From: Candidatus Omnitrophota bacterium | GTDB lineage: Bacteria; Omnitrophota; Gorgyraeia; Zapsychrales; JANLHA01 | Reading direction: 5' to 3' | Assembly: GCA_023247795.1 (NCBI GenBank) | Contig: JAHFFT010000006.1 | Coordinates: forward strand, 4,664-68,663 | DNA: 64,000 nucleotides | Shown: positions 1 through 64,000 of the stretch, one piece after another | How positions within the stretch are numbered: the stretch's first letter is position 1 | Layout: every line of letters starts with the position of its first letter | The notes under the pieces: generated by a model | Database searches by the model: none | What the model was told of the DNA's origin: nothing | The model's input: the letters and a program-made list of their open reading frames with translations, nothing else | Position numbers and translations under genes: made by a program

Positions 1-957
1 AAATCCGCGCACCCGCAAGAGCCCGTGCAAGACTCCGGCCTTCTCCCGACGGTAAACCGTGCCCAGTTCAAAAAACCGAACCGGCAAATCTCGATAAGAA
101 CGGATGGATGAATTATAAATCAACATATGCCCCGGACAGTTCATCGGCTTGACCGCATATTCCTCTTCATCGACGGAAAAATAATACATGTTTTCACGAT
201 AATGCTCGGCGTGCCCGCTTTTTTCCCAGAGCTTGCCTTTCAAAATGTGCGGCGTCATCACCAATTCATAACCGCGCTTGATGTTCTGCTCGCGGATGTA
301 ATCTTCGATTGTCTTACGCAGCATCGCACCCTTGGGATGATAAAACACCAAGCCTGCACCAGCGGTTTCGTTATAAGTGTTAAAAAGATCAAGCTGGACC
401 CCGAGCTTGCGATGATCGCGCTTCTTGGCCTCTTCAAGCAGGTCCAAATATTCCTTCATCTCTTCTTTCGAAAAAAACGCGGTGCCGTAAATCCTCTGCA
501 GCATGGGCTGCTTTTCGTCCCCGCGCCAATACGCCCCGGCGACCGATAACAGCTTGAACGCCTTGATCTCGCCGGAACTTTTGACATGCGGGCCCTTACA
601 CAAATCCATCCATTCCTCGCCGGTATGGAAAATGGAGACTTTCTCGTCGGACAACCCTTGGATGATCTCAACTTTGAATCGCTCGCCTTTTTCTTGAAAA
701 AGCTTAACAGCTTCTGCACGCGGCATAAAACTTTGCCGGAACGCGAGGTTGCGGTTGATGATCTTTTGCATCGCCTTCTCAATCTGGCTCAAATCCTCGT
801 CGGAAAATGGCTCTTTGCGATCAAAATCATAATAGAAACCGTTCTCGATCGCCGGACCAATGGTGACCTTGGTCTGCGGCCAGAGTTGTTGCACCGCTTG
901 TGCCATCACATGCGAACAACTGTGCCGTAATTTGTCGATATCGGTTTTATATTCCAT
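1..957 (-). CDS. thrS: threonyl-tRNA synthetase, truncated by window edge (319 codons present; starts at the N2/editing domain, no TGS domain)
   Basis: Minus-strand frame open from 957 to position 1. Translation MEYKTDIDKLRHSCSHVMAQAVQQLWP...RDHRKLGVQLDLF...MNCPGHM...RDLPVRFFELGTVYRREKAGVLHGLLRVRGF matches ThrS signature blocks (HSCAH, DHRKLG, NCPGH, RVRGF). The ORF track missed it because the stop lies outside the window. Confidence 0.85.
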   Translation of the reverse strand, partial: MEYKTDIDKLRHSCSHVMAQAVQQLWPQTKVTIGPAIENGFYYDFDRKEPFSDEDLSQIEKAMQKIINRNLAFRQSFMPRAEAVKLFQEKGERFKVEIIQGLSDEKVSIFHTGEEWMDLCKGPHVKSSGEIKAFKLLSVAGAYWRGDEKQPMLQRIYGTAFFSKEEMKEYLDLLEEAKKRDHRKLGVQLDLFNTYNETAGAGLVFYHPKGAMLRKTIEDYIREQNIKRGYELVMTPHILKGKLWEKSGHAEHYRENMYYFSVDEEEYAVKPMNCPGHMLIYNSSIRSYRDLPVRFFELGTVYRREKAGVLHGLLRVRGF

Positions 958-970
958 GGCTTTAAAAAAC

Positions 971-1048
971 TGGTGGGCGGTACAAGATTCGAACTTGTGA
1001 CCTTCACGATGTCAACGTGACACTCTAACCAACTGAGCTAACCGCCCC
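971..1048 (-). tRNA. tRNA-Val (anticodon GAC)
   Basis: Reverse complement GGGGCGGTTAGCTCAGTTGGTTAGAGTGTCACGTTGACATCGTGAAGGTCACAAGTTCGAATCTTGTACCGCCCACCA folds as a cloverleaf. Anticodon loop is TTGACAT; CCA is encoded. Confidence 0.85.
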
Positions 1049-1070
1049 AATGATTCATCCATCTTTACTA

Positions 1071-1153
1071 TGGGCAAGGTGGGAGTCGAACCCACATGAC
1101 CTTGCAGTCACAGGATTTTAAGTCCTGCGTGTATGCCATTCCACCACTTGCCC
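1071..1153 (-). tRNA. tRNA-Leu (anticodon TAA), long variable arm
   Basis: Reverse complement GGGCAAGTGGTGGAATGGCATACACGCAGGACTTAAAATCCTGTGACTGCAAGGTCATGTGGGTTCGACTCCCACCTTGCCCA. Has a 7-bp acceptor stem, anticodon loop CTTAAAA, a long extra arm and a T-arm GGGTTCGACTCCC. Confidence 0.8.
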
Positions 1154-1195
1154 ACATATCGTTTGATGGGGACTGTCCCGTCACCGTCCTCAAAA

Positions 1196-1267
1196 AGGCG
1201 AGGACCGGAATCGAACCGGTGAATAGTGGTTTTGCAGACCACTGCCTTACCACTTGGCTACCTCGCC
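1196..1267 (-). tRNA. tRNA-Cys (anticodon GCA)
   Basis: Reverse complement GGCGAGGTAGCCAAGTGGTAAGGCAGTGGTCTGCAAAACCACTATTCACCGGTTCGATTCCGGTCCTCGCC. Anticodon loop is CTGCAAA. Confidence 0.85.
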
Positions 1268-1504
1268 AAAAATTTTTAAGACCCTGTGCTGCGTCAAATT
1301 AATTCTTGTCGGTTGACTCCGCACTCCGCTAGGGGGGCAAGCCCCCCTTCGGCGCTCGTTTCACTCGCTGAGCACCCCCCAACCCTGGGGGAAAAATTTT
1401 CCCCCAAACCCCCTTTTAGTACACCGTTGCTATAAAATTTATTTAACGGTGTCCTTGAAGCGCTCTGTATCGAACGGTGGTTAAAATTGCGGAAAATCAA
1501 AGGG

Positions 1505-2047
1505 TCAATATTTTAACGATTGAATGACTTTTACAATCGTCTCGATCGCGGCAAGATGGCCTTTCCCATAATCCCCGCAGGCCAAATCTCCTTCTATCGG
1601 GTCAACAAATTTAACGCCCCGCTCTTTCAATTTCCGACAATTGTCCTGCACCGCCCGATTCTGATACATCGCCTCATTCATCGCCGGCGCTAAAACGATC
1701 GGGGCTCTCGTCGCTAAGGCAATGCAGGTCAACAAATCGTCTGCCAAACCGTTTGCCAACCGGCCAATGATGTTGGCCGTGGCCGGGGCAACAACCAAAA
1801 TATCTGCTTCTTGAGCCAAACGGATATGCAACATCTCACCGGATTCTTCATCCTTAAACATCTCATGATAAACCGGGCGGCCTGATAAACTCGCCAACGT
1901 TAATGGCGTGATGAATTGAGCGGCTCCGTCGGTCATCACGACGGTGACAACGTAATCTTTCTCACGCAAACGGCGCACCAAATCCGCTGACTTATAGGCA
2001 GCGATGCTTCCAGTGACACCCAAAACAATTTTTTTCTGCTGTTTCAT
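1505..2047 (-). CDS. coaC: phosphopantothenoylcysteine decarboxylase-type flavoprotein (CoaC domain only, 180 aa)
   Basis: N-terminus KIVLGVTGSIAAYKSADLVRRL, a PAMN motif and flavoprotein length. Sits in the conserved gmk-rpoZ-coaBC neighbourhood. Confidence 0.75.
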   Translation of the reverse strand: MKQQKKIVLGVTGSIAAYKSADLVRRLREKDYVVTVVMTDGAAQFITPLTLASLSGRPVYHEMFKDEESGEMLHIRLAQEADILVVAPATANIIGRLANGLADDLLTCIALATRAPIVLAPAMNEAMYQNRAVQDNCRKLKERGVKFVDPIEGDLACGDYGKGHLAAIETIVKVIQSLKY

Positions 2048-2057
2048 AAAAACCCGC

Positions 2058-2336
2058 TTATACCGAACTCAACTCCGACTCTTCTTCCGCCGTGCTTTTC
2101 TTCGCTTCTTTTGACTTGGGTTGCGGCTTCAATTGATCGGAAACCTCTTTAAGAACGACCATGCCGGCTTTGATTTCTTCCAGCGCCAGTGTCGCTGTTT
2201 TTGTATTCGCGGGGAGCTCAATCAAAGGCTTCTTGCCGTCTGCTAATTCCATGGCTCGCTGAGAAGCCATGCGGATCAACTTGTAAATGCTCATGCCCGA
2301 TTTGGGCAGTAGTTCTTCGATTGGCGGATAGCCCAT
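2058..2336 (-). CDS. rpoZ: DNA-directed RNA polymerase subunit omega
   Basis: 92 aa with ...SIYKLIRMASQRAMEL..., lying between gmk and coaC. Confidence 0.8.
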   Translation of the reverse strand: MGYPPIEELLPKSGMSIYKLIRMASQRAMELADGKKPLIELPANTKTATLALEEIKAGMVVLKEVSDQLKPQPKSKEAKKSTAEEESELSSV

Positions 2337-2428
2337 ACTTTCCTCCTGAATTAAAACTCGTTGTTATATAAGAAATTAGGAATGATATATATCATACCAC
2401 CCTTTGCTTGTCAACGATTGAATCGGCC

Positions 2429-3001
2429 TTAAACTAAGAGGACTTGCGAAAAAAGCTTTGCCAAACGGCGATAGGCTTTTTCGAGTTGATCATTGATGAT
2501 CACATAATCATAGTGCTGCTGTTCCCTCAACTCCTTCCTGGCGGTTTGCAGACGAATGGATAGATCTTGCGATTTTTCGGTCTTGCGACCTTTAAGCCGT
2601 GTTTGCAAATCACGAAATGTCGGCGTTTTAACAAAAACTTTTAAAACATTTTTATGCTGCCTCATCACCTGCTTGGCGCCCTTCACATCAATGCACAAAA
2701 GGACATTCACCCCACTTTTTAACAATCGGCGGACATTCTGTTTTGGTGTGCCATAATATTGTCCAAACACATTCTGCGATTCCATAAAATGACCGGCGCG
2801 CTTTTTATACTCAAACATCCTTTTGCTGACAAAAAAATAATCATGGCTATGCCGTTCATTTGGCCGACGCTCCCGCGTTGTCACCGATATTGACTTGACC
2901 AAAATCTTGCGGAATTTTCTGCTGGCCAATAGCTTTTTATAAAGCGATGTCTTGCCGGAGCCTGACGGACCGGAAAGAATGACGATCCTTGCTTTGCGCA
3001 T
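2429..3001 (-). CDS. gmk: guanylate kinase
   Basis: P-loop ILSGPSGSGKTSL and GMP-binding block ISVTTRERRPNE...DYFFVS. Confidence 0.9.
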   Translation of the reverse strand: MRKARIVILSGPSGSGKTSLYKKLLASRKFRKILVKSISVTTRERRPNERHSHDYFFVSKRMFEYKKRAGHFMESQNVFGQYYGTPKQNVRRLLKSGVNVLLCIDVKGAKQVMRQHKNVLKVFVKTPTFRDLQTRLKGRKTEKSQDLSIRLQTARKELREQQHYDYVIINDQLEKAYRRLAKLFSQVLLV

Positions 3002-3010
3002 GAAAATTTT

Positions 3011-3832
3011 CTATTCGATGTTTTGGGCCTGCTCGCGCAGTTTTTCGATTTTACTTTTTATGGCGATCACGGCATTGGAGACAAGCTTGTCTTGCAATTT
3101 TGAGCCGATCGTGTTTGTTTCTCGCTGCATCTCCTGGGCGACAAAATCCAACTTCTTCCCAACGCCCATCGCTGTTTTTAACAGCAATTTGAATTCATCA
3201 ATATAATGCGTGAGGCGAGCTCTCTCCTCATTGATGTCTGTTCCTTTTTGAAAAGACAGGAATTCTTCCGTCGACAATTTCTGCTTTTGCTCACGGTGGA
3301 TGACCTTCGAACGGTTATTGATGCTGCGCAATTGTGCTCTCATGCCCAAAAGCACACTGGAAACGTCTTTGAAAAGACTGCGGCCTTCGCTCTTGCGCAT
3401 CGTCAATAGGCTGTTCAACGCCACAAGCAAGGCCTTTTCCATCGCCGGCCAAAGCTCGTCGATATCGATCGATATCTCCTTCGCTTCAACCACCCCCGGC
3501 AGCTTCACGACATCCGTAAACAATAACGTGTCACTGATTCCAAACTCCTGCTTTAAGCCCTTGGCCGCCCGCAAATATTCTTTGATCACGTCTTTATTAA
3601 ACTCCAACTTTTGCAAAGATCTTTCCATGATCTTCAGTGAAATGGTAACGCGGCCCCTTTCAATTTTTTTAGCGACAACTGGGCGCATTTTGTTTTCCAA
3701 GGCCGCGAAACCGATCGGCAAAAAAAAGACCGCATCCAAATAGCGGTGATTTTGACTTTTAACCTCAACCACTCCCTTGACCCTTCCCCAGGAGAACTGG
3801 GAACTACCAAATCCTGTCATCCCATTGATCAT
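3011..3832 (-). CDS. yicC: YicC-family protein (YicC_N + DUF1732)
   Basis: Canonical family start MINGMTGFG. The longer ORF (3011..3919) would overlap ndk by 26 nt, so I place the start at the internal Met (3832). Confidence 0.75.
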   Translation of the reverse strand: MINGMTGFGSSQFSWGRVKGVVEVKSQNHRYLDAVFFLPIGFAALENKMRPVVAKKIERGRVTISLKIMERSLQKLEFNKDVIKEYLRAAKGLKQEFGISDTLLFTDVVKLPGVVEAKEISIDIDELWPAMEKALLVALNSLLTMRKSEGRSLFKDVSSVLLGMRAQLRSINNRSKVIHREQKQKLSTEEFLSFQKGTDINEERARLTHYIDEFKLLLKTAMGVGKKLDFVAQEMQRETNTIGSKLQDKLVSNAVIAIKSKIEKLREQAQNIE

Positions 3833-3893
3833 ATTTTTTTCCTTTAAATGAACGTTTGAATTGCGCGGTACCGCGATCTTCTCAGGAGATTGC

Positions 3894-4394
3894 TCACTTC
3901 CAAACCGCTTTGAACCCATTTTGACTCTTAACTGTTTTTACTGGAAAAATCCTTTCTTCAATTTGATCCGGAAAAAACCAAAGCTTGATCTCACGTTTAG
4001 CCTCTTTCGCGTCAGACGAGACGTGAATAATATTTTCATAGACTCCTTGTTGGGTAATACGACCAAAAGCCCCGCGGATCGAATTGGGATCTGCCTCTTC
4101 CGGATTGGTTGCTCCGGCAACCACCCGGCATTTTCTTACCGCATTGCTTCCCCCATAAATGATGACCAAAACCTTATTTTGTCCGTGATATTTTCCCAGC
4201 AAATAATCAATGACTTGTTGATAAAAGGGTTGGTCTTTGATGTGTTGATAATGCTTTCGCGCCAACTCAAAATTTGTCGCAACCATACGACAGGCAAAAA
4301 TTTTTAAATTTGTTTGGCTGAATTTTGTAAAAATCGGGCCGATCAGATTCTTAATAATACCGTCGGGCTTAATCAATACCAATGCGTATTCCAT
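3894..4394 (-). CDS. ndk: nucleoside-diphosphate kinase-like protein
   Basis: E..LVLIKPDG N-terminus and NIIH-type active-site block ENIIHVSSD. Confidence 0.75.
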   Translation of the reverse strand: MEYALVLIKPDGIIKNLIGPIFTKFSQTNLKIFACRMVATNFELARKHYQHIKDQPFYQQVIDYLLGKYHGQNKVLVIIYGGSNAVRKCRVVAGATNPEEADPNSIRGAFGRITQQGVYENIIHVSSDAKEAKREIKLWFFPDQIEERIFPVKTVKSQNGFKAVWK

Positions 4395-4419
4395 GAGGCG
4401 CTTTTCTCTGTGAAGTCCT

Positions 4420-5289
4420 TTACGCCGGTGTTATCAGTTTAAGAAGCCGCTCAAGATCATCCGCGGAATAATACTCAATGACAATCTTTCCTCTTTTCTT
4501 TTGCGGCTGAATGCGGACCCTTGTTCCCAAAGCTTTTTGCAAATCTTCTTCGATGAACGTTAGATCATGATGTCGTTGTTGAATTTTTAATTCTCTTCTT
4601 TTGACCGCCTCGGGCTTTTTCGTGCGCACAAAATTTTCGACTTCGCGAACCGACATTCCCTTTTCAAGGATATAAAGAAAGGCCTCTCGCTGCTGCGCGA
4701 CATCAAGAATTCCTAAAAGTGCCCGGGCATGCCCCATGGAAAGCTCTCCTCGATAAACGCTTTTTTGGATTTCCTCTGGCAATTTCAATAATCTTATCGC
4801 ATTGGTGATCGTTGAGCCGTCCTTGCCTACCGATTTGGCAATGGCTTCATGGGTCATACCAAATTCCTGAATCAGCCGCTTAAAGGCCAAGGCTTCCTCA
4901 ATGGCATTGAGATCCTCCCTCTGAATGTTCTCAATCAACGCCAAGACAAAGGCCTTTTCATTTGAAACATTCTTGATAATCGCTGGAATTTTTTTCATTG
5001 CCGCTGCTTTTGCTGCCAGCAACCTTCGCTCGCCGGCCACAACCTCAAATCCGCCTTCGATTTCACGCAGCAAAAGCGGTTGTAAAATTCCATTTTCCTT
5101 GATGGATAAAATCAATTCATTGAGTTTGGTTTCATTATAATCGGTACGCGGCTGCAACGAATTTCTACGAATCTTATCCGTGTCAATGAGATGAACCTCT
5201 CCGTCCAAAATTTGTTTATCGCGAGTCCCCAATTCAGCCTTATCCGGGATTAGCGCTGACAATCCTTTTCCTAAAGCTCTTGATTCCAT
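4420..5289 (-). CDS. parB: chromosome partitioning protein ParB
   Basis: ParB box GERRLLAAK and HTH ...IAKSVGKDGSTITNAIRLLKLP. Adjacent to parA near the origin. Confidence 0.9.
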   Translation of the reverse strand: MESRALGKGLSALIPDKAELGTRDKQILDGEVHLIDTDKIRRNSLQPRTDYNETKLNELILSIKENGILQPLLLREIEGGFEVVAGERRLLAAKAAAMKKIPAIIKNVSNEKAFVLALIENIQREDLNAIEEALAFKRLIQEFGMTHEAIAKSVGKDGSTITNAIRLLKLPEEIQKSVYRGELSMGHARALLGILDVAQQREAFLYILEKGMSVREVENFVRTKKPEAVKRRELKIQQRHHDLTFIEEDLQKALGTRVRIQPQKKRGKIVIEYYSADDLERLLKLITPA

Positions 5290-5303
5290 GACTTCTCCTG
5301 CGT

Positions 5304-6167
5304 TTATGCGTTATCGGTTTGTGATTTCATTTGTTCGGTTGGTTCGATTCCTTTTTCATTGGAAATATTTTTTATCCTGTTTAATTCCAATTGTTTACGA
5401 TCTTTCACCTGTTCTCCCAGCAATTCTTTTGCAAGTTCTTCGTACCTTCTTGCTCCGCTGCAAATCGGATCATATAACATAATTGGCTTTCCAAAGCTTG
5501 GCGCCTCACTCAATTTGATATTACGAGGAATAATGGTCTTATAAACTTTTTCCTTGAAATACCCCTTGATTTCATTGATGACCTCAGTTGTCAAATTGGT
5601 ACGAAAATCCGCCATGGTTAGTAAAACTCCTTCAATTTCTAAATCCGTATTCAAACCATCTTTGATCAAATTGATCGTATTCAATAATTGCGAAACACCC
5701 TCAAGCGCATAAAACTCACATTGGATTGGAATAATGATCGACTGGCTTGCAACCAAAGCGTTAAGAGTTAACAAACCCAGCGATGGCGGAGAATCAATGA
5801 AGATATAATCATATTGATCTTTTACCGATGAGAGGGCGCGCTTGAGCCGCGTTTCTCGTGAAAGGGCGCCGACCAATTCAATTTCAGCGCCGGTCAAATT
5901 GATATTGCAGGGAATGATATCGAGATTTTGATAAAAATTTTTTATTATTGCTTCCTCGACGGGAGATTTCTGAAGCAAGACGTCATAAATCGAAATTTTA
6001 ATCTCACCTTTGTTAACACCGGTGCCGCTCGTTGTGTTTCCTTGCGGATCCGTATCTATAACCAAAACCTTTTTATTTTGCTGAGCGACCGCAAATGACA
6101 GATTTACCGCTGTTGTTGTTTTGCCGGTCCCTCCTTTTTGATTACAAATTGAAATGATTCGCGCCAT
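5304..6167 (-). CDS. parA: chromosome partitioning ATPase ParA/Soj
   Basis: Deviant Walker A KGGTGKTTTAVNL and ParA/MinD fold. Confidence 0.9.
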   Translation of the reverse strand: MARIISICNQKGGTGKTTTAVNLSFAVAQQNKKVLVIDTDPQGNTTSGTGVNKGEIKISIYDVLLQKSPVEEAIIKNFYQNLDIIPCNINLTGAEIELVGALSRETRLKRALSSVKDQYDYIFIDSPPSLGLLTLNALVASQSIIIPIQCEFYALEGVSQLLNTINLIKDGLNTDLEIEGVLLTMADFRTNLTTEVINEIKGYFKEKVYKTIIPRNIKLSEAPSFGKPIMLYDPICSGARRYEELAKELLGEQVKDRKQLELNRIKNISNEKGIEPTEQMKSQTDNA

Positions 6168-6256
6168 AATGATTTAATTTTTTATCGCTATTCACGTGAA
6201 ACGCAAATTCTCAAAAGCCATTCTCTCCCATATAATTGCAAAAATCAACAACAATT

Positions 6257-6451
6257 TCAATTTTTAACAACAACTCTGATCTTGGCCGGCTTTGCTCCCT
6301 CCATCCCAAACAAACCTTTTTTCTCTTCGCAGACGACTTTAACTAAAATGTCTTCTCTAGATACCTTTAGAACCTCCAATGCTTTCTTAATGGCGTCTTC
6401 GACATTGAGGCCTTCGATTTCGATTGACTTCTTCTTTCTGTGCCTATCCAT
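6257..6451 (-). CDS. Jag/KhpB N-terminal-domain-only protein (64 aa)
   Basis: IEIEGLNVEDAIKKALEVLKV resembles the Jag_N domain. Overlaps the yidC 3' end by 8 nt, the usual yidC-jag position, but has no KH/R3H domains. Confidence 0.5.
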   Translation of the reverse strand: MDRHRKKKSIEIEGLNVEDAIKKALEVLKVSREDILVKVVCEEKKGLFGMEGAKPAKIRVVVKN

Positions 6452-8093
6452 TTATAACCACCTGCGGCTGTTTGGACATTCTCCACTGTGTCAACGTCGA
6501 CAGCAAATAAAACACCGTAAAGTACAAACACAATCCACTTGCGAATTTGTAAAAAATAAATCCAATAAATACTGGAAATATCGTCATCATCATTTTTTGT
6601 TGGGCGATTTGCGCCGGATCAGTAACGACCATGTTTCTTGCCGACATTTTTTGCTGAAAAAACATAATAAGCATCATTAGCAAAGGTAACAAATTAAGTT
6701 CATTCCCAATAATTGGAAGCATGTAGGGAAGTATGAATAATTGATCCGGCATCGATAAATCCTTAATCCAAAGAAATCCCGCCCCTTTAAAGGAAACTGA
6801 CCTCCATAGCACCTGATATAAACCAATAAAAATCGGCATTTGCAAAATCAGCGGTAAACAGCCTCCTATAGGGTTGATGCGATGCTCTTTGTACAAAGCC
6901 ATCATTTCTTGATTTAATTTTTGCGGATTTGTCTTGTATTTTTCCTTCAATTGAGTCAATTTTGGCTGCAAAGCCTGCATTTTTTTCATTGAAAGCATAC
7001 TCTTTTTTGTTAAAGGATACATGAGAAGATGCAACATTACGCTTACTGAAATGATACAAAACCCCCAACTAGGAACAATTTTATACAGGAAATGCATAAA
7101 TTTATATATAATTTTTGAAACGGCATCAAAAATTCCTATTCCAGAAAACGACATAATAGGTTCAAAGCCTTGATTATACTCTTTCAGTCGTTCGAGGATT
7201 TGCGGACCACAATAAATCGAATAATTTAAAGTGATTTTCCCTCCCGCAGGTATCTCAACTTTTTCACGTGCAAAAGCTAAATCCAATATGTTATCAGCAA
7301 CGTAATGAATTCTGTAATGACTTACTGGCTCCTTTGGGTTAACAATTAAACAGTAATAACGATCCCGAAATCCAAGCCAGTTGACTTCCCCCGAATCCTG
7401 CTTCTCATCCTTTTTAGAAAATCGAAAGGCGTTTCCTTTTCGTATCACACCACTGGCTAGACTAACTGAATATTCAAAAAGGGTGCGCTCTCGAGAATTG
7501 TCCATTCTGGAAATGTCCAATCTGTTATTGTCCATTCTGGTAATGTCCAATCTGGAAATGTCCAATCTGAATCCTTTTATGTGTAAATCAATCAGTTTGG
7601 ACATTTTTGATATGTTTTCGATTTCAATCTCAGATTGGACATTATAATCATCCGTCAAATGATACTTCTTAGATATTTTAATATCATTTTCTTGATACGA
7701 GTAGCTGATTTCTCTATTATCAACTGCTAGGTGATCTAAATGATATTCAACCGAATCATGACCATCCATTGTCAAAATTTCGGTTACAGGCAAACTTGCT
7801 TTATACTCACGCAAATAAATGGATTTGATCGAACCACCCAAATTAGTGAAATCGACGTCATACTTAGCGGTCTGTTCATGCTGGATTGTCTCGGGAGTTT
7901 TTGTAGATTTATCTGCCGCTGCCAACGCCGAATCGCTTTGTGTGACAGCCGTCGTTGATTTGTCTAAACTTTGGGAATTTTTCGGAAGAAAATCAGTAGT
8001 ATTTACGCGGGGTGTCGGCCTTGGCATTAATGTACTCCAAAGCAGTAAGACAAGGAAGGATAGTGTAAAAGCTAATATCAGCCGTTTTTCCAT
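6444..8093 (-). CDS. yidC: membrane protein insertase YidC (carries an in-frame repeat insertion)
   Basis: 549 aa. An N-terminal TM segment and periplasmic domain are followed by a C-terminal core with conserved insertase TM helices (...PLTKKSMLSMKKMQALQPKL...YKEHRINPIGGCLPLILQMPIFIGLYQVL...). Confidence 0.9.
   Translation of the reverse strand: MEKRLILAFTLSFLVLLLWSTLMPRPTPRVNTTDFLPKNSQSLDKSTTAVTQSDSALAAADKSTKTPETIQHEQTAKYDVDFTNLGGSIKSIYLREYKASLPVTEILTMDGHDSVEYHLDHLAVDNREISYSYQENDIKISKKYHLTDDYNVQSEIEIENISKMSKLIDLHIKGFRLDISRLDITRMDNNRLDISRMDNSRERTLFEYSVSLASGVIRKGNAFRFSKKDEKQDSGEVNWLGFRDRYYCLIVNPKEPVSHYRIHYVADNILDLAFAREKVEIPAGGKITLNYSIYCGPQILERLKEYNQGFEPIMSFSGIGIFDAVSKIIYKFMHFLYKIVPSWGFCIISVSVMLHLLMYPLTKKSMLSMKKMQALQPKLTQLKEKYKTNPQKLNQEMMALYKEHRINPIGGCLPLILQMPIFIGLYQVLWRSVSFKGAGFLWIKDLSMPDQLFILPYMLPIIGNELNLLPLLMMLIMFFQQKMSARNMVVTDPAQIAQQKMMMTIFPVFIGFIFYKFASGLCLYFTVFYLLSTLTQWRMSKQPQVVING
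7496..7645. repeat. in-frame minisatellite inside yidC: tandem units AGA(T/A)TGGACA(T/A)T, reverse complement AATGTCCA(A/T)TCTG
   Basis: Four tandem plus two dispersed copies. They encode RLDISRLDITRMDNNRLDISRMDN in YidC. The unit matches, in 12-13 of 13 positions, the CAGAATGGACATT motif that accompanies REP elements elsewhere in the window. Confidence 0.7.
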
Positions 8094-8217
8094 TATTTCA
8101 TTTGCTTTGTAGAAGTAGAAGCGACAGGCAAGTCGCTCTTAATACATGAAGTGTTTCTGCAGTCAGATCTTACAATATATCTCCTGGCCCGAGTGACATA
8201 TTCGTTGTCAGCAACCA

Positions 8218-8355
8218 CTATACAGTTAAGCGGTGCCGGCCTTTTGCTCGACGTCTCTTTAAGACTTCCCGGCCACCAGAAGCTGACATTCTTCGTCGAA
8301 AACCGTGTAATCTTTTGCCTTTTAAGTTGGATTTTGATTTGAGATGCTTCTTCAT
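8218..8355 (-). CDS. rpmH: 50S ribosomal protein L34
   Basis: Manual translation: [45 protein letters not shown] (45 aa). Not in the ORF track because it is under 60 aa. Confidence 0.85.
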
Positions 8356-8887
8356 AGTTCGCAAATTATAACATAGTCGATAACTCAGTCAAGCTATTTC
8401 CTAATGCATTGCTTAGCAGAGACATAAAAGTCTTTCAAAAAAAAGGAGTTACCAACATTTCGACTCCATATTCTAATTATGGAAAGGCGCCCAACAGAAA
8501 ATTGATTTGCATATTTTAGGTAGTTTGTTATAATGAAAATCCTTTACGAAAAAAAACACATTTCCATAAGATTTGGTTAAATTTTTTCTAATAGCGTTCG
8601 TGTGCATTTCAAAAGTCGTAAAATTCGCATAATTAACAGCTGTGTATAACCTGTGGAATCACACTTCAAAAGCACATAAAACGTTTATTTACAACTGTTT
8701 ACATTTAATTAAGACTGTTGATAACTTTTTTAAAAACACCGTTTTCTTGGAAATCCTATTATCACACGTCCTGCGCCGTAACAATGAACGACGTTAAAAT
8801 ATCCATTGCATTAACGACCACAAACATTTATCATTGACATTACTCAATTTGCTTTCTCAACTTTTATTGCGCGTTAATATCTAAATC
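8356..8887. promoter_or_regulatory. probable oriC / dnaA control region (rpmH|dnaA divergent intergenic)
   Basis: AT-rich 530-bp spacer. One-mismatch DnaA-box variants TGTGTATAA (8641) and TGTTGATAA (8716), plus weaker ones. AT tracts that could be the unwinding element. A sigma70-like TTGCAT-16nt-TATAAT sits at 8504-8535. Gene orientation in the window flips here. Confidence 0.5.
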
Positions 8888-10249
8888 ATGGACGACCTGC
8901 TTTTGAATATCTGGAAAAAAGCCCAACCGCTCATCAAGGCGAAAGTCGGTGAGTCCTCGTTCGAAACCTGGCTTGCTTCCCTGAACGTCGCTCCTAAAGA
9001 TCCACAGACGCTGTTGATCGAAACCCCGGATGAGTTTTTCAAAAATTGGATCAACGATCACTACATTCAAATCATTGAAAATGAAATCAATAGCCTGAGT
9101 TCCGTAAAGATTGCCGTCGAACTCATTGTTAACAACTCCGTTGCGGCCGCGGCATTGGGTAAAAAGGGGGCGCAAGAACGTTTTGCGCGCATCGAAAAAA
9201 ACTTTCAACAGGTTCAGGAAGCTCCGCAAGATCAAAATCTCAATCCCCGATTTCTTTTTGATAATTTTGTGGTCGGACCGTCAAACCGATTTTGTTATGC
9301 CGCCAGCTTAGCCGTCGCGGAATCTCCGGCGAAGGCGTACAATCCGCTCTTCATTTATGGTCCGGTGGGTCTTGGGAAAACGCATTTGATGCAAGCGATT
9401 TCGCATCAAATCAAAGTCAACCATCCAAACATTCACTCTTGTTATATCTCTTCCGAACGTTTTACCAACGAACTGATCGAAGCTATTCGTCATCGTTCAA
9501 CAACTCAATTCCGACAGAAATATCGCAATATTGACGTCCTTTTAATTGACGATATCCAATTCATTGCCGGAAAAGAAGCGACTCAGGAAGAATTTTTTCA
9601 TACATTCAACACCCTTCACAATAATCGCAAACAAATCATCATTTCCTCGGATCGTCCGCCAAAAGAAATTGTTAATTTGGAAGAGCGCTTGCGAAGCCGC
9701 TTTGCTTGGGGGTTGATCACCGACGTCCAGCCGCCGGATTTTGAGACCAGGGTAGCGATTCTACGAAAAAAAATTGAACGCGAACCCGTGAATGTTCCTG
9801 ATGATGTCATTGATTTTATTGCGGAACAAATCAAAACCAATATCCGTGAGTTGGAAGGGGCTCTGATTCGGGTGATCGCTTACTCTTTATTGGAAGAAAA
9901 ATTGATTTCCCTAGAAATGACGAAGGTGATATTAAAGGATATGGTAAAAAATACAGTAAAAATGATTAGTGTTGAAATGATTCAAAATAGGGTCGCTGAA
10001 TTTTTTAATATCTCCTTAGGTGATCTCAAAGCAAAACGCCGAAGTAAAAACATCATTTTACCTCGCCAGGTTGCCATGTACTTATCCCGGCACTTAACTG
10101 AGCTTTCTCTTCCGGAAATAGGAAATGTGTTTGGTGGTAAAGATCATACGACTGTATTACATTCCTGTAAAAAAATTGAGAAAGAAATAAAAAATAATCA
10201 AGAACTTAAAAACTCCGTCAATCAATTGATCATCGAATTGAAACGATAA
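8888..10249 (+). CDS. dnaA: chromosomal replication initiator DnaA
   Basis: Walker A GPVGLGKTHLMQAI, AAA+ sensor motifs and a C-terminal DNA-binding domain ...VAMYLSRHLTELSLPEIGNVFGGKDHTTVLH. Confidence 0.95.
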   Translation: MDDLLLNIWKKAQPLIKAKVGESSFETWLASLNVAPKDPQTLLIETPDEFFKNWINDHYIQIIENEINSLSSVKIAVELIVNNSVAAAALGKKGAQERFARIEKNFQQVQEAPQDQNLNPRFLFDNFVVGPSNRFCYAASLAVAESPAKAYNPLFIYGPVGLGKTHLMQAISHQIKVNHPNIHSCYISSERFTNELIEAIRHRSTTQFRQKYRNIDVLLIDDIQFIAGKEATQEEFFHTFNTLHNNRKQIIISSDRPPKEIVNLEERLRSRFAWGLITDVQPPDFETRVAILRKKIEREPVNVPDDVIDFIAEQIKTNIRELEGALIRVIAYSLLEEKLISLEMTKVILKDMVKNTVKMISVEMIQNRVAEFFNISLGDLKAKRRSKNIILPRQVAMYLSRHLTELSLPEIGNVFGGKDHTTVLHSCKKIEKEIKNNQELKNSVNQLIIELKR

Positions 10250-10329
10250 TAAAGAAGAAATGAACAGTTATTCCCCAACTTAAATTTTCACAACCATTTG
10301 AAAATATAAGACTTTTAAGGTTATTCAAA

Positions 10330-10338
10330 TTATCCACA
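10330..10338 (+). promoter_or_regulatory. consensus DnaA box TTATCCACA in the dnaA-dnaN spacer
   Basis: Exact 9-mer match. The surrounding 150-bp spacer is AT-rich. Confidence 0.55.
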
Positions 10339-10402
10339 ACATTACTACGATTACTATTTTTTAAATTTACTACATTAATAATCGTAGGGGTATTGGAGGA
10401 AA

Positions 10403-11497
10403 GTGGTCATGAAGATCAAATTATCAAAAGAACAACTCTTAAATGGTATTCAAATCGTACAAAATATTGTATCAACAAAAACAACATTACCAATTTTATC
10501 AAACATGTTGTTAGAAACGCGGTCTGGGCATATTAAGCTCAATACTACCGATTTAGATATCGGAATATCTTGTGAAATTCCTGTGGATACTCTTGAAGAA
10601 GGGGCCATAACAATTCCCGCGAAACGGTTTGGTGATATTGTTAGAGAATTGCCAAGTGGAGATGTGATTATCAGTGCTAAGAAAAATAATCAGATTGATA
10701 TTGAAGGACAGAAATGCCGATTCAAATTGATTGGCTTACCAAAAGAGGAATTTCCTAAATTTCCAGAGTTTAAAGATAAGGAAGTGGTGAAAATAGAGCA
10801 AGCCACTTTCAAAGACATGATCCGCATGACTTCATTCGCGGTTTCCCATGAAGAGTCTCGATATGTTTTAAATGGGATTTTATTGGAAATCAAAGATAAT
10901 AAAATGCGAATGGTGGCAACAGATGGACGTAGATTAGCAAAAATTGAAAAAAATTTACAAACATCACTAAAAAAAGACATTTCTACCATCATCCCCATTA
11001 AAGCGATTCAAGAGATCTTTCGCAATCTCAACGATGAAGGGATGATTTCTTTTATTACCAGCGCAAATCAAGCTCTCTTTGATGTTGATGGGATTTTAAT
11101 TGCCAGTCGTATCATTGAAGGGGAATTCCCAAACTACAATCAAGTCATCCCACCACCCAATAATCAAAAAATCACCGTGAATACACAGGCATTGTTAAGC
11201 GCTATTCGCAGAGCAAATCTATTATCAACACCTGATTTTCAAGCGAGTAAGTTTGAAGTTTTTTCTGATAAAATCGTTGTTTCTAAAAGCACACCTGATG
11301 TGGGAGAGTCGCGGGAAGAGGTTCCCATTGAATATAAGGGTAAGGAAATGATGGTGGGTTTCAATCCCCAATATTTTATTGATGTCTTAAAGAACATAAC
11401 AGCGGAAAATATTGATCTGGAACTTTTAGGTCCGGACAAGGCTGGGGTGATTCGTCTCGACGAATATCTTTATCTATGTTTGCCGATGCGCATTTGA
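10403..11497 (+). CDS. dnaN: DNA polymerase III beta sliding clamp
   Basis: 364 aa with a three-domain clamp pattern (MKIKLSKEQLLNGIQIVQNIV...), directly after dnaA. Confidence 0.95.
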   Translation: MVMKIKLSKEQLLNGIQIVQNIVSTKTTLPILSNMLLETRSGHIKLNTTDLDIGISCEIPVDTLEEGAITIPAKRFGDIVRELPSGDVIISAKKNNQIDIEGQKCRFKLIGLPKEEFPKFPEFKDKEVVKIEQATFKDMIRMTSFAVSHEESRYVLNGILLEIKDNKMRMVATDGRRLAKIEKNLQTSLKKDISTIIPIKAIQEIFRNLNDEGMISFITSANQALFDVDGILIASRIIEGEFPNYNQVIPPPNNQKITVNTQALLSAIRRANLLSTPDFQASKFEVFSDKIVVSKSTPDVGESREEVPIEYKGKEMMVGFNPQYFIDVLKNITAENIDLELLGPDKAGVIRLDEYLYLCLPMRI

Positions 11498-11498
11498 A

Positions 11499-14224
<2,726 letters not shown>

Positions 14225-14232
14225 TGGTATTT

Positions 14233-14350
14233 AAGTAACAAGTTGCAGGTTGCAGGTTTCGGGCAAAAAATTTTGCGATAAAGTCCTTGTCACTTGTCAC
14301 TTGTGACTTGTAACATGAGACTTACTTGAGACCTGCAGCATGAGACTTGA
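14233..14350. repeat. intergenic repeat family C (AAGTAACAAGT...GTGACTTGTAAC...TGAGAC) with terminal dyad GTTGCAGGT/ACCTGCAGC
   Basis: Starts at the gyrB stop codon. Related copies at 17793, 23772, 23866 and 25753. Confidence 0.6.
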
Positions 14351-14375
14351 TTCTTTATAGAGAAAGGTTTTCAGC

Positions 14376-16835
14376 ATGAACAGTTTATCACTCAAAGAAA
14401 AAATCATCCCCGTCGCTATTGAAGACGAAATGAAGAGTTCGTATTTGGCCTATTCCATGAGCGTCATCGTGGGGCGGGCCTTGCCGGATGTGAGGGACGG
14501 CCTTAAGCCGGTCCATCGCCGGATTCTGTACGCGATGAAGGAGTTGAATCTTGAGCACAACAAGCCATATAAAAAGAGCGCGCGTATCGTCGGTGAGGTC
14601 TTAGGGAAATATCATCCGCACGGAGACGCGGCCGTGTATGAAACCATGGTGCGCATGGTGCAAGATTTTTCTTTGCGCTATCCACTGATCGACGGTCAGG
14701 GAAACTTTGGTTCGGTTGACGGTGATGCCGCGGCCGCCATGCGCTATACGGAAGCGCGGCTGGCGGCTATCGCCGACTACATCCTCAACGACATTGAAAA
14801 ACAGACGGTTGATTTTTCTCCCAACTTTGACGGTTCGCTGAAAGAGCCGCAACTTTTGCCAGCGATTGTCCCGAATCTTTTAGTGAACGGGTCTTCGGGG
14901 ATCGCGGTCGGCATGGCCACAAATATGGCCCCCCACAATTTGTCGGAGACCGTGGATGGGATCATCCATTTGGTTGACCAGCCGGAAGCCACTATCAAGG
15001 ATTTGATGAAATTTGTTAAGGGACCGGATTTTCCGACGGGTGGGATCATCTGCGGCCGCGAAGGAATCAAAGAGGCCTACGAAACCGGACGGGGAAAATT
15101 GACGTTGCGCGCCAAGGCCTCCATCGAACGGCAAAAAGGAAATAAAGACACCATTGTTGTCACGGAAATTCCTTACCAAGTCAATAAAGCGAACCTGATC
15201 ACGGCCATTGCCGATCTGGTGCAGAATAAAAGTGTCGACGGGATTACCGATATCCGCGACGAAAGCGACAAGGAAGGGATCCGGGTCGTCATTGAACTGC
15301 GTCGGGACGCTCAGCCGGAAATCATCCTCAACTACCTTTATAAACACTCGCAATTGGAAACGACGTTTGGGATCATCAATCTGGCACTGGTGAACAACAG
15401 TCCACGTATCTTGAACCTCAAGCAATTGATGAGTCATTATATCGCCCATCGAAGGGTGGTGATCCGTCGGCGAACACAATTTGATTTGGACCGGGCCTTG
15501 TACCGCGCGCATATTTTGGAAGGATTAAAAATCGCCATTGAATCGATCAACGAGATCATCCGCACGATCCGTTCTTCGAAAAGCACGGCAGAGGCCAAGG
15601 TCAACTTGATGAAGCAGTTCAAACTGAGCGAGATCCAGGCCCAGGCGATCCTTGAGATGCAACTGCAGCGATTGACCGCATTGGAACGGGACAAAATCGA
15701 GGAAGAATACCAGGCCTTATTGAAAGACATCGAACGGTTTCGCGCGATTTTGGCGTCGGAGAAATTGATCGACGGGATCATCAAAGACGAACTCCTGGAG
15801 GTTAAGAAAAAATTTCAGGATGAGCGCCGCACCGAGATTGCCGGCAAGGCCGACGAGATCGAAGTGGAAGATTTGATCGCCGAAGAAGACATGGTGATCA
15901 CCATCAGCAATACCGGATATATCAAGCGGCTTCCTGCCAGCGCTTACCGTCGGCAAAAGCGCGGCGGCAAAGGTGTTACGGCCATGACGACCAAGGAAGA
16001 AGACTTTGTCCAACATTTGTTTGTCGCTTCATCCAAAGATTATTTATTGGTGTTTTCCAATAGCGGGATTGTCCGCTGGCTTAAGGTCTATGAGCTTCCG
16101 ATTGCTTCGCGCATCGCCAAGGGCAAGGCGATCGTGAACTTGTTGTCTTTTGGAAAAGAGGAAAATTTAAGCTCGATTGTCGCGGTCAAGGAATTTACCG
16201 ATGATCAATTTGTGGTGATGGGGACGGCGCGAGGGAATGTCAAAAAGACCAAATTGTCGGCCTTTAGCAATCCGCGCAAAGGCGGGATTGTTGGTATCTC
16301 GCTGGACAAGGGCGATCGTTTGATCGGGACTTCGCTCAGCAACGGCAAACACGAAATCCTTTTTGCCACAAAAGAAGGCAAGGCCTTGCGCTTTTCAGAG
16401 AAACAAATCCGCGATATGGGCCGGGGCGCCAGAGGGGTCAGGGGCATCAATTTGGGCAAGAGCGATGAAGTGGTCAGCATGCAGGTTTTTCCCACCGACA
16501 TTGAGAAGACCGAATGTAAGGTTTTGACCGTGTCTTCGTTAGGATTTGCCAAAAAGACCGATTTTCAAGAATACCGCAACCAATCCCGCGGGGGTAAGGG
16601 GATCATCAATATGAAAGTGATGGAAAAAAACGGGCATGTGGTTGGGGTGTTGGCGGTCATGCCAGATGACGAGATCATCAGTGTAAGCAAAAAGGGCATG
16701 GTTGTGCGCTGCTCAACCTCTGATATCCGTGAAACCGGGCGCAGCACGCAAGGCGTCAGGCTCGTTTCTTTGCAAAAAGATGATACCGTAACCTCGGTTG
16801 CCAACATCGCCGCTAAAGATGTTGAGGCGATCTAA
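14376..16835 (+). CDS. gyrA: DNA gyrase subunit A
   Basis: Active-site region [11 protein letters not shown] and C-terminal beta-pinwheel repeats. Confidence 0.95.
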
Positions 16836-16901
16836 CTCTTTTTCCTTGACCGGAAACGGCTGTTTTGAATATAATACCCTCTTTTGTTCTACGTAATAAT
16901 T

Positions 16902-17058
16902 GACCATGCCGACTAGCCTGGTCAGGACACCCCGTCTTCGGCGGGGCAAGCGGGTTTGGCAGTGTCTTATCAATAAAAGCATTTTTGACCCCATCGTCTA
17001 GCCTGGTCAGGACACCCCGCCTTTGGCGGGGCAAGCGGGCTTGACAGTGTTCTATCAA
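16902..17058 (+). pseudogene. two tandem degenerate tRNA-Glu-like copies (5' half plus GC hairpin), period about 85 nt
   Basis: Each unit opens with GACC(C)CATCGTCTAGCCTGGTCAGGACAC, identical to the 5' half of the downstream tRNA-Glu. A CCCCG-loop-CGGGG hairpin and a conserved AT-rich spacer replace the anticodon and T arms. Neither unit has a 3' acceptor strand. Confidence 0.5.
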
Positions 17059-17071
17059 AAAAAGTATTTTC

Positions 17072-17145
17072 GACCCCATCGTCTAGCCTGGTCAGGACAC
17101 AAGCTTTTCAAGCTTGCAGCGCGGGTTCAAATCCCGCTGGGGTCG
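17072..17145 (+). tRNA. tRNA-Glu (anticodon TTC)
   Basis: GACCCCATCGTCTAGCCTGGTCAGGACACAAGCTTTTCAAGCTTGCAGCGCGGGTTCAAATCCCGCTGGGGTCG. Acceptor GACCCCA/TGGGGTC and T-arm GCGGGTTCAAATCCCGC. Confidence 0.85.
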
Positions 17146-17240
17146 CAAATATCAGGGCTTGAGTTAAAACTGACTTTTTGAGTTTCGGGCGGCGATAAGA
17201 TTAATTAACGCCGCTGGTATAAAAATATAAGGAAAGGGGG

Positions 17241-17612
17241 GTGATCAGAATGAAAGCATTTTTGAAATTAGCAGGTTGTTTTCTTTTGGCAATCGGATTG
17301 TTCCACGCTTATCCATCGGCTGTTTTTTCAGCAGACGAGGCCGGGATGGGTTCTGCCGCTGCGACAACTGGCAAACTGTCTGGCACCATCGCTTTTGTCG
17401 ATGCAGACAAGCAGTACATTGATGTTGAATATATGCCGGAAGGAATGACGGATCAAAAGACGGAAACTTTGAGTTTGCCGGCTACGGCCAAGATTATGAA
17501 GGCCGCTCAGGCAGCTACTTCCGCGGATTTGAAGGCAGGAGACAAGGTCGCCGTCGAGTACAGTGTCAACAGTTACGGTAAGAAGGTCATTGATGCTTTG
17601 ACGATTGAATAA
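17241..17612 (+). CDS. secreted small protein, possibly a CusF-like periplasmic metal-binding protein
   Basis: Signal peptide MKAFLKLAGCFLLAIGLFHAYPSAV, a short beta-rich body with Met-rich YMPEGM, and position upstream of a Cus-like pump. Confidence 0.4.
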   Translation: MIRMKAFLKLAGCFLLAIGLFHAYPSAVFSADEAGMGSAAATTGKLSGTIAFVDADKQYIDVEYMPEGMTDQKTETLSLPATAKIMKAAQAATSADLKAGDKVAVEYSVNSYGKKVIDALTIE

Positions 17613-17792
17613 GAATCGATGTTTTTATCAAAATCATCAGTGATCAAGAGTTGAAGAACGTCGCCGAATCCACAAGAACGGGAGACGATGTTTTCGGGTA
17701 AATCTTACCAAAGGTAAGACGGGAAAATCTGCCAACCGCACCCTTAACTAATCCCGTAGGCGTAGGCAGATATTTTCGGGTCGGTCTCTGGA

Positions 17793-17863
17793 AAGTAACA
17801 AGTCACAAGCTGCAAGTCTCAAGTTGAAAATGACGTGTGACTTGTAACTTGAGACATGAGACT
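17793..17863. repeat. intergenic repeat family C copy
   Basis: AAGTAACAAGTCACAAGCTGCAAGTCTCAAGTTGAAAATGACGTGTGACTTGTAACTTGAGACATGAGACT. Internal complementary blocks ACAAGTCAC/GTGACTTGT and GTCTCAAGTT/AACTTGAGAC. Confidence 0.6.
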
Positions 17864-17939
17864 ATTTTAAAAAGCCGTGCTGAGTTTTTTTTAGCATCCA
17901 GAGCTTGACATAACCTCATGGGTATGTTAAAAATGAAAT

Positions 17940-18305
17940 ATGAAGAATAAAGCGTTTACCAAAGCCGGAGTTAGTTTTCTTATTATCACGGTTTTCTTTG
18001 CGTACACGTTTTGCTGCAGCTTTTCGGGTTTGCTGCAAGCACAGCGAGGATGCCAAGCCTGCCATCAGCAGATGGCAGCTGCCTCCACAAAAGATCATTG
18101 CTGCAAAACTCAATATCAGGCCGATTTTCCCAACCGCTTCTCCTATAATACCGCACAGAAGGCAACGGTTTTTGCCTCCCTTGAGTCCTTAGCTGATCTA
18201 TCAAACCTTCTGAGAGTAAAATTCGATTTAGCCTATCTTGATGGTCCGCCCGGACCGATTTCCAATACACCTTTTTATATTCAATTCCGTAATCTTCGTA
18301 TCTAA
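17940..18305 (+). CDS. hypothetical Cys/His-rich small exported protein
   Basis: Hydrophobic N-terminus followed by ...CCSFSGLLQAQRGCQACHQQ...DHCCKTQYQ. Weak coding evidence. Confidence 0.3.
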   Translation: MKNKAFTKAGVSFLIITVFFAYTFCCSFSGLLQAQRGCQACHQQMAAASTKDHCCKTQYQADFPNRFSYNTAQKATVFASLESLADLSNLLRVKFDLAYLDGPPGPISNTPFYIQFRNLRI

Positions 18306-18387
18306 TCCTTCAATTCAAGAAATCCCATTTGTCGTTTAAAACGCGTTGGGAGTGTTTTAGCTATTGAACTAAGGAATGGAGTGAGCT

Positions 18388-19698
18388 ATGAAGAACCGGA
18401 AAATAATTTTAATCATTTTGTTAACAGCCGTGGCGGCTGGCACAGCAGGGTTGTTATTTAAAAAACAGCAAGCATCGGGCGGGTTTGTTAATCATCCGCA
18501 TAAGGAGAGTTATTACTGTCCCATGCATCCGCAATATACCAGCGATCGACCTGGTACTTGTCCGATTTGTCAAATGAAACTGGTAAAGAAGGAGCAGCCT
18601 GTTCCGTCAACAGCTGCTGCTTCTACGCCAACTTCTGTTCAGAAAATTCTTTATTGGACCGATCCCATGATCCCGGGATATAAAGCCAGCGGGCCAGGGA
18701 AGTCACCGATGGGAATGGATTTAGTTCCTGTTTATGAGGAAGGCGCCGCTGCAGAAAAACAGGCAGCGGCTACGGTTCCCGGGTATTCGATGGTCACCGT
18801 GGAGGGACAAAAGCAGCAGATCATCGGTATCAAAACTGCTTTGGTGACAAAACAAAATTTAGTTAAAACCATTCATGCCTATGGTTATGTGGCGCATGAT
18901 TTGGAATTGTACGACGCGCAATTGGCCTACATCGAGGCCTGGCGCGCGTATTACCCTTTTCTTTATCGTCGAGAAAGCCGTGATGAGTATCATACGGATT
19001 GGCGAAAATATTACAAGCAATCACCAGCACAAAGTCGCTGGCGCAGCGATGAAAAAGTTAAAGCGCAACAGCAATTGCTTAAAGCCGAATACGAATTGAT
19101 CCACTTGGGGTTAACAGAAACACAGCTTCGGCAGTTGCGGCAGATCAAATATGGTCAGCTATGGGTACAGCCGGATTTGTTATTCTTCGATGAAAATAAT
19201 CCGAAATGGATTTACGCGCAAATTCCGGAAAACGATTTAGGGTTTATCAGCGTCGGTCAAAATGTCGTAGTCACCATTCCGACCTATGGTGAAAAAACAG
19301 CAGGGATTGTTAAAGGTGTGGCGCCGGTTGTTGATCCCGCTACTCGCACCACTCGCGTCCGGGTCGAATTGCCGGACTATCGAGGAGAGTTGAGTGTCAA
19401 TATGTTTGCGGATGTTGATTTTCCCGTCGAGCTGGACGCGTCCCTGGTCATTCCGCGGGAGGCGATGATGGATTTGGGTTTGAGCAAAATCGTTTTCGTC
19501 CAGGTTCGGGAAGGGGTTTTTGAACCCCGGCGTATCGAAACGGGCATGGATGGAGACGGCATGGTGGCGGTCAAATCCGGACTCAACGAAGGCGAGGTCA
19601 TCGTTACCTCCGGCAATTTTCTTTTGGATTCCGAAAGCCGGCTGCAGGCTTCCTTAATGGAGGGGATGGAGGGAATGGAGGGCGGTCAACATGATTGA
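18388..19698 (+). CDS. heavy-metal efflux membrane-fusion protein (CusB/CzcB-like)
   Basis: N-terminal YYCPMHPQY...CPICQMKL metal-binding motif, then periplasmic-adaptor beta-barrel and lipoyl-like regions. Overlaps the downstream RND pump start. Confidence 0.8.
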   Translation: MKNRKIILIILLTAVAAGTAGLLFKKQQASGGFVNHPHKESYYCPMHPQYTSDRPGTCPICQMKLVKKEQPVPSTAAASTPTSVQKILYWTDPMIPGYKASGPGKSPMGMDLVPVYEEGAAAEKQAAATVPGYSMVTVEGQKQQIIGIKTALVTKQNLVKTIHAYGYVAHDLELYDAQLAYIEAWRAYYPFLYRRESRDEYHTDWRKYYKQSPAQSRWRSDEKVKAQQQLLKAEYELIHLGLTETQLRQLRQIKYGQLWVQPDLLFFDENNPKWIYAQIPENDLGFISVGQNVVVTIPTYGEKTAGIVKGVAPVVDPATRTTRVRVELPDYRGELSVNMFADVDFPVELDASLVIPREAMMDLGLSKIVFVQVREGVFEPRRIETGMDGDGMVAVKSGLNEGEVIVTSGNFLLDSESRLQASLMEGMEGMEGGQHD

Positions 19699-22600
19699 GA
19701 AAATGATTGATCTCTGCGCCCGGCAAAAATTTTTGGTTTTGATTTTTTTATTTGCCGCCATCGTCGCTTCGGTTTGGGCGGTGAAAAATATACCGCTCGA
19801 TGCTATTCCTGACCTTTCCGACACCCAGGTCATCATTTATTCCCGCTGGGATCGCAGCCCGGATTTGGTTGAGGATCAAGTCACGTATCCGATCGTTTCC
19901 GCTTTATTAGGAGCACCGGGTGTTAAGGCCATTCGCGGTTTTTCCGATTTCGGGTTCTCTTATGTGTACGTGATTTTCAAAGACGGCACCGATTTGTATT
20001 GGGCGCGAAGCCGGGTTTTGGAATATCTCAGTAAAATCACGTCCCGGCTGCCGGAAGGTGTTAAGACCGAATTGGGGCCGGATGCGACCGGGGTGGGCTG
20101 GGTCTTGCAATACGCCCTGGTCGATAAGAGCGGCAAACATGATTTGGGGGATCTGCGCAGTTTTCAAGATTGGCATTTGCGCTATTGGCTGCAAGCCGTC
20201 CCTGGTGTTGCCGAGGTCGCCTCGGCCGGAGGGTTTGTCAAACAATATCAAATCACCGTCGATCCGCGCAAATTGTTGGCCTATCACATCCCGATCACGA
20301 AAGTTATTGAAGCCGTGCGGCAAGGGAACCAGGAAACCGGTGGCCGCCTAGTCGAGTTTACCGGCGCGGAATACATGATCCGCGGGCATGGCTATGTGAA
20401 ATCAATTGAGGATTTGGAACGGATCGGCCTCGGCGCTGACGTTAACGGCACGCCGATCATCGTCAAAGATGTTGCCCGGGTCGTCCTGGGCGGCGATATC
20501 CGTCGAGGTGTTTTGGATCTCAACGGCCAGGGAGATGTTGTCGGCGGCACCATTGTCATGCGCCAAGGGGAGAACGCCTTAAAGGTGATTGACGCGGTTA
20601 AAGCAAAATTCAAAGCGATCGAACCGTCTTTGCCCGCAGGCGTCAAGATTGAGATCACCTATGATCGTTCCGATCTCATTTTGCGCGCCATGGAGCATCT
20701 TAAGAAACAGTTGCTGGAAGAAATGCTCATCGTCAGTTTGGTCATCTTGGTTTTTTTATGGCATCTGCCGTCGGCCTTCATTCCGATTGTGACGATCCCG
20801 GTCGCGGTATTGATCTCGTTCATTCCGTTGTTGGGAATGAAATTGACGTCCAACATCATGTCGCTGGCCGGCATTGCCATATCCATCGGCATCTTAGTCG
20901 ACGGGGCGATTGTGCAGATGGAAAATGTTTATAAGCGTCTCGAAGAATGGGAGGCCAATGGCCGCCGGGAACAACAACGTGATGTTGTTTTAAGGGCGCT
21001 GAAAGAGGTTGCCCCGTCGGTATTTTTCGCGCTCTTGGTCATTGCGGTATCGTTCTTGCCGATTTTTACACTCTTGGATCAAGAAGGACGTTTGTTCAAA
21101 CCATTGGCTTGGTCAAAGACGTTTGTGATGGCGATCGCCGCTGTTTTGGTGGTCACTTTGAATCCGGTGTTGCGATTGCTATTTACGCGGACCAAGCCTT
21201 TTACCGGACGACCGCGATGGTTCATGAAGTTAGCAAATGGTTTGTTCATCGGCCGTTATTACCCGGAAGAGAAACATCCGATCAGCCGGGTATTATTTTC
21301 GGTGTATGAGCCCGTGTGCCGATTTGTTCTTAAGCACGCGAAGGCAACTATCGTCGCCGCGTTGTTGTTGGTGGCCAGCACGGTGCCCATTGTTCTCAGA
21401 TTGGGTTCGGAATTCATGCCGCCCTTATGGGAAGGACAAATTCTTTATATGCCCATCACCATGCCCGGGATCTCGGTGGCCGAGGCGCAGAAATTATTGC
21501 AGGAACAGGACAGGATTCTTAAAAGTTTTCCGGAGGTTGATAAAGTTTTCGGTAAGGCTGGCCGCGTTGGAAGCGCCACTGATCCGGCACCGCTTTCGAT
21601 GATGGAGACGGTGGTGCTGTTAAAGCCGGAAAAGGAATGGCGTCGGGTCAAAGGACAGCGGATCACCCACGAAGAGTTGATCGCGGAAATGGACAAGGCC
21701 TTAAAAATTTCCGGGACGACCAATGCCTGGACCATGCCGATTAAAAATCGTATCGACATGCTCTCGACGGGGGTGCGCACTCCGATTGGGATCAAAGTTC
21801 TGGGAAGCGATTTGAAAGTGATTGATCAAATCGGTAGGGAGTTGGAGCTGCTGTTAAAAGACGTTCCCGGCACCCGCAGTGTTTTTGCCGAGCGAACCCA
21901 GGGCGGGTATTTTTTGGATTTTGATCTTAAGCGCGATCAGTTGGCCCGTTACCAATTGTCCGTTGCCGACGCGCAAATGACCATCCAATCCGCGATCGGC
22001 GGTGAAAATATCACGACCACGGTTGAGGGTCGAGAACGGTATGGCGTCCAGGTCCGGTATCCTAGGGCATTTCGCGACGACGTGGATCAATTGAGCCGGG
22101 TCTTGATCGCGACACCATCGGGTGCGCAAATTGCCATTGGTCAAGTGGCGGATATTGTCGTGCGTACCGGCCCGTCGATGATCCGTAATGAAAACGGGCT
22201 GCTTGCCGGATATGTTTATGTTGACGTGGCGGGCCGCGACATTGGTACCTATGTCGAAGAGGCAAAGAAAAAAGTGCGTGAGCAGCTCAAGCTTCCCGAA
22301 GCGTACAGTTTGGTTTGGAGTGGGCAATATGAAAATATGCTGCGCGTCCGGGAACGGCTCAAAGTTGTTGTACCGTTCACACTTTTTATCATTGCCTTGT
22401 TGCTTTATTTCAATACCAAATCTTGGGTGAAGACCGGAATCGTTTTATTGGCCGTGCCGTTTTCTTTGGTTGGTGCTTTTTGGCTGTTGTGGATGTTAGG
22501 GTACAATTTATCGATCGCGGTTTGGGTCGGGATGATTGCCTTAATGGGTCTCGACGCTGAAACTGGTGTTTTGATGCTGCTTTTTTTGGATTTGGCGTAT

Positions 22601-22906
22601 CAAGAGGCCTTGCAACGAGGGAAACTGCAATCGGTCGCGCAATTGCGTGAGGCGGTTGTGCATGGCGCGGTGCGCCGGGTGCGTCCGAAAATGATGACGG
22701 TCATGGCCGCCTTATTGGGTTTGCTGCCCATCATGTTTTCTCACGGCGCCGGAGCCGATGTCATGCAGCGCATTGCGGCACCCATGGTGGGTGGACTGAT
22801 CAGTTCTTTTGGCCTGGAACTGTTGGTTTATCCGGCGATTTTTTATCTTTGGAAAGGACGCGGTTTTTCGACAGAAGGGAGGAGCGTCAAAGAAAAGAAT
22901 TTTTGA
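19691..22906 (+). CDS. heavy-metal-efflux family RND transporter (CusA/CzcA-like)
   Basis: 1071 aa, 12-TM RND architecture. N-terminus ...AIPDLSDTQVIIYSRW... is typical of CusA/CzcA. Confidence 0.9.
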   Translation: MIEKMIDLCARQKFLVLIFLFAAIVASVWAVKNIPLDAIPDLSDTQVIIYSRWDRSPDLVEDQVTYPIVSALLGAPGVKAIRGFSDFGFSYVYVIFKDGTDLYWARSRVLEYLSKITSRLPEGVKTELGPDATGVGWVLQYALVDKSGKHDLGDLRSFQDWHLRYWLQAVPGVAEVASAGGFVKQYQITVDPRKLLAYHIPITKVIEAVRQGNQETGGRLVEFTGAEYMIRGHGYVKSIEDLERIGLGADVNGTPIIVKDVARVVLGGDIRRGVLDLNGQGDVVGGTIVMRQGENALKVIDAVKAKFKAIEPSLPAGVKIEITYDRSDLILRAMEHLKKQLLEEMLIVSLVILVFLWHLPSAFIPIVTIPVAVLISFIPLLGMKLTSNIMSLAGIAISIGILVDGAIVQMENVYKRLEEWEANGRREQQRDVVLRALKEVAPSVFFALLVIAVSFLPIFTLLDQEGRLFKPLAWSKTFVMAIAAVLVVTLNPVLRLLFTRTKPFTGRPRWFMKLANGLFIGRYYPEEKHPISRVLFSVYEPVCRFVLKHAKATIVAALLLVASTVPIVLRLGSEFMPPLWEGQILYMPITMPGISVAEAQKLLQEQDRILKSFPEVDKVFGKAGRVGSATDPAPLSMMETVVLLKPEKEWRRVKGQRITHEELIAEMDKALKISGTTNAWTMPIKNRIDMLSTGVRTPIGIKVLGSDLKVIDQIGRELELLLKDVPGTRSVFAERTQGGYFLDFDLKRDQLARYQLSVADAQMTIQSAIGGENITTTVEGRERYGVQVRYPRAFRDDVDQLSRVLIATPSGAQIAIGQVADIVVRTGPSMIRNENGLLAGYVYVDVAGRDIGTYVEEAKKKVREQLKLPEAYSLVWSGQYENMLRVRERLKVVVPFTLFIIALLLYFNTKSWVKTGIVLLAVPFSLVGAFWLLWMLGYNLSIAVWVGMIALMGLDAETGVLMLLFLDLAYQEALQRGKLQSVAQLREAVVHGAVRRVRPKMMTVMAALLGLLPIMFSHGAGADVMQRIAAPMVGGLISSFGLELLVYPAIFYLWKGRGFSTEGRSVKEKNF

Positions 22907-22989
22907 CAAGAACTGTTTGATTTTATTTCCTGTGGTATACTGGTTTGAGTTAGGATATTTAACAAATATTAACTTTAGGAGGAGAAGAC

Positions 22990-23280
22990 ATGAAAGCCAA
23001 GTTAACTTTTTTAAGCGTTTTGCTGTTGGTGTTGTTGTGCGCACCGGCATTTGCCCAATATGCTACCCCGCCGGCAGCGGATGCGGGTCCGGCTGCGGCA
23101 GAGCCAGTCAATGTGGGTAATAAATTTTGTCCGATCTCCGGCAAACCGATTGGTACGATGGGCGAGACCAAGGTGGTCGAGTATAAAGGGAAGGCCTATA
23201 ATTTATGCTGCCCGATGTGCGAAAAGGATTTCAATGCCGACCCGGAAAAATATATTAAAATATTGGAAGAAACTAAGTAA
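22990..23280 (+). CDS. secreted YHS-domain metal-binding protein
   Basis: Signal peptide, then CPISGKPI...YKGKAYNLCCPMCEKDFNADPEKY (YHS/TRASH-type Cys pattern). Confidence 0.7.
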   Translation: MKAKLTFLSVLLLVLLCAPAFAQYATPPAADAGPAAAEPVNVGNKFCPISGKPIGTMGETKVVEYKGKAYNLCCPMCEKDFNADPEKYIKILEETK

Positions 23281-23328
23281 CGGTTTGTCGTCAGTTCCAG
23301 TCGAGTTTGCAAAATATGATGGGAGAAT

Positions 23329-23775
23329 ATGAAGGTCATTGAAGAATTCTTCGAGGAATTTTTTCCTCATTTGCATCCCATGCTGGTGCATTTTCCGATT
23401 GCCTTATTCGTGACGGCGCTGATATTAGAAATCAGCGCCGTTCTTTTTAAAAAAGAAAATTTGCATAAAAGTGCCTTAACGATTTTTACGATAGGAACGT
23501 TGATGACCCCGTTTGTTGTTCAATCCGGCCTTTGGCAGGCAGAAGACCTGCATTTGGATCATCCGCTTTTGGATCAACATCGGCAGTTTGCCTATTTGAC
23601 GATGTGGGGTTCGTTGATCGCGTTGACGGGTGTCATTGTTTTGAAGAATACGTTCGCGAAATACGCTCGGATCTTTTTTTTGGCGAGCCTGCTGGTGATT
23701 GTTGGACTGGTTGCCTTGACCGCTGACCGCGGCGGAGACATGGTCTTTGAGTATGGTGTGGGTGTGGAAAAGTAA
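23329..23775 (+). CDS. DUF2231-like membrane protein
   Basis: HPMLVHFPIALF signature and four predicted TM helices. Commonly found with metal-efflux operons. Confidence 0.55.
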   Translation: MKVIEEFFEEFFPHLHPMLVHFPIALFVTALILEISAVLFKKENLHKSALTIFTIGTLMTPFVVQSGLWQAEDLHLDHPLLDQHRQFAYLTMWGSLIALTGVIVLKNTFAKYARIFFLASLLVIVGLVALTADRGGDMVFEYGVGVEK

Positions 23776-23938
23776 CAAGTCCCAAGCGACATGTCTCAAG
23801 TTGAGAATGACATGTGACTTGTAACTTGAGACGTGAGACTAAATTAACAGGGACAGCCCCCACTGGATAGTCCCAAGCGACATGTCCCAAGTTGAGAATG
23901 AGATGCGACTTGTAACTTGAGACTTGAGACAAGATTAA
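23772..23938. repeat. two tandem repeat-family-C units separated by a GGGACAGCCCCCACTGGATA REP-like segment
   Basis: AGTCCCAAGCGACATGTCTCAAGTTGAGAATGACATGTGACTTGTAACTTGAGACGTGAGACT appears twice, with about 90% identity between the two. Confidence 0.6.
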
Positions 23939-23959
23939 CAAAGAGAGTCCTTACAGTAC

Positions 23960-24979
23960 ATGATTGATGTTAAGTTTTATGAGGCCTTTAAAGAAGAAAC
24001 GGCCCTCCTTAAAAAATATCTCCCCAAAAAAATCAAGGTAGCCTACACCGAGCAAACCATTCAGGAAAGCACTGATCGGGTCTGCCCAGCGAAACTGATC
24101 AGTGTCCGTACTCAATCGCGGATTCCCGTTGCCTGGAGTAGGGGTCTCGACGGCATTTTAACCCGCAGCATGGGCTTTGATCATCTGGCACGTTATTGCC
24201 AGGCAGCTAAAAGAACGATTTCCTGCGGTTATCTTCCTGGGTATTGTGACCGAGCCGTCGCTGAGCAAGCGATCATGTTGATGATGGCCTTGCTGCGCAA
24301 ACTTCCGCGGCAGATGAAAAATTTTAAAACGTTCAAACGCGATGATCTCACCGGTCAGGAATGCCGTGATCGGAAATTGTTGGTTGTTGGTGTGGGTCGC
24401 ATTGGCGCCGAGATTGTTAACATCGCCAAGGGTCTGCGGATGCGGGTCAAAGGCGTCGACATCGTGGCACGCTTTAAGGATGTTGAATATGTGTCGTTGG
24501 CCAAAGGCCTGGCTTGGGCGCAGATTGTTGTTTGCGCTCTGCCCTTAACTGAAGAGACGGCCGGTTTGCTCAATGGCAAGGCGTTTGCTAAGGTCCAAGA
24601 ATCGATCGTGTTCATCAATATTTCTCGAGGAGAAGTGGCGCCAGTCAAAGACTTGAAAAAGATGTTGGAGGAAAATAAGCTTTCCGGATTGGCCATGGAC
24701 GTTTTTGAAGCGGAAGATGTTTTGGCGGAAGATTTTCGTCGTCGAGGTGACAGCAAGAAGGAAAGCGTTAAGGTGATTAAGGGATTGCTGACGCGCGATA
24801 ATGTGATTTTGACCCCACACAATGCTTTTAACACGGTTGAAGCGGTTGAGCGCAAGGCGCGGGAAAGTGTCGATGCGGTTGTTCAGTTTTTAAAAGGCAA
24901 GTCCTTTCCGCATCCACTTCCCCCCTCCCTAGCCCTCCCCGCCAGCCCCGCCATAGGCGGGGCAAGGGGGAGGGAATAA
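23960..24979 (+). CDS. D-isomer-specific 2-hydroxyacid dehydrogenase family protein
   Basis: NAD-binding GVGRIGAEIV and catalytic-domain layout. The last roughly 20 codons read through palindromic repeat B, so the true stop may lie earlier. Confidence 0.75.
   Translation: MIDVKFYEAFKEETALLKKYLPKKIKVAYTEQTIQESTDRVCPAKLISVRTQSRIPVAWSRGLDGILTRSMGFDHLARYCQAAKRTISCGYLPGYCDRAVAEQAIMLMMALLRKLPRQMKNFKTFKRDDLTGQECRDRKLLVVGVGRIGAEIVNIAKGLRMRVKGVDIVARFKDVEYVSLAKGLAWAQIVVCALPLTEETAGLLNGKAFAKVQESIVFINISRGEVAPVKDLKKMLEENKLSGLAMDVFEAEDVLAEDFRRRGDSKKESVKVIKGLLTRDNVILTPHNAFNTVEAVERKARESVDAVVQFLKGKSFPHPLPPSLALPASPAIGGARGRE
24918..24974. repeat. GC-rich palindromic repeat family B (CCCTCCCTAGCCCTCCCCGC...GGGGAGGG)
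   Basis: CCCCCTCCCTAGCCCTCCCCGCCAGCCCCGCCATAGGCGGGGCAAGGGGGAGGG. Second copy at 40897-40960, and a partial AATGGGGGAGG at 47685. Confidence 0.5.
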
Positions 24980-25055
24980 ATGGTCGTTGCAATTTAAGTA
25001 TCGGTCATTAGAATAGAAAATATCTGTGATTGAAAACCTACTGAGGAGGAAAGCG

Positions 25056-25712
25056 ATGTTAAAAATTTATGGAGCGGATTTATCGACGCCGGCGAATAAG
25101 GTTCGGTTTGTGGCGAACGCGCTAGGATTGAAGTACGAGTATATCCGGATCAGCATCCGTGAAAAGGAAAATCAAAAGCCCGAATATTTGAAGATCCATC
25201 CGGCCGGCAAGATTCCTGCAATCAACGACGACGGATTTATCCTGTTTGAAAGCAACGCGATCATTCGCTATCTCACCTGCAAGCAAAAATCCGATCTGTA
25301 TCCGCAGGACTTGAAACAGCGCAGCCTGATTGATCAATGGATGGATTTTGCATCGCTGCATGTTGCCGCGGCTATGAACAAGGTGGTTTTCAATCGATTG
25401 TTTGCTCCGGTCATCGGCGTTCCCGTCGATGAACAGTCGTTGAATGACGGCTTGAAGTTTTTGCACAGATTTTTACCGGTTGTGGATAACCAGGTTGGCA
25501 AGGAAGGGCTTTTTGCGGGCAAGGACCTGTCTTTGGCGGATTTCAGTTTGTTGGCCGCGTTGGATGCCGCGGATGTCGTGCAAATTGACTTGGCCGCACA
25601 CAAAAATATCGTGAAATGGCGCAATACCATGCAGCAAAAAGATTTTTATACCAAATGTTATCGAAATTACGGCGAAGTGTTGCAGAAGATGATGGCGGCC
25701 GCGCCTAAATAA
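25056..25712 (+). CDS. glutathione S-transferase family protein
   Basis: MLKIYGADLSTPANKVRF...IHPAGKIPAINDDGFILFESNAIIRYL. Start placed at the Met after the GAGGAGG RBS. Confidence 0.8.
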   Translation: MLKIYGADLSTPANKVRFVANALGLKYEYIRISIREKENQKPEYLKIHPAGKIPAINDDGFILFESNAIIRYLTCKQKSDLYPQDLKQRSLIDQWMDFASLHVAAAMNKVVFNRLFAPVIGVPVDEQSLNDGLKFLHRFLPVVDNQVGKEGLFAGKDLSLADFSLLAALDAADVVQIDLAAHKNIVKWRNTMQQKDFYTKCYRNYGEVLQKMMAAAPK

Positions 25713-25717
25713 GGAAT

Positions 25718-25835
25718 GGGGACAGTCCCTAAGGGGACAGCCCCCACTGGATATACAAGTCCCAAGCTGCAAGTTTCAAGTTGAAAATGACCTGTAACTT
25801 GTAACTTGAGACATGAGACTTGTGACATGAGACAT
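25718..25835. repeat. REP doublet (GGGGACAGTCCCT AA GGGGACAGCCCCC ACTGGATA) fused to a repeat-family-C unit
   Basis: Direct sequence match to the REPs at 35864 and 49986 and to the repeat-C copies. Confidence 0.6.
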
Positions 25836-26642
25836 ATGAAAGTAGCCGCTGTACAGCTTAACGCTCAGGACGATAAGGAACAAAATCTCAAACAGGCTTT
25901 TGCGTTGGTCCATCAGGCTGCCCAAGCCAAGGCCGAGCTGATTGCCTTGCCCGAGGTTTTTCATTTCCGCGGAAAAGTTCCGCAAGAACAACTTTATCAG
26001 CAAATCGCGGAAAATATCCCTGGCAGGTCAACGACCCCTTTTTTACAACTCGCCCGCGATAAGAAGGTTTATATCCTTTTAGGCTCGATCTACGAGTGGC
26101 GTAAGAAAAAAAATAAAATCAGCAATACGTCGATTTTGATTGATCCTCGGGGAAAAATTTTGGCCCGCTATCGAAAAATACATTTGTTTGACGCGGTGGT
26201 TAATAAAAAAGTCATCCGTGAATCAAAGAATTTTCTTCCTGGCCGTCAATTGGCGATGGCTAAGGTCAAAAATTTTAATTTGGGATTGACGATTTGCTAT
26301 GATTTGCGTTTTTCTAATCTTTATCGACGGTATTCTCAAAAGGGCTGTGACATCATCGCGGTCCCGTCGTCATTTACCAAAAAGACCGGCACCGCGCATT
26401 GGGAAATATTGCTGAGGGCCCGGGCCATCGAAACCTTAAGCTATGTGATTGCCCCGAATCAGGTCGGAAAAGATCGACGAGGAATCGAGACTTACGGGCA
26501 CAGCATGATTGTCAGCCCCTGGGGTGAGATTTTGGCCAAGGCCTCGGCGGACAAAACGGAAATCATTTATGCCGAGTTAAAAAAAAGTTACGTTGAAGAG
26601 GTGCGAAAAATTTTTTTAAACAGGAGGCGTCGTTATGAGTAA
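25836..26642 (+). CDS. carbon-nitrogen hydrolase (nitrilase superfamily)
   Basis: [13 protein letters not shown]...ALPEVF (Glu), ...RKIHLFD (Lys), ...ICYDLRF (Cys). Confidence 0.8.
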
Positions 26643-27618
26643 AAATGTTCGTGTGGCGGTCACTGGAGCGGCCGGACAAATCGGCTATGCCTTGCTTTTT
26701 CGCATTGCCGCCGGAGAAATGTTTGGAAAAGACACCGAAGTCCATCTGCAGCTCTTGGAGCTTGAGCAAGCGCTCCCGGCCTTAAAGGGAGTGGTCATGG
26801 AACTGGATGACGGTGCTTTCCCATTGCTTAAGTCCGTCGCTATGGCCGCTGACCCCAACGTGGCTTTTAAGGATGTTGATTGGGCGCTCTTAGTCGGCAG
26901 TGTCCCGCGTAAGGCCGGGATGGAACGGTCGGATTTGCTCAAGATCAACGGCGGGATTTTTATTCAGCAGGGCAAGGCGCTCGATCAATACGCGAAGCCG
27001 AATGCCCGTGTCTTGGTTGTTGGGAATCCCTGCAATACCAACGCGTATATTGCCAAGGCGGTTTGCCGAAAAATTCCGGCTAAGAATTTTTTTGCCATGA
27101 CCATGCTGGACCAGAACCGGGCCTTGACCCAATTGGCAAAAAAGGCTGGCTGCGACGTCGCCGCGGTCAAGAATTTGGCGGTCTGGGGGAACCACTCCTC
27201 GACACAGTACCCGGATTTTTTTCACGCGACGATCAATAAGAAACCGGTCACAGAAGTCATTCGCGACGAGGCTTGGCTTAAGGGAGAATTCTTGGAAATC
27301 ATTCAGAAGCGGGGAGCGGCCATCATCACCGCCCGAGGCGCCTCCTCAGCCGGCTCAGCGGCCAACGCGATCATCGATACGGTCCGAAATCTTATAACCT
27401 CAACCCCCAAAGGCGAATTTTTTTCCGTCGCGGTCTCTTCCGATGGAAGTTATGGGATCGACAAGGGAGTCATGTTCGGGTTTCCGATCATTTCCGACGG
27501 AGAAAATTGGCAGGTGGTTAAAAACATTTCCCACAATGATTTTTCCAAAGCCAAGGTGCAAGCGACTTATCAAGAATTGCTTTCCGAGCGGGAGGCTGTT
27601 GACGGCCTCATCCATTAA
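26635..27618 (+). CDS. mdh: malate dehydrogenase (LDH2-type)
   Basis: [27 protein letters not shown] Rossmann fold and the [11 protein letters not shown] motif. Confidence 0.9.
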
Positions 27619-27663
27619 CGGAGAGCGGAGTCATCCGTCAAGAATTGATTTCACGAAGCACTG

Positions 27664-28749
27664 GTGCGTATGCCGATTCGGGAAAAAATCGAATACGAAG
27701 TTGATCCGCAGAATCGTCTGGTCTTGAAAAAATCCGGCCAGCGTTCCAATGTCGCCAAATTCCGAAAGGTCTTGGACGGCCGCTTCGCGATCGATGAGAA
27801 GAATGCCCTTTCCTATCACGTTGACGTACCCGCCGATTCAGAAGACCCCAAAACGATCAAATTGTCTGGTGTTTGGGCCTTGGATCAAAACCACAATCTG
27901 AATTTGGTTTTGGACCAATCCGACCAACAGATTGATGGGAAAAAACTGACGATCTCGGGAGAATGGGTGGATGTCAGCGACAATCAACTGCTCTTCGCGG
28001 TCACAACAAAAGAGTCGGCCAACCGGCTGCGGACTTATTTATTGAATTTTTCTGGACGCTGGCATGCCGATGAGCATAACCAGCTCAGTTTTAAGATCGA
28101 GCAGGAACAAGGATCTAGCAGCCAATTGACTTTTATTGGGAGTTGGGAGCTTGATCGTAAAAATTCCATCACATATACTTTTCAAAATTCCAAATCAGAG
28201 CGAGAACAAAAAGCAGTTAACGCGTTAACCTTCAAAGGCCATTGGGATATTACGCGAAAGGATCGGATTTCTTATGTTCTTAATGAGGTCCAAACTTGCG
28301 GAGTGAAAGCGAACGCAAGTTTGCAGGCCGAATTAACCTCGCAGTCCTCTTGCGGGGTCAATCAAACTTTAGGCTCGCAATTTGATTTTAACGTGGGATG
28401 GGGCAGGATGACGGCCGAGGGCCTGCGGTATGAAGTTTCGATCGGTGCTATACCAGCCAAGAAATCCTTGGTTCTTTTAGGGAAGTGGCAGGTTAACAAA
28501 AACGGTGATCTGTCTTTGGAGCTGGTTTGCGAAGACGGAAAGCCTAAAAGCATCGAATTTGGTTGTTCTTATGACTTTGATCGCGATACCGGCCTTTCCT
28601 TTAAATTGAGCAACCGTTTGGGCGAGGATCTGGGGCTGGAATTGAAATTAACCAAGCGTCTGGCCAAAGACAAAGGCGAAATTTTTTTGAAAGGAGACCT
28701 GTCAAAAAAGGAAATGGCTGTCAGCCTTGGGGCGGGGATATTGTGGTAA
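27664..28749 (+). CDS. hypothetical protein with internal repeats of about 45 aa (beta-rich)
   Basis: Recurring L(T/S)F.G.W..D..N motif. No recognisable family. Confidence 0.4.
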   Translation: MRMPIREKIEYEVDPQNRLVLKKSGQRSNVAKFRKVLDGRFAIDEKNALSYHVDVPADSEDPKTIKLSGVWALDQNHNLNLVLDQSDQQIDGKKLTISGEWVDVSDNQLLFAVTTKESANRLRTYLLNFSGRWHADEHNQLSFKIEQEQGSSSQLTFIGSWELDRKNSITYTFQNSKSEREQKAVNALTFKGHWDITRKDRISYVLNEVQTCGVKANASLQAELTSQSSCGVNQTLGSQFDFNVGWGRMTAEGLRYEVSIGAIPAKKSLVLLGKWQVNKNGDLSLELVCEDGKPKSIEFGCSYDFDRDTGLSFKLSNRLGEDLGLELKLTKRLAKDKGEIFLKGDLSKKEMAVSLGAGILW

Positions 28750-29023
28750 ATGCTTTATCTCGAATCCGTTAAAGTAGTTTTGCCGGAAAGTGAATATTTT
28801 GAAATTTAAATGAGAAATTTCCTGTTTTGTACTTGTTTTTTGGATTTTCAGCGTATATACTTTACTGTATCTTATTCTAATTAAAGGGCATTTTCAGTGT
28901 TTGGCAAGGTTCTCAGGGTTGTCGGGGGGCTGGTTGGGGAAAATCAAATTCTATCTGAAAAGCAATCCTTTAAGCAAACGATAAAAGCTTCGTGGTTCGC
29001 TACTTTTAGAGAAAGGGGTATTT

Positions 29024-30028
29024 GTGCAACATAGACCAGCGCTGTTTTTGACGATAATCGGAGTTTTTCTTTTAGGAGGGCTGACTGGGTGCGATAAAAT
29101 TTCGGTAGTAACAAATTATTTTAAGCAAAAAGTATCGTCGACGAAATCGGAAAAAGAACAACCGGTCGCGGATAAGCCGGTTCCAGCAGAAGTCTCCCCT
29201 GTAATAATCCCGCCCGCAGGTGAAAATAAAGAGCAGGCCACAACTTCACCCACAACTTCAACGGAAGCCAAATCAGATGTCTTAGCCAAAGTGGGCAATT
29301 GGTCAATCACGTTGGAAGAATTTAAAAAGCGTCTTAACGCGCTAAAAGAGATGGCCCCCGAATACAATACGGCGGATGTTGAGCAAAATAAATTGATTTT
29401 AAACGAAGTGGTCAATCAACAACTGCTGGCACAAGAAGCAGATCGTTTGGGCCTCGGACAAAAAGAAGAAGTGGTCCAGGCGGTCAAGGAATTTCGGCAG
29501 ACGGTATTGATCAGGGCTTTGGGCGCACAGTTGACCGAAGGGGTAGCGGCGACCAAGGAAGAGGCGGAAGAATATTACAATACCAATAAAAAAGATTTTG
29601 TGAAGCCCGCGCAATGGAAATTGCGGGAGATTGTCGTCGATAACGAAGCTGATGCCAAAGACATTTTGATCGAACTTTTAAAAGGCACGGACTTCGCGCC
29701 GATGGCGCAGACGCGTTCGAAGGGCAAGACCGCGGCCCAGGGCGGTGAGTTGGAAATGATCAGCGAATTCCAATCAGAGCCGTTGCAAAACGCGGTGAGC
29801 GGATTAGGAAAGGGCGATGTTTCACACGTTTTTAAAGGAGCGGACGGTTATACCATCGTTAAGGTTGATGATAAAATTGGCGGGGAGCAGGTTGAGTTTT
29901 CGGAGGTGGCCAATGATCTGCAAATGCAGTTGACGGGTTTGAAGCAGCAGCAGAAGGTTATGCAGTATATTGAGGACCTGCGAAGTAAGGCCTCGATTGA
30001 CATCAATGCGAAACTTTTAGAGGAGTAG
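29024..30028 (+). CDS. parvulin-type peptidyl-prolyl isomerase lipoprotein (SurA/PpiC-like)
   Basis: Lipobox LLGGLTGC, chaperone-like N-domain and rotamase block ...AAQGGELEMISEF...VFKGADGYTIVKV. Confidence 0.7.
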   Translation: MQHRPALFLTIIGVFLLGGLTGCDKISVVTNYFKQKVSSTKSEKEQPVADKPVPAEVSPVIIPPAGENKEQATTSPTTSTEAKSDVLAKVGNWSITLEEFKKRLNALKEMAPEYNTADVEQNKLILNEVVNQQLLAQEADRLGLGQKEEVVQAVKEFRQTVLIRALGAQLTEGVAATKEEAEEYYNTNKKDFVKPAQWKLREIVVDNEADAKDILIELLKGTDFAPMAQTRSKGKTAAQGGELEMISEFQSEPLQNAVSGLGKGDVSHVFKGADGYTIVKVDDKIGGEQVEFSEVANDLQMQLTGLKQQQKVMQYIEDLRSKASIDINAKLLEE

Positions 30029-30032
30029 AGGC

Positions 30033-30821
30033 ATGAATATTGAAAACAAGAAACAAATAGCAATCATTTTGTTAGCGGTTGGATTAGGGCTCGTCGCTGC
30101 TGTTTTAACCGCCAATCATATTCAAGATAGCATCAAAACCGAAACCGCCCGACTTTCCCAGGAATTTGAAAATAAAAAAATGCGGCCGCTTGTCGAAGAG
30201 ATTAAGGATATGCAAGCGGAATTGCAAAAAGTTAAAGACCGGCCGATCCCGCAAATGCCGCAGGTGCAAGCGGCGCTGTCCCTTCCCAAATCCTCGCTGG
30301 CTTTGCGAACACCGGAAGGAAAAAGAGCTTACACGGTTAGGATTGACGCGCTCTCCGCCGTTGGCGGCATGATCAATCCCGGTGACTACGTGGACATCAT
30401 AGCACACATGGATATGCCGGATCCGGTGACGAACGAAAATGAAAAAATTTCCTCGATGATCTTTCAAAACATCCAGGTTCTGGCGGTAGGGGTCAAATTT
30501 CAGGCCCCGGGCGAATATGAAGAGCAGCAGGAAGCCAGGGCGTTGAATATCACCTTCGCGTTATCGCCGGAAGAAGCCAGTTTGCTGTCATTTATTGAGA
30601 AAAACGGCCGGATGCAGCTGGTTTTGCGTCCGCCGGAAGAAACCGCGACCGAGGTCATTCAAGCCGCGAGCTGGAGTTCTTTGGCGGATTATGTTTTTGA
30701 AAAGCAGGGGACTGAGCTGGTGGTTCCCCGTTCTAAAGCGGATATTGAACCGGTGAAATCAGACAAACAAGAAGAGGTCAAGCCCTTTATTCAGATTTTC
30801 CGTGGCGGACAAGCTTTTTAA
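30033..30821 (+). CDS. cpaB: Flp pilus assembly protein CpaB/RcpC
   Basis: N-terminal TM segment and SAF/RcpC-like C-terminus (...INPGDYVDIIAH...). Confidence 0.8.
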   Translation: MNIENKKQIAIILLAVGLGLVAAVLTANHIQDSIKTETARLSQEFENKKMRPLVEEIKDMQAELQKVKDRPIPQMPQVQAALSLPKSSLALRTPEGKRAYTVRIDALSAVGGMINPGDYVDIIAHMDMPDPVTNENEKISSMIFQNIQVLAVGVKFQAPGEYEEQQEARALNITFALSPEEASLLSFIEKNGRMQLVLRPPEETATEVIQAASWSSLADYVFEKQGTELVVPRSKADIEPVKSDKQEEVKPFIQIFRGGQAF

Positions 30822-30901
30822 AAGGTGAATAGTGAAAAGTGAATGGGGAATAGAAAAAACATTCCTTCTTCACCAATTTAACAAAAGGAAGTAAAGACTC
30901 T

Positions 30902-32830
30902 ATGATGCTAACAACTCAGAAAAATTTCATCAAACAGCCCGCGATCATTTCCGTTTTAACCCTTGTGTTTTTCTCTTCTTTGGTTACTGTCCCAAAAGTT
31001 TCTGCCTTACAGGACGTCGTGGATACGATGAAAGAAGACAAGGTCTCCCTCAATAAGGGCGACTTGGTTTCTTTGAAGGTTTCTCAGCTCACGCGGATCG
31101 CGATCAGCAACCCCGGCATCATTGACGTGGTTAACGCTGATGAGAAAGAGATTCTCATCATTGGGCGCGCGGTGGGTGAGACGCCGATTTTTATTTGGGA
31201 TGAAAACGGCAAACGAAAAATCATGGCCCGGGTCATGGAAGAGGAGTTGGATTCTTTGACGCAGAGAATCCAAGAGTTACTGGATGATGCGGATATCAAA
31301 GACGTTGATTTAAAAAAGAACAATTATGAAGGGAAGATCATTGCTTCGGGGCATATCCTTAAGCAAAAAAAGGACGAGTTTGAAAAAATCATGGGTCAGT
31401 TCAGCACCAATGTGATCAATATGGTCAAAGAGGAAGAAGATCTCGTCCAAATCGATGTGCAGATTTCGGAATTGAATACAACGCTTTCAAAAGAATTGGG
31501 TTTTGACTGGACGGCCGGAAGTTCCGATCATATCGTTTTGGGGTATCAGGAAGTGCTGCCGACGTTTGCCGGCCGCAGCGTCGAGGACTGGTTCAAGCTT
31601 GGCCGATTTGACCGGACCAACGCCATCTTGGCGACGGTGGACTTATTGATCCAAGAAGGAAAGGCGCGCACCTTATCGAAGCCGAGTATTCTTGTCTCTA
31701 ACGGTGAGGAAGCCTCATTTCACGTCGGAGGCGAAATCCCGGTCCGGACCACTACGACCTCAACCGGAGGCGCGTCGGTCCAGCAAAACGTGAGTTTTAA
31801 GCAATACGGTATTGATTTGACTGTTACGCCAGAGATCAAAGATGGAAAAGTGGACATGACATTGCATGTTTCCGTCCGCGATATTGATGCCGCGAACGCC
31901 GTCGGCGATGACGTGGCTTTTACCAACCGGCAAGCCAATACCAAAGTCCTTTTGGATGATAAACAAACCATCGTGATCGCCGGTCTCATCAAGCAGCAGC
32001 AGGGCGAGACGGTTAATCGAGTTCCATTTTTAAGTTCCATTCCTTTGGTAGGATTTCTTTTTCGACATACCGCTACTCCGACTCCCAATCAAGATCAGGA
32101 GTTGGTGGTTTCTTTGACACCCACCATTGTTCGGCAAAAACGACCGGGGCGGGATATTGGCCCGGAGCCTAATCGGCCAATTTCGGATCAGGTTAAAGAG
32201 GAAAAGCTTCCCGAGGTTAGTAAATTAGAGGAAGCGAAGAAAGCAGATGCCGTTGCAACGACTGAGAGCCAAGAGAGCCAAGCGGAGCAAAATTTAAATA
32301 ATGTCGATTTGCCGGAATTTGCAGAGCAGCCCGTCGCTGTGCCAGAGCAGCCGGCTGCGGTGGCCGCCCCTGAGGAGGAGCCAAGTGAACAAACCATTAC
32401 CTTAGCACCATACGGGGATGTTGATAATACGACGAACGTCGTTGCTGCCCCTGTTGCTCCTTCAGCCCAGCCCCAGGAAAGTCCAAAGGTGGCGGACGAA
32501 GGCTCTACCAATGCCATAGCCACTTATGTGCAAGCTATTCAAAAACGGATTTCAAATACCATTTCTTATCCTTATGAAGCCCGTGAGAACAATTGGCAGG
32601 GAACGGTCAAGTTGAATTTGGTTTTGGAGAAGGACGGTAACTTGAAAGAGGCGAAAGTGGAACAGTCGTCGGGATATGATGTTTTTGATAAGGACGCGGT
32701 CAATACGGCATTGATTTTGGCACCTTTCGATCCCTTTCCAGCTGAAATCGATTTGGAAGAGCTGGTTGTCACTGTTCCGATTGTTTATAGTCAGGAAGCG
32801 GTTTTTGGCGATAGCGAGCAGCAGAACTAG
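30902..32830 (+). CDS. cpaC: Tad secretin CpaC/RcpA with C-terminal TonB_C-like domain
   Basis: Secretin core ...VPFLSSIPLVGFLFRHT...VVSLTPTIVRQ, a Pro/Glu/Ala-rich linker, and a C-terminus YVQAIQKRISNTISYPYEARENNWQGTVKLNLVLEKDGNLKEAKVEQSSGYDVFDKDAVNTALILAPFDPFP that resembles TonB_C. Confidence 0.8.
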   Translation: MMLTTQKNFIKQPAIISVLTLVFFSSLVTVPKVSALQDVVDTMKEDKVSLNKGDLVSLKVSQLTRIAISNPGIIDVVNADEKEILIIGRAVGETPIFIWDENGKRKIMARVMEEELDSLTQRIQELLDDADIKDVDLKKNNYEGKIIASGHILKQKKDEFEKIMGQFSTNVINMVKEEEDLVQIDVQISELNTTLSKELGFDWTAGSSDHIVLGYQEVLPTFAGRSVEDWFKLGRFDRTNAILATVDLLIQEGKARTLSKPSILVSNGEEASFHVGGEIPVRTTTTSTGGASVQQNVSFKQYGIDLTVTPEIKDGKVDMTLHVSVRDIDAANAVGDDVAFTNRQANTKVLLDDKQTIVIAGLIKQQQGETVNRVPFLSSIPLVGFLFRHTATPTPNQDQELVVSLTPTIVRQKRPGRDIGPEPNRPISDQVKEEKLPEVSKLEEAKKADAVATTESQESQAEQNLNNVDLPEFAEQPVAVPEQPAAVAAPEEEPSEQTITLAPYGDVDNTTNVVAAPVAPSAQPQESPKVADEGSTNAIATYVQAIQKRISNTISYPYEARENNWQGTVKLNLVLEKDGNLKEAKVEQSSGYDVFDKDAVNTALILAPFDPFPAEIDLEELVVTVPIVYSQEAVFGDSEQQN

Positions 32831-32953
32831 GATCTTTTGACGGGCGGGTGTCTTTGAATTAGATTTAAAGCGCATGGCATATCTTGAAGTGTGAAGAAGC
32901 ACAGCTAAAAATTTTCTTCCAGAAGCATTCTATTTTTTAATCATCCCCTTCTT

Positions 32954-35116
32954 ATGGAATCAAGAACGATCACGGTTTTCAGCAATAAAGGCGGCGTTGG
33001 CAAGACCTTTATTGCGGTTAATCTCGCGACCGCCCTTGCCGCCACCGGCAAGCGGGTTCTGCTTTTGGATTTGGATTTTCAGGCCTACCACGATATGTCA
33101 AGGATGCTGAACTTGGTTCCCCGCCAATCTTTGGCCAATCTCATCTCGGAAATCGAATCCATGGAAGATCCCGAGACGATCACCAAATTTACAATCACGC
33201 ACGACAGCGGCTTGGATTTTTTGCCGGCGGTTGTTCATACCAAACAAATCGGACACATCACCGCGAGCAATATCAAACCGTTTTTTAAGAAGGCCAGGCA
33301 GATTTATGATTACATCATTGTCGACGCTGGCAAGGCCTTCAGCGAGATTCTGCTCACGGTCCTCGATCATTCCAATTTGATCCTTTTGGTCGCGACCCCC
33401 GACATCTTAGCAGTCTATCAAATCAAGTCGTGCTTGGAGTTGTTAACCAGTCTGCATTTCCCTTTGAAGATCGTTAAAGTGATTCTTAATCGCTCGGAGA
33501 GCCGTGGTGGTGTCGCCTGGCAAGAGGTGCGTTCAGCGCTTTCCTGTGAGATTTTTGGTCAGATCCCGTCGGACGGGAAGGCCGTTGGCATGGCGCTCAA
33601 TCGTGGCGTTCCAGTCGTAGTCGATAGTCCGAAGGCCGCTGTTTCGGAAGCGTTCAATAAAATGGCCAACGATCTTAAAAGGGATGAAATTTATGTCCAG
33701 GCCGCGGAATTGGCCAAGGTGCGGCAGTCCGAGGATTTGGACAAGTCCGTCAAATTTTGGGAAAAATTTGGGATCACTCAGCATTCGTTGGGGGGAGGGC
33801 ATGATTATTTCGCTAAGGAAGAAGATGAGATTGTTACGTTGAAGAAAAAAATCCATGAGAAGCTGGTGAACCGTTTGCACGTCGAGGATCTCAGTCCGGA
33901 GGTCTTAGGGGATCCGCACAAAGCCCAAGAGCTGAAGAACTCGGCGCAAAAGATCGTCGGGAATCTCTTGATGGAAGAAAAGGGCGGAATGATCGCCTCG
34001 CATGAAGAACGCAGCCGCATTGTTAAGGAGATTGTCGATGAAGCGCTGGGGCTGGGAGCACTTGAAGAATTTTTAGCCGATCCAGACGTGACCGACATCA
34101 TGGTGAACAGCAAAGAAGAGCTCTATATTGAAAAAAATGGCAAATTGATTTTGACCAACAAACGATTTTTATCCGATCAGCAGATGCGTTCGATTATGGA
34201 CCGGATCATCGCCCCGTTAGGCCGGCGGATTGATGAGTCAGTGCCCATGGTGGACGCCCGTCTTCCCGACGGGTCGCGGTTCAACGCGATCATCCCACCA
34301 TTGTCGTTGAACGGCCCGATGATTACGATTAGAAAATTTGGCGTTGAGCGATTGGAACTCAACGATTTGATGGAAAAATATCGCAGCTTCAGCCCGCCCA
34401 TGCAGGATTTTCTCAATGCCTGCGTGTTGGGCCGGCAGAATGTTGTGGTTTCCGGAGGGACCGGGGCGGGAAAAACGACTTTGCTCAATGTGTTGTCTTC
34501 GTTCATCCCCGATGATGAAAGGATCATCACCATTGAGGACGCGGCCGAATTGCGGCTGAAGAAACAGCATTGGGCGCGTCTGGAGGCCCGGCCGTCGAAC
34601 GTGGAAGGCCGCGGGTCGGTCTCCATCCGCGAGTTGTTTATCAATTCGCTGCGTATGCGGCCAGACCGCATCATCATTGGGGAATGCCGAGGGGCCGAGG
34701 TTTTGGATATGTTGCAGGCGATGAATACCGGCCACGATGGATCGATGACCACCTTGCACGCCAATTCAACACGGGATGTGATGGTTCGGATGAGTTCGAT
34801 GATTTTGTTGAGCGGTATCGAACTGCCGACCCACGCCATCAATCAAATGATCTCATCGGCCATTGACGTGATCGTGCACGTGGCCCGTCTCTCCGACGGG
34901 AGCCGCAAGATCACCGGCGTTACCGAAATTGTTGGAATGCTTCCGGATTATCAGTTGGACCTCAGAGACATTTTTTATTTTAAGCCTTCCGGCCGGTCCG
35001 AGGAGGGGGTGGTTTTAGGCGAATTTTTCGCGACCGGATACATCCCCAAATGCTATGACGACTTTATGACGATGGGTTTTAAGTTGGATAAGTCGATCTT
35101 CAATAAATCCACGTAA
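32954..35116 (+). CDS. fused CpaE/TadZ-like ParA/MinD ATPase plus CpaF/TadA secretion ATPase (720 aa)
   Basis: N-terminal NKGGVGKT deviant Walker A (MinD/ParA fold, about 260 aa). C-terminal VSGGTGAGKTTLLN...IITIEDAAEL...GHDGSMTTLHANS (VirB11/CpaF ATPase). Confidence 0.8.
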   Translation: MESRTITVFSNKGGVGKTFIAVNLATALAATGKRVLLLDLDFQAYHDMSRMLNLVPRQSLANLISEIESMEDPETITKFTITHDSGLDFLPAVVHTKQIGHITASNIKPFFKKARQIYDYIIVDAGKAFSEILLTVLDHSNLILLVATPDILAVYQIKSCLELLTSLHFPLKIVKVILNRSESRGGVAWQEVRSALSCEIFGQIPSDGKAVGMALNRGVPVVVDSPKAAVSEAFNKMANDLKRDEIYVQAAELAKVRQSEDLDKSVKFWEKFGITQHSLGGGHDYFAKEEDEIVTLKKKIHEKLVNRLHVEDLSPEVLGDPHKAQELKNSAQKIVGNLLMEEKGGMIASHEERSRIVKEIVDEALGLGALEEFLADPDVTDIMVNSKEELYIEKNGKLILTNKRFLSDQQMRSIMDRIIAPLGRRIDESVPMVDARLPDGSRFNAIIPPLSLNGPMITIRKFGVERLELNDLMEKYRSFSPPMQDFLNACVLGRQNVVVSGGTGAGKTTLLNVLSSFIPDDERIITIEDAAELRLKKQHWARLEARPSNVEGRGSVSIRELFINSLRMRPDRIIIGECRGAEVLDMLQAMNTGHDGSMTTLHANSTRDVMVRMSSMILLSGIELPTHAINQMISSAIDVIVHVARLSDGSRKITGVTEIVGMLPDYQLDLRDIFYFKPSGRSEEGVVLGEFFATGYIPKCYDDFMTMGFKLDKSIFNKST

Positions 35117-35117
35117 C

Positions 35118-35465
35118 GTGACCCGCATCATCAATCAAACCAAACAAACTGTTATCGCAACCGAAGGAAGAATCGCCGACACCATGGTCTCTCGCCTGGT
35201 AGGACTTTTAAACCGCGAATCGATGGCTCGACGAGAAGCTCTTATCATAACCCAATGCCGCGGCATTCACATGTTTTTTATGCGGTTCGCGATTGACGTG
35301 ATTTTTGTCGACGGGGACGATCGGATTGTTGGTTTGGTCAGAAATATTAAGCCGTTTTGTATCAGCCCGTATTTTTGGCAGGCATGCTCAGCGATTGAAT
35401 TGCCTTCTGGAGTGATTGATCAAACCCGGTGTGCGATGGGGGACAGGATTGTTATTGCTCCATAG
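35118..35465 (+). CDS. DUF192 family protein
   Basis: ...GLLNRESMARREALIITQCRGIHMFFMRFAIDVIFVDGDDRIVGL... fits the DUF192 (COG1430) pattern. Confidence 0.55.
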   Translation: MTRIINQTKQTVIATEGRIADTMVSRLVGLLNRESMARREALIITQCRGIHMFFMRFAIDVIFVDGDDRIVGLVRNIKPFCISPYFWQACSAIELPSGVIDQTRCAMGDRIVIAP

Positions 35466-35515
35466 GCCCTCAGTGTCCCAGTTTTTTTGGGCCTGGGCAA
35501 CGGGGACTCTCAAGA

Positions 35516-35758
35516 TTATTCTTCCATGACTCCAAAATCATTGATGGATTGGTCCAATTCATCCAGCCAGTGTTCGCAGAATTTGCAGTAGATGGCTGGT
35601 TTATTAATTTTTTTGCCGCAGTAAGTGCACGCCTTTTTATCGCTGTCGGGATAATCGATTTTCAGAAGATCATCAACGATGATGTTTTTGCAATGCGGGC
35701 ATTCTTTGCCCTCAGTGTCGGGGGAGACATCATCGAAGCAATAAGGACATTTATGCAT
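35516..35758 (-). CDS. double zinc-ribbon small protein
   Basis: CPYC...CPHC and CTYC...CKFC pairs in 80 aa. Confidence 0.5.
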   Translation of the reverse strand: MHKCPYCFDDVSPDTEGKECPHCKNIIVDDLLKIDYPDSDKKACTYCGKKINKPAIYCKFCEHWLDELDQSINDFGVMEE

Positions 35759-35863
35759 AGGAATCCTTGATTAAAGTGAATGGAAAAAGTTTAAGGTTAT
35801 GTCTTTCATCGCTAAGGTCATTATACAACAAGATTTTTAAAAGCGAAAAGAGAAGTTGTTTTT

Positions 35864-35924
35864 AGGGGACAGTCCCCTTATACTAGGGGACAGTCCCCTA
35901 GGCATTAAATGTCCATTCTGAATT
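35864..35924. repeat. two REPs (AGGGGACAGTCCCCT) followed by AAATGTCCATTCTGAATT
   Basis: Inverted orientation of the CAGAATGGACATT-N-AGGGGACAGTCCCCT composite found at 49966, 50662 and 51121. Lies 10 bp upstream of the ORF starting at 35936. Confidence 0.7.
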
Positions 35925-35935
35925 AGGGATTTTTT

Positions 35936-37720
35936 ATGGGAGTTATTCATAAACTCAAACAAGAAGTTGTACAGTTCATTGTCCAAAAGAAGAAGGATCT
36001 CCCGCAGGTCAGCTGTCGAAAGATGGCGGATTTTGTCCATACCGCATTTGAATTAAATCTCTCTAAGTCGGCGATTAACAACATTTTACAGAGATCGACG
36101 TTAAGTAGTCCGGTGGGCAGGCGGCCACAAGACCCCGGCCGAAAAGAATCGGTTGTTCAACAGGGTGTTAAAGCCAAATCTTTTAAAATTCCCGATCAGA
36201 AGAAAATATTAGGGGGACAGTCCCCAAAAAGGGACTGTCCCCCTCCTGGTTTTCCTCCTGTTCCCCCGCTTCAACCGTCTAAGTCTCCTCTTCCTCCGGT
36301 CGCACAGAGTCAGCGTAAATTCAGTGTGAAAAGAGCCTCTTCATTGCAGCCAAAAGAGGGACTGTCCCCTAAAGGGGACAGTCCCCCTAAGCTACCAAAG
36401 ACGCTTTATGATCATATGGGCAGCATTTTTCTAAAGGCGGCAGAATGGGAGATTTCCGACGGGCCACTTTTGGGAAAAATACTAAAGGATCATCTGCCGG
36501 CCGGATTTTCTCAGCAAGAGCTGGAGCAGGCCGGGGAAGTGCTTTTATTTTTGCAAGTATTTGGGATTAAAAGACTTGAAGATTTTATTCATTACACAAA
36601 AGACGGATTATGGGCGATTAACGGTCTAAAAACCAAAATCCCATTTTTCAAGATCAATGATTTAGCACGATTTTTGAATACCGTTTCGGGGGTAAGAGCA
36701 CAGCTGCAAATACACATTTCACAATTAGTTACAAAAGCAGCCTATATCAAGGTGGTCTTTAAAGCCGGTAATTGCTTATGGGTAGATGCCCTGGGCGCCG
36801 GGCTGAGTTCTGCGAAGAGAAAAGGGCCCAATTTTTCGTCCATCAACCAGATCACCACAACAATGATCAATCAATGGTTAATGCCGCGTGAGCCGCTGAT
36901 TCTGGGTGCTGTTCAGGATGGCCAATCGCTTTATCATTTGGCGGCAGGCTTTGCTAATGACACGAATCGAAAATTACATAAGATCATGGCTTTTGGTTAT
37001 GACGATCAAGAGATCATTGCCTTTGATTCCTTCATTGACACAAAACGATCATTTCTCGTCGGACTATGGCCGTCGCAGGAGTTTTATCAGCAACTTTTTG
37101 GATCGCAAGATTTTGTTTATAAGAAAAATTTTGAAATGACCGATGGCCATAAGCAGGTTGCCTATGATGAAATGACCGTTAAAATCAAAGATCCGGTTGG
37201 GGAGTTACATCCCATTTCGTTAAGGGCGGTGGGGTTTGAAATGCCAGGGAACCAGCCGCAAATGGGCGTTATTTTAACCAATATGAGTGATAAGGAAATG
37301 ACAGCAGCGGGACTCATCAGTGCTTATGTTCAGCGCTGGCCCTGTTTTCAAGAATCGAAATCGCTACAAAATTTTCTGCAACCCAATGTCTCGGAAGAGT
37401 ATGTGTCTCAAGATGAAAATATTTCCAACGATTTATCCGAGGCCAATGATTTGCATATTGCACTTAACTATTTGAATCGCTACGGCCAAGAGGCCTTTTT
37501 TCCATCAGCATACGGCGATTTAGACCTATCATCAATGACATCAATATTTTACAACATAGCCGGATATTTACAGTGTACCAAAGAGCTGGTAAAAGTTGAA
37601 CTGATTATGCCAAGGGAAGATTATCCTTATCAAAATGATTTGGCTCTGGCGGTCAGGAAGGTCAATGAGCGCAATATCAGCGATTTTCAGGGAAGAAAAT
37701 TATTTTTGTCATGTTTATAA
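35936..37720 (+). CDS. 594-aa transposase-like protein (N-terminal HTH; C-terminal Y-x2-R-W...E...K like the IS4/IS1634 C1 motif) carrying two in-frame REP insertions
   Basis: REP doublets at 36212-36243 and 36358-36387 are translated as ...GGQSPKRDCPPPG... and ...KEGLSPKGDSPPK.... The YVQRWPCFQESK block resembles DDE-transposase C1. The family call is tentative. Confidence 0.35.
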   Translation: MGVIHKLKQEVVQFIVQKKKDLPQVSCRKMADFVHTAFELNLSKSAINNILQRSTLSSPVGRRPQDPGRKESVVQQGVKAKSFKIPDQKKILGGQSPKRDCPPPGFPPVPPLQPSKSPLPPVAQSQRKFSVKRASSLQPKEGLSPKGDSPPKLPKTLYDHMGSIFLKAAEWEISDGPLLGKILKDHLPAGFSQQELEQAGEVLLFLQVFGIKRLEDFIHYTKDGLWAINGLKTKIPFFKINDLARFLNTVSGVRAQLQIHISQLVTKAAYIKVVFKAGNCLWVDALGAGLSSAKRKGPNFSSINQITTTMINQWLMPREPLILGAVQDGQSLYHLAAGFANDTNRKLHKIMAFGYDDQEIIAFDSFIDTKRSFLVGLWPSQEFYQQLFGSQDFVYKKNFEMTDGHKQVAYDEMTVKIKDPVGELHPISLRAVGFEMPGNQPQMGVILTNMSDKEMTAAGLISAYVQRWPCFQESKSLQNFLQPNVSEEYVSQDENISNDLSEANDLHIALNYLNRYGQEAFFPSAYGDLDLSSMTSIFYNIAGYLQCTKELVKVELIMPREDYPYQNDLALAVRKVNERNISDFQGRKLFLSCL

Positions 37721-38312
37721 TACGAATACTAATATATAACAATTCTGTAACTTGACATTTAAAATAAGAGCATGTTATACTTTAAAAGTGAAGAGGGGGG
37801 AGATCTGGCTGCTTATCAGGAGCAGGGAATGATTGTAAGTTTTTTTGAACAAATAAGATACATATTCCAGAATGGCCTCGCATTTCTTTTTTTAAGATAT
37901 CATCCTTTTGAACATCATCTCCATCCATCGCGGGCTGGAGATTTTTTATTGACTGCAAAGTCTTTCGAGAAAAGGCGTGTTGCAAGCGATCTGACCTTGC
38001 TTTTAGCAGGGATGATTCTGTGGGCCCATCCAGTGGTCTGCAGATGCCGGCTGCAAAATTTGGCCGGTAATAGAGTCCGAGAGTGAATTCTGCTTGAAGC
38101 GCGGGGATGCTTTAAGGCGGACAAGGGTTATTTGAAACGTTAGGACAGAAACATTTGAACAAAGGCGACAACAGCAAATTTTTAAAAAAATCAGGCCTTT
38201 GATCAGAGAAGTTTGGTCTTAACCGCAAATGACTTAAGAAAAGGGTTCACACCTGAAGGGATTTGTAAAGTTGTTTTAGCAACGTTAGTAGTCATTTTGA
38301 AGGAGGATAGCA

Positions 38313-38543
38313 ATGTATAAGAAAAGGAATCAAAAAAAGAAAGGGCAGAGTACGCTGGAATATATCATTTTAGTCACCGGTGTGATCGCCGTTCTTATTA
38401 TTTTTTTAAAGCCGGATACAGGTATTTTCACCCAGGCCTTCAATGGTGTTTTGGGTAGCGCCAAAGACGGCATGGTTAATATGTCAAACCGGTTATCGGG
38501 ATCTTGGCCTTCGGATCAAGTGGGTACAAAAACCGGGGGATAA
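38313..38543 (+). CDS. Flp/Tad-type prepilin A (76 aa)
   Basis: Leader MYKKRNQKKKG, then QSTLEYIILVTGVIAVLIIF (Gly at -1, Glu at +5 class-III prepilin motif). GGAGG RBS. Confidence 0.7.
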   Translation: MYKKRNQKKKGQSTLEYIILVTGVIAVLIIFLKPDTGIFTQAFNGVLGSAKDGMVNMSNRLSGSWPSDQVGTKTGG

Positions 38544-38578
38544 GATCAGCAAAGAAATTAAAAACGGAGGAACAATCC

Positions 38579-39010
38579 ATGTTTAGAAAGTTAATGAAGA
38601 ATAAGAAAGCGCAGCAGACCGCGGAGTACGCGTTGCTGATTTCGCTGGTGGTCGCGGCGGTGATCGCGATGCAGACTTACGCTCAGCGCGCGATTCAAGG
38701 ACGTATCCGCGATGCCTCGTCGTATTTGGTTGAGAAAACACCGGAACTCGGAGACATTAATCAATACGAACCTTATTATCTAAAAACCGATTATCATATT
38801 GACTCTTTTGATGAAACGACCGAGAGTCATACGAATGAAATCAAAGGCGGTAAATTCGAGTCTGACACCTACTCTGAACGCACCAGACAGAAAGATGGGT
38901 TTCAGGCTTCAGATTATAAGTCGGTTGTGACTGAAGATAGTTTTAAGCCCAGTGGAGGATCGGGCACCAGTACCGGAGGAACGCCTCCAGCTGGCGGCAC
39001 GACCCCGTAA
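38579..39010 (+). CDS. TadE-like pseudopilin B
   Basis: MFRKLMKNKKA/QQTAEYALLISLVVAAVIAM (TadE-type N-terminus). GGAGG RBS at 38565. Confidence 0.65.
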   Translation: MFRKLMKNKKAQQTAEYALLISLVVAAVIAMQTYAQRAIQGRIRDASSYLVEKTPELGDINQYEPYYLKTDYHIDSFDETTESHTNEIKGGKFESDTYSERTRQKDGFQASDYKSVVTEDSFKPSGGSGTSTGGTPPAGGTTP

Positions 39011-39073
39011 TAGAGGATGCTAAATTGATCCAATTCTCTTTGCAGAGAAATTAAATTGAGGAGGAGGCGAGAC

Positions 39074-39397
39074 ATGTTTAAATTTTTAAGGAAGATGAAA
39101 GGGCAGAGCACCCTGGAATACGCGGTTTTGATCATCATTGTCATTGGTGCTTTGTTGTCCATACAAATGTATATTAAGCGCGGCATCCAAGGTCGTCTAC
39201 GAAGTGCTGCCGACGATATCGGCGATCAGTATGATCCAGGTAACGTCAATTATCGTGTTCACACAACTGTTGTTAGTAACACGCACGATACATTTATAGA
39301 CGGGAAAACCAATTCGACCTTATTGCAGCCGGAAAAAACAATCACAACGGTCAATTCCGAGATTGTTAACGCGGAGCAGACCTTTTGGGGGAGATGA
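39074..39397 (+). CDS. prepilin-like protein C (GDQYDP family)
   Basis: MFKFLRKMKG/QSTLEYAVLIIIVIGALLSI...DDIGDQYDPGN. GAGGAGG RBS. Confidence 0.65.
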   Translation: MFKFLRKMKGQSTLEYAVLIIIVIGALLSIQMYIKRGIQGRLRSAADDIGDQYDPGNVNYRVHTTVVSNTHDTFIDGKTNSTLLQPEKTITTVNSEIVNAEQTFWGR

Positions 39398-39469
39398 TTG
39401 GATCTTCATGATACCCGCAAAATGGAGAAGCATTTTGTTAAGTTAACAAGAGGGCCCAGGAGGACAGCA

Positions 39470-39700
39470 ATGATAAAGAAAAGGAATCAAAAAAAGAAAG
39501 GGCAGAGCACGCTGGAATATATCATTTTGGTCACCGGTGTGATCGCCGTTCTTATTATTTTTTTAAAACCGAATGGAGGCATTTTTACCAAGGCCTTCGA
39601 TGGTGTTTTGAATAGCGCCAAAGACGGCATGGTTAATATGTCAAACCGGTTATCGGGATCTTGGCCTTCGGATCAAGTGGGTACAAAAACCGGGGGATAA
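39470..39700 (+). CDS. prepilin A' (paralog of 38313)
   Basis: MIKKRNQKKKGQSTLEYIILVTGVIAVLIIFL..., nearly identical to A. Confidence 0.7.
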   Translation: MIKKRNQKKKGQSTLEYIILVTGVIAVLIIFLKPNGGIFTKAFDGVLNSAKDGMVNMSNRLSGSWPSDQVGTKTGG

Positions 39701-39735
39701 GATCAGCAAAGAAATTAAAAACGGAGGAACAATCC

Positions 39736-40119
39736 ATGTTTAGAAAGTTAATGAAGAATAAGAAAGCGCAGCAGACCGCGGAGTACGCGTTGCTGATTTC
39801 GCTGGTGGTGGCAGCGGTGATCGCGATGCAGACCTACGCCCAGCGCGCGATTCAAGGACGTATCCGCGGCGCATCGGCGTGGCTGGTTTCCGCGACAAAT
39901 GAGATTGGAACAACGAACCAGTATGAACCGTATTATTTGGACACCAAATATGAAATTGACAGCTATGATAAAACCACGGAGGTTCATACGAATCAAGCCG
40001 GCACCGGCGGTAAGTTTGACACCGATACTTATTCTGAGCGCACCAGAAAAGCGGGTGGTGCCCAAGTTTCAACGTATGATATGCCTATAAAGACCGATGA
40101 AACACAGTGGAAAAATTAA
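39736..40119 (+). CDS. TadE-like pseudopilin B' (paralog of 38579)
   Basis: N-terminal 60 aa identical to B. The C-terminal half has diverged. Confidence 0.65.
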   Translation: MFRKLMKNKKAQQTAEYALLISLVVAAVIAMQTYAQRAIQGRIRGASAWLVSATNEIGTTNQYEPYYLDTKYEIDSYDKTTEVHTNQAGTGGKFDTDTYSERTRKAGGAQVSTYDMPIKTDETQWKN

Positions 40120-40207
40120 TAACCGCTGAGGGTGTTCAGATTTCAAGCGGAGGTTAAGAGGATTAAAATCTCTTTTTAGAGAAATTCAATTAAGGAGGAG
40201 GCAAGAC

Positions 40208-40540
40208 ATGTTTAAATTTTTAAGGAGGATGAAAGGGCAAAGCACCCTGGAATACGCGGTATTGATTATCATTGTCATCGGGGCCTTGCTGTCGATACAA
40301 ATGTATATCAAGCGTGGTATCCAAGGCCGGTTGCGCAGTGCGGCCGACGACATCGGCGATCAGTACGATCCAGGTAACACCAATTATGTTAGAACAACCG
40401 AGGTTGCCAGCAATACGAGGGATACTTTTAAAGCCGGCATTACGAATTCTGTTTTACTAGATGATGAGACGACCACGACAATTGTGAATAGTACAATTAT
40501 CAATGCCGAGCAGACCTTTTGGGGAAATGAGAAAAAGTAG
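40208..40540 (+). CDS. prepilin-like protein C' (paralog of 39074)
   Basis: MFKFLRRMKGQSTLEYAVLIIIVIGALLSIQMYIKRGIQGRLRSAADDIGDQYDPGN. C-terminus diverged. Confidence 0.65.
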   Translation: MFKFLRRMKGQSTLEYAVLIIIVIGALLSIQMYIKRGIQGRLRSAADDIGDQYDPGNTNYVRTTEVASNTRDTFKAGITNSVLLDDETTTTIVNSTIINAEQTFWGNEKK

Positions 40541-40595
40541 TAAAATTATGGAATTCTCCGAAATAGCGGCGTTGCATTTTTTTATGGGAGGATGA

Positions 40596-40757
40596 ATGTT
40601 GGGTTGGCGTAAAAGAGGAAAGACCGGTCAGAATTTGGTCGAATACGCGATTGTTATCGCGGTGGTGGCGTCGGCGATGTACGCGATGAGCACCTATGTC
40701 TTTCGTTCTGTTCAATCAACCCAGCAGATGATCCAGCGGGAGTTTTCCCGTCAATAA
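40596..40757 (+). CDS. flp: canonical Flp pilin (53 aa)
   Basis: Manual translation: MLGWRKRGKTG/QNLVEYAIVIAVVASAMYAMSTYVFRS... Classic Flp motif G-x-x-x-V-E-Y-A-I-V. Under 60 aa, so absent from the ORF track. Confidence 0.7.
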   Translation: MLGWRKRGKTGQNLVEYAIVIAVVASAMYAMSTYVFRSVQSTQQMIQREFSRQ

Positions 40758-40837
40758 ATTGAGTATGTCATTAAGACATTTTGGGGTATCAAAGGCAATG
40801 CCTCAAAATGAAAAAGGCAAATAAGTAAAATAAGCAT

Positions 40838-40888
40838 GGCTTACTTTAAAGAAGATTTCTCATCTTGAAGTAAGCCTTGTTTTTTCTT
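40838..40888 (+). terminator. Rho-independent terminator after flp
   Basis: 8-bp stem GGCTTACT/AGTAAGCC, then TTGTTTTTTCTT. Confidence 0.55.
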
Positions 40889-40896
40889 AAACGTGT

Positions 40897-40960
40897 TCCC
40901 CGCTCCCTAGCCCTCCCCGCAGAGGAAAGGGAAAAAGATCTTAGCTCAATGGGGGAGGGA
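40897..40960. repeat. palindromic repeat family B copy
   Basis: CCCCGCTCCCTAGCCCTCCCCGC...AATGGGGGAGGGAAG matches the copy at 24918-24974. Confidence 0.5.
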
Positions 40961-40982
40961 AGTTGTGATGAGAGGTTGAGGC

Positions 40983-41402
40983 ATGTTTAAAAATTTACGA
41001 GACAATAAGGGCCAAGGCATCGCGGTGCAATATGTGCTGGTCTTTTTTATCGTGATTGCCTTTGTTTCGTCGATGTCGGTTTATGTCCGTCGAGTTTTGC
41101 AAAGCCGTATCCAGGGTGCCGGCGATTTTTTAGTGAAGCAAGTGTATGCCATCCATTCCAACGCGGAAATGAATTTTTTAGGGAACCTGGTCCGAGAATA
41201 CGAACCGTATTATGTTCAGTCGGACAGTCGACGGTTTACCAACAGCGATACGTTAAGACGGGAAGATGTTTTTGCCCCAGCCACGAATGTCAGTGTTTAT
41301 CGGATGGACATGGACGATAGCACAGCCGTGAAATCCGTATCGAAGCAGAAGCGGCCGATCGATGCCCTGAAAGATCAGGGCCTTCAGCCGCCGCACCTGT
41401 AA
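40983..41402 (+). CDS. TadE-like pseudopilin paralog (139 aa)
   Basis: ...NKGQGIAVQYVLVFFIVIAFV... hydrophobic prepilin-like N-terminus, with the Glu at +5 replaced by Gln. Confidence 0.5.
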   Translation: MFKNLRDNKGQGIAVQYVLVFFIVIAFVSSMSVYVRRVLQSRIQGAGDFLVKQVYAIHSNAEMNFLGNLVREYEPYYVQSDSRRFTNSDTLRREDVFAPATNVSVYRMDMDDSTAVKSVSKQKRPIDALKDQGLQPPHL

Positions 41403-41417
41403 GAGCAGAGGAGTAAG

Positions 41418-41753
41418 ATGAGATTTGGTCATCGAGAAAACGCCCAGACATTTTTGGAATACTCGCTTTTGATCGGGATTGTGGTGGCGGTTTTGATGGC
41501 CATGTCGCCGATGTTGCGGCGATCGACGCAGGCGATGATTAAAGTGGTTTCCGATCAGGTCGGGGACCAGGTCAATTCCGAACAAGAAGGCGGTGACCAG
41601 GGGCATTTGGATTCCGTGAATACCATAACACGGGTGGATCGGCAGATCAGCACCATTGATCGTTTGGGGACGAGAAGGATCGATTATGATAAGGATTCGA
41701 CATTTACTGATTCGAGCGTGATTGTGAACCAAGGATTTCGGGAAACGAATTGA
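41418..41753 (+). CDS. prepilin-like protein (111 aa)
   Basis: ...ENA/QTFLEYSLLIGIVVAVLMAM.... Confidence 0.55.
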   Translation: MRFGHRENAQTFLEYSLLIGIVVAVLMAMSPMLRRSTQAMIKVVSDQVGDQVNSEQEGGDQGHLDSVNTITRVDRQISTIDRLGTRRIDYDKDSTFTDSSVIVNQGFRETN

Positions 41754-41808
41754 TTGTGAATTGAATAGTGAATTAGAGAAGAGTGAAATAAGGAGCGAGG
41801 TGTCAAAA

Positions 41809-42120
41809 ATGAGGCAAAGAGGACAAAGCACGTTAGAGTATATGATTCTGCTGATTTTGATCATCGCCGCGTTCATCGCGATCGGTAACTATTTTGGCCG
41901 CGGGGTGTTGGGGCGCTGGAAGGCCGCGGTGGATGATTTGGGGGATCAATATGATCCGCGGTTAACCAACGGCAAAGTGACGGTCAGTTTGTCGGCCAAT
42001 ATGGAAAGCCGGGTTGTTTCCGTTCCTGATGAGACCCGTGAAGGCGTATGGACGATTCGTACTGATCAATCCAACTCTCTTGAGCGGCGTTCGGGATTCA
42101 CCAGCGTCGGAGGGTTTTAA
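41809..42120 (+). CDS. prepilin-like protein (GDQYDP family)
   Basis: MRQRG/QSTLEYMILLILIIAAFIAI...DDLGDQYDPRLTN. AAGGAG RBS. Confidence 0.6.
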   Translation: MRQRGQSTLEYMILLILIIAAFIAIGNYFGRGVLGRWKAAVDDLGDQYDPRLTNGKVTVSLSANMESRVVSVPDETREGVWTIRTDQSNSLERRSGFTSVGGF

Positions 42121-42125
42121 GCTTT

Positions 42126-43553
42126 ATGAGTCATGGTTTTTATACAAAATGGTTCAAATTCCCGCAGGCCGCTCAGGCCGCTTCGGAGTTGGCGATTTTT
42201 GGCGCTATTTTGATCTTTGTCATAGGGCTGATTGTCCGCACCGGATTCAATACCAGCCAGAATTTAAATCAGCAGCTCAGGGCGTTTCGATTCGCGCTTA
42301 CAGAGTCCTATAAAACGGGAGAAGGGCAGTATACCGGCCGCCGCCCGTCTCGGGCACGCAATGCCGCTTCTATTCTTCTGATTGAAGATCGTTTGTCCAT
42401 CAACGGTGCTGATCAATTGGGAGAACGTGATCGGATTCCTTATATGACAAGTGCTTCCGGAACTTTCAGCCGAAATTTGTTGATGCCGCTGGCTTTTGAA
42501 AGCACCCAACACTTACCTATATTTGATTTGATTGTGAATGGCCAGCGGTTTCCTTTCATTACGTCAGCATTTAAGGAATATGATTTAATGACGATGTATC
42601 GGGATAACGAAGCGAAGCATTGTGATCATGATCCTCATCCGAGAGGGACCTGCTGGGACAAGAATTGTAATGGCGGACAAGGATGCGTTATTTTTTATAC
42701 AAAGATTGTTAGGGCGAATGCTATCGGAAAGTTTAATTCCGGCTGTGAGAAATGCTTTGATTTGGATTTGGATGGAAAGGTGGATGTCCCGTCGGAATTA
42801 CGAACCAATTTTCATTGGCAGTGGCAGACGGTCGAGGGGTTGAAAGAAAATATTGATCCCGCGAATGATCTGAACTCGAGCATGGACGTTGATGGTGATT
42901 TAAAGGAAGAGAGCGTGTTAGAGGTTGTGGGAGTTCCTCCGCCGGCGTCCGATCCTAATGCGACATTAGCGGCCTATCAAGCAGAAGTCGCCAAGCACGC
43001 GAATGAAATTCAGTCGCTCAAGGTGGTTGATTTTCAGGAGGGGGACGTCAATTTGGGGTTTGATGATCAGGACGCGGCGCTACGCGAGGAACAGGGACTG
43101 TCAAAGCGTAAATTTGGATTGGATGATGATGTTGCCATTTACGCGATGACAAAAGAGGGAACCATGCTGCGAGTGGAACAGGGAAAATTATTTGATCCGT
43201 TAACTTCTCAATTCATCCGCAACACCAATCGACAGGACCACGCGGAATTGATCCAACGCATTTTTTATATTGATAACGATACGGGACGCTTTTGCACATC
43301 CGACGGTCAACCTTTGCAGTGGAAATACGCCGATGGGAGTCCTAGCGAATGGGCCAAGAAAAATGCCGTCGCAGGCTTAGATAATCCAGTGGAGGCCTGC
43401 AATAACTGTTTTTCTCAGGATAATATCGAGCTTACTTGTATGGATCAAGGGAAGGACCGTCCTCACGAAGGCCCGATCATTTTTATCCGCAGCCGAATCA
43501 AGGACCTGCGCGGCCGACGCTGGGTAACGAGGTTGGAGGAGTTTGATAAGTGA
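42126..43553 (+). CDS. 475-aa protein with pilin-like N-terminus and Cys-rich extracellular region
   Basis: ...AAQAASELAIFGAILIFVIGLIV..., then ...HCDHDPHPRGTCWDKNCNGGQGC.... Confidence 0.45.
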   Translation: MSHGFYTKWFKFPQAAQAASELAIFGAILIFVIGLIVRTGFNTSQNLNQQLRAFRFALTESYKTGEGQYTGRRPSRARNAASILLIEDRLSINGADQLGERDRIPYMTSASGTFSRNLLMPLAFESTQHLPIFDLIVNGQRFPFITSAFKEYDLMTMYRDNEAKHCDHDPHPRGTCWDKNCNGGQGCVIFYTKIVRANAIGKFNSGCEKCFDLDLDGKVDVPSELRTNFHWQWQTVEGLKENIDPANDLNSSMDVDGDLKEESVLEVVGVPPPASDPNATLAAYQAEVAKHANEIQSLKVVDFQEGDVNLGFDDQDAALREEQGLSKRKFGLDDDVAIYAMTKEGTMLRVEQGKLFDPLTSQFIRNTNRQDHAELIQRIFYIDNDTGRFCTSDGQPLQWKYADGSPSEWAKKNAVAGLDNPVEACNNCFSQDNIELTCMDQGKDRPHEGPIIFIRSRIKDLRGRRWVTRLEEFDK

Positions 43554-43855
43554 AAGGTGAAGAGAGAGTAGTGAATAAAAAAATTCAAGCCCAGGTGACC
43601 ATCGAGTTTACTTTCAGCATGATGATCACGTTATTGTTGATCGTCGGGATGATTAAGGTCTTCACCTGGACCGGACGGGATTTGGCCGACCGTATTCACG
43701 CCCATGAAGAGATTTTAACTAAGGATTTAGGGTGTACCAGCTCTTCTTGTCCTATGAAGCAGATTAAGCCCACGTTTTATACGGCGACGGACATCGATGC
43801 CGCCTACCCCGCGAATTTTTTCAATTTTGACATGAAAGGGCTTGAGAAGGATTAA
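43550..43855 (+). CDS. TadE-like pseudopilin (101 aa)
   Basis: ...KIQAQVTIEFTFSMMITLLLIV.... Start overlaps the upstream stop by 4 nt. Confidence 0.55.
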   Translation: MKGEERVVNKKIQAQVTIEFTFSMMITLLLIVGMIKVFTWTGRDLADRIHAHEEILTKDLGCTSSSCPMKQIKPTFYTATDIDAAYPANFFNFDMKGLEKD

Positions 43856-43869
43856 ACGAGCAGCCATAG

Positions 43870-46800
43870 GTGGTTTTTGTGATCAATGAATTGAATAAAA
43901 AAATAATGCAGGTAAAAAGGTTTTTTCAAATCCGAAATCCGATTTCTGAAAAACACCGTTCAGAAAAAGGGCAGATCGCGGTGATTTTGATTTTGGTCGC
44001 CGCGGTCGGTCTGATTTTTTACGCGGTCGTGTTCAATTTTAACCGCATTTCGCAAATCAAAACGTTAACCATGCAGGCGGCAAATGCCTCGGCAGCTCAG
44101 ATGGTTTCTTCGATGGCGAGTTATGGAGAGTCGGTTTGGCAGGTGTATTTGAGAGGCAAGCTCGATGGGAAGAAACCAGGCTATTGTAAGCATGATAATG
44201 TTTTTAAGATGATCATCAAATTCATCATTATCCTCATCATTGTTATTATTGCCGTTATTACGGGACAATGGTGGGCTATATACGCAATCATAGCATTGGC
44301 ATATAGTTTTGTGGCGATTGTCTTGCAAGTTACGGTGGTCCAACCCGGGCTAACCGATGCCTGGAATAAAATGATCGCCAATTTATCGATCGCCGATCAA
44401 TTTGTTGAGATGGGGGTGCAAGCGGGCATTCAGGGTGTCGTTACGGACAATGTGCAAATTCCCGATTTGATTGACAGCGACTCTGATGGAATTTTTGGCG
44501 ACCTGCAGAATCCTTCTGATAAAAAAAGCGCGCCGGACTACATCTCACGTTTTGGATATAACTATACCCAGCGGTTGCGGCGGATTCCTATAGTTGATAG
44601 TTCCGCTGTCAATTATTTTATCAATGGAATAAAAGATGTGGGCGGTTTGAAGGATTTATTAGTGAAGACCGGCGATGTCAATGACTGGGGAGTTCATGCG
44701 GCTGGAACTGGGAGCGCCCTATCGGCATGCTGTTTGCCCGATGCTGCAGAAAATCCGGACCGTCCGGCCTGTTGCGATCTTCCCATCGACAATGATGATT
44801 TCTGCGGTGACAAAGATAAAGATAACTATGATGAAGAGTGTTCGTTGGGCGTTCGTCCGGAGGGGTGTCCTTCGAACTCGAAAGCCATCTGCGCAAAGGA
44901 AAGTATTTATTCTACCGTCACTAATCAGAACCCTCAGGGTCTATATAATGGTCGATATGATTACCCCTATGCCTACGAAGCCTTTCCGGAAAACACGAAT
45001 AATGCGGCATTGTCTTTCCGTGCGCAGTTAGGCCGAGATGATGAACACCATTTGTATCGACGAGATCCCAATAATCCCAATGGGCGGCAGCTGTTGATTT
45101 CGCCGATTCCCCCTGAGGGAACGCCAGGGCGGTTTTTTGTTGAAGACGCCAGCGGGGTTTTTCCATTTTTTTATAAGATTGGCCAATGGGGCGTTGATTT
45201 GAATGAAATCGATTATAGTAAAGTCACAACCGAGGATGTCCGTTGCAACTTGTGCGATGCAGGTAAGATGCTAGGCGCTCCTTTAAACTCTTCTACGAAT
45301 CCAGGCGTTTGTACGAATCTTCCCAGCGAGGTTTCACCGCAGTTGAGTCTGCCGCTTAATCCGACGCAAGACGGAGGTTTTCGACCCAGTGGCGGCTGGT
45401 GTGTGGATAGTGTCAATACCGGGAAGGCAGGAGATCCGCCGCAGGTCTTGGATATTGTGCCGTCGATCAATGAGTTATTTACGCCAACTAATCCAAATCC
45501 AGATTCAATACCTCCCGAAGAAGAATGCGCGGTTGGCCCAGGCAACGCCGGAGGCTGGAAACCAGGTGCGGACCGGTTTTGTTCTACTGTATATCCTTAT
45601 TCGTCCGCCTGTTTTAAGCATGGAGGAAAGGATCAGTGTTTGGTTGATTCAGAAATGGGACCGATAGGGTTTGACTGCCTGTGCGGCGAGGGGGCGGCGG
45701 CTTCCGTATCTGCGAATCTATGGCCTGATGACGCGTTGGACGAAATCGTTTATGGGCTGCCTTATTTCATTGAATACGCCCAAGGGTTGGTCAATGTTTC
45801 TACGATACAATTGAATCAGACCCTTGTCGAGTGGTATGAACAGACCGCGGATTGGATTGAGCCGGGGTGTGAGCGCACGGAAAATCCTAGCTGTCCACCG
45901 GGGTGCGAAGCAAATTCTAGTTGTCCACCGGGATGTGAAAAGAAGACCAGCTGTCCGGGGAGTTTTACAAAGAAAGGTCGTGATGGCCCGTTGAAAACCG
46001 TGAGCGGGAAGATGGTTGCGGGATCGGTATTGGATAAAAATGAGAAAGGGGAAAATGAGAAAATCGTCGGTGGGGGCGGATATCTTTATGGTTGGGTACG
46101 GGACTTGGCCAATTTTCGTAACCCAATTTATCATTGGTTGTATCCCACACAGGAAAAGGCCTATGTTGCCGACTCTTGCACGATCAAGTCCGCGGCTGAT
46201 GATAAAGCCGCTTGGTGTGTTCCGCCGTCACAGAATTCGAAGAACAACTTTGATGTGAAGGAATGTCCCGGCGTGACCGCTGAAGAGGCTGAAACTTTCG
46301 ACGCGAATAAAAATGGGGTTCGCGGTGATGTCGAAGACGTGGTGGCTTGCCTGCGGTTTAACGCCGGCGATGCCGCTAAGGGAAAGTTGAGCAATGAAGC
46401 GAAGTTCACGGCTTGTCAAACGGCTTGCTCAACGGGGACGGATGTCACGACCCAGTGCGCGTATCTGCCGCGATCGGTGGTACCCGGGTTCATCAATAGT
46501 TATGAAAATTATTTTGACGGGCAGCAGGTGAAGGGCAATCCTTGCGCCGACACCAATTTTAAAACATTATTAGATAAAAGTGTTGAAGAATCCCGCAACC
46601 AAGATGTCAAATTGCAGAAGCGTTTGAAATTTTTAGACGGTCGTTTGAAAGAGGCCCAAAACATCGCCGGGGAGACCGGGGTTTTTACCGCAGCGATCAA
46701 CAAACTTGAGGCCTTTTTAAACGCGGGGACCAAGTTTGCTGCCCCTACGGTTAAACCGGTACAAGACCTAGGAAACGGATTAGTAGCATCGATCGTTGAG

Positions 46801-47667
46801 CAAATCGCTGACCCCGTTGTTGTTCTTAATAATCAAGATTCGCCGTCGGAGGCATTGATTCAAGAAATGCTGAAACCCGAAGTCGCGCCTGACCAAAAAG
46901 GGTTATCTTCGGTCGTCGTTTATGTCTGGCAGGATGCCCAGCGCGACGATTTGCGCACGACCGCCTCGGGACGCAAGACCTTTGAAGGTTATTGGCACGC
47001 GGTCAAGGCCGAGGTGCGTATGCCCACCCGCTGCAACTATGCCTGCGGGGTGAATGGGGGGTGGGATCCGGAATATCCTTCCATTAAGACCAAGACCAAA
47101 GGGTTTTTGGGAAGCACAAGATGTTATTATTTAGAAAACAGCGATGGTATGGTTAAGGCGCGGACCATTCGTTTTGATGAAGACGTGGATCCGAAAAAAA
47201 TGGCTTTCCCGAATGGAACGCCGATTTGGGATTTTCGTTTTTTTCATCCCGATGCTGGCAAGGCCAGCATTCAAAATATCCTCGCGGATTGTAAAGAGCA
47301 AGTGGATCCATTGATCGCGAATATGAGTAAAGGATGGGGGGACCCTAATCCTCCTCTCAATTGTTGTTTTGCGGAAAAACCAGAGGAACATCATTGTACG
47401 GAAGAAGAGGCCAAGACTTGCACAAACAAATTTTTTGGCGCAAGCTTTTTATTGGACAAGATTCCTGATTATATGGCCCTCGCTGGCAGCGACGCATATA
47501 AGTATCGGGTTTGTTGGCAGCGCGTGCACGAAGATCTTTTAGCGCACGGTGTAGCGACGGAATCCTGCGCTCAGTATTTTTTTGGCGGCGCTGACAGTGG
47601 GGGCCCCGCCGGGATGCGCATGAAATTTGTGCCTTGCGATGAGCGTTTTATTAAGGGATTCAATTGA
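43870..47667 (+). CDS. 1265-aa TadG-like membrane-anchored protein with a Cys-rich ectodomain
   Basis: N-terminus ...SEKGQIAVILILVAAVGLIFYAV... plus a second TM segment. About 45 Cys in total. Tandem SCPPGCE repeats encoded at 45885-45960. Confidence 0.7.
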   Translation: MVFVINELNKKIMQVKRFFQIRNPISEKHRSEKGQIAVILILVAAVGLIFYAVVFNFNRISQIKTLTMQAANASAAQMVSSMASYGESVWQVYLRGKLDGKKPGYCKHDNVFKMIIKFIIILIIVIIAVITGQWWAIYAIIALAYSFVAIVLQVTVVQPGLTDAWNKMIANLSIADQFVEMGVQAGIQGVVTDNVQIPDLIDSDSDGIFGDLQNPSDKKSAPDYISRFGYNYTQRLRRIPIVDSSAVNYFINGIKDVGGLKDLLVKTGDVNDWGVHAAGTGSALSACCLPDAAENPDRPACCDLPIDNDDFCGDKDKDNYDEECSLGVRPEGCPSNSKAICAKESIYSTVTNQNPQGLYNGRYDYPYAYEAFPENTNNAALSFRAQLGRDDEHHLYRRDPNNPNGRQLLISPIPPEGTPGRFFVEDASGVFPFFYKIGQWGVDLNEIDYSKVTTEDVRCNLCDAGKMLGAPLNSSTNPGVCTNLPSEVSPQLSLPLNPTQDGGFRPSGGWCVDSVNTGKAGDPPQVLDIVPSINELFTPTNPNPDSIPPEEECAVGPGNAGGWKPGADRFCSTVYPYSSACFKHGGKDQCLVDSEMGPIGFDCLCGEGAAASVSANLWPDDALDEIVYGLPYFIEYAQGLVNVSTIQLNQTLVEWYEQTADWIEPGCERTENPSCPPGCEANSSCPPGCEKKTSCPGSFTKKGRDGPLKTVSGKMVAGSVLDKNEKGENEKIVGGGGYLYGWVRDLANFRNPIYHWLYPTQEKAYVADSCTIKSAADDKAAWCVPPSQNSKNNFDVKECPGVTAEEAETFDANKNGVRGDVEDVVACLRFNAGDAAKGKLSNEAKFTACQTACSTGTDVTTQCAYLPRSVVPGFINSYENYFDGQQVKGNPCADTNFKTLLDKSVEESRNQDVKLQKRLKFLDGRLKEAQNIAGETGVFTAAINKLEAFLNAGTKFAAPTVKPVQDLGNGLVASIVEQIADPVVVLNNQDSPSEALIQEMLKPEVAPDQKGLSSVVVYVWQDAQRDDLRTTASGRKTFEGYWHAVKAEVRMPTRCNYACGVNGGWDPEYPSIKTKTKGFLGSTRCYYLENSDGMVKARTIRFDEDVDPKKMAFPNGTPIWDFRFFHPDAGKASIQNILADCKEQVDPLIANMSKGWGDPNPPLNCCFAEKPEEHHCTEEEAKTCTNKFFGASFLLDKIPDYMALAGSDAYKYRVCWQRVHEDLLAHGVATESCAQYFFGGADSGGPAGMRMKFVPCDERFIKGFN

Positions 47668-47715
47668 TAGATCAATCCGCCCCTTCAATGGGGGAGGTCA
47701 GGTGGGGGTTTTTCA

Positions 47716-48102
47716 TTGGCAAAAGGAAATATGATGTGTTACAATCGGTTTGATCGACGCTGTCAAAATGAGCGCGGCGTTTCTTCGGCCATCGAATATA
47801 TGGCCATGATCACTTTTATTTTGATGGCGTTTTTTATTTCCCAACATTTTATTATGAAGGGTTTTGCCGGACGCTGGAAAGCGGCCGGCGACGCGTTTGG
47901 ACACGGTAAGCAATATGACCCCAGAGATTCTACTAAGGGTGGAAGTGTTGAGTGTTTTTTTGACGCCAAAAAGTCGTTGTGGATCAGCACCCGCTGTTTT
48001 AAATCGAAATGTGTCACTGGAATACCGTCGGATCCGGATTGTCAGCAGTTTTTGGATCCATGCAGTGAGTTGCAATCAGCGAATTCGAAATGCGGTGATT
48101 GA
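47716..48102 (+). CDS. prepilin-like protein (Cys-containing C-terminus)
   Basis: ...ERG/VSSAIEYMAMITFILMAFFI...GRWKAAGDAFGHGKQYDPRD. Confidence 0.55.
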   Translation: MAKGNMMCYNRFDRRCQNERGVSSAIEYMAMITFILMAFFISQHFIMKGFAGRWKAAGDAFGHGKQYDPRDSTKGGSVECFFDAKKSLWISTRCFKSKCVTGIPSDPDCQQFLDPCSELQSANSKCGD

Positions 48103-48120
48103 GTTTTATCAAGGAGACCT

Positions 48121-48975
48121 ATGGTCATAGCGTTATTTTTAGCCTTTTGTACCGCGGCCTTGATCGGCTATGCTGTTGTGCCGCTGGTTTATAGCCGGTC
48201 CATGATTTTAAGTCAAAAACGGGCCAGTGTTTACGCGAGCAAGCTGGATCGGGTCCTTCCTCGTCGAGAGTTGCAGAAGACGATCCAACTGTATATGCTG
48301 GCACCTTTGTTTCTAGGGGCTATTTTTTATTTTGTTTTCCCAGAAGAGATCCGTTTTTTTGGCGTCATTCTGGGGGCCATTCTCGGGTTCATTTTTCCTG
48401 GTATCTACACGACGGTCCTACTGAAAAATAACCGTAAAAAATTTGATGATCAGATGATCGACGCGTTGATGATCATGTCAAGTTCTTTCCGGGGAGGGTT
48501 GAGTTTGATCCAAGCGATGGAAGCGGTGGTTGAGGAAATGCCGGACCCGATCAATCAGGAATTCGCGACGATTTTGGGAGAAAACAAAATGGGCGTTTCA
48601 CTTGAAGACGCGTTGACGCATTTTTATACCCGCATGCCGAGCGCGGCCGTTCAACAGACAATCACGGCGGTGTTATTGGCGAGAGAAACCGGCGGAAATT
48701 TGCCGGAGATTTTTAAGCGGATTGTTAACGTCATGCGCGAACGCAAGCGTATTCAAATGCAAATCGACACCCTCACCCTGCAGGGAAAGATTCAAGGGGT
48801 TGTGATGTCAATTTTGCCGGTCGCCTTTTTCTTTGTGATCAGATCTTCGAGCGCGGGGTTTTATGACCATATGTTCAAATCAGAGGTGGGGCGGGTATTG
48901 CTGATCTTTGCCTGTGTGGCGGAGATCGTCGGGGTGTACTTGATTTGGCGGATCAGTCTGTTAAAGGATTATTAA
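48121..48975 (+). CDS. tadB: Flp pilus assembly inner-membrane protein TadB
   Basis: T2SS-F-like domain ...MSSSFRGGLSLIQAMEAV...LLARETGGNLPEIF... with flanking TM helices. Confidence 0.8.
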   Translation: MVIALFLAFCTAALIGYAVVPLVYSRSMILSQKRASVYASKLDRVLPRRELQKTIQLYMLAPLFLGAIFYFVFPEEIRFFGVILGAILGFIFPGIYTTVLLKNNRKKFDDQMIDALMIMSSSFRGGLSLIQAMEAVVEEMPDPINQEFATILGENKMGVSLEDALTHFYTRMPSAAVQQTITAVLLARETGGNLPEIFKRIVNVMRERKRIQMQIDTLTLQGKIQGVVMSILPVAFFFVIRSSSAGFYDHMFKSEVGRVLLIFACVAEIVGVYLIWRISLLKDY

Positions 48976-49064
48976 TGTGACCGTGACTTACGGAGCGAAA
49001 GCGAACGTAAGTCACTGGCCGGATTAACCCCGGCTGATTTTGGCGGGGTGGATAATAAAAGGAT

Positions 49065-49952
49065 GTGGTTATGTTGATGTTCATTTTGACTTTGTGCTTT
49101 TTAGCCGGATTCAGTTTCATTCTGGGGATTTTCCCTTTGGATTGGGAGGCGCGGCCGACGCTGCGCGGTACCGGACTTGAGGTATTATCTCGTCGGAAAA
49201 TACCGAATCCTTTAAAGGTCATCATCCAGACTCTGGCTTTGATCAACCGTCCTTTGTGTTCAGGGGTTGTTCGCGCCCGGCTTATCAAAGATTTGGGGAC
49301 GGCGCACGTGAATATGTCGCCGGAAGAGTTTTTTTTGGTCAAAGAAATGGCGATCGTTGGCCTTCTTTTTGTCACCTATCCGATGATCCGTGCGGACATG
49401 ATGATGTTTTGGCTTTTGATGAGCATTTCGGTCGGTTATATGCTGCCGGAATATTGGTTGAAGGGAAAGATTAAGCGGGTCAAAATCATGATCGCAAAAG
49501 AACTGCCAGATACCATTGATCTTTTGGGGTTGTGCGTGAACGCGGGTTTGGATTTTATCCTGGCCTTAAAATGGGTTGTTGAGAAATCTCCCCCCACGGT
49601 TATTGTCACGGAACTTAATACGTTGCTGCAGGAAATCAATGTGGGGAAAACCCGTCGAGACGCGCTTAAAGATTTATCGTTGAAGTATGAGCTCCCAGAT
49701 TTGTCTTCTTTTACGAGAACGCTTATTCAGGCGGATAAAATGGGGACATCGGTCTCTGAGGCCTTAAACGTTTTATCTGAAGACATGCGGATTGCTCGTT
49801 TCCGCCGCGGGGAGCAGCAAGCGATGAAAGCTCCGCTCAAGCTACTCATTCCCCTGCTATTTTGCATCTTTCCAGTGGTCGGAATTCTCGTTGCCGGCCC
49901 TATCTTCCTCGAGTTCATCGAAACCAACCCCCTTCAACAGCTCGGTAAGTAA
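49065..49952 (+). CDS. tadC: Flp pilus assembly inner-membrane protein TadC
   Basis: T2SS-F-like domain ...LLGLCVNAGLDFILALKWV...LIQADKMGTSVSEALNVLSEDMR.... Confidence 0.8.
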   Translation: MVMLMFILTLCFLAGFSFILGIFPLDWEARPTLRGTGLEVLSRRKIPNPLKVIIQTLALINRPLCSGVVRARLIKDLGTAHVNMSPEEFFLVKEMAIVGLLFVTYPMIRADMMMFWLLMSISVGYMLPEYWLKGKIKRVKIMIAKELPDTIDLLGLCVNAGLDFILALKWVVEKSPPTVIVTELNTLLQEINVGKTRRDALKDLSLKYELPDLSSFTRTLIQADKMGTSVSEALNVLSEDMRIARFRRGEQQAMKAPLKLLIPLLFCIFPVVGILVAGPIFLEFIETNPLQQLGK

Positions 49953-49965
49953 AAAAGGAATAATC

Positions 49966-50000
49966 CAGAATGGACATTAATTTAAAGGGGACAGTCCCCT
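49966..50000. repeat. composite CAGAATGGACATT-N7-AGGGGACAGTCCCCT (REP)
   Basis: Exact motifs, 5 bp from the 3' end of the RAYT gene. Confidence 0.7.
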
Positions 50001-50005
50001 GTTAA

Positions 50006-50545
50006 TTATTCCTCTACTTCGTAAGAATCAAGAATTTGGAACCAGGAATAGGTGTCTTGATCTGTATAATCTTCAATGGGTTTGAGTGCTGAATTGATGC
50101 GTTTGTGTCCAGTGTGATAAGCCGCGCTCGACCACTCCCATTCCCAGGCTTTTTTTACTAGTTTTGCCTGTACCGGGTTACATTCTACATAACGGATAGC
50201 CGCCAAAAGATGATCTTCTTCCAGTAAGCACGAATAAAATCTTTCCTGCCAAAAATGTCCATTTAGATTACGTTTGCGATGCTGATCTTGAGCATAGCGC
50301 ATATGACAAACGCTAAACGCCTTTGCCAGGGAATCCTCTTTGTGGGGGATGACTATAAAGTGGACATGATTGCTCATAAGGCAATAGGCGAGGATGGACA
50401 TGGTGTATTTTTCGCTATATTCACAAATCCAAGAAAGGTATTTTAAATGATCGGCGTCATCAAAAAAGACCGTTTGTTGATAATTCCCCCTCTGGACGAC
50501 GTGATATGGGTAGTCTGGTATTACAATGCGTGCTGTTCGTGGCAT
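50006..50545 (-). CDS. REP-associated tyrosine transposase (RAYT; IS200/Y1 HUH family)
   Basis: HUH motif MSNHVHFIV; ...GHFWQERFYS...IRYVECNPVQAKLV...WEWSS... matches the RAYT C-terminal catalytic-Tyr region (compare E. coli YafM WQPRFW...NP...W.WSS). Flanked by REPs. Confidence 0.8.
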   Translation of the reverse strand: MPRTARIVIPDYPYHVVQRGNYQQTVFFDDADHLKYLSWICEYSEKYTMSILAYCLMSNHVHFIVIPHKEDSLAKAFSVCHMRYAQDQHRKRNLNGHFWQERFYSCLLEEDHLLAAIRYVECNPVQAKLVKKAWEWEWSSAAYHTGHKRINSALKPIEDYTDQDTYSWFQILDSYEVEE

Positions 50546-50661
50546 AATCTACAAATTGATGTGGGGGGTACTAAAAAAGTTGGGTGCGGGAATATGAGGA
50601 CAATAGTTTATACAACAATTTTGATAAAATGTCAAGTCTTTAGGGGCAATCACCAAATTTT

Positions 50662-50717
50662 CAGAATGGACATTTAAAAATAGGGGACTGTCCCTATTAT
50701 TAAAAATGTCCATTCTG
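50662..50717. repeat. 56-bp perfect palindromic composite: CAGAATGGACATT / AGGGGACTGTCCCT / AATGTCCATTCTG
   Basis: The arms are exact reverse complements around a central REP. Lies upstream of the RAYT gene. Confidence 0.75.
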
Positions 50718-51120
50718 AATGTCTACTGTATTGGAGTTATCTTACCTAATTTAGGCATATAAACTGTTGTGGATTAAGGTGTTAATGAGAAAATTATTTT
50801 TTTACACCCTTGTTCTTATCGATATTTATGTTATACTTACTTTGCAAGTGATTATAGAATTTTATTAGATTCATAACATGTTGTAGTAAAACAGTTTAAG
50901 ATATGATAAAAGCCACGGATATCTTAAATTTGAGTATTAAATTTAATTTTGGTAAAGTTTAAGGGGCTGCCGAAATCGAGGCAGTCTTTTTTTATTTCAT
51001 CGGCCGATGAAAATGACACTCAAACAACTAACCGCAACACCCCAAAGGGAACTTCAAAAAGAGTTCCCTCCATTCATCACTTGCACAGAGGGAGCCTCCT
51101 TAGCCCTAAAATCCATTTTT

Positions 51121-51156
51121 CAGAATGGACATTATATCAAAAGGGGACAGTCCCCT
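51121..51156. repeat. composite CAGAATGGACATT-N8-AGGGGACAGTCCCCT
   Basis: Exact motifs, 19 bp upstream of the giant ORF start codon. Confidence 0.7.
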
Positions 51157-51174
51157 AATTAACCGAGTATGACT

Positions 51175-54100
51175 ATGGACGAAAGCAGATTGGACATTAA
51201 AAATATAAGTACTACTAGAGGCAGTATTAAAAATTTTAATACTAATAGAGATAGTCTTTCGTCTATATTGCCGCATATTCTCCCAAAGGAAGAACCAAAA
51301 CCATTCAAAAGCGGGTTTAAGCATTGGATTCGTATCGTTGCCATGATCGTGATCGCGGTGTTTTTGCCGGAACAGATCAGCTGGGCGTTCAACTACAACC
51401 CAGCAGTTCTCTGGGGAGGGCCAAAGCAGGATTTGATGCACTTAGCCCAGCCCGCACCGGTTATGCCAACTCCGGCGCAAGTCCAAATTCCAGTTGTCCC
51501 TAGCGATGCCGAGATTTCTCAGCAGCTTTCGCAAAGCGTACACGATATGCTCGGCCGCATTGCTTATCTTGAAAACGCGCAAGTTCAATTCGACCTGCAA
51601 AACCCCAACGATCCAAACAAAAAGCCGCAATCATCAATTCAAATCAAACCAAAGAACGTTGTCACCGAACAAAGCATGATGGCCTATGTCGAGTGGCTGC
51701 GCCAGCCAGGGATTAAACCCCTCAACTGCGGTGTCTATGCTTTGCGGGATTTATTGGGAGCCAACGGATTGCAGGTGAGTTTGCAAGAGTTGTCATTAGC
51801 CACATTGATGGAGGACATCTTAAACGGCATTATCAAACCCGGAGATCCTAAACTCAAGACCTCACTTTACGCGATCGATAAAGTCGCTCAAGGTTATAAC
51901 CTGAATCTCAAGGCCGCAAAAGTCCTGCCGCAGGATGTCGTAAAACTCAAAACACCGTTTATCGCCAACCTTGATCCCGAACATTTTGTTACGGTCACGT
52001 TGATTGAGCAGGATAAGGTGAGTTATTTTGATGTCGGCCGTCCGACCATCCTGGCTAAAGACGAATTCATCAAGCAGGCCAATGGGTTTGTCCTAGCGCC
52101 GGATATGGAAAAGCAAACAATCGAATACGCCTTAGTCTCTGATTCGATGAAGGCCTTTGTCTGGGGCAGCCAGTGGGTGAGGATGAAGGATGATTTGCCC
52201 GGCTTGATTGATGATGGAGATATGTGGGACGAGATATATGTCGAGATCGCTATTGAACTTATTGAGGCTTACTTTTTTGGGCCGGCCGTGGCTGTTATGG
52301 CATATGGAGCCTCTGATCTGGCAAGTACTTTGACTGAAATATGTGTGATGAAGAATGTTTGCGGTGAAAATGACACGTTTATTTTTAATTTCATTTTTAC
52401 CACGGTGCTGATGGCCGCTGGAATGTCTATGGGGGATTTCGCAACGGGAGCGGAAAACGGAGTCCTGAAAGAGGGTGCTAAAGGTGGGCTTAAAGAGGGC
52501 GTTAAAGATGGGACTAAAGAGGGAGCTAAAAAGGGGCTTGAAGATACCGCCAAAAGTACGGCGCCGTCCGCGACTGGTGAAGTCGCGGCAACAGCACCAG
52601 CCATCGAACCTGCCGCTGCAGGCGCGTCCCCAACCATTGGTTCAAGATTGGTCGATTCAATCAAAACCGGCACTCAAAATTTTTATAATGAAATGAAAAT
52701 TTCGTTGACCGACTTTGGCAATAAAGTCGTTGGATTTTTTAAAGGGATCGGCGAGTTAGCACAAAAAGGTTTTAATTTTGTAGTGGGTGGTGGGGCGGAC
52801 AAGGCCCCCCAAGCGGCAGGGACGGCAGGACAAGCAACCAATAATTTGGGAGCTGCAAAAGAGCTTGCCAAAACCATGCCGGCGAAGTTCGATATGGCGA
52901 AGTCCTTAGATCGTTTATTTTCCGCCCAGGCCGTAAAGGCATTCTTTGTTGGAGGCATCAAAGCCCTGCCGAAAGCAATTGTCAGCGCGTACGTTAAACA
53001 GGAAGTGTATAAGATCGTGGATAGGAATATTTCCGAAGACATGAACCCCGCTATCCGTCAGGCGTTGGTGGGTGTTGTTTCGTCCATCGGCGGTGAGCTT
53101 TTGTTGGCGGCCGGCATCAAAGGGCTCGGCGCTGCTTTATCGGAGGTATCACCGGAAATGAATAACGCGCTCAGCAAATTATTCAACATGGGCACATACC
53201 AAAGCGAAGAGGACGCGCAGAAAAAGGCCGACGAAGTAGTTGACAATGCTAAAGCAGACACCATCAAAGCCGCTGATAAGACTGTTGAAGGTCAGAATTT
53301 GACAGCAGAGCAAAAAGAAGGAGTGCGAAATGCGGCACTCAAAGCCGATGAATATAAATTCAACGCGATTGAACGAACGGTTTATCAGTCGGAACTTGAC
53401 CGTATTAAGTCAGATAAAAATTATAGTCGTGATAATGACGCCTTTCATGCCAGCACATTTGTCGATGAGTTTAAAGTGATTGGCAAAACCATTGGGCCGC
53501 GTTTGGCGGGTGCCGCGGTCGCTGCTGGTCTGCGTTATCTCGCTGATAAAAATTGGGGTGATGCCGACGCCAAGTCGCAGGTTTCACAAATGATCGGTGA
53601 GATCGGCCAAGCCGTGGGCGGAATTTTATACGGAATTGCCATCAGGCAAGATTCGGGTTACACGAAGGAAGAGATCCATCAGGATAAGGATGGCACGAAG
53701 GAAACAAATTCAGATTATGATAAATATTATCGTGAGAATAAAATCACCGGAAAGCGGGAGTATGTTGCTGAAGGAGATGGCAAGACGATCTACAATCCGG
53801 AATATCCCGGCAGCGAGAAGGGAAAACATTATCTTTTGAGCGACCGAACGTATGGGGCCATGTTATACGATGCTCTTACCAGAGGGGCTGTTGGTCTGTT
53901 GGTCGCGCACGGCCTGGACAATTACGAAAAGCGAAATGTCGATGTGGACGCGAATGGCGATCAAAACCGTTACCAACTGGTTAAAGGACGTGCTGCCATA
54001 TTGGGTGGGCTGATTTTGATTGATACCATCGTGACGGACATTAATAAGTGGGCTGGTATCGATAACCCCGAGCGCTATTTAAAAGACGAAGGGGTCGGGA

Positions 54101-57100
54101 TCACGAAAATCGCCGGCGATTCGTTTATCGCGCGTTATTTCACGACCAGGGTGGCTGAACAATTGATCGCCATGGTCAGACCGATCGCGACTTTTAGCGG
54201 CAGTCTGCCGGGCGAAGACGGGGCCGGGGATGATAACCGCTGGGCGCGCGATCATAAAACCGCTTACGGCGAAAATTACACTTCAAGCCAACAGAATTAT
54301 TTGACTTATCTCACCCAGCTTTCCGAGATGACCGGCCAGTCTTTAGAAACGGTCAATCAGATCAAGGCGAATAGAGACGCGCTCAAAGAACAGCTTAATA
54401 GCGGCCAGATCACTAAGAGCGAGTACGAGGCCAGAAAAATGTTTGCTTTTCACGACATCATGTGGGCCGCAAATGGTGCTTTTTACGTCGATCGGATGAA
54501 TTCGGCAATGGCCGCGGGTTTCGTGAACAATTCTTTTCAAAGCGGCGGGATTTATGATGAGGTCGAGGCCATTCTCGGATACCTTCCGTTAAAAATAACT
54601 TCCGGACTAGCGTTAAATCACCGTGAGGTGGTTTTTAAAAAGGAGACCAAGGAGGGTGAACCTGATAAATTGATTGCCATTGCCACGACCAAGAGCCCAC
54701 GGGAACCGACGATCATTATGGGCGACACCTTGGGATTTGGCTGGGTCAAGGGGATGAATAACCTTAAGATCGATTCCGAGACCAATACGAGCTCGGTCGG
54801 TTTGGGATTTGATCATTTGACTAATCGTTTTCTGGGCTTCTTGACCGATAAGGAACAGAAAGAATTCAACGTGACGGCCGACGAGGCCGGGGTTTTTGAT
54901 TCACATACCGGAGAGAAAATAGTTGGGCTAGAAGAATTAAGGACGTTGAACCATCATCTTGGCATTTTAAATAAAATAAAGACCGGGCAAGCCTACCAGG
55001 AAGAGAACGGCGATGTTTTTGATACCAAGACCAATAAGGTGCTGGCATACGCGGCAGAGATGAAAGATGGGGAGTCCAAATATCAACTGATTACCGCGGA
55101 ATTGAAAAGCGGTCAAACGCAAATCCGCAATGGGATGGACGTGGATATGTTTTCCGGCAACGTGATTTCGAATGTTGCTTTTAAAGACGCCGACGGTAAA
55201 AAACTGGCTGCCGTGCGATTGGATTTTAAGCAAACTCCGGAAAATACCGAAGGCGATAGGAATGGCCAGTTTTTGGTTTTTGGCCGCGCGGACTTGGCAC
55301 GGGAATTTGATATTTCGGGTGTTAAGAACGATATCATCGATAAGATGAAAAAGTTGTCTCCGGACGCGCTTTGGGTGGAGGATGATCAGGGAGATGAAAT
55401 TTTTCATTTTATAGATGTTAAGTCTCTTGAAGAATTTAAAGATAGCATTGATTCGATTGCGAGATTGAAAGATAACCAAGATGAAATTTTAAGTTATGAT
55501 CCTGATTATGATGATGAAGAGCGCCTTGTTCCGAGCAAGCGCGTCATTTTAGACAGCGATGGAAGGGAACTTTTTGTCCTTGATAAGGACAACGCTGATC
55601 CCAGAATTACATTTAAAAAGGGATCGCTTGATTATGTCAAAGAGAATTTTAAAGAATACAGCGCCTCTGACCGGATAACAACATATCAGGGCGATGGTTT
55701 TGGCCGAAGGATTAAAGACGAGGATATCGGCTGGCAGGCGAGCAGACGGATTTCTACGGATGGCTCCGGACAGCAGCAGGACGAGATTGTTTCAAATAAG
55801 CTCGTCGGGGAATCAAGGCTCATTTCGACAGCGGCTTGGTTGCTGATGCCGGAGTTGGCGAATTTAGCGTTGAAGGAGAAAGATGGGGGTGGAGGGTTGG
55901 ATCCAAAGATTATGCGCAAGGTTTTGGAGCAAACAGCAGGAACAGATTCTTTAGGGGTGAGGATGCTGGCGTCCGGTCTTGATCAGGTTAATAAGATGCA
56001 CGCGGAGAATGATACACCATTCACTTATGATTTTGCCGGGACCGACACCCATGGCAAGACCATGTTTAAATTGCAGGGCAACAATAACGAAAACGGCAAG
56101 ATGACCATAATTTTTGATAAAAGCGGCAAGGCGAACATTCGTTTGGCGCGGGACAACAATGCTAACCTTGATATCTTCGACGGGGCGCTGAATTTGGTTG
56201 GCTACAATAAAGACGAGGCCGTGGCGATCAAGGCGATAAAAGCAGTAGGGCTGTCCGCCGCCGACATCATTTTTGGACGGGGGTTTGATGCGAATGTTTA
56301 TTCCATCAGGGATTTGGTGGCTCGGGAAGAGAAGAGTGATAAATTGGAAGCGGGCTTGACGGATTTGGTCATCAGTCAAGCAAACAGTCAATTAACGACA
56401 CTTTTGAATGATTATGGTTATGTTGGTATAACTAACATTGATGTTAATCATTTCCTCAGCAAAGTGAGTCCGTTTGATTTGATGGATAAAGGGTCGATCG
56501 CGATCGACGGGTCAGAGCCGGTCAAGGCAAGTAAGGATACCAGTGTTACGGTAACGGGTAATATTGTTAAAACAATGACTTACGATTTACCTGAGATGAA
56601 TGATTTGACCACCAGCAAGGTGGATCAGGGTAAGGATCTAGGGCAGATTTCTATGAGCGACGGGCGGGAGACAATCATGAGGTACGATCGTGTTGATGAT
56701 GATGTAAAGAGCAAATTTATAATGAAAAACGATCACGATGAGATGCGTGTGACGACCGCAGGCGATATTAGTGTAGATAATAATGTTTTCAAGATTATTA
56801 ATTATGATCCGACTGATGCGGATATGGCTCATGGCATAAAAGTGGATATTGAAGGTTTGAAAAATGCTTTGTGGGAAAATGATTGGGTTGCCACGAGCGC
56901 AGGATTGCGAGAGATTGTCAGCAATGCCAAGGAACTGCAAAAAAGCGAAAACAATCAGAAAGAAGCATTTAGAGAGGCAGTACAGACGTCGTTGGCTGAG
57001 ATGAAGCAATTCGATAAGGATTATGGGATGTCGGCTGTGGATCAGAATAAAGATCTGATCCTTGCCGCTCTGGGAAAAAATGATAAAGGTGAGCGCATCG

Positions 57101-60100
57101 CGAATGTTTATTCGGCGTATCAGGGCAGGATTTGGGATGAGGATGAGATCATGAAGTATTATGGTTATGAAAAGCCGTCGAGCGAGGCAAGTGATCTCGA
57201 TGGAAGCAATGATGAAAAAGAAAAATTTAATTTGAAGCTGAACCAGGGCACGGTTGCTCATGTCGAAAAATTGGACAGCCCCTTCGGCCGTATGTTCACG
57301 GAAGCAGGTAGTACCAGAAATATGGGGGAAGGGTCGATGGATGATTTATACAAAGTCAATCAGGTCAGTGGCTCGACCTTGGCCGCGATCGCGCCTGTTC
57401 AGCTCGATGATTTAAGAAATTTTATGACGGAGACAGACCGTGTTTTTACGAACGAGGGATTGGGTAAGATCGTTGATCAAGCTAAAGGTGGTCATTTGAA
57501 GAAAGCCCTCGCGGACAATGGTTATGATTTAACAGGCGAGGATATAGCAAAAATTGATGAGAAGGCCGATCTGCGTTTGAAGACTGATCTGCGGGAGAAC
57601 GGTTATACGAATGAACACGGTGAAATTCAGGACAGTTTCAGAAAATTGCAATCAGCCGATGAAATGCGGCTGACTAGTGAATTTGGCGAATTGAAAGATC
57701 AAATTTTTCAAAGTTTAAAAAATTCCGATAATGGCCAAATCACCATGGAACCACTAACACTCACGTCTGGCGGGATCATTGATTACAATTCGAAAAATGG
57801 ACATGCTGATCTGTTCAGCATTCCGCAGGGTGGGCAGTTCGGTGGCTTGCTTCCGAGTGGAAAAGTTGCTTATGACCAACATCCTTCGCAAATTGTCCTG
57901 GAGGAATCCGGTGTTTATCGAGGCCCAGGGAGTGTTTTGGTTTACGGCGAACGCTACGGCCATTCGATTACGACCGATGTTTTTGGCGGTGATTATTTTG
58001 ACAAAAATGTGATTTATCAGATCGGCAGTGACGGTAAGTCTGAAAGTTACGCTTTGGGCAATGGCGAGTTGCCGGAACAGCTTCATATCGGTAAGACCAA
58101 ATTATCAGGAACGCTGAAGACTAAAAACGAAACCACGGTCGCGTATGAAGGAAAAGGTTTTGATATCTCGGTAACCAAGTTTGGCGATTCACAGAAGTTA
58201 AAAAATGTTTCTGATTTGCCGGTTTCGGTTGATATGTCTAAGGTGGCGGAGTCAAGAGCAAACACCTTCTTGACCGAAGACCCGACGGTTACGGTAACGG
58301 AAAAAGGTCAAAGTCCTAGAACGATCACCTTTGATATCAAGGGCCGTGATCAGGAGCATGGATTTATCTGGGAAAAGGGAAGCGAAATTGTTAATCTTCC
58401 CGACGGTACTCGGCAGCTGGTCTTAAGCGGTCCCATCAATGAACCGGGGCTTGCGGATGTTTCGTTCAATCATTCCTCGGAAGAAGGAGCCAGAGTGGAT
58501 GAGCAAAGATCAGCGATCATTCCGATCTTAATCCCGAAGGCCAATGTTTCCAACGGGACAGAGGCTGCCGGACCAGGATTAAAGGTTGATCGTCTTGGGC
58601 TCGGAACGGTTGGCCAGCTCATCGTAGCAAGTGGAGAGCCGGTTGATTCTGCCACGAAAAAAATTGTCGGAGCAGATGGACAAGAGAAAGAAGAAGAGTA
58701 TCGGGTTTATAACGCTAATTTTGAGGGAGAAGATGATGCCACGGACAGCGCCGGGGTTCGGCGGTTGATCGTAGAAGGCAATCCGTTCAAGTCAAAAGAG
58801 CGATTTGGCAACATCGAATTGGACCAGCCAACGACCAATATGGGTTTTACGATTAAGCACGACATAGATACAGCAGGGAAAAGTCCGGAGGATGTTAAAA
58901 GGGAAGAGCGGAATCAGGCGGTTCATTTGGAGACTAAAATACAGGAAACATCAAAGGACAGTTATGCACCATCTGTTAACCCAAATGGAATTTTGGATCC
59001 GATGTTAGTTGTTGGCAACGACTTGGATCTATGGGATACAACGATGATTGATACAAGATCGATTTCTAAACTCTCGGCCATCGATGGTTTTGATATTGAT
59101 CTCTTAGGTAATTACCATGTTCATGACGGCACGCGAAAGGTTTCTGAATTGTTAAATATTGATAAGACGTATGAATCCGCATCGGGAAAATTAACGGTAA
59201 TCAAATCAGATAAATATGGGGTGGTTTATGAAAATCCAGAGCAGACGTTTGAATATTTTTCAAGCGCAAAGTTAACGACGGTTTCTAAATTAGATGAATC
59301 AAAGTCTCGTCTGGATTCTATCATTTATGATGTGAGAAAAGGACTGGCTTCGGGTTTTGATAAGGATGAGAATTGGAATGGTTCCGAAGGGCAGCTCTTT
59401 GTCAAAAGCATTGATTTTGACAGCCGAAGTTTAACGTATGACAATAAAGATTTTAAATTGGGAGTGGAAGGTTATAAAAAAGCTGATCAGCGTTTTGCTG
59501 ATACCGTGCTGCGGGCTCAAGGGAGCGAATTGGTTTTAGGCGGGGGTAATAAAGAGGAAAAGAGTGTTCAGCTCTCAAATGCGGCCAGCAGTTATCGGGA
59601 TAAGTTGGTTCAGGAATTGCAACTGTTTAGCAATATGAACACGGATCAGATCAAGGAACATTTAAGGGAAAGATTTCAAGAAATCAATATCCCATTTGGC
59701 GATGACGCGAGTTTTCAAAGGGAGGTCGGTAAGGTATTTGGTACCCTAGTAAAACTTTTTGAGGGACACAGCACGTTAAGCAAGGACAATGAAATGCTTG
59801 CGGATTTTGGTCAGTTGGCCTGGAATTTAACAAAACAGGATCCGGACACGGCCGCCCTGTTAGTTGGTGTTAAAAATGAAGACCGGGGCGCGATCAATGA
59901 TTACGCGCATGCCATGCGCCAGACTGAGGTTTTGAACACCTTTGACAACTGGAATGAGAATCAAAATGATTTACCGAATTTAGGAAAGCTGCATGGGGCC
60001 GCGGACGGGTATGAAGCGACTGCTAAAGCAGGGAATTCTCGAACATTTCAGGAGACCGGTGCAGATGGAAAACAAAATATTAATCGGGAGGAAGGCCTGA

Positions 60101-63100
60101 CCATTGCCTTAGGGGATATGCAGGTGACGAGAGCGCAAGGGCTTCAGCTCGCCTTGCAAAAGGCAGATTTAAAAGCCATCGAAAATATCGCTCAGCGTTC
60201 CAGTGACCAAGATTTAAAAAATAAGCTGGTTGATTTGGCTAAGGCGATACGTGCAGGTTCGGTTCCGGATGCGGTAGGGTTCTCCGATTTGATTGTCAGT
60301 AAAGGGCTGGATTCATTTGTCAATTCACCGGACTCGGTTAATTTAGAAATTGTCAAGGAGATTGCCCGCTTAGGTGATGCTAAGGCAGGGAAAAATATCT
60401 TTAGCGGTGATATCAAACGCCTGCCGTTCACCGAGGGATCTCGTTATTATTTCGAAGGCCCGATTGATCCAAAGCTCAAAGAGGCGTTTGGTCCCATCGG
60501 ATTTGGCGTCAACGACGGGCATTTTGAAGGGATTAAAGAGAAATTTTTTGAAATTCATGAACGTGGGGATTTTTTGGGAATGGAGCAACATTTTACGTTT
60601 ACGGGTCATTACGACGATGCGAATGGCCAAGCTAAAGTTGAACAAGTCCATTTACAGGGTAATAACGCCGGATATATTGCAAATATTTCAAAGTTGCTGG
60701 GTCAAGAAATTTTGTTCCAAGGCAGGGAGACCGATATTACGTTAACAGCCCAGAATGGGTTTATGGATCTGCGTGAGGACGGCAGTATTTCTGTTCCACA
60801 AGGAGTTGACGTCCAGGCCTGCGGTTCGATGCCGGGATGTCTTAAGGACAAGACGAGACTTTTGGAAAGCATCGATTCATATGTGACCTTTGGTGAGACT
60901 CGCAAACTCGCCTATGGCAAGATTAGTGGGACCGGTGAGTTTGCTCATATTTTCGATCTTAATTTTCCGAAGCATGAGCCTGCGCCCTCTGAGGAAAAGG
61001 CACCAGAACCAAATGATCAAGAAACAACCCGTGTCGTCGTGCGGCCGGTAGGCGATGGTGTCGTTTCGATTACGGAATCAGGAGAAAAAGCTGATAAGAA
61101 ACTTCAGGAGCAAACCGCTCCCAAAGATTTGACGGAACAAGGGAAGAAAACATATCAAAAGATTGTTGATAAAACCCTTCTTACCCAGCAGGTTTTTAAC
61201 CTGGGTGTCCCGATTGAACGGTTTCACAATGGTAAAATCGAGCAAGATATGCAATTGACAGCGCTTCCACAATTGGCCTTGGAGAACGGCTCGCTGGCGG
61301 TCTTGGATCAAAGCGTTAAGAAGCCGGCTATTTCGCAAGCAGAACTGGCCGATTTTTTAAAGACCGGGAAACTTCCGTCCGCGTATAAAAAGCAGGGTAT
61401 TCCGGTTTTGACAGGGTTTAATTTAGAAAAGGATGATAAAGAAAAAATTTCAGTCAGCATTGCATCTAAAGGTGAACAGGGGGAAATCGCGGAGATATCA
61501 TCTCTTGTCCGAAATCCAAACGCAACAGGCCAATTTTCTAACGACGCGGTTGGGATGGAATGGACACCCAGCGGCCCGAAATTTTTTGGCGGGGAGAGTT
61601 TGGGACGAGCGGTTGTTGGACATCTGCAAAGAGAAGGAGTCGTTCTTCCTACCGATGAACGTTTGGGCAAGTTATCGCTCGATAAAGCGCCAAAGGCTGT
61701 TTATGATTTGAAATATGCCGGTGAACAGATTTTGAGCCCGACAAGCGGGAAATGGGTTAGCGTGGATCAAGGGAAATTTAGGGTTGGCGGTACGGTGACG
61801 GATCCAACATCTGTTTCTCATGTTAATTCGGTCTCGGGAGCATTTATTTATGACCGCGTTGCTCAGGTCACGGGCTGGCGGCCGCTGTATGACAATAATG
61901 AAAATTTAGTTGATCTCGAATATCTTGCCACCAAGGGATCCATGGAAGCGCCAGTCACCCCTGGTTTTATTGTTAATCAATCAAATGATTTCGGGTTTAA
62001 GATCACACTAGTAGCTCCCAACCTTAATAATAAGCCACAAGAAAAACAACCCGAAGAGCAACAGAACCCTCTTAAGAATCAAGAATTGCATAACGTGAAT
62101 ATTTCTCCAAAGCCGGATGAGAATAAAAATCTTGTTATGGTTTTCGGCCCGGGTGACGTCAAACAACAACTCTTAGAATCTTCGATCGGTTTTACCATTG
62201 ACAATCCTTATGCTGTTAATGATCCGATGCGGGCACGGATAGGTATTGATCGGCCGGATACACAGGTCACCATTTTGAATGAACACCTTGAGGATGAGCG
62301 AGCCGGTGAGCCTAATTTGAAGGATGGCGGTTATTATGGCGCCCGTCCGGGGACGTTTTCGGGTGGGGCGGATTCCGCGTATATCAAGGCCAAGAAAGCA
62401 GAGATTACGGCGGCGTGGAATGACTTGAACGAGGAAGAAGCTCTCCTTAAGGGTGCTGGTAAAAATCCTGATCAAGACGTGCATTATAAAAAGCATAAAG
62501 AAGAAGTAGCAAATTTAATCGATAGCTTACCTATTGTGCAGCAGACCACCTCTGCCGGAGATCGGCTCCGCTATAAGCTTACGAAGATGTTGGTTGACAA
62601 TATCCATACTGGCGGTTTAGGGTTTGTAGGGTTTGAGTATTCCGGTGGAAAATTCGGTTGGGTGAGGCCGGCAGAACCAAAGCCGGAAGATTTTTCTAGA
62701 CCTTCTGACTATCGAGTGGCCAAGATCAATTACGATGCCGCTGAAGATGAATTTAAAAAGATCATGGCTCCATTAGTTAAAGGAAGCGGCCAAGTTGTTG
62801 ATGGTTTCACAATGGATCAGGTGGGATTGATGCATTTTCTTAACGGGACTGAGCCGCAATATATTTCTGACGGGCTTGTTTCTTCCAGTTACGATTTATT
62901 GCGCGGTAAAAATTTTGTTGATAAACCAATCACCAGCCAAGACGCGGTGGACCCCAGCAAAAATATTTCAAAAACCGAAAGGAATGCTGCAAAATTCATA
63001 TCTTTAATTCAAGAATATATAACGGGTCCAGTGGGTGAGAGGTTAGGGGAGGTTGCAGATAAAGTGATGAATAATCCGCGGTATGCTTTTAACCCGGACC

Positions 63101-64000
63101 CGAATAATAAAATGCTAGATTCTGCTGATGAGGTGAGAGTGGTGTTTCAGGGAATTGACGGAACCCCTAAAACTTATATTGACAAGTCATATAAATTTGA
63201 AAAGGTATTTGCAGCGCTATCGCAGCATGGGTATTCGGAAATGAGAGACTATCAGGGTTTAGCGCAAAGTTTATATAACGCCCGTACGCTTGAAATCGCG
63301 GTCAACGTGGGAGAAGCCTTTGCGATTGTGGGGTCGCTGGGAGTTGATGGGGCGTTTGTCAAAGCCGGTTTTAGGAATATCAGGCAGGCAGCGTTTAAGA
63401 ATTTATCTACGCAATCATTCCGCATCATAAGTGAAAACGCGTTTAAAGATTATTCGGCGAAGAAGGCCATCGGGTTTGCCGTTGGCGGTGCTGCGGTTGA
63501 TCAAATGATGACGAAAAGGTACACCGGAGAATATGGTGAAATAGACGGATCAACTCTTTTTCACGCGCTGGCATCGGCCGCGATGTTTGGCAAGAAAGGA
63601 ACATTTCTTACGAAGCTGATTACACAGGCTGATGAAAGTGGTTTAAAATTGGCAAAATATGTGGTGGCCAATCCCAGCGTATTGGTCAAGGCCGGAAAGC
63701 AGTTGGCCATCAGTGAAGCCGGTGTTTTAACCGCGGCCACTGTTTATAACAAGTATGTTAATGATCAATGGCTTTACAGTCCTAAGGAATATGCCGCTAT
63801 CTTAGGCGTTGGGGCGGCTTTACCGCTGGCATATCAGGGCTTACGGACGATAACTCCGCAGGCGGCTAAGACCGCTGTTTTTAGTGTGCATAAAGCCTTA
63901 GCCTCAAATTATGCTTTGGGGTACTCGGCGTTGGCCATTCCGGTCGGTAATTATTTATGGAAGCAAAATACCGGCCATGACCTTGGTTGGGGGAATGCGA
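51175..64000 (+). CDS. giant ORF, truncated by window edge (over 4,275 codons): N-terminal TM segment, C39-like peptidase motif, Lys/Gly/Glu-rich repeat, then a very long region with no recognisable domains
   Basis: Read manually: ATG at 51175, then no in-frame stop to the window end at 64000, so the C-terminus lies outside the window. Cys in ...PLNCGVYAL..., His in ...DPEHFVTV..., Asp in ...SYFDVG.... The other five frames carry only short ORFs across the region. Confidence 0.8.
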   Translation, partial: MDESRLDIKNISTTRGSIKNFNTNRDSLSSILPHILPKEEPKPFKSGFKHWIRIVAMIVIAVFLPEQISWAFNYNPAVLWGGPKQDLMHLAQPAPVMPTPAQVQIPVVPSDAEISQQLSQSVHDMLGRIAYLENAQVQFDLQNPNDPNKKPQSSIQIKPKNVVTEQSMMAYVEWLRQPGIKPLNCGVYALRDLLGANGLQVSLQELSLATLMEDILNGIIKPGDPKLKTSLYAIDKVAQGYNLNLKAAKVLPQDVVKLKTPFIANLDPEHFVTVTLIEQDKVSYFDVGRPTILAKDEFIKQANGFVLAPDMEKQTIEYALVSDSMKAFVWGSQWVRMKDDLPGLIDDGDMWDEIYVEIAIELIEAYFFGPAVAVMAYGASDLASTLTEICVMKNVCGENDTFIFNFIFTTVLMAAGMSMGDFATGAENGVLKEGAKGGLKEGVKDGTKEGAKKGLEDTAKSTAPSATGEVAATAPAIEPAAAGASPTIGSRLVDSIKTGTQNFYNEMKISLTDFGNKVVGFFKGIGELAQKGFNFVVGGGADKAPQAAGTAGQATNNLGAAKELAKTMPAKFDMAKSLDRLFSAQAVKAFFVGGIKALPKAIVSAYVKQEVYKIVDRNISEDMNPAIRQALVGVVSSIGGELLLAAGIKGLGAALSEVSPEMNNALSKLFNMGTYQSEEDAQKKADEVVDNAKADTIKAADKTVEGQNLTAEQKEGVRNAALKADEYKFNAIERTVYQSELDRIKSDKNYSRDNDAFHASTFVDEFKVIGKTIGPRLAGAAVAAGLRYLADKNWGDADAKSQVSQMIGEIGQAVGGILYGIAIRQDSGYTKEEIHQDKDGTKETNSDYDKYYRENKITGKREYVAEGDGKTIYNPEYPGSEKGKHYLLSDRTYGAMLYDALTRGAVGLLVAHGLDNYEKRNVDVDANGDQNRYQLVKGRAAILGGLILIDTIVTDINKWAGIDNPERYLKDEGVGITKIAGDSFIARYFTTRVAEQLIAMVRPIATFSGSLPGEDGAGDDNRWARDHKTAYGENYTSSQQNYLTYLTQLSEMTGQSLETVNQIKANRDALKEQLNSGQITKSEYEARKMFAFHDIMWAANGAFYVDRMNSAMAAGFVNNSFQSGGIYDEVEAILGYLPLKITSGLALNHREVVFKKETKEGEPDKLIAIATTKSPREPTIIMGDTLGFGWVKGMNNLKIDSETNTSSVGLGFDHLTNRFLGFLTDKEQKEFNVTADEAGVFDSHTGEKIVGLEELRTLNHHLGILNKIKTGQAYQEENGDVFDTKTNKVLAYAAEMKDGESKYQLITAELKSGQTQIRNGMDVDMFSGNVISNVAFKDADGKKLAAVRLDFKQTPENTEGDRNGQFLVFGRADLAREFDISGVKNDIIDKMKKLSPDALWVEDDQGDEIFHFIDVKSLEEFKDSIDSIARLKDNQDEILSYDPDYDDEERLVPSKRVILDSDGRELFVLDKDNADPRITFKKGSLDYVKENFKEYSASDRITTYQGDGFGRRIKDEDIGWQASRRISTDGSGQQQDEIVSNKLVGESRLISTAAWLLMPELANLALKEKDGGGGLDPKIMRKVLEQTAGTDSLGVRMLASGLDQVNKMHAENDTPFTYDFAGTDTHGKTMFKLQGNNNENGKMTIIFDKSGKANIRLARDNNANLDIFDGALNLVGYNKDEAVAIKAIKAVGLSAADIIFGRGFDANVYSIRDLVAREEKSDKLEAGLTDLVISQANSQLTTLLNDYGYVGITNIDVNHFLSKVSPFDLMDKGSIAIDGSEPVKASKDTSVTVTGNIVKTMTYDLPEMNDLTTSKVDQGKDLGQISMSDGRETIMRYDRVDDDVKSKFIMKNDHDEMRVTTAGDISVDNNVFKIINYDPTDADMAHGIKVDIEGLKNALWENDWVATSAGLREIVSNAKELQKSENNQKEAFREAVQTSLAEMKQFDKDYGMSAVDQNKDLILAALGKNDKGERIANVYSAYQGRIWDEDEIMKYYGYEKPSSEASDLDGSNDEKEKFNLKLNQGTVAHVEKLDSPFGRMFTEAGSTRNMGEGSMDDLYKVNQVSGSTLAAIAPVQLDDLRNFMTETDRVFTNEGLGKIVDQAKGGHLKKALADNGYDLTGEDIAKIDEKADLRLKTDLRENGYTNEHGEIQDSFRKLQSADEMRLTSEFGELKDQIFQSLKNSDNGQITMEPLTLTSGGIIDYNSKNGHADLFSIPQGGQFGGLLPSGKVAYDQHPSQIVLEESGVYRGPGSVLVYGERYGHSITTDVFGGDYFDKNVIYQIGSDGKSESYALGNGELPEQLHIGKTKLSGTLKTKNETTVAYEGKGFDISVTKFGDSQKLKNVSDLPVSVDMSKVAESRANTFLTEDPTVTVTEKGQSPRTITFDIKGRDQEHGFIWEKGSEIVNLPDGTRQLVLSGPINEPGLADVSFNHSSEEGARVDEQRSAIIPILIPKANVSNGTEAAGPGLKVDRLGLGTVGQLIVASGEPVDSATKKIVGADGQEKEEEYRVYNANFEGEDDATDSAGVRRLIVEGNPFKSKERFGNIELDQPTTNMGFTIKHDIDTAGKSPEDVKREERNQAVHLETKIQETSKDSYAPSVNPNGILDPMLVVGNDLDLWDTTMIDTRSISKLSAIDGFDIDLLGNYHVHDGTRKVSELLNIDKTYESASGKLTVIKSDKYGVVYENPEQTFEYFSSAKLTTVSKLDESKSRLDSIIYDVRKGLASGFDKDENWNGSEGQLFVKSIDFDSRSLTYDNKDFKLGVEGYKKADQRFADTVLRAQGSELVLGGGNKEEKSVQLSNAASSYRDKLVQELQLFSNMNTDQIKEHLRERFQEINIPFGDDASFQREVGKVFGTLVKLFEGHSTLSKDNEMLADFGQLAWNLTKQDPDTAALLVGVKNEDRGAINDYAHAMRQTEVLNTFDNWNENQNDLPNLGKLHGAADGYEATAKAGNSRTFQETGADGKQNINREEGLTIALGDMQVTRAQGLQLALQKADLKAIENIAQRSSDQDLKNKLVDLAKAIRAGSVPDAVGFSDLIVSKGLDSFVNSPDSVNLEIVKEIARLGDAKAGKNIFSGDIKRLPFTEGSRYYFEGPIDPKLKEAFGPIGFGVNDGHFEGIKEKFFEIHERGDFLGMEQHFTFTGHYDDANGQAKVEQVHLQGNNAGYIANISKLLGQEILFQGRETDITLTAQNGFMDLREDGSISVPQGVDVQACGSMPGCLKDKTRLLESIDSYVTFGETRKLAYGKISGTGEFAHIFDLNFPKHEPAPSEEKAPEPNDQETTRVVVRPVGDGVVSITESGEKADKKLQEQTAPKDLTEQGKKTYQKIVDKTLLTQQVFNLGVPIERFHNGKIEQDMQLTALPQLALENGSLAVLDQSVKKPAISQAELADFLKTGKLPSAYKKQGIPVLTGFNLEKDDKEKISVSIASKGEQGEIAEISSLVRNPNATGQFSNDAVGMEWTPSGPKFFGGESLGRAVVGHLQREGVVLPTDERLGKLSLDKAPKAVYDLKYAGEQILSPTSGKWVSVDQGKFRVGGTVTDPTSVSHVNSVSGAFIYDRVAQVTGWRPLYDNNENLVDLEYLATKGSMEAPVTPGFIVNQSNDFGFKITLVAPNLNNKPQEKQPEEQQNPLKNQELHNVNISPKPDENKNLVMVFGPGDVKQQLLESSIGFTIDNPYAVNDPMRARIGIDRPDTQVTILNEHLEDERAGEPNLKDGGYYGARPGTFSGGADSAYIKAKKAEITAAWNDLNEEEALLKGAGKNPDQDVHYKKHKEEVANLIDSLPIVQQTTSAGDRLRYKLTKMLVDNIHTGGLGFVGFEYSGGKFGWVRPAEPKPEDFSRPSDYRVAKINYDAAEDEFKKIMAPLVKGSGQVVDGFTMDQVGLMHFLNGTEPQYISDGLVSSSYDLLRGKNFVDKPITSQDAVDPSKNISKTERNAAKFISLIQEYITGPVGERLGEVADKVMNNPRYAFNPDPNNKMLDSADEVRVVFQGIDGTPKTYIDKSYKFEKVFAALSQHGYSEMRDYQGLAQSLYNARTLEIAVNVGEAFAIVGSLGVDGAFVKAGFRNIRQAAFKNLSTQSFRIISENAFKDYSAKKAIGFAVGGAAVDQMMTKRYTGEYGEIDGSTLFHALASAAMFGKKGTFLTKLITQADESGLKLAKYVVANPSVLVKAGKQLAISEAGVLTAATVYNKYVNDQWLYSPKEYAAILGVGAALPLAYQGLRTITPQAAKTAVFSVHKALASNYALGYSALAIPVGNYLWKQNTGHDLGWGNA

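Follow-up and report, generated by a model that had tools for sequence, protein, structure and literature searches.

A likely Tad-like pilin block with an expanded prepilin repertoire upstream of a giant gene in Candidatus Omnitrophota

Candidatus Omnitrophota are ultra-small, uncultured bacteria that are suspected predators or parasites. Tad complexes have been reported from Velamenicoccus archaeovorus and other Omnitrophota by Seymour et al., 2023 (PMC10066038), and West-Roberts, 2023 (bioRxiv 10.1101/2023.11.21.568195) describes a locus in which a Rotamase_2 PPIase, rcpC, homologues of gspD, gspE and gspF, and small class III genes precede a giant gene. In archaea, the Epd pilins of Methanococcus maripaludis carry 5-13-residue leaders with Gly as the last residue, followed by Gln+1 and Glu+5, and belong to a large pilin-like repertoire of three size classes (PMC3875500); a derivation of Tad systems from such an Epd-like archaeal system has been proposed (PMC6668835). 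The 64-kb stretch of Omnitrophota DNA analysed here (the window) contains every part listed for the giant-gene-associated locus by West-Roberts, 2023, and its locus is the same, already published, type. Taken alone, the window mainly confirms and corrects, and offers no discovery. The small genes are left unsplit in the available text of both 2023 reports, whereas here they resolve into 11 orthologous families, apparently in two tiers; also new relative to that text are a conserved hairpin, a Q+1/E+5/Y+6 signature, a cassette duplication, a moved Flp-like gene (Flp53) and an IS200/RAYT-like insertion. We consider it likely that the region encodes the two-tier pilin set of a Tad-like (type IVc) filament machine found across Candidatus Omnitrophota, with a giant surface-protein gene downstream.

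The Tad-type locus is kept with the same gene order in approximately 25 Omnitrophota genomes, with the 11 orthologous pilin families flanked by a fused CpaE-CpaF ATPase and TadB/TadC and the giant gene lying downstream (Table 1). The Tad-type identity proposed in the initial annotation of this DNA held, since CpaB, a secretin, the CpaE-CpaF fusion and two half-size T2SSF proteins (TadB and TadC) are all present; the PPIase is counted in the conserved locus by the preprint (bioRxiv 10.1101/2023.11.21.568195). The secretin-TonB_C architecture recurs in a related locus (L038). In the fused ATPase, PF13614/PF01656 match aa 4-241 and PF00437 matches aa 366-648 (E 4.5e-57), and the top NCBIfam family is TadA (TIGR03819), at 326.9 bits and thus under its cut-off of 373. 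The window copy of U594 has no Pfam or NCBIfam match; its orthologues have an N-terminal transposase-type HTH (HTH_32 in 14/25, HTH_Tnp_Tc3_2 in 11/25), and the protein is possibly a regulator of the locus. The best sigma-70-like promoter match sits in the 592-nt gap 5' of A1.

Table 1. Features of the locus in window positions. Arrows mark the predicted leader cleavage site.
Feature	Position	Strand	Evidence
PPIase (Rotamase_2/SurA_N-like), first conserved gene of the locus	29024..30028	+	Pfam; syntenic in relatives
CpaB/RcpC	30033..30821	+	PF16976 E 1.8e-24; TIGR03177 100.1 bits vs cut-off 71
Secretin (RcpA/CpaC-like) with C-terminal TonB_C	30902..32830	+	PF00263, PF13629, PF03544
Fused CpaE/TadZ-like ParA and CpaF/TadA-like T2SSE ATPase	32954..35116	+	Pfam, NCBIfam
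U594, conserved soluble protein	35936..37720	+	Syntenic in 24 loci; no predicted TM segment
Best sigma-70-like promoter match, TTGACA-18-TATACT with TG	37752..37781	+	Consensus match only
A1, 76-aa prepilin (KKKG↓QSTLEY)	38313..38543	+	PF04021; family A conserved
B1, 143-aa prepilin (KKA↓QQTAEY; QYEPYY block)	38579..39010	+	
C1, 107-aa prepilin (MKG↓QSTLEY; DDIGDQYDP)	39074..39397	+	
A2, duplicate of A1	39470..39700	+	
B2, duplicate of B1	39736..40119	+	
C2, duplicate of C1	40208..40540	+	
Flp53, 53-aa Flp-like prepilin (KTG↓QNLVEY), mature length 42 aa	40596..40757	+	
Hairpin (core GGCTTAC...GTAAGCC) and U-tract, putative attenuating terminator	40832..40890	+	Fold z = -5.3
D139, B paralogue (EYEPYY)	40983..41402	+	hhalign B-D probability 99.7% over ~95 residues
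E111 prepilin (ENA↓QTFLEY)	41418..41753	+	
C3 prepilin (QRG↓QSTLEY; DDLGDQYDP)	41809..42120	+	
F475, large pilin-like protein (A↓QAASEL)	42126..43553	+	AF2 pLDDT 89.3, pTM 0.83
G101, TadE-like pseudopilin (A↓QVTIEF)	43550..43855	+	
H1265, putatively TadG-like giant pilin-like protein (EKG↓QIAVILIL)	43870..47667	+	3 hydrophobic segments, 44 Cys
C4, Cys-rich C3 paralogue (GRWKAAGDAFGHGKQYDP)	47716..48102	+	hhalign C3-C4 probability 99.6%
TadB-like platform protein	48121..48975	+	PF00482
TadC-like platform protein	49065..49952	+	PF00482
Giant ORF, at least 4279 aa, runs past the window end	51163..64000	+	N-terminal Peptidase_C39

Fourteen consecutive ORFs (38313-48102, all on the + strand) have prepilin-like N-termini, which bears out the expanded repertoire of at least 13 genes claimed initially, and every one of these ORFs is syntenic in approximately 25 genomes. 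They share a short basic leader (5-11 aa) with Gly or Ala at -1 (14/14), Gln at +1 (13/14), usually Glu at +5 (11/14; the exceptions are D139, H1265 and C4) and Tyr or Phe at +6, followed by a hydrophobic helix. The family consensus sequences retain (K/R)(G/A)↓Q...E(Y/F), with Q+1 in 10/11. A strict pattern ([KRNE][GA][QVS]xxx[EQVI][YFLI] followed by 13 uncharged residues), run over the six frames of the 64 kb, matched nine times, always in + strand frames and within 38340-43966, with no match elsewhere in the window and none in 50 shuffles; the remaining 5 of the 14 ORFs have less strict versions of the pattern, which their orthologues retain. Eight families are homologous across the signal and alpha1 region (hhalign). 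A1 passes PF04021 (Class_IIIsignal; 26.5 bits vs a gathering score of 23.7), B1, E111 and C3 match this model below threshold and the other window pilins do not match it; apart from A, no pilin family attains a curated Pfam or NCBIfam threshold.

Downstream of these genes, the N-terminus of the giant ORF is homologous to ORFs that follow TadC in two other loci (L006 and L011), and in L038 a 74,508-aa gene lies 3' of TadC at the matching position. The giant protein carries many predicted TM segments (TM scan). An IS200/RAYT-like gene is inserted ahead of the giant gene. Such a conserved neighbour would suit a T2SS-like secretion device, in which a short periplasmic pseudopilus exports, inserts or displays the giant protein or other effectors and no long adhesive pilus is made; West-Roberts, 2023 terms the locus 'type II secretion system-like', the many pilin species recall the five pseudopilins of the T2SS (GspG-K), and the PPIase and the secretin-TonB_C fusion could fit export of a large cargo. 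The parts are nevertheless of Tad type, including the ATPase and platform, CpaB/RcpC, the TadZ-like domain, the two half-size T2SSF proteins and the 42-aa Flp-like pilin, whereas GspC, GspL and GspM were not recognised among the locus proteins with Pfam and NCBIfam. The pilins have Q at +1, where pseudopilins show the G↓F N-methylation motif, and a secretin is unlikely to accept as substrate a protein that has many TM segments and is 4,000 to 74,000 residues long. We therefore regard a secretion device of this kind as rather unlikely, and favour the Tad-like filament machine.

The window holds 14 genes for 11 families because an A-B-C cassette is tandemly duplicated with a period of ~1157 nt, and cassette duplications are also present in loci L010, L021 and L024. 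Identity between the copies is mosaic, reaching 100% over 38471-38650 and 99% over 38471-38710 and falling to ~40-70% in the C-terminal halves of B and C: B2 is identical to B1 over residues 1-44 and diverges afterwards, and C2 is identical to C1 over aa 2-57 of the 59 conserved N-terminal residues, with a diverged C-terminal half. Identical assembly helices joined to diverged C-terminal halves, together with the recurrence of duplication in the three other loci, might point to a variation system in which recombination swaps the exposed halves and alters the fibre surface, as in pilin antigenic variation. Neither copy is silent, however, since each has its own ribosome-binding sites and intact leaders, the copy number is just two, and purifying selection on alpha1 alone predicts the same pattern, all of which makes a variation system extremely unlikely.

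The second part of the array that had been singled out initially is a set of four genes with an R(L/W)(R/K)(S/A)A.DD.GDQYDP block. This block is present in C1, C2 and C3, is degenerate in C4 (AGDAFGHGKQYDP) and was not found elsewhere in the 64-kb window. The motif-bearing paralogues are thus real, but the single lineage-specific minor-pilin family that they were taken to define did not survive comparison, since the four genes split into three orthologous groups (C, C3 and C4) and the block is shared with non-pilin proteins (anti-sigma-like vWA and alpha-2-macroglobulin); B, D and E also carry the same helix block (hhalign). Residues D47, D48, G50 and Q52 are invariant, 'DP' is usually 'SP', and the invariant core is DD-I-G-D-Q. 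The AF2 model of C1 has a pilin-like predicted fold of one helix (13-52) and four strands in a small sheet, at moderate confidence (pLDDT 69.6); in Foldseek searches neither the C model nor the F475 model matched a solved pilin. Median identity to orthologues is 61% for C, 59% for Flp53, 50% for B and 49% for A; the pilins further downstream, D to C4, reach only 29-41%, and the ATPase stands at 64%. Its ATPase-like conservation, its strong ribosome-binding sites, with perfect Shine-Dalgarno sequences, and its duplication make the label 'minor pilin' doubtful for group C.

Flp53 had been described as a canonical Flp, for which 'Flp-like' is the better term: the window copy has no match to Flp_Fap (PF04964) even at E<=1, and none of four orthologues examined individually, at 19-30 bits, reached the gathering score of 32.2 bits. 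In a 70-sequence set holding 25 Flp53 sequences, Flp_Fap was matched by 23 members (best E 3.2e-7), and when the Flp53 profile was compared with PDB sequences, every one of the top matches was a type IV pilin. In most related loci Flp53 is the first pilin gene, and in the lineage of the window it has been relocated 3' of C2. This relocation bears on the hairpin, since it is only because Flp53 moved behind C2 that the hairpin trails Flp53 in the window. In 13 other loci the hairpin lies 20-54 nt past gene C with Flp53, A, B and C all upstream, and its position there indicates that it closes a four-gene module rather than serving as Flp53's own terminator, as initially suggested. The structure is conserved in sequence (ATGGCTTACYTG...CRRGTAAGCCAT) and covaries, with compensatory changes in 7 of its 19 pairs and U-G wobbles that pair on the sense strand only; it occurs once per locus, always at the same boundary, and the region 3' of C folds most strongly among all genes. 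Hairpin and U-tract fit the form of an intrinsic (rho-independent) terminator, with termination putative and the terminator detector used having a high background, and the element is a candidate for stoichiometry control. It may be likened to the 'termination cascade' of A. actinomycetemcomitans that Kram et al. in 2008, a study listed in PMC3767616, reportedly described, in which terminators tune down the expression of downstream genes.

These observations also bear on which protein forms the fibre. A reading along the lines of the initial annotation would make Flp53 the sole major pilin, with its own terminator, and the rest, the GDQYDP proteins included, lineage-specific minor pilins. The size of mature Flp53 (that of a mature Flp), its high conservation, its leading place in most related loci, the restriction of Flp_Fap matches to its orthologues and the hairpin directly behind it in the window would all agree with such a role. 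Against this, the hairpin follows C and not Flp53 in the 13 other loci, C is conserved at least as well, has an equally strong ribosome-binding site and lies in the duplicated cassette, and the four GDQYDP genes are three separate orthologous groups; a fibre with Flp53 as its only major subunit is accordingly very unlikely in our estimate.

Within the Tad-like machine that we prefer, the first tier would comprise Flp53, A, B and C. All four are small proteins with high conservation, their genes have ATG starts and GGAGG sites, each with a strong ribosome-binding site of its own, and the tier ends at the hairpin and U-tract; these are likely to be the abundant fibre subunits. The second tier would comprise D, E, C3, F475, G101, H1265 and C4, which diverge faster; their genes start with GTG or TTG, lie tightly packed or overlap, and have weaker ribosome-binding sites, and these proteins probably form a low-abundance priming or tip complex comparable to TadE, TadF and TadG. 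Three of the latter have large Cys-rich or calcium-loop ectodomains. F475 is modelled by AF2 as a helix (13-65) with a beta-rich head of ~400 aa, has DxDxD loops and conserved Cys among its conserved columns, and has no PDB match; it may be analogous to GspK, the large calcium-binding tip subunit of the T2SS. TadE (PF07811) was matched by 13 of the 70 set members (best E 2.3e-4), with the G101 orthologue of locus L016 at 17.7 bits, below the cut-off of 22.9. H1265 has no Pfam or NCBIfam match and may be called TadG-like solely by its GQIAVILIL N-terminus. Both the tiers of expression and the choice of major subunits are read from sequence proxies.

In the proposed mechanism, prepilins would be received by the inner membrane, where an A24-type peptidase would cut the 5-11-residue basic leader after Gly or Ala and expose Gln+1; the subunits would then be polymerised on TadB/TadC by the fused CpaE-CpaF ATPase, and the fibre would exit via CpaB and the secretin. 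TM scan and family searches confirmed that the stretch from cpaB to tadC holds no gene for a prepilin peptidase or for TadD. No A24-like small polytopic membrane ORF was found in the 64-kb window, where the polytopic proteins remaining after the TM scan were YidC, an RND pump, DUF2231 and TadB/C, and no A24 peptidase was found within ±10 kb of the ~25 syntenic loci or in the L038 gene table; similarly, there is no EppA homologue candidate in the window, and no TPR family was matched by any locus protein. It is a reasonable inference that the peptidase is encoded elsewhere, as tadV may be in the TXSScan/MacSyFinder model of Tad systems (PMC6668835), and in view of the Gln+1 leaders one may ask by which peptidase the pilins described here are processed. 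A more far-reaching proposal, which we judge quite unlikely, is that the system forms a type IV filament class of its own and is not simply another Tad locus, with a heteropolymeric fibre of co-expressed, near-invariant Flp53, A, B and C, a stoichiometry set by the hairpin, an alpha1-C docking module (RG.QGR..A.DDIGDQ) shared with the anti-sigma-like vWA and alpha-2-macroglobulin proteins, functional coupling to the giant protein, and a peptidase other than a canonical TadV for the archaeal-type Gln+1 leaders.

The locus and its giant gene are the best candidate for a host-contact apparatus in Omnitrophota and may function in adhesion or predation, and the resolution into families and tiers supplies concrete targets, with Flp53 and C as fibre candidates and F475, H1265 and C4 as tip candidates. 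Compared to the Tad/Flp system of Aggregatibacter actinomycetemcomitans and the Cpa system of Caulobacter crescentus, the locus shares CpaB/RcpC, the secretin, TadZ/CpaE- and TadA/CpaF-like ATPases, TadB and TadC, a predicted mature pilin of ~40-45 residues with E+5 and Y+6, and putative TadE-, TadF- and TadG-like pseudopilins. It differs from them in its 11 pilin families (~4 in known Tad systems), the TadZ-TadA fusion, the TonB_C domain on the secretin, the lack of tadV and tadD in the locus, the 5-11-aa leaders with Gln+1, the conserved HTH protein U594, and matches to Flp_Fap and TadE that stay below threshold. The M. maripaludis Epd pilins share leader length, Gln+1, Glu+5 and a large repertoire with the window pilins, and Class_IIIsignal is the sole curated Pfam model passed by any of the latter. 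The archaeal pilins are without Tyr or Phe at +6, whereas the window pilins have a Flp-like Y/F+6, and the secretin, CpaB and TadZ-like domain mark the window system as diderm bacterial, unlike Epd. That a diderm Tad system has archaeal-like Gln+1 leaders is in keeping with the archaeal origin that has been proposed for Tad.

Fourteen consecutive ORFs with prepilin-like N-termini (A1 to C4, Flp53, D139, E111, F475, G101 and H1265; see table) lie on the forward strand at 38313-48102 of the window, each with a short Lys/Arg-rich leader, then Gly or Ala and later an uncharged helix; Gln follows the Gly/Ala in 13 of the 14, usually with Glu at +5 and Tyr, Phe or Leu at +6. The strict form of this N-terminal pattern matched nine of the 14, with no further match when all six frames of the 64 kb were scanned and none in 50 shuffles, which confirms the expanded prepilin set noticed in the initial annotation. 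A1-B1-C1 is repeated in tandem as A2-B2-C2, the period being approximately 1157 nt, with a mosaic pattern of identity (100% at 38471-38650; 99% at 38471-38710), the 3' halves of B and C being only approximately 40-70% identical between the copies. The A-B-C cassette (38313-40540 in the window) is likewise doubled in the related loci L010, L021 and L024, and a second clade has an additional A gene 3' of C.

Prepilin-like ORFs, neighbouring genes and related features (plain positions refer to the window; L numbers denote related loci)
Feature	Position	Strand	Remarks
Rotamase_2 PPIase			upstream of pilin block
CpaB/RcpC			upstream of pilin block; TIGR03177 above its cut-off
Secretin with C-terminal TonB_C domain	30902-32830		upstream of pilin block
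ParA/MinD-like (CpaE/TadZ-like) + CpaF/TadA-like ATPase fusion, 720 aa	32954-35116		upstream of pilin block
U594, 594 aa	35936-37720	+	upstream of pilin block; window copy without family match
A1	38313	+	prepilin-like N-terminus
B1	38579	+	prepilin-like N-terminus
C1	39074	+	prepilin-like N-terminus; GDQYDP block
A2	39470	+	prepilin-like N-terminus
B2	39736	+	prepilin-like N-terminus
C2	40208	+	prepilin-like N-terminus; GDQYDP block
Flp53	40596	+	prepilin-like N-terminus
D139	40983	+	prepilin-like N-terminus
E111	41418	+	prepilin-like N-terminus
C3	41809	+	prepilin-like N-terminus; GDQYDP block
F475	42126	+	prepilin-like N-terminus
G101	43550	+	prepilin-like N-terminus
H1265	43870	+	prepilin-like N-terminus
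C4	47716	+	prepilin-like N-terminus; degenerate GDQYDP block
TadB, TadC (two T2SSF proteins)			downstream of pilin block
IS200/RAYT-like Y1 transposase gene	50006-50545	-	between TadC and giant ORF
Giant ORF, at least 4279 codons	51163-64000	+	runs off right end; Peptidase_C39 at aa 189-313
zf-HC2 + TM + vWA + YfbK_C proteins	L032:198-1872; L033:2200-4341; L034:377-2216		GDQY and QYEPYY blocks after TM segment
zf-HC2 alpha-2-macroglobulin	L031:929-6079		blocks between A2M_BRD and A2M domains
2675-aa protein, no domain match	L035:7070-15094; L036:4467-12494		blocks twice
Hairpin, just 3' of C	L002-L007, L011, L012, L018, L023, L026, L028, L038

Approximately 25 of the 35 related loci retrieved for synteny comparison share one gene order (PPIase, CpaB, secretin, CpaE-CpaF, U594, Flp53, A, B, C, (A), D, E, C3, F, G, H, C4, TadB, TadC). 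The proviso that most of the small ORFs might lack homologues or cleavage motifs in related genomes fails, because each has conserved orthologues, syntenic in approximately 25 loci, and the cleavage motifs are kept. More than 1100 proteins are related to C1 at E <= 0.01, the named ones being Candidatus Omnitrophota. With proteins clustered at 50% identity, a profile of the C family matched 3717 cluster representatives at E <= 0.001, of which 1099 reached E <= 1e-10; almost all are proteins of approximately 100-170 aa aligned from the N-terminus.

The four genes carrying R(L/W)(R/K)(S/A)A.DD.GDQYDP after the transmembrane helix had been taken to define one lineage-specific minor-pilin family. 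The block is intact in C1, C2 and C3 and degenerate in C4, with no further copy anywhere in the window. Profile comparison with hhalign showed Flp53, A, B, C, D, E, C3 and C4 to be mutually homologous across the leader and alpha1 (B-D over approximately 95 residues, C3-C4 over approximately 52), G101 and F475 to be more distant and H1265 to stand apart, and from these relations the four genes fall into three orthologous groups, C (C1, C2), C3 and C4, so a single family was not borne out. Across 50 sequences of the C family, G10, Q11, S12, T13, E15, Y33, R36, G40, R41, D47, D48, G50 and Q52 are invariant, Q52 usually being followed by (Y/F)-S-P, not Y-D-P; in B and D a related helix precedes (Q/E)YEPYY, and E has ADQ.G.Q. 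The AlphaFold model of C (mean pLDDT 69.6) has a helix at 13-52, whose C-terminal end holds the GDQY block, and then a small four-stranded sheet, a predicted shape that is the lollipop expected of a small pilin; Foldseek matched it to no solved structure and a PDB sequence-profile search with C gave nothing meaningful. The GDQY and QYEPYY blocks were also found in large non-pilin proteins (five other loci, as counted), including zf-HC2 proteins whose zf-HC2 domain is anti-sigma-like, and the GDQY block there reads RG.QGRL.SAADDIGDQF/Y. These copies show that it is a portable module and not the marker of one minor-pilin family, although its non-pilin carriers are a minority, since only one long protein occurs among the best 150 C-profile matches.

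Curated models recognize little of this array. Only A1 passed a Pfam gathering score (Class_IIIsignal, 26.5 vs 23.7), and NCBIfam named neither the pilins nor H1265, U594 or TadB/C. Flp53 of the window had no Flp_Fap match, four orthologues checked one by one scored 19-30 bits, below the 32.2 cut-off, and Flp_Fap matched 23 of 70 sequences in a set that included 25 Flp53 sequences. The best PDB sequence matches of the Flp53 profile are all type IV pilins, with marginal E-values, and G101 orthologues match TadE below threshold. From these results Flp53 can fairly be called Flp-like but not, as initially proposed, a canonical Flp.

The array has two tiers. Measured against the proteins of the window, tier-1 orthologues have a median identity of 61% for C, 59% for Flp53, 50% for B and 49% for A, comparable figures for the machinery being 64% (ATPase), 61% (TadC) and 57% (TadB); in tier 2 it is 34% for D, 39% for E, 41% for C3, 33% for F, 38% for G, 29% for H and 36% for C4. 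GGAGG stands 5-10 nt ahead of the ATG in each of A, B, C and Flp53, and from D to C4 the spacing is -4 to 55 nt, with weaker ribosome-binding sites and GTG/TTG starts three times. F475 was modelled with confidence (pLDDT 89.3, pTM 0.83) as a helix at 13-65 followed by a beta-rich head of approximately 400 residues, with nearly invariant acidic loops (FDLD.DG at 211-217; D254, D256, D258, E262) and conserved cysteines; neither its fold nor its sequence matched anything in the PDB. There are 44 cysteines and three hydrophobic segments in H1265 and eight cysteines in C4; these features of F475, H1265 and C4 fit extracellular disulfide-bonded tip or priming subunits.

A hairpin lies 3' of Flp53 at 40832-40882, followed by UUGUUUUUU (40832-40890 with this tail), with a fold z of -5.3 vs shuffles, and had been read as Flp53's own terminator. 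Its sequence, (C)ATGGCTTACYTG...CRRGTAAGCCAT(G) with a T-rich tail, occurs exactly once per locus in 14 related loci, with no other copy in 574 kb, and stands 20-54 nt past the C stop, ahead of D, in all 14 except L001, a short contig duplicating the window. In the window A-B-C is directly behind U594 with no Flp53 between, as also in the closest relative, L013 (whose contig ends inside the first C gene); in the window the hairpin follows Flp53 because Flp53 sits behind C2. Elsewhere the same hairpin comes after C and before D, thus closing the module Flp53-A-B-C, and is not a terminator particular to Flp53. An alignment of ten copies gave 19 pairs, seven with compensatory changes, around an invariant 7-bp core; there are also U-G wobbles, which can pair in the sense strand only, so the element is structured as RNA rather than being a site on double-stranded DNA. 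In the second clade another hairpin, rich in G+C, takes this position, and the 100 nt past C have the strongest fold (mean -30.6 kcal/mol; other genes -14 to -25). The hairpin is best read as a putative attenuating terminator that would lower tier-2 expression; something similar was reportedly described in A. actinomycetemcomitans by Kram et al. in 2008, a paper cited in PMC3767616. The stem core GGCTTAC/GTAAGCC is invariant across genomes whose proteins are only approximately 60% identical. Intrinsic terminators are not usually conserved in this way, which points to possible recognition by a protein or RNase. Rfam has no family for the hairpin. A REP element was ruled out, the hairpin occurring once per locus in a fixed place and the real REP-like palindrome of the window being another sequence.

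That palindrome, AGGGGACAGTCCCCT, adjoining CAGAATGGACATT, has four intergenic copies flanking the U594-to-TadC block (35864-35878, 35885-35899, 49986-50000 and 51142-51156; a variant near 50680), some of which surround the Y1 transposase gene, which is missing from all related loci. U594 holds the same position in 24 loci and is soluble and just 21-34% identical; its orthologues have an N-terminal IS630/Tc3-type transposase HTH (HTH_32, HTH_Tnp_Tc3_2), and a PDB sequence-profile search gave nothing meaningful. It may be a domesticated transposase that regulates the locus. In L038 the genes for the ATPase and the U594 orthologue are separated by a DUF192 gene (4405-4752); the corresponding 820-nt gap of the window (35117-35935) has two REP-like palindromes and no such ORF.

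The window is a further instance of a published, phylum-wide type of Tad-like locus: Tad complexes have been described in Omnitrophota (Seymour et al., PMC10066038), as have a conserved secretion locus preceding Omnitrophota giant genes and C39 domains at the N-termini of giant proteins (West-Roberts et al., bioRxiv 10.1101/2023.11.21.568195). The giant ORF of the window is one of these genes; its N-terminus is homologous to ORFs 3' of TadC in L006 and L011, and L038, a 3.36-Mb contig (ERZ21862645 ctg38531l), shares the gene order, which is followed there by a gene encoding 74,508 residues. The secretin-TonB_C and CpaE-CpaF fusion architectures are also kept in L038 (15-2051 and 2244-4400). 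In the window dnaA, dnaN, gyrB and gyrA lie at 8888-16835, with yidC and parA/parB to their left, and the GC skew changes sign near 8-10 kb, which puts the replication origin within approximately 20-40 kb of the Tad-like locus and the giant gene.

The absence of a prepilin peptidase noted initially holds for the whole window and for 10 kb on either side of the syntenic loci. Among window ORFs of 90 aa or longer, a scan found three or more hydrophobic segments only in YidC, an RND pump, DUF2231, TadB/C, H1265, the giant ORF and one ORF antisense to and within the giant ORF, none of them an A24 lookalike. Four polytopic ORFs in L012 and L015 proved to be DUF6580, BatA-like, TMEM164 and TM7S3-like proteins, and a search for contigs extending that of the window returned only known left-flank genes. 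The C39 domain of the giant protein was considered as the leader peptidase and rejected: it follows the first hydrophobic, transmembrane segment, and the N-terminus ahead of that segment is rich in Lys/Arg, which makes a periplasmic location of the domain probable, whereas cleavage of class III leaders takes place on the cytoplasmic side; moreover, the pilin leaders have no double-glycine motif. By KEGG numbering, we take K02652-K02654 to be pilB/C/D. Part of a published supplement records PF01478 for genomes 58 and 231, both of which have K02652-K02654 as well, and K02278 as absent from one genome with cpaB/C/F (PMC10066038). In the MacSyFinder Tad model tadV need not lie with the other tad genes, and MSH loci in every case rely on a borrowed one (PMC6668835); a remote or shared peptidase would therefore be ordinary.

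The initial interpretation was thus partly right, to which our analysis adds the resolution of the families, a layout in two tiers that includes a conserved RNA hairpin, leaders of archaeal type and a corrected role for the GDQY proteins; we infer an adhesive or predatory function of the fibre, the identity of its major subunit and the peptidase. By analogy, the tier-2 proteins may be likened to TadE, TadF, TadG and GspK. The leaders are 5-11 residues long, and their length, the G/A at -1, the Gln at +1 and the Glu at +5 match the EppA substrates of Methanococcus maripaludis, a species whose pilin repertoire is likewise large (PMC3875500); the Tyr/Phe at +6 of the window pilins is a Flp-like addition to this EppA-type leader. 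Tad systems have been proposed to descend from an Epd-like archaeal system (PMC6668835), and EppA-type leaders fit that descent.

Follow-up and report, generated by a model that had tools for sequence, protein, structure and literature searches.

How do Omnitrophota make contact with the cells that they attack? These widespread, ultra-small bacteria are thought to be predators or parasites, and the main genomic clues to host attack are a Tad pilus locus and the giant genes adjacent to it. Published work connects Omnitrophota Tad loci with predation as well as with giant genes (PMC10066038; bioRxiv 10.1101/2023.11.21.568195). In published descriptions of this locus, the gene for a 1265-residue protein is unnamed. 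What kind of protein is this, and where would it act?

The window analysed here, a stretch of 64,000 nucleotides, contains a complete Tad locus on the + strand. Genes for RcpC/CpaB, a secretin with a C-terminal TonB_C domain, and a TadZ-TadA fusion ATPase (30033..35116) precede eight Cys-free Flp-like pilin genes with the class III motif G/A-Q-x-x-x-E-Y (38504..42120). Downstream are four minor-pilin-like genes: a TadE-like minor pilin of 475 aa with 10 Cys (42126..43553; class-III-type N-terminus, A/QAASEL); a small TadF-like minor pilin of 101 aa with 2 Cys (43550..43855; N-terminus A/QVTIEF), whose first 4 bp are also the last 4 of the 475-aa gene; the gene in question (43870..47667); and, directly following it, a Cys-rich pilin-like protein of 128 aa with 8 Cys (47716..48102). 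The neighbouring minor pilins bear the class III motif G/A-Q-x-x-x-E-[FL]. TadB-like and TadC-like platform proteins with T2SSF domains (48121..49952) are followed by the start of a giant ORF (51163..63999), which encodes at least 4279 aa, with a Peptidase_C39 domain near its N-terminus, and continues past the window end.

This arrangement is widely shared. Among 55 Omnitrophota loci, the 475-aa, 101-aa, 1265-aa, 128-aa, TadB and TadC genes are found in this order and on the same strand in 49, 48, 55, 51, 49 and 45, respectively. The N-terminal region of the giant ORF lies downstream of TadC in 35 of the 55, and the giant neighbours in related loci measure 7,270–29,688 aa. In every genome examined the TadG-type family member belongs to this pilus locus, and a giant gene usually follows. 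The 475-aa protein, singled out in the initial annotation as pilin-like and Cys-containing, does model as a pilin-like "lollipop": a 53-aa N-terminal helix with a globular, β-rich head (AF2, pLDDT 89.2). That model has no fold match in the PDB, and the protein has more than 260 homologues, each from an Omnitrophota/Omnitrophica MAG where the source is named.

The 1265-aa frame, already proposed at 43870–47667, is the sole long open frame at that place (+ strand, GTG start, stop included). One database copy (P0001, 1253 aa) begins at an ATG 12 codons downstream of the GTG; the GTG is favoured because the N-terminal motif M-x-x-F-[IL]-N-K is conserved in homologues. All 39 homologues found are without annotation (39/39), and the family comprises about 900 sequence clusters, from Omnitrophota wherever the organism is named. 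Neither the 1265-aa protein nor its three neighbours contain anything above any Pfam or NCBIfam threshold.

The N-terminus points to the TadG class, in a divergent form. A basic tail, predicted to be cytoplasmic (aa 1–33; 43870..43968, +; family medians of 6 K/R and 1 D/E), as read from the sequence, leads into a TadG-type module (aa 34–105; 43969..44184, +) defined by hydropathy and by PF13400 matches in the family: a G-Q motif, a hydrophobic helix (aa 36–58), and then an Ala/Ser-rich helix. The pilin-like hydrophobic segment, KGQIAVILILVAAVGLIF, was initially described as TadG-like. The segment is present and the likeness holds at the family level, whereas the window copy itself does not match PF13400 ("Tad") even at E <= 10. 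In two samples of family N-termini, 5/10 and 21/60 matched PF13400, in register from the G-Q motif; this was the commonest Pfam family found there (21/60, compared with 5/60 for the next). The best E-value was 1.3e-5, and the bit scores among the matches listed were 13–19.6, below the cut-off of 22.3. The TadG assignment leans on sub-threshold to modest matches in relatives.

Other features agree. Like TadG and CpaL (PF13400), the 1265-aa protein is encoded beside TadE-like and TadF-like genes and ahead of tadB and tadC; it is the largest of its minor-pilin set; it lacks the Glu at +5 found in the other pilins of the locus; and it begins with a G-x hydrophobic helix followed by an Ala-rich helix, with PF13400 matched by many family members. 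Unlike them, it falls short of PF13400 in the window copy, has no vWA/MIDAS domain, adds two hydrophobic helices behind the pilin-like one, and has an ectodomain about twice as long, with 43 Cys and without a detectable known fold. (The vWA/MIDAS domain is frequent in TadG and CpaL, not universal.) The protein is probably a large TadG-class subunit, minor-pilin-like and non-canonical, of the Omnitrophota Tad/Flp pilus machine.

The extra helices deserve separate treatment. Instead of a single N-terminal membrane helix leading straight into a globular part, there are three hydrophobic segments. The initial annotation had noted a second membrane helix and missed the third; the further hydrophobic segment is real, but it is two helices, not one, and together they form a hairpin, which complicates a simple "pilin at the tip" view. 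The hairpin (aa ~110–157) follows Cys106 and is closed by a conserved Q-P-G (44185..44346, +), with helices at about aa 110–131 and 134–157 throughout the family, as judged by hydropathy. Cys106 is invariant in a 24-sequence alignment (A1) and present in 91% of 156 homologues, and the distance from C106 to P159, 57 aa in the median, is enough for two full membrane spans. In the core of the hairpin, obtained by trimming 10 residues from the front and 4 from the end of the C106–P159 stretch, 2% of residues are charged (background, 20%), and 74 of 153 members have no charged residue there. Canonical TadG, CpaL and KilN have one N-terminal helix; the uncharged two-helix hairpin behind the pilin-like helix is a new feature, and unprecedented.

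In the predicted topology, the basic tail would remain in the cytoplasm, the TadG-type hydrophobic helix and the uncharged hairpin would lodge in the inner membrane, and about 1,100 residues would sit outside the cytoplasm. All 44 Cys fall on the predicted outer side, and the excess of K/R over D/E in the N-terminal tail agrees with an extracytoplasmic location for aa 160–1265.

Three hydrophobic helices would be mechanically hard to pull out of the membrane into a filament, which counts against the TadG-subunit reading. They might instead hold the protein permanently in the inner membrane, as an assembly or anchoring factor that never leaves on the pilus and whose disulfide-rich domain fills the periplasm in an alignment or base structure, in contact with RcpC, the secretin, or the giant protein. 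Consistent with such a factor are the family-wide occurrence of the first helix plus a hairpin long enough to span the membrane twice, the lack of the Glu+5 present in other pilins of the locus, and the location of TadG in A. actinomycetemcomitans, where it is reportedly an inner-membrane protein. However, the hairpin is almost charge-free even at its turn, as expected if it is pulled out towards the periplasmic side; the hypervariable Cys-rich module described below, 2–494 aa long, suggests an exposed surface facing other organisms and not a conserved periplasmic scaffold; and the current literature puts TadG-like proteins at tips (PMC12075869; PMC12607857; bioRxiv 10.64898/2026.07.08.737194). 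Permanent retention is regarded as doubtful.

The TadG-class subunit is also set apart by its cysteines. It has 44, an even number and 3.5% of its residues (the initial annotation was right about the richness and slightly off in counting about 45), against 0–1.8% Cys in neighbouring proteins and 0–2.1% across the window's 19 remaining proteins. Within the pilus locus, Cys is limited to the four minor-pilin-like proteins (10, 2, 44 and 8); the eight Flp-like pilins have zero. Across the family, 19 of the Cys are conserved at >= 90% and 29 at >= 70%. Variable Cys come and go in pairs, the reciprocal best co-occurring ones being 459-481, 462-511, 590-603, 770-799 and 853-863 (phi 0.51–0.79). For example, Cys 462 and 511 are jointly missing in 61/156 homologues, and Cys 459 and 481, each kept in about 80–86%, are both present in 120/156. 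The Cys total is even in 115/157 members (p = 2e-9); this parity statistic and that for pair covariation treat members as independent and ignore kinship and alignment error. Enrichment, family-wide conservation of position, paired gain and loss, and even counts all lie far above chance. Local clustering does not: close pairs (CC, CxC, up to CxxxxC) number 9, compared with 6.2 +/- 2.1 in shuffles (P = 0.14), so that the clustered CC/CxC patterns once proposed are no more than composition predicts. Nor is the Cys pattern periodic or modular, except at a lag of 10, which arises from the SCPPGCE repeat. Of the two properties that the initial annotation asked to have checked, an even count is found and a periodic pattern beyond that lag is not.

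Because about 29 Cys are conserved, the variable Cys are reciprocally paired, and the counts are even, disulfides are favoured over metal sites, and the ectodomain appears to be held by about twenty of them (range roughly 15–22). It is extremely unlikely that the Cys instead ligate Fe-S clusters, Zn or haem in a redox protein. Motifs of the CxxC, CxxxC and CxC type do exist (CNLC, CQTAC, CNYAC, CLC), and disulfide formation in the periplasm is less certain in anaerobes, which many Omnitrophota are. Several observations speak against such a protein: the variable Cys come and go two by two, each pair independently, and not as four-Cys sets; evenness extends from the whole protein to its variable module (127/157 members); and the protein has no CxxCH among its close Cys pairs, no cofactor-binding Pfam domain, no enzyme fold in the PDB fold search, and a predicted extracytoplasmic location. 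A haem or Fe-S protein specifically is rejected for the lack of CxxCH together with covariation that is pairwise and not four-way.

The ectodomain itself (aa 160–1265; 44347..47664, +; 43 Cys) appears to have a novel fold: its roughly 1,100 residues have no solved fold relative in Pfam, PDB sequence-profile or PDB fold searches. The profile search of the 1265-aa protein against the PDB returned nothing at E <= 1. The AF2 model has moderate confidence (pLDDT 73.8), and a Foldseek search of the PDB with the ectodomain found nothing below E = 1, neither a pilin-like module nor an adhesin fold. Pfam searches of 39 full-length homologues gave scattered noise and one PF13400 match, with no vWA or EGF domain. 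A vWA adhesin is ruled out on these grounds, and EGF-like or periodic Cys modules by the lack of a Pfam match and of any fixed spacing beyond a 2.3-copy repeat. The vWA, EGF-like or other adhesin fold that the initial annotation suggested looking for is not found, and its "disulfide-rich adhesin modules" survive in part: the Cys behave as disulfide partners, in no recognisable adhesin module. A clear cytoplasmic enzyme fold, which would have counted against that annotation, did not emerge from Foldseek; a cytoplasmic enzyme is ruled out by this and by the predicted topology.

Four landmarks can be placed on the ectodomain. An acidic cluster at aa 193–211, VTDNVQIPDLIDSDSDGIFGD (44446..44502, +), is invariant at D193, D199, D202, D204 and D206 in 24 aligned sequences; its motif, of the DxDxDG type, suggests a putative Ca2+ loop. 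The tandem motif PSCPPGCEANSSCPPGCEKKTSCPG at aa 673–697 and its underlying DNA repeat are real, as initially reported: SCPPGCE x2 plus SCPG, encoded at 45882..45956 (+) with a period of 30 bp, 1.9–2.3 copies and 73–85% matches. It lies in a variable loop that spans 5–101 aa across the family, with 1–12 Cys among the members listed, and has low pLDDT in the AF2 model. CPPGC occurs in only 1/157 members, the 1265-aa protein alone; SCPPGCE is ruled out as a family-defining motif and is a lineage-specific expansion within the loop. At aa 863–892 (46456..46545, +), family comparison reveals a hypervariable, Cys-rich insertion site, a new feature: the window protein has the minimal form (30 aa, 2 Cys), and homologues have 2–494 aa (median 145) with 0–55 Cys. 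Finally, alignment and the AF2 model define a conserved C-terminal α/β domain with seven invariant Cys (aa ~992–1265; 46843..47664, +).

The acidic loop and the giant gene raise the question of whether this machine is a pilus at all. GspK has calcium sites, which the invariant DxDxDG loop resembles, and 35/55 loci have the giant ORF directly after the pilus genes. The TadE/F/G-like complex could then be a GspK-like tip that caps a short T2SS pseudopilus, a secretion piston and not an adhesive pilus, pushing or presenting the giant protein through the secretin. We consider this unlikely. Neither the 1265-aa protein nor its 39 homologues have a T2SSK/GspK Pfam match; the locus holds the Tad-specific parts RcpC, TadZ and Flp-type class III pilins, including the eight Flp-like genes; and giant proteins bring their own SecA-like domains and numerous transmembrane regions (bioRxiv 10.1101/2023.11.21.568195). 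Like PilY1/PilC and GspK, the 1265-aa protein is a large accessory factor partnered with minor pilins, with a proposed part in priming assembly and capping the fibre, and it bears a conserved acidic loop of the DxDxDG type, a possible calcium site. Unlike them, it has no β-propeller or T2SSK domain (Pfam, NCBIfam and fold searches), and it belongs to the Tad/Flp filament class.

Precedents for the TadG-class subunit come from predicted tip complexes. Myxococcus xanthus KilL, KilM and KilN are TadE, TadF and TadG homologues that form predicted tip complexes with numerous disulfides, in which the large TadG-like subunit is the backbone and bears a variable C-terminal domain (PMC12075869). The Kil heterotrimer is predicted to be joined by a bundle of α1N helices. 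With this precedent, a Cys-rich Tad tip, initially thought unusual for bacteria, is not remarkable in itself. Caulobacter CpaL-CpaJ-CpaK is another predicted tip complex (PMC12607857), and in Bdellovibrio, whose system also has a TadZA fusion, depletion of tadG impairs predation (bioRxiv 10.64898/2026.07.08.737194). Like the Kil tips, the Omnitrophota cassette (475, 101 and 1265 aa) comes from a lineage of predators or parasites, has adjacent TadE/F/G-like genes, bears a variable distal part on its largest subunit (the 2–494-aa module), and probably contains numerous intramolecular disulfides in that subunit. Unlike them, it occurs once per locus and not as four paralogous tips, and it adds the hairpin, a fourth, Cys-rich small pilin, and a linked giant gene. 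The likeness drawn here is one of gene set and features.

By this analogy and by gene order, the 1265-aa protein most likely serves as the backbone of a prey-contacting complex of minor pilins, one that primes assembly or forms the tip. It would join the TadE-like and TadF-like proteins, and perhaps the 128-aa pilin, in priming pilus assembly. From a location at the pilus tip, its disulfide-armoured, partly hypervariable surface would touch the prey or host cell, jointly with the giant protein encoded beside the locus. A tip complex with the 475-aa protein, as suggested initially, fits the current TadE/F/G model (PMC12075869, PMC12607857). A bolder proposal, quite unlikely, makes the uncharged hairpin cargo and not a membrane anchor: taken to the tip buried among the α1N helices, it would be freed on contact and enter the prey envelope as fusion or translocon hairpins do. 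If true, this new class of "harpoon" tip subunit would link retraction of the Tad pilus with the docking or delivery of the giant protein encoded next door.

Among the genes of the locus without annotation, the largest can now be assigned as a probable TadG-type subunit, and its family is defined. The protein offers a specific candidate for the surface that meets the prey, and it gives structural studies and a new Pfam family a defined target. Moreover, the family would extend the idea of an adaptable Tad tip from Myxococcus to a distant phylum.

The product of the plus-strand ORF at 43870-47667 is very probably a "TadG-class, extracytoplasmic, disulfide-rich Tad component". This is the sole long open frame in the interval, and it encodes 1265 residues from a GTG codon, as initially annotated. 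One database homologue (P0001, 1253 aa) was called from an ATG 12 codons downstream. However, homologues also begin with the motif M-x-x-F-[IL]-N-K, so the GTG start is preferred.

The window takes in the origin region of an Omnitrophota chromosome. At 1-16835, minus-strand yidC, parA, and parB face plus-strand dnaA, dnaN, gyrB, and gyrA; the plus strand additionally carries an RND efflux pair and some dehydrogenases. Downstream of the origin genes is a complete Tad/Flp locus, which opens with genes for a SurA-like PPIase and RcpC/CpaB. Further plus-strand genes encode a secretin (30902-32830) fused to a carboxyl-terminal TonB_C domain (residues 554-629); a 720-aa fusion of TadZ (ParA/MinD-like) to TadA (T2SSE ATPase; 32954-35116); and, between TadZA and the pilin array, a 594-aa protein without Pfam match (35936-37720). 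The secretin-TonB_C architecture recurs in two other loci compared, L001 and L002, and the TadZA fusion occurs in L002 as well. Such a fusion is unusual and was recently reported in Bdellovibrio (bioRxiv 10.64898/2026.07.08.737194).

Eight plus-strand genes for small Flp-like pilins with class III signal motifs (G/A-Q-x-x-x-E-Y) come next. Within their array, some 1.15 kb has been duplicated in tandem (38301-40540, plus strand; identity 95% over 300 nt and 85% over 242 nt), which yields two near-identical gene pairs, 38504/39056 and 39661/40208. Four plus-strand genes then follow consecutively, encoding the 475-aa TadE-like, 101-aa TadF-like, 1265-aa TadG-like, and 128-aa pilin-like proteins; the 101-aa gene overlaps the end of the 475-aa gene by 4 bp. 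TadB-like and TadC-like T2SSF proteins are encoded after the 128-aa gene. A giant ORF (51163-63999, plus strand; at least 4279 codons, extending past the window end) starts about 1.2 kb beyond TadC. Its product begins with a transmembrane helix and contains a Peptidase_C39 domain (residues 189-313; E 2.9e-6, exceeding the Pfam cut-off). A minus-strand IS200-like Y1 transposase gene (50006-50545; PF01797, E 1.4e-14) separates TadC from the giant ORF. The Tad/giant-gene locus is about 20 kb from dnaA; the Velamenicoccus archaeovorus Tad locus, reported at 12-30 kb of its genome, has a similar placement.

A word-seeded search returned 39 homologues of the 1265-aa protein, none with a Pfam domain; those with named sources are "hypothetical proteins" from Omnitrophota metagenome-assembled genomes. 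A profile search of 1.84 billion representatives found 880 clusters at E <= 1e-3, of which 405 reach E <= 1e-30, with lengths of about 720-1730 aa among the best 150 of the 880 cluster representatives. Scanning one genome per GTDB species identified 55 loci: 53 have Omnitrophota/Omnitrophica in the title or come from TPA bins with the label "uncultured Planctomycetales/Planctomycetia", and two carry only "bacterium" or "uncultured bacterium".

In tblastn comparisons with the window's Tad proteins, these 55 loci share a single gene order on a single strand: TadZA (39 loci), the 594-aa protein in the same position (40), the 475-aa (49), 101-aa (48), 1265-aa (55), and 128-aa (51) proteins, TadB (49), and TadC (45). 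The giant-protein amino terminus (first 1000 aa) is encoded downstream of TadC in 35. Counts under 55 largely reflect contig ends. Two more loci, found by exact-protein look-up, have the same order, with giant neighbors of 29,688 and 7,270 aa. A T2SS-like pseudopilus, tipped by the 1265-aa protein and serving export of the giant protein, is an improbable alternative reading.

Assignment to the TadG class comes from the amino terminus. The window copy has no match in Pfam or NCBIfam. Across the family, the conserved order is: a basic tail; G-Q; a hydrophobic helix; N-x-G-R-x-S-Q-x-K; and an Ala/Ser-rich helix. When the amino termini of relatives were scanned individually, PF13400 ("Tad", TadE/G-like) matched in register in 5 of 10 and 21 of 60 (best E = 1.3e-5); the runner-up family matched only 5 of the 60. 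The proposed TadG-like amino terminus is thus supported for the family, as what appears to be a divergent TadG-type module, at a level weaker than a curated-threshold match. The upstream 475-aa and 101-aa proteins have class III motifs (A-QAASE-L and A-QVTIE-F) with the Glu at +5 that characterizes TadE and TadF pseudopilins; the 1265-aa protein lacks Glu+5.

Cysteine makes up 3.5% of the 1265-aa protein (44 residues, against "about 45" initially annotated), compared with 0-2.1% in other window proteins. The enrichment stands; the clustered patterning attributed to these residues is not above chance. Composition-matched shuffling placed close pairs (CC, CxC, and the like) at chance level (9 observed versus 6.2 +/- 2.1, P = 0.14), and the sole periodic signal, at lag 10, derives from the SCPPGCE repeat. 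Thus the patterning does not amount to periodic modules; what departs from chance is the enrichment, together with the evolutionary behavior of the cysteines.

That behavior was followed in an alignment of 157 full-length family members, with shared ancestry and alignment error ignored. Of the query cysteines, 19 are conserved at the 90% level or better and 29 at the 70% level or better. Less conserved cysteines are reciprocal best partners by presence and absence: 459-481 (phi 0.62), 462-511 (0.77), 590-603 (0.73), 770-799 (0.79), and 853-863 (0.51). The two cysteines of the CNLC motif each pair with a different partner, and either can be lost without the other; residues 462 and 511 are jointly missing in 61 members, most of which retain 459 and 481. 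This favors disulfides. A metal-cofactor role is unlikely, because cysteines are gained and lost pairwise rather than as a four-Cys site. The total is even in the window protein, and in 115 of 157 members (p = 2.4e-9, shared ancestry ignored); within the main variable module it is even in 127 of 157. The amino-terminal tail is basic across the family (median 6 K/R versus 1 D/E), which predicts a cytoplasmic amino terminus and hence a topology with all 44 cysteines on the outer side. Together, these statistics give strong indications, not proof, of a conserved disulfide framework. (At 38504-48102 on the plus strand, cysteine content splits sharply: none in any of the eight Flp-like pilins; 10, 2, 44, and 8, all even, in the 475-, 101-, 1265-, and 128-aa proteins.)

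The main variable module is a hypervariable Cys-rich insertion between query residues C863 and C892, spanning 2-494 aa (median 145) with 0-55 cysteines; the window protein has a minimal, 30-aa form. The SCPPGCE repeat occupies a second, smaller variable loop (5-101 aa across the family). Both the peptide, SCPPGCEANSSCPPGCEKKTSCPG, and its coding DNA, a 30-bp tandem repeat at 45882-45956 (1.9-2.3 copies), are real. Since CPPGC occurs in only one of 157 members, the window protein, and within a variable loop, the repeat is a local expansion rather than the essence of the family.

No known fold was found for the roughly 1,100 ectodomain residues. An AF2 model of residues 160-1265, built from a 39-sequence alignment (pLDDT 73.8, pTM 0.72), is confident for a helical region (about 738-959) and a carboxyl-terminal alpha/beta domain (about 992-1265); the CC-rich stretch (about 281-361) and the SCPPGCE loop (about 664-737) are modelled with low confidence. 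The acidic cluster PDLIDSDSDG is invariant (D199, D202, D204, D206) and looks like a putative DxDxDG calcium loop. The 475-aa protein contains a conserved acidic motif, DVDGDLKEE (residues 254-262): D254, G257, D258, E261, and E262 are invariant in a three-sequence alignment, and among 85 homologues D258 is invariant while D254, D256, and E262 reach at least 90%. This hints at a possible second Ca2+ site.

Canonical TadG, CpaL, and KilN have a single amino-terminal helix. The Omnitrophota family, by contrast, has an extra two-helix hairpin. Hydropathy identifies three hydrophobic segments (residues 36-58, about 110-131, and 134-157): the pilin-like helix and second helix noted initially, plus a third that was missed. 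Cys106 and Pro159, both invariant across the 24 sequences of alignment A1, bound the hairpin, a span of median 57 aa; Cys106 is also present in 91% of 156 homologues. The hydrophobic core of the span is 2% charged, versus 20% elsewhere, and is free of charge in 74 of 153 members, turn included. (In P0005, P0007, P0018, P0022, and P0025, the turn carries one to three cysteines, as in TEQCEGWG, CEGACG, and YCNACS; the simple topology would place this turn on the cytoplasmic side.) Three membrane helices could hold the protein in the inner membrane, where it would serve as part of the base or as an anchor. Such retention is less probable; the hairpin is nearly uncharged even in its turn, which is at least compatible with extraction towards the periplasm.

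A tip complex with the 475-aa protein matches the prevailing TadE/F/G model; this membrane region is its main difficulty. Chances that the 1265-aa protein sits at the pilus tip are about even. Cysteine richness, initially considered unusual there, has precedent: the Myxococcus Kil "Tips" are predicted heterotrimers with many predicted disulfides, in which a large TadG-like subunit supplies both the backbone and the variable extremity (PMC12075869). Caulobacter CpaL-CpaJ-CpaK is likewise a predicted tip complex (PMC12607857). In Bdellovibrio, whose Tad system shares the TadZA fusion with the window locus, tadG depletion weakens predation (bioRxiv 10.64898/2026.07.08.737194).

Earlier work covers both the Omnitrophota Tad locus and its association with giant genes (Seymour et al. 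2023, PMC10066038; West-Roberts et al. 2023, bioRxiv 10.1101/2023.11.21.568195; and a 2026 preprint). TadG, cysteine, and pseudopilin do not come up in a term search of Seymour et al. West-Roberts et al. name gspD/E/F, rcpC, a rotamase, and genes with class III signal peptides, and describe the region's other secretion-system proteins as less well conserved. New here are the assignment of an unannotated family (Omnitrophota where named) to the TadG class and, within it, evidence of a conserved disulfide framework, some 1,100 residues without any known fold, an additional uncharged hairpin, and a hypervariable Cys-rich module. On balance, a TadG-class subunit of a priming or tip complex with prey contact is the favored explanation. 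As a subunit of the Omnitrophota Tad machine, the 1265-aa protein would combine with its TadE-like and TadF-like neighbors, and perhaps with the 128-aa pilin, in a complex that primes and caps the pilus, exposing a disulfide-armoured, partly hypervariable surface that may contact prey.

Follow-up and report, generated by a model that had tools for sequence, protein, structure and literature searches.

A TIRYT-type Y1 HUH gene bracketed by inverted repeats, the probable source of dispersed palindromes in an uncultured Omnitrophota bacterium

The window analysed here is a 64-kb stretch of the genome of an uncultured Omnitrophota bacterium; 21 kb of a sister genome was also read, at loci picked by pattern. 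The window holds one copy of a gene for a Y1 HUH protein, with Tad pilus genes as neighbours and no tnpB at the locus. On either side of this gene stand inverted copies of a palindrome, which also occurs elsewhere. An earlier note on this DNA described the gene as a RAYT and the palindromes as REPs, each accompanied by a 13-mer. The features of the locus and of the dispersed copies are these:

50006-50545, minus strand: TIRYT-type Y1 HUH gene, 179 aa; HUH histidines H60/H62, catalytic tyrosine Y119
49966-49978, plus strand: outer 13-mer box CAGAATGGACATT of the 3'-side repeat; exact match, aligns with the box at 50705-50717
49987-49999, plus strand: inner palindrome of the 3'-side repeat, GGGGACAGTCCCC, 6 nt downstream of the stop codon
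50607-50635, minus strand: putative promoter of the gene, TTGACA-17 nt-TATAAA, noted by direct reading of the upstream sequence
50660-50719, no strand assigned: upstream repeat, a 'double-foot' quasi-palindrome, with a 13-mer (plus) at 50662-50674, the palindrome at 50683-50695 and a 13-mer (minus) at 50705-50717
51121-51155, plus strand: full-length composite standing alone (13-mer, 9-nt spacer, palindrome), 13 nt before the ATG of a giant ORF
35865-35920, minus strand: palindrome doublet (35865, 35886) and 13-mer (35908-35920), 16 nt upstream of a 594-aa ORF
36213-36242, no strand assigned: inverted palindrome doublet inside the 594-aa ORF, in frame, encoding GGQSPKRDCPP
36357-36386, no strand assigned: second intragenic doublet, in frame; one unit only in the sister species
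25718-25745, plus strand: direct doublet without 13-mer, just past the stop of the ORF 25026-25712; the second of its units, GGGGACAGCCCCC, is a variant and is joined to a different repeat family
23849-23861, plus strand: degenerate form of the palindrome, AGGGACAGCCCCC, joined to the repeat family found at the 25733 unit
1168-1180, minus strand: solo palindrome between tRNA-Leu and tRNA-Cys, in a spacer of 41 nt

Translation of the ORF at 50006-50545 confirms the motifs HVHFIV, WQERFYS, NPV (within YVECNPV) and WEWSS previously read in it, and the catalytic His-x-His and Tyr are both intact. The 179-aa protein matches Pfam Y1_Tnp (E 1.4e-14). Used as a single sequence against solved structures it gives no match; a family profile is required, which finds E. 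coli TnpA-REP (4ER8) as its best match and aligns H60/H62 with H59/H61 and Y119 with Y115 of that enzyme. The catalytic tyrosine lies within a Y-x3-NP helix (Y119-N123-P124), as in RAYTs. Among NCBIfam models the best match by name is REP_Tyr_transpos (NF047646, an equivalog), at 64.8 bits and thus below its cut-off of 80, and the IS200 model NF033573 reaches 26 bits, below its cut-off of 55. Closer relatives are found among the TIRYTs, the kind that was named, together with the TIRtron, by Di Nocera, De Gregorio and Rocco in 2013 (PMC3733652). With the sequences in Additional file 5 of that paper as references, blastp gives 42-48% identity to three published TIRYTs, namely pca_3049 (48%, E 1e-51), aba_2776 (E 1e-46) and gsu_2396 (E 5e-46). 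The E values range from 1e-51 to 1e-31 for TIRYTs and from 5e-12 to 8.5e-5 for RAYTs, the latter extreme being the E. coli RAYT (21.5% identity); this grouping rests on pairwise blastp. The key motifs of TnpA-Y1 subclass 2.1 as defined in Table 1 of Quentin et al. 2018 (PMC6006769), i.e. NHVH, W[EQ], a Y[IV]ELNP-like motif and SS after the core, are present as SNHVHF, FWQERF, RYVECNPV and WEWSSA. The TIRYT assignment fits this subclass, which is equivalent to the Group 1 RAYTs of Bertels et al. 2017 (PMC5581495). By sequence comparison, the gene can be classed with the TIRYTs already described, as a tamed transposase gene of the kind acting on single-strand DNA. The earlier identification as a RAYT is retained as far as the RAYT-related Y1 HUH class is concerned, but not as a canonical GTAG-REP RAYT, given the sub-cut-off score and the missing tag.

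The window ORF ends at column ~183 of the family alignment, and the C-terminal ~45 aa of the family (IRKHT..GRPLG...RGRPKK) are missing, with seven conserved tail positions gone; across the family, the tail domain measures about 45-70 aa. Because the conserved tail is absent and no remnant of it encoded near the gene was found, the window copy is regarded as a truncated member. Of 65 positions with a conservation of 90% or more, six deviate (T17V, Y87D, N89H, L98F, G101E and R126Q), where the family has a mean of 1.7 such deviations and a maximum of 9. Lacking the conserved tail (GRPxG...RGRPKK), this gene copy may be weakened or inactive. An exact-protein look-up found no identical protein on record for the 179-aa ORF, and a 131-aa version of the gene call turned up nothing but contigs of 8 kb whose sequence is that of the window. 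The promoter-like sequence at 50607-50635 was not flagged by a promoter scan because the last base of its second hexamer is A; in the homologue loci, TTGACA directly follows the upstream repeat. Promoter-like sites detected by the scan show no excess (5, compared with 4.4 by shuffle).

Inverted repeats carrying GGGGWSAS flank the gene, as in the TIRYT/TIRtron arrangement. The 3'-side palindrome stands 6 nt past the stop codon, where 5 bp had been given, and the upstream palindrome core is 137 nt from the ATG, the 117 bp formerly attributed to it being the distance in nt to the 13-mer. The 3'-side repeat at 49966-49999 has its counterpart in the outer half of the upstream one, on the minus strand at 50683-50717. 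Aligned with each other, these flanks correspond along ~42 nt and preserve both boxes (score 44, against at most 23 in shuffles). Read on the strand of the gene, AGGGACAG is found upstream, pointing toward the gene, and CTGTCCCC downstream, at 49987-49999, as in the homologue loci. The 3'-side copy has the spacing from the stop that is usual in the family; the upstream repeat lies at -138/-149 instead of about -53, its GGGACAG at -149 where homologues have it at -52 to -55, with ~45 nt inserted, including an extra inner 13-mer. The structure at 50662-50717, formerly described as a perfect 56-bp palindrome, has 38 ungapped matches in 56, with an inner 1-nt offset and mismatches, and only its outer 16 nt form perfect arms (50660-50675 and 50704-50719). 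As single-stranded DNA, 50662-50717 is computed to fold strongly (-20.9 kcal/mol, z = -8).

The same arrangement is found in other lineages. Seven homologue loci were compared, including those of Nitrospirae/Manganitrophaceae, Omnitrophica, Desulfobacterota and Scalindua MAGs. GGGACAG lies upstream of the gene in all seven; six of them have it at -52 to -55 relative to the ATG, and the remaining one (L068) has it at -95, as an inverted pair. CTGTCCC is located +4 to +15 past the stop in five loci, overlaps the gene end in L071 and lies about 0.6 kb downstream in L068; the window copy has its motifs in the same orientation. Since GGGACAG stands at fixed positions beside homologous genes in distant phyla, its link to the enzyme family is not accidental. 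Moreover, GGGGWSAS, the consensus published for the inverted repeats of TIRYTs (PMC3733652), agrees with GGGGACAG. Repeat copies at the homologue loci are confined essentially to the gene flanks, and dispersal of the repeat is therefore specific to the present lineage. The outer 13-mer box is absent from all seven loci.

Within the 64-kb window, GGGGACAGTCCCC with at most two mismatches gives 25 strand-matches for 0.81 expected, a count reached by no shuffle, and GGGGAC(A/T)GTCCCC occupies 13 distinct sites at nine loci for 0.8 expected (1168, 23849, 25718, 25733, 35865, 35886, 36213, 36230, 36357, 36374, 49987, 50683 and 51143). Nine of these sites lie between genes and four in frame inside a single gene; there is none between 36386 and 49987. 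The claim that the palindrome bracketing the gene is also dispersed is thereby substantiated, as is the presence of further copies, of which 1168, 25733, 36230 and 36374 had been overlooked and the other coordinates were off by one. No target-site footprints were found. CAGAATGGACATT occurs exactly at five positions, 35908 (minus), 49966, 50662, 50705 (minus) and 51121, each 8-9 nt from a palindrome, in agreement with the earlier pairing of the two. However, the converse holds for only four of the nine palindrome loci, those at 1168, 23849, 25718/25733, 36213/36230 and 36357/36374 being devoid of the 13-mer; it does not accompany the palindromes generally. Searching the window with an nhmmer profile built on the composite brought up no additional full copies. 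Instead of a composite bipartite REP, the unit is better read as a full-length ~42-nt terminal inverted repeat, of which the palindrome-only copies represent the inner part. With the replication origin placed at 8-10 kb by GC skew and dnaA/dnaN, GGGGACAG is on the lagging-strand template at 10 of the 13 sites (small numbers, one-sided p about 0.05); the 1168 site is left of the origin and has GGGGACAG on the minus strand. The centre base differs between orthologous palindrome copies of two species (A or T), a sign of turnover but also a caution on this strand bias.

The sister Omnitrophota MAG nzgw298 shares 88% nucleotide identity with the window over 7.8 kb and carries the same composite at three loci, of which one is syntenic; none of the three shows a TIRYT match. 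The composite at 35865-35920 is kept at the same place in both species, and at 36357-36386 an 18-bp in-frame palindrome has been gained or lost between them. The 594-aa gene that contains it (35936-37720) is single-copy and syntenic, and is under purifying selection in the two species (differences by codon position 35/33/97). A scan of a genome collection, which covered species representatives and not the source genome itself, gave beyond the three nzgw298 loci, among the matches examined, only chance or unrelated ones, including a Clostridia MAG palindrome containing CAGAATGGACA, rejected as unrelated to the composite. Metagenome and viral scans gave only chance or coding matches.

Taken together, these data are probably best explained if ~49964-50719 is a TIRtron, i.e. 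a single-copy, host-resident TIRYT gene with its ~42-nt inverted repeat, and the source of the dispersed copies. This repeat consists of a lineage-specific outer box, TTCAGAATGGACATT, an AT-rich and non-conserved spacer of 8-10 nt, and an inner hairpin carrying the family-wide GGGGACAG, which is extended here to the 13-bp palindrome GGGGAC(A/T)GTCCCC. The dispersed palindromes and composites of the window and of the sister species would derive from it as full-length solo copies, inner-part-only copies and direct or inverted doublets, some of which lie in frame in a tolerant protein linker. E. coli TnpA-REP and the TnpA of IS200/IS605 are the models from which catalysis on these repeats is inferred: the enzyme, either the present copy or an intact ancestor, would bind the hairpin on transiently single-stranded DNA, cut nearby via Tyr119 with HUH-bound metal, and rejoin the ends. 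Such cutting and rejoining would seed or duplicate repeat copies.

Both boxes are invariant in all eight composite copies and the spacer between them is variable; since the spacer sequence is not conserved, selection acting on the two boxes accounts for the copies more readily than does a simple, recent copy-and-paste of one fixed element. Such a pattern is typical of binding-site selection and leads to the alternative that the host selects palindromes and 13-mer for a structural or regulatory function (as hairpin terminators, stabilisers of mRNA, or binding sites of a nucleoid or transcription factor), the sites spreading and persisting through selection, slippage and gene conversion without the Y1 enzyme, which would be a dead relic sharing the motif. 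The composites lie 13-36 nt from gene starts or just past stops, a scan finds three terminator-like sites (1.0 expected), two of which are palindromes, and the enzyme is truncated and divergent. In addition, the 13-mer core WTGGACATT is clustered in yidC (7497-7643), beside the origin, with 13 sites for 1.7 expected and independently of any palindrome. Nevertheless, we consider this alternative unlikely: GGGACAG flanks homologous genes at fixed positions in distant phyla, most palindromes lack a T-run, four are inside coding sequence, and palindrome orientation relative to neighbouring genes is inconsistent.

The yidC cluster also bears on the invariant 13-mer itself, whose role would most likely be that of a second recognition or cleavage box or of a host-factor site. 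In this respect, E. coli BIMEs also pair REPs with a protein-binding module (the IHF site), and in IS608 the cleavage site lies at a fixed distance outside the hairpin. If the 13-mer were a cleavage box, the left end of IS608 would provide the model of a substrate made of box, 8-10-nt spacer and hairpin. That the 13-mer is a second, separately recognised module, either a Y1 cleavage/guide box or the host-factor site of the yidC cluster, is a speculative proposal to which we give a low probability. Concerning other roles, a DnaA box was rejected (poor match to TTATCCACA, and no 13-mer in the yidC-dnaA spacer). The 15-bp array in yidC was likewise rejected as an inserted element, a full HMMER search and alignment showing a tandem expansion of the native ...LDISxLD... 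motif; a word-indexed homologue search with the periplasmic part of yidC returned nothing. If the two-module proposal is true, the lineage would supply a natural minimal substrate for TIRYT enzymes, for which we know of no biochemical characterisation, and would show how a subclass reported without REPs can make its end-repeat a proliferating, REP-like one that enters coding sequences in frame.

A canonical REP/RAYT system (REPtron), in which an E. coli/Pseudomonas-type RAYT mobilises GTAG-tagged REPs or REPIN doublets, is very improbable and already largely refuted, as judged from the model score, the blastp comparisons and the missing tag. The locus shares with E. coli TnpA-REP, its REPtron and BIMEs (4ER8) the HUH and Tyr core of the Y1 fold with its Y-x3-NP motif, palindromes inverted around the gene and dispersed between genes, the existence of doublets, and REP_Tyr_transpos as the best NCBIfam match by name. 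However, that match remains below the curated cut-off, the protein is far nearer to TIRYTs than to RAYTs (21.5% identity to the E. coli enzyme), the hairpin is different, and the repeat motif is the TIRYT consensus. Furthermore, the GT[AG]G foot is found in none of the 11 main-type palindromes, and CCAC (GTGG on the other strand) occurs only at the variant sites 23849 and 25733. Similarly, the TnpAs of IS200/IS605 elements (IS608, ISDra2) are Y1 HUH enzymes acting with subterminal hairpins, but here the motif is Y-x3-NP and not Y-x3-Q, the IS200 score is 26 for a cut-off of 55, the gene is single-copy and without tnpB, and the ends are inverted rather than direct. Least probable, and hardly to be entertained, is the idea that another mobile element contributed the composites, as its ends or in miniature form, e.g. 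one encoding the 594-aa protein (35936-37720), which has a composite directly upstream and palindromes within its ORF and matches no known family, but whose gene, being single-copy, syntenic and selectively constrained in two species, with no matching repeat on its 3' side and no transposase signature found, was rejected as a transposase gene.

The TIRtron at 49964-50719 resembles those already described in its long gene-bracketing inverted repeats, which carry GGGGWSAS and are partly self-complementary, and in the occurrence of repeat copies elsewhere as singles, dimers and clusters. It differs in its host phylum, Omnitrophota, in the extension of the inner motif to a perfect 13-bp palindrome, in the invariant outer 13-mer box 8-10 nt from the palindrome, and in an upstream repeat that lies further out, at about -140, and forms a quasi-palindrome by doubling, beside a gene without C-terminal tail. 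With subclass 2.1 it has in common the motifs NHVH, WQ, Y[IV]ExNP and SS, homologues of about 225-238 aa, a low copy number and housekeeping neighbours. No REP-like sequences were found for subclass 2.1 (PMC6006769) and the flanking 16-mers of Group 1 are only modestly repeated (PMC5581495), whereas the flank motif is dispersed here over 13 sites in 64 kb. The region 50660-50719 resembles the collapsed inverted dimer of the 'double-foot' REPs of subclass 2.4 (PMC6006769), and the in-frame copies recall intragenic REPs and Rickettsia RPEs, palindromic repeats tolerated in permissive protein regions; Rickettsia RPEs and subclass 2.4 REPs belong, however, to another sequence family and another enzyme subclass.

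What this uncultured Omnitrophota bacterium offers is a further case of a known kind, and no new class of system. The label of the element is corrected from GTAG-REP/RAYT to TIRYT/TIRtron, and this little-studied kind is extended to Omnitrophota. In this lineage, a subclass 2.1 end-repeat appears to have spread in a REP-like way: some copies lie in frame within a conserved gene, and the copy number differs between the sister species. Its clean two-box organisation makes the repeat a convenient substrate for first biochemical tests of TIRYTs, and REP-like spread of an end-repeat would bear on the origin of REP families from transposon ends.

The 179-aa ORF on the minus strand at 50006-50545 carries HVHFIV, FWQERFYS, RYVECNPV and WEWSS, and the translation bears out the earlier note, which had read HVHFIV, WQERFYS, NPV and WEWSS there. 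It matches Pfam Y1_Tnp (E 1.4e-14) and stays under the cut-offs of the NCBIfam RAYT (64.8 bits, cut-off 80) and IS200 (26 bits, cut-off 55) models. Its 1411 homologues, most of them ~225 aa long, come in most cases from MAGs of Omnitrophota, Elusimicrobiota, Scalindua, Nitrospirae and Desulfobacterota. A family profile for structure search, built from 23 of these sequences, ranks E. coli TnpA-REP (4ER8, E 1.3e-4) above an IS200-type transposase; its alignment to 4ER8 matches H60/H62 to H59/H61 and Y119 to the catalytic Y115, and the HUH/Tyr catalytic residues are intact in the window protein. The comparison with TnpA-REP clades proposed in the earlier note was run against published sequences (Additional file 5 of Di Nocera et al. 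2013, PMC3733652). The nearest proteins, at E 1e-51 to 5e-46, are TIRYTs, a Y1 HUH transposase-type class (pca_3049, 48% identity, E 1e-51; aba_2776, E 1e-46; gsu_2396, E 5e-46), whereas canonical RAYTs are much weaker (E. coli b0228, 21.5%, E 8.5e-5; pfs_3939, E 5e-12). This difference settles the assignment: judged by sequence, the gene is of the TIRYT type. Its NHVH, WQ, Y-V-E-x-N-P and SS motifs are those of TnpA-Y1 subclass 2.1, equated by Quentin et al. 2018 (PMC6006769) with Bertels Group 1 (PMC5581495) and probably also with TIRYTs.

The repeats around the gene are real and non-random. At up to 2 mismatches the 13-bp palindrome GGGGACAGTCCCC gives 25 strand-matches in the window (0.81 expected; no shuffle as high), which correspond to 13 sites in 9 places, and the exact 13-mer CAGAATGGACATT occurs five times:
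1168, palindrome
23849, palindrome
25718 and 25733, palindromes
35865 and 35886, palindromes
35908, minus strand, exact 13-mer
36213 and 36230, palindromes
36357 and 36374, palindromes
49966, exact 13-mer
49987, palindrome
50662, exact 13-mer
50683, palindrome
50705, minus strand, exact 13-mer
51121, exact 13-mer
51143, palindrome

Every exact 13-mer (5/5) lies 8-9 nt from a palindrome, forming a composite of 13-mer, spacer and palindrome. The reverse, claimed earlier, does not hold, as five of the nine palindrome loci are without a 13-mer. Nor is 50662-50717 the perfect 56-bp palindrome once described: 38 of 56 positions match ungapped, the interior is offset by one base and perfection is confined to the 16-nt outer arms. 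Folded as single-stranded DNA, this segment is very stable (-20.9 kcal/mol, z = -8). The REP/RAYT label was right about the non-random repeats, and the system is to be relabelled as a TIRYT gene with bracketing terminal inverted repeats (a TIRtron), of the kind described in 2013.

TIRYT genes are flanked by long terminal inverted repeats with a common GGGGWSAS, some self-complementary and some forming moderately abundant families of singles, dimers and clusters (PMC3733652). GGGGACAG fits this consensus. Among seven homologue loci from other lineages, GGGACAG lies upstream of the TIRYT gene in all seven, 52-55 nt before the ATG in six, with TTGACA within a few bases after it in five of those six; in one locus (L068) it forms an inverted pair at -95 and -50. 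Its reverse complement lies 4-15 nt past the stop in 5/7; in L071 it overlaps the end of the gene, and in L068 it is ~0.6 kb downstream. The bases just after GGGACAG vary among loci (ACA, CGA, CGC), both ends of one locus agree, and every repeat is able to fold into a small hairpin. On the gene strand, the window order is CAGAATGGACATT, 9 nt, AGGGACAGTCCCC, gene, GGGGACTGTCCCC, 8 nt, AATGTCCATTCTG, with the polarity of the homologue loci. An alignment of the two flanks extends over ~42 nt and keeps both boxes (score 44, shuffle maximum 23); on this evidence the composite is therefore the long inverted repeat that bounds a TIRtron at ~49964-50719. The segment 50660-50719 consists of that repeat and an additional inner 13-mer, and resembles the 'double-foot' repeats that Quentin et al. 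discuss (PMC6006769). Across eight aligned composites (five in the window, three in the sister Omnitrophota MAG nzgw298), two invariant boxes enclose a non-conserved 8-10-nt spacer, and conservation outside the boxes is weak. None of the seven other TIRYT loci has the 13-mer, which is therefore lineage-specific. The variable spacer, like box positions adjoining genes, would also fit host-selected sites without relation to the enzyme, but the family-wide link of GGGACAG with TIRYT genes makes this main rival improbable.

Further arrangements were observed. At the Nitrospirae locus L063, tandem GAAAATAG(GGACA) units stand beside the TIRYT inverted repeat on both sides (9860-9950 and 10676-10730), and in L068 hairpin inverted dimers (9901-9952 and 11267-11319) enclose the TIRYT gene plus an adjoining 193-aa ORF. 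The 13-nt AATGGACATTTTT is identical at 50252-50264 (codons of the conserved NGHFW motif in the TIRYT gene) and 50703-50715 (outer box and spacer of the gene's own upstream inverted repeat), which may be coincidence or a hint at the origin of the 13-mer.

The gene copy itself is shortened. A C-terminal tail (IRKHT..GRPLG...RGRPKK) is present in all ~225-aa family members. The window ORF lacks it, ending right at the downstream repeat, and the sequence nearby encodes no tail remnant. It deviates at 6 of 65 positions conserved at >=90% (family mean 1.7, SD 1.7, maximum 9). The upstream repeat is ~90 nt farther from the ATG than in homologues, and between them lies a promoter-like TTGACA-17-TATAAA, read from the sequence and unflagged by a promoter scan. 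E. coli TnpA-REP (165 aa, 4ER8) is without such a tail, and by this analogy a tail-less core may therefore still be active.

The window (G+C 46%) is from a sister species of nzgw298 (JAHFFS01), since 31119-38886 (7.8 kb) shares synteny and 88% identity with one of that MAG's contigs. The sign of the GC skew switches at 8-10 kb; dnaA, dnaN and gyrB on the right of this point diverge from yidC (Pfam), jag, parA and parB on its left, and the window therefore contains the chromosomal replication origin, and all from ~9 kb onward is one replichore:
about 8100-8900, origin region (GC skew and gene order)
8888-10249, dnaA
10403-11497, dnaN
11780-14224, gyrB

The Y1 gene has two Tad-pilus T2SSF genes on one side and a giant ORF on the other (start 51169, plus strand, running past the window end at 64000, >4279 aa), whose sole Pfam match is Peptidase_C39 (residues 187-311) and whose ATG is preceded at 13 nt by a full composite. 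Elsewhere, 38301-40387 holds a ~1.15-kb tandem duplication (300 nt at 95%, 242 nt at 85%) with two paralogous small ORFs. Two 85-nt tandem units at 16900-17146 copy the tRNA-Glu 5' part and upstream sequence directly before the intact tRNA-Glu (17072-17146), the tRNA being called in the last unit only. A c-di-AMP riboswitch (Rfam RF00379) lies at 17652-17776 on the plus strand (47.4 bits, gathering threshold 38).

The homologue loci have their repeat copies essentially at the gene flanks only; in the window lineage they are dispersed, in 9 places in the window. The nzgw298 composites lie at three loci, on which tblastn found no TIRYT:
L003, between hemN and a succinate dehydrogenase/fumarate reductase gene
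L007, at a site syntenic with the window
L016, after a 1270-aa gene

Four palindromes lie in frame within the Pro-rich linker of a 594-aa protein (35936-37720, plus strand), intact in both species at 89% amino acid identity, with 35/33/97 differences by codon position. This protein has no match in Pfam or NCBIfam; in nzgw298 it is conserved and shows purifying selection. The second intragenic site has two units in the window and one in nzgw298, an 18-bp in-frame difference, and two orthologous palindromes have A at their centre in one species where the other has T. Of the 12 sites to the right of the origin, 9 carry GGGGACAG on the plus strand, and the sole site to its left carries it on the minus strand; it is hence on the lagging-strand template at 10/13 (small numbers), a placement that would suit a single-strand HUH mechanism.

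Other repeats resemble or touch these elements. Within yidC (6444-8093, minus strand), the segment 7495-7643 holds a tandem array of five 15-bp units, each one mismatch from the 13-mer, which encode FRLDISRLDITRMDNNRLDISRMDNS in frame; two further 13-mer-like sites, at 7593 and 7631, are oriented the other way. The window has 13 copies of the core WTGGACATT against 1.7 expected, all of them in yidC, around the TIRtron or at 35908. Aligned with 12 YidC homologues, the array proves to be a local tandem expansion of the native ...LDISxLD... motif, and an inserted element was rejected. The first codons of the giant ORF (MDESRLDI) have 24 nt at 88% identity in common with the yidC repeat. A second intergenic family of ~60-80 nt (…CAAGTTGA.AATGAC.TGTGACTTGTAACTTGAGAC…), with internal inverted repeats, adjoins the palindrome variant GGGGACAGCCCCCACTGGATA at 23849 and 25733:
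14285-14346, second repeat family
17801-17882, second repeat family
23778-23859, second repeat family
23869-23950, second repeat family
25758-25839, second repeat family

The composite was found in neither a metagenome nor a viral collection. In the Clostridia MAG E12_bin58 (L029, L040, L041), an unrelated dispersed palindromic repeat (…TCCCAGAATGGACATTTTGTCCATTCTGGGAC…) contains most of the 13-mer, a likeness that probably arose as an artefact of the pattern used in the scan.

What the window shows is a TIRYT gene whose inverted repeat has two boxes, together with a family of copies that descend from this repeat. The biochemistry of E. coli TnpA-REP and IS200/IS605 is the established basis for a hairpin-binding, cut-and-rejoin mechanism, by analogy with which the TIRYT enzyme would bind the hairpin on single-stranded DNA and cut and rejoin DNA near it; the 13-mer could be a cleavage or guide box, or else a host-factor site. 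No paper linking Omnitrophota with REPs was found in the literature searched. New here are the phylum Omnitrophota, the perfect 13-bp palindrome, an outer 13-mer box specific to this lineage, dispersal in the manner of REPs for a subclass reported to lack them, and in-frame intragenic copies that differ between species.

Follow-up and report, generated by a model that had tools for sequence, protein, structure and literature searches.

The 64,000-nt stretch of an Omnitrophota contig analysed here (the window) ends inside a reading frame of more than 12.8 kb that is still open at its edge, and the locus raises the question of what this gene encodes and whether it belongs to a known class. Giant genes make up several percent of small Omnitrophota genomes and are believed to act in attaching to other microbes or preying on them; to our knowledge, none of their parts has a demonstrated function. 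A preliminary description of the locus had proposed an undescribed giant adhesin or effector that would be delivered or anchored along with the Tad pilus encoded next to it. The word "undescribed" does not hold, because C39-headed Omnitrophota giants behind the same secretion locus have already been reported (West-Roberts et al. 2023, 10.1101/2023.11.21.568195). That study describes N-terminal C39 domains on the giant proteins and a conserved upstream locus of more than 10 genes (gspD, gspE, gspF, rcpC, a Rotamase_2 PPIase gene, small class III signal-peptide genes), the giant genes being followed by pilZ genes and solute-binding-protein transporters. It also distinguishes two subtypes, the Archaeovorin type (SecA_DEAD with GT/GH/methyltransferase domains) and the Dockerin type (dockerin with TSP3). 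Giant ORFs and Tad are likewise documented in Omnitrophota elsewhere (PMC10066038), and the long proteins of the phylum are mostly singleton sequences, their largest domain-architecture cluster being a PF03412 group (10.64898/2026.06.07.730766). The giant gene is another example of this described, functionally unsolved class. Its features and those of its surroundings are collected in Table 1.

Table 1. Features at the giant-gene locus (nucleotide positions in the window; aa, residues of the giant protein).
Feature	Position	Strand	Basis
Rotamase_2 PPIase	29024-30028	+	Pfam
RcpC/CpaB	30033-30821	+	Pfam
Secretin with C-terminal TonB_C	30902-32830	+	Pfam
TadZ-TadA fusion	32954-35116	+	Pfam
DUF192	35118-35465	+	Pfam
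About ten Flp-like pilin genes, KG/QSTLEY-type class III leader	38313..42120	+	translations, Class_IIIsignal
Four conserved Cys-rich pilin-like/unknown proteins (475, 101, 1265, 128 aa)	42126..48102	+	tblastn
TadB	48121-48975	+	PF00482 (T2SSF); TadB/TadC E=7e-18 and 8e-14
TadC	49065-49952	+	PF00482 (T2SSF); TadB/TadC E=7e-18 and 8e-14
REP-like palindromes CAGAATGGACATT-N-AGGGGACAGTCCCCT	49966-50000, 50660-50719, 51119-51160	.	repeat search
RAYT-type Y1 transposase gene	50006-50545	-	PF01797 (Y1_Tnp) E=1.4e-14
Terminator-like hairpin	50961-50990	+	hairpin search
Giant ORF, 4,275 codons visible, open at window edge	51175..64000	+	stop-free translation, codon usage, gene calls
N-terminal tail, aa 1-50, length varies among homologs, ends in basic PFKSGFKHWIR; predicted cytoplasmic	51175..51324	+	alignment
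TM helix 1 (TM1) and juxtamembrane motif FLPEQISWAFNYNP, aa 51-77	51325..51405	+	hydropathy, conservation, model
Peptidase C39 domain, aa ~165-310	51667..52104	+	Pfam, profile search, AF2 model
Predicted catalytic Cys185	51727-51729	+	PLNCGVYAL
Predicted catalytic His270	51982-51984	+	DPEHFVTV
Predicted catalytic Asp286	52030-52032	+	YFD
FVWGxxW...LPGL motif, then hydrophobic segments aa 356-376 and 402-420; end of head	52132..52434	+	alignment, hydropathy, conservation
KEGxK(G/D)G low-complexity repeat, 24 nt x 3.2 tandem	52468..52544	+	Tandem Repeats Finder, translation
Weakly conserved membrane-proximal region, aa ~521-1160; moderate hydrophobic segments aa 630-648, 935-953	52735..54654	+	phmmer, blastp, hydropathy
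Hydrophilic orphan body, aa ~1161-4030, 2 Cys	54655..63264	+	hydropathy, Pfam/NCBIfam, homolog searches
Ala/Gly-rich moderately hydrophobic region, aa ~4039-4275	63289..64000	+	hydropathy

The reading frame and its relatives

Translation in frame +1 from the ATG at 51175 to position 63999 gives 4,275 residues with zero stops, while the other five frames carry 125-413 stops over the same stretch. Given the base composition, a stretch this long would be free of stops with a probability of about 1e-116, and along the frame codon usage follows that of the housekeeping genes in every tile (r=0.79-0.84, versus at most 0.46 in other frames), so that the earlier claim of a stop-free frame too long to be a chance ORF stands. 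The giant ORF is a real gene of more than 4,275 codons. An in-frame TAA lies upstream of its start (51160-51162), a second in-frame ATG is present at 51169, and the ATG at 51175 was chosen by two independent gene calls on short-read contigs. The resulting N-terminus reads MDESRLD, and several homologs likewise begin MD.RLD. The possibility that an in-frame 51-aa ORF at 51007-51162 is an N-terminal extension broken up by a REP element was rejected, because the N-termini of the homologs agree with a start at 51175.

It is extremely unlikely that the frame is an artefact or a pseudogene, i.e., an assembly chimera or an untranslated stop-free stretch. Such a reading could appeal to the source of the sequence, a MAG contig (73,938 nt at NCBI, leaving at most ~10 kb more past the window), to the short-read assemblies of the locus, which end inside the giant gene, and to a body without homologs. 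Exact look-ups of TadB, TadC, and GyrB returned only 8-kb and 20-kb short-read contigs, and no contig past the window end was found by searching the C-terminal tile against genome contigs or an exact 42-mer of the end against metagenome contigs. The population is present in samples SRR14366766 and ERZ27297570. Against an artefact speak, besides the stop statistics and the native codon usage all along the ORF, the agreement of three independent assemblies (NCBI, Logan, ENA) in the head sequence, the equally long frames of 47 of the 48 relatives, with dN/dS below 0.25, and the peptides published for the V. archaeovorus giant protein (PMC10066038; 10.1101/2023.11.21.568195).

Twenty of the 21 protein homologs are named as, or consistent with, Omnitrophota, the remaining one being submitter-labelled Elusimicrobia. 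At the DNA level, the head was found at 48 genomic loci from species-level relatives, whose submitter titles are mostly Omnitrophota or Omnitrophica, with 16 TPA bins titled "uncultured Planctomycetales" and one Elusimicrobia; the window itself holds no rRNA gene. The kinship previously suggested with giant proteins discussed for uncultivated lineages of episymbionts or predators holds, the protein homologs being nearly all named as, or consistent with, Omnitrophota. The frames of 44 of the 48 relatives run to the end of the available DNA, and three of the four stops are N-gaps or a frameshift; once these are discounted, the head opens a long frame in 47 of the 48.

The upstream island and the spacer

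Secretion components span 29024-49952, the first half of this Tad/T2SS-like island extending from 29024 to 35465. The class III leader of the pilins is recognized by Class_IIIsignal with 26.5 bits (cut-off 23.7), and their cluster contains a tandemly duplicated three-gene cassette, the copies of which are 87% identical. The four Cys-rich proteins (Cys 2-6%) have no Pfam or NCBIfam match and are encoded upstream of TadB in all relatives examined by tblastn (L002-L004 and the 48 loci). No prepilin peptidase TadV (A24) was seen among the ORFs scanned in the island and the rest of the window, though the genome may carry one at another place. As first described, the giant gene comes after tadB-tadC and a RAYT/REP module, two T2SSF proteins and a Y1_Tnp gene being encoded immediately upstream. 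In 32 relatives, too, the C39 gene is preceded by TadB and TadC, whose orthologs are 37-73% identical to those here, gene order is the same in L002-L004, and three relatives have 10 kb of upstream DNA yet no TadB/TadC. The giant gene is thus usually located just downstream of tadB-tadC in Omnitrophota relatives, and its link to the pilus machine is one of genetic adjacency only.

Between tadC and the giant gene, the RAYT-type gene is bracketed by palindromes, further copies of which occur at 35.9-36.4 kb and 51.1 kb. Their REP core has 16 matches in the window (~11 distinct sites; both strands, up to 2 mismatches) versus 0.11 expected, a pattern that, together with the Y1 gene, fits a RAYT/REP system. 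The palindrome nearest the giant gene stops ~15-19 nt short of the ATG, in agreement with the REP composite reported 19 bp before the start. Because a terminator-like hairpin and the RAYT gene intervene after tadC, the giant gene of this genome is unlikely to be co-transcribed with the Tad genes. Its 0.6-kb upstream spacer is not conserved, as the TadC-to-C39 spacers of relatives yielded only two marginal 45-nt matches.

A conserved head and an orphan body

What the relatives have in common is a head of ~420 residues, which begins with a variable N-tail and continues with TM1 and its highly conserved juxtamembrane motif, a C39 domain, and a hydrophobic hairpin. The N-terminal TM helix proposed earlier corresponds to the strongest hydropathy peak (WIRIVAMIVIAVFLP, aa ~51-72, KD 1.95). 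Together with the juxtamembrane motif, it is the best-conserved stretch of the protein (mean column conservation 0.77 over 49 sequences) and is modelled as a single long helix; the FLPEQxSWAFNYNP motif belongs to the part of the head common to the 48 species-level relatives (aa ~40-420). A K/R-rich flank precedes TM1, and at most one K/R follows it. Since the basic flank lies before the helix and not after it, the positive-inside rule suggests that the N-tail is probably cytoplasmic and the C39 domain extracytoplasmic. The second hydrophobic stretch of the preliminary description was located at aa 356-420, where it forms two peaks.

The Cys, His, and Asp previously noticed in C39-like order and spacing do lie within such a domain. 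PF03412 matches with 27.6 bits on the full protein and 31.4 bits on the first 500 aa (gathering score 22), covering profile positions 12-128 of 133, and a profile search of the PDB matched double-glycine peptidase structures, including 6mpz and PCAT1. Cys185 and His270 align with the catalytic Cys and His of C39 structures, 6mpz among them. The profile search was needed because a single-sequence PDB search with the C39 region gave only spurious armadillo-repeat matches (E ~0.02). In the AF2 model containing the domain (pLDDT 81.7), an extra alpha/beta element is present N-terminal of the C39 core. In the alignment of 49 sequences, conservation of the triad is 49/49 for Cys185, 46/46 for His270, and 45/46 for Asp286 (one Glu), and PF03412 is precomputed on 21/21 protein homologs. 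Judged by these matches, the N-terminal domain can be assigned to the C39 family of papain-like peptidase domains, with an intact Cys-His-Asp triad.

One canonical element is missing. The oxyanion-hole Gln, expected at position -6 to Cys185, is absent in 49/49 sequences, the column being occupied by D/E/S/G/N/K/A/P, and it is with this variable column that the HMMER alignment pairs Q21 of 6mpz. The predicted peptidase activity is less certain because of this absence. At position -1 to the catalytic Cys, an Asn is found in 46/49 sequences, and this near-invariant residue could replace the oxyanion Gln. With regard to substrates, GG dipeptides are not enriched in the giant protein (23 found versus ~35 expected from 9% Gly), and no double-glycine leader peptide was found among the small ORFs of the island or in the tadC-to-gene spacer. 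Neither ABC_membrane nor ABC_tran gave a match at E<=1 in the 4,275 residues, and on this ground a PCAT-like architecture was rejected.

After the head, the KEGxK(G/D)G low-complexity repeat noted earlier was recovered as a tandem array. Farther on, aa 521-660 are matched in 5 of 30 relatives by phmmer tiles, with sporadic matches up to aa ~1160, and blastp identity of the membrane-proximal region to L008, L022, and L005 is 22-24%. Save for an isolated hydropathy peak at aa 1682-1700, the orphan body that follows has no TM-grade hydrophobic segment; self-comparison revealed no internal repeats in it, and it has no Pfam or NCBIfam domain. At E<=1e-3, no homologs were found for tiles aa 1001-2000, 2001-3200 (full HMMER over 1.84 billion representatives), and 3501-4275, nor does the body match the first ~3,600 aa of the giant ORFs of the 48 relatives; a single-sequence AlphaFold prediction of aa 2150-2750 was unusable (pLDDT 32). 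The last visible region, with a hydropathy peak at aa 4039-4057 and a mean KD of +0.07 versus about -0.5 for the body, is possibly the next membrane-associated segment.

The contrast between head and body is general in the family. Similarity to all 48 relatives ends at aa ~390-470, weak matches reaching ~1160, and less than 10% of the body is common to a pair in 95% of relative pairs. dN/dS is 0.13-0.23 for the bodies of relatives versus 0.08-0.16 for their heads, indicating that the alignable body blocks are under purifying selection. In the close pair L013/L052, dS is 0.36 in the body versus 0.89 in the head, which hints at recombination.

Possible roles and comparison with known systems

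It is considered moderately probable that the window contains at least 12.8 kb from the 5' end of a typical Omnitrophota giant envelope-protein gene whose product would work as follows. TM1 would be a signal anchor that leaves the N-tail on the cytoplasmic side and places the C39 domain outside the cytoplasmic membrane, where the protease would act on a partner protein or on the giant chain itself, splitting it into fragments or releasing it from its anchor. The body would be displayed in the envelope or on the cell surface, possibly via the adjacent secretin machine, and would be used to contact or attack host or prey cells, as in the proteomics-based proposal for Velamenicoccus archaeovorus, whose giant protein is up 3-fold in attached cells (PMC10066038). 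The rapid turnover of body sequence would fit adaptation to differing partners. The surface or predation role is argued by analogy, since Pfam and NCBIfam reveal no adhesin, toxin, enzyme, glycosidase, SecA-like, or other effector domain beyond the head in the visible 4,275 residues, and because 0 to 6 hydrophobic segments follow the C39 domain, depending on the relative, the body may lie on either side of the membrane. A more far-reaching proposal, regarded as unlikely, is that the head is a phylum-wide, self-contained maturation module, in which an active Gln-less C39 protease would be fixed to the outer face of the cytoplasmic membrane through a signal anchor that bears a strictly conserved juxtamembrane motif and would form, with the ever-adjacent Tad-like machine, a dedicated processing and export route for a giant, fast-diversifying cargo. 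If true, this would be a secretion logic unlike that of type I/PCAT systems, in which C39 is cytoplasmic and transporter-borne, and unlike that of classical Tad pili, which are without such cargo.

The tight and widespread linkage to tadB-tadC could also mean that the targets of the C39 domain are other proteins, of the Tad-like system or of the envelope, the giant protein merely tethering the protease beside the machine. This option was left standing by West-Roberts et al. (10.1101/2023.11.21.568195) and would suit an island and window in which no A24 prepilin peptidase gene was seen, but it is doubtful: the pilin leaders are of the classical G/QSTLEY class III kind, in which one Gly or Ala occupies position -1, and not of the double-glycine kind, the peptidase of Omnitrophota type IVa pili could serve (PMC10066038), and more than 3,800 further residues would be left unexplained. 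The absence of the oxyanion Gln in all 49 sequences raises instead the idea of a catalytically silent C39-like docking or chaperone module, which would hold the nascent chain or a partner during export as in HlyB, a precedent also raised by West-Roberts et al. (10.1101/2023.11.21.568195). However, known C39-like domains have lost the catalytic Cys, whereas the triad is strongly selected here, and the Asn beside the Cys could stand in for the Gln, making a silent module quite improbable.

The conserved head and hypervariable body, along with the recombination hint in L013/L052, further evoke a polymorphic-toxin-like or contact-dependent effector, with a trafficking head and an exchangeable cargo sent into target cells via the Tad-like machine. 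In such a case, variability would not be expected to begin right after the head and to span thousands of residues in place of a C-terminal tip; moreover, the papain-like domain lies in the conserved and not in the variable part, no toxin or immunity gene was seen, the alignable body blocks are under purifying rather than diversifying selection, and the C-terminus lies beyond the window. An effector of this kind is therefore held to be very unlikely.

The locus is one more giant-gene example and leaves the current picture unchanged. Its additions are the missing canonical oxyanion Gln and the probable extracytoplasmic orientation of the protease. The comparison with relatives sharpens the description of the sole part conserved across species, namely TM1 with its motif and a Gln-less C39 domain with an invariant triad, as well as of its likely extracytoplasmic location and near-constant placement after tadB-tadC. 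Because it is small, foldable, and expressible, the head is the most practical experimental entry to the making, cutting, and export of these proteins.

Compared with the Omnitrophota giant proteins, the present one comes from the same phylum, has an N-terminal TM/signal region followed by C39 and few other domains, and is poorly conserved in sequence; Rotamase_2, RcpC, Secretin, T2SSE, two T2SSF, and Class_IIIsignal are all found upstream, as at the known loci. Length criteria for giant genes have been set at >20 kb (Seymour et al. 2023) or >90 kb (West-Roberts et al. 2023), whereas 12.8 kb are visible here in a frame still open. None of the SecA-like, glycosyl-hydrolase/transferase, dockerin, or TSP3 domains of the described subtypes occurs in the visible 4,275 aa, but they may be encoded farther downstream, and the region after the gene, where pilZ and transporter genes would be expected, is beyond the window. 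Unlike at the known loci, a RAYT/REP element separates the gene from tadC. With PCAT1, ComA, and LahT (MEROPS C39), the protein shares the order and spacing of Cys, His, and Asp (16 residues from His to Asp) and, with PCAT C39 domains, a position N-terminal to membrane segments. Unlike PCATs, its visible part has no ABC transmembrane or ATPase domain, and no double-glycine substrate was found near the gene; a TM helix comes before its C39 domain, which is probably extracytoplasmic, whereas that of PCATs is cytoplasmic, and it differs by the missing oxyanion Gln and the extra N-terminal alpha/beta element. The HlyB CLD of type I secretion offers a parallel in that a papain-like C39 fold is tied to the export of a very large Cys-poor protein, export being predicted in the present case. 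However, the CLD is cytoplasmic, has no catalytic Cys, and belongs to the transporter, whereas here the triad is invariant and the C39 domain lies within the large protein. The island resembles Tad (type IVc) systems in its RcpC/CpaB, RcpA-type secretin, TadZ-like ParA domain, TadA, TadB, TadC, and Flp-like G/XXXXEY pilins. It departs from them by its fused TadZ and TadA, a secretin that carries TonB_C, the absence of TadV from the island, about ten pilin paralogs together with very large Cys-rich pseudopilin-like proteins, and a giant gene as the constant downstream neighbour.

A giant reading frame with a C39-like head

Translation of 51175-63999 on the forward strand yields 4,275 residues and no stop, the frame being still open at the window edge, and each of the other five frames is interrupted by 125 to 413 stops across this interval. 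From base composition, the probability of a stop-free frame of such length is about 1e-116. In addition, the codon usage of this frame and that of the window's housekeeping genes (dnaA, dnaN, gyrB, gyrA, acrB-like, yidC, and others) are correlated in 4/4 tiles (r = 0.79-0.84, versus at most 0.46 in the other frames), so that the entire visible length resembles native coding sequence. An upstream in-frame TAA at 51160-51162 closes the ORF and leaves two in-frame ATGs, at 51169 and 51175; the latter start is also called on two independent short-read contigs, and the N-terminus MD.RLD is common to the window protein and several homologs. The giant gene is thus a genuine feature, accurately described in the preliminary description: the frame of more than 4,275 codons from ATG 51175, the N-terminal TM helix, the Cys, His, and Asp motif residues (Cys185, His270, and Asp286), the second hydrophobic stretch following the C39 region, and the KEGxK(G/D)G low-complexity repeat were all recovered, as were the TadB, TadC, and Y1 transposase genes before it and a REP-like palindrome that ends just 5' of the start codon.

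A C39-like peptidase had also been proposed at the N-terminus, and this proposal is supported. PF03412 (Peptidase_C39; gathering score 22) covers residues 184-309, scoring 27.6 bits when the full protein is searched and 31.4 bits with only its first 500 residues. A PDB search with the single sequence of the C39 region gave no valid match, but a search with a profile made from the heads (the conserved N-terminal ~420 residues) of 16 homologs matched the LahT double-glycine protease domain 6mpz (E = 1.6e-5) as well as PCAT1, with Cys and His motifs lining up. Among 49 aligned sequences, i.e., the window protein and 48 genomic relatives, the catalytic Cys is present in all 49, the His in 46/46 sequences covering the column, and the Asp in 45 of 46, the remaining one having Glu. 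The His-Asp spacing is 16 residues, as it is in ComA. The oxyanion-hole Gln, a defining C39 feature, is however found six residues before the Cys in 0/49 sequences, and the Asn immediately preceding the Cys is nearly invariant. No double-glycine substrate was found in the giant protein or in the small ORFs of the Tad island.

Conserved heads and divergent bodies among relatives

Protein homologs of the first 800 residues number 21. Each carries PF03412, and each comes from a Candidatus Omnitrophota MAG save one that its submitter labelled Elusimicrobia. Contig ends truncate most of them; three that lie on longer contigs display the same upstream gene order as the window (~460 aa, ~90 aa, 1,100-1,700 aa, ~120 aa, TadB, TadC, a variable spacer, and the C39 gene). 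A scan that used the head alignment and took one genome for each species gave 48 loci, in 44 of which the C39-headed frame is open to the end of the available DNA; where the full 10 kb downstream is present, all frames remain open for at least 3,578-3,740 codons. As for the four that stop, two are broken by N runs, one is frameshifted with an overlapping frame open for another 1,468 codons, and only the last (772 aa; 1/48) may be truly short. Upstream TadB and TadC orthologs, with 37-73% identity, occur in 32/48 loci; three loci having 10 kb of upstream sequence lack them. Of note, MAG contig edges fall inside the C39 gene, or no more than a few hundred bases from its start, in L015, L026, L028, L042, L043, and other loci of this survey; since contigs break there, public entries are mostly 'partial' (450-1,200 aa), which conceals the giant nature of the gene.

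Similarity between the window protein and the 48 loci is limited to residues ~40-420 by tblastn; in a few relatives, more sensitive comparisons extend this by weak collinear matches to about residue 1160. Residues 1001-2000 and 3501-4275 have no match in a 5.8-billion-protein index, and a full HMMER scan against 1.84 billion representatives recovered nothing for residues 2001-3200 (E <= 0.001). The body had been described as devoid of recognizable motifs, and indeed its visible part has no Pfam or NCBIfam domain, no recognizable adhesin or enzyme domain, no internal repeats in self-comparison, and no detectable homolog beyond about residue 1160. When 31 giant ORFs were compared, 95% of pairs shared less than 10% of the body, full-length alignment being restricted to close relatives; an orphan body is therefore not peculiar to this genome. 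In alignable cases, dN/dS is 0.13-0.23 for bodies versus 0.08-0.16 for heads, and the bodies, which evolve faster than the head, are proteins under constraint rather than junk. In the close pair of loci L013/L052, synonymous divergence is higher in the head (dS 0.89) than in the body (dS 0.36), which hints at recombination swapping the two separately.

Cys accounts for 5/4,275 residues (0.12%) of the giant protein, versus 2.1%, 2.0%, 3.5%, and 6.3% in the four conserved proteins, of pseudopilin-like or unknown type, encoded before tadB. About 3,000 residues of the body are hydrophilic and TM-free except for an isolated hydropathy peak at aa 1682-1700, and hydrophobicity climbs again at the window edge. 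For residues 2150-2750, the structure predicted from the single sequence had a pLDDT of 32, too low to be used.

Genomic surroundings

The origin genes and a GC-skew sign switch near 9-10 kb place the giant gene ~41 kb from dnaA and co-oriented with replication; Tad island and giant gene are thus origin-proximal and on the leading strand. The spacer between tadC and the giant gene is not conserved among relatives; here it has received a RAYT-type gene flanked by REP-like palindromes, and the hairpin between this gene and the giant gene suggests that the latter is driven by its own promoter within the last 180 nt. The ORFs scanned in the island and in the rest of the window included no prepilin peptidase (A24).

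Several other features were observed. The duplicated pilin cassettes have almost identical leaders and N-terminal halves and diverged C-terminal halves, a pattern that pilin diversification or gene conversion would produce. The 594-aa ORF splitting the Tad island has no Pfam or NCBIfam match; palindromes inside it are read in frame, as GQSP/GLSP/GDSP peptides, which implies either a true start located farther 3' or in-frame insertion of REPs. The yidC repeat unit nearly matches one arm of the REP-like element, and a similar 13-mer lies within the first codons of the giant ORF. Lastly, the RND pair seems an unusual target for a c-di-AMP riboswitch.

Features of the window and of the giant protein
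Feature	Position	Strand	Details
Replication-origin region	1-17000		yidC, jag, parAB, dnaA, dnaN, gyrB, gyrA
Tandem repeat within yidC	7495-7569	minus	15 nt x 5; unit CAGAATGGACAAT / CAGATTGGACATT
Tandem repeat downstream of gyrA	16913-17100		85 nt x 2.2, 91% matches; extends into tRNA-Glu gene (17072-17146)
c-di-AMP riboswitch	17652-17776		47.4 bits (gathering score 38); precedes RND pair
RND pair	18388-22906		CusB-like (HMBD + HlyD) and AcrB/CusA-like
Tad/T2SS-like island	29.0-50.0 kb		upstream of giant gene; Rotamase_2 PPIase, RcpC, DUF192, TadB, TadC; ~10 Flp-like pilin genes with KG/QSTLEY leaders (cut at /), one exceeding Class_IIIsignal threshold
Two unusual fusions	30902-35116		secretin + C-terminal TonB_C; TadZ-like ParA/MinD domain + TadA ATPase
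REP-like palindromes	35864-35920		directly upstream of 594-aa ORF
594-aa ORF	35864-37720		span includes the palindromes directly upstream of the ORF; HTH-like N-terminus
REP-like palindromes	36212-36387		within 5' part of 594-aa ORF
Pilin cassette, tandem duplicate	38313-40540		three genes; 87% identity overall
Four conserved Cys-rich proteins	42126-48102		475, 101, 1265, 128 residues
Terminator-like hairpin	50961-50990	+	strong, 11 pairs + T-run; between RAYT gene and giant gene
13-mer similar to yidC repeat unit	51186-51198		start of giant ORF
KEGxK(G/D)G repeat	52468-52544	+	24 nt x 3.2, in giant ORF
TM helix of giant protein			WIRIVAMIVIAVFLP
Second hydrophobic stretch	aa 356-420		giant protein

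Possible function and relation to described giant genes

The conserved head has an intact catalytic triad, its genetic linkage to a Tad-like machine is phylum-wide, and the body is fast-evolving, Cys-poor, and mostly hydrophilic. A basic flank, PFKSRFKxWIR, is conserved ahead of the first TM helix (TM1), and the 20 residues after TM1 contain no more than one K/R; this would leave the N-tail in the cytoplasm and makes an extracytoplasmic C39 domain probable, the reverse of the orientation in ABC transporters. With such a placement, the head would be an extracytoplasmic protease held in the membrane, whose substrate may be the giant chain or a partner protein. The body, by analogy with published work rather than from this sequence, could form an envelope or surface structure serving contact with other cells. 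This mechanism is weakened by the missing Gln, by the number of hydrophobic segments following the C39 domain, which varies from 0 to 6 among relatives, and by the lack of both a double-glycine substrate and a recognizable adhesin or enzyme domain.

The gene had been put forward as possibly undescribed, but it belongs to an already described kind of Omnitrophota gene. N-terminal C39 domains were reported on Omnitrophota giant proteins by West-Roberts et al. (10.1101/2023.11.21.568195), downstream of gspD, gspE, gspF, rcpC, a Rotamase_2 PPIase, and small class III signal-peptide genes, a locus that agrees gene for gene with the window. Two subtypes of such giant proteins are described, Archaeovorin and Dockerin type, and the visible 4,275 residues carry the marker domains of neither. 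A 2026 preprint found that a PF03412 group is the biggest architecture cluster among long Omnitrophota proteins and that 80% of proteins of at least 10,000 residues are sequence singletons (10.64898/2026.06.07.730766). Giant ORFs and Tad genes occur throughout the phylum; in V. archaeovorus, giant-protein peptides are three-fold higher in attached cells, and the Tad locus lies at 12-30 kb of the genome (Seymour et al., PMC10066038). What the present analysis adds to this picture is that the triad is invariant with the canonical Gln missing, that the C39 domain is probably extracytoplasmic, that TM1 and the juxtamembrane motif are strictly conserved, and that the conserved head gives way sharply, at a boundary now quantified, to the orphan body.
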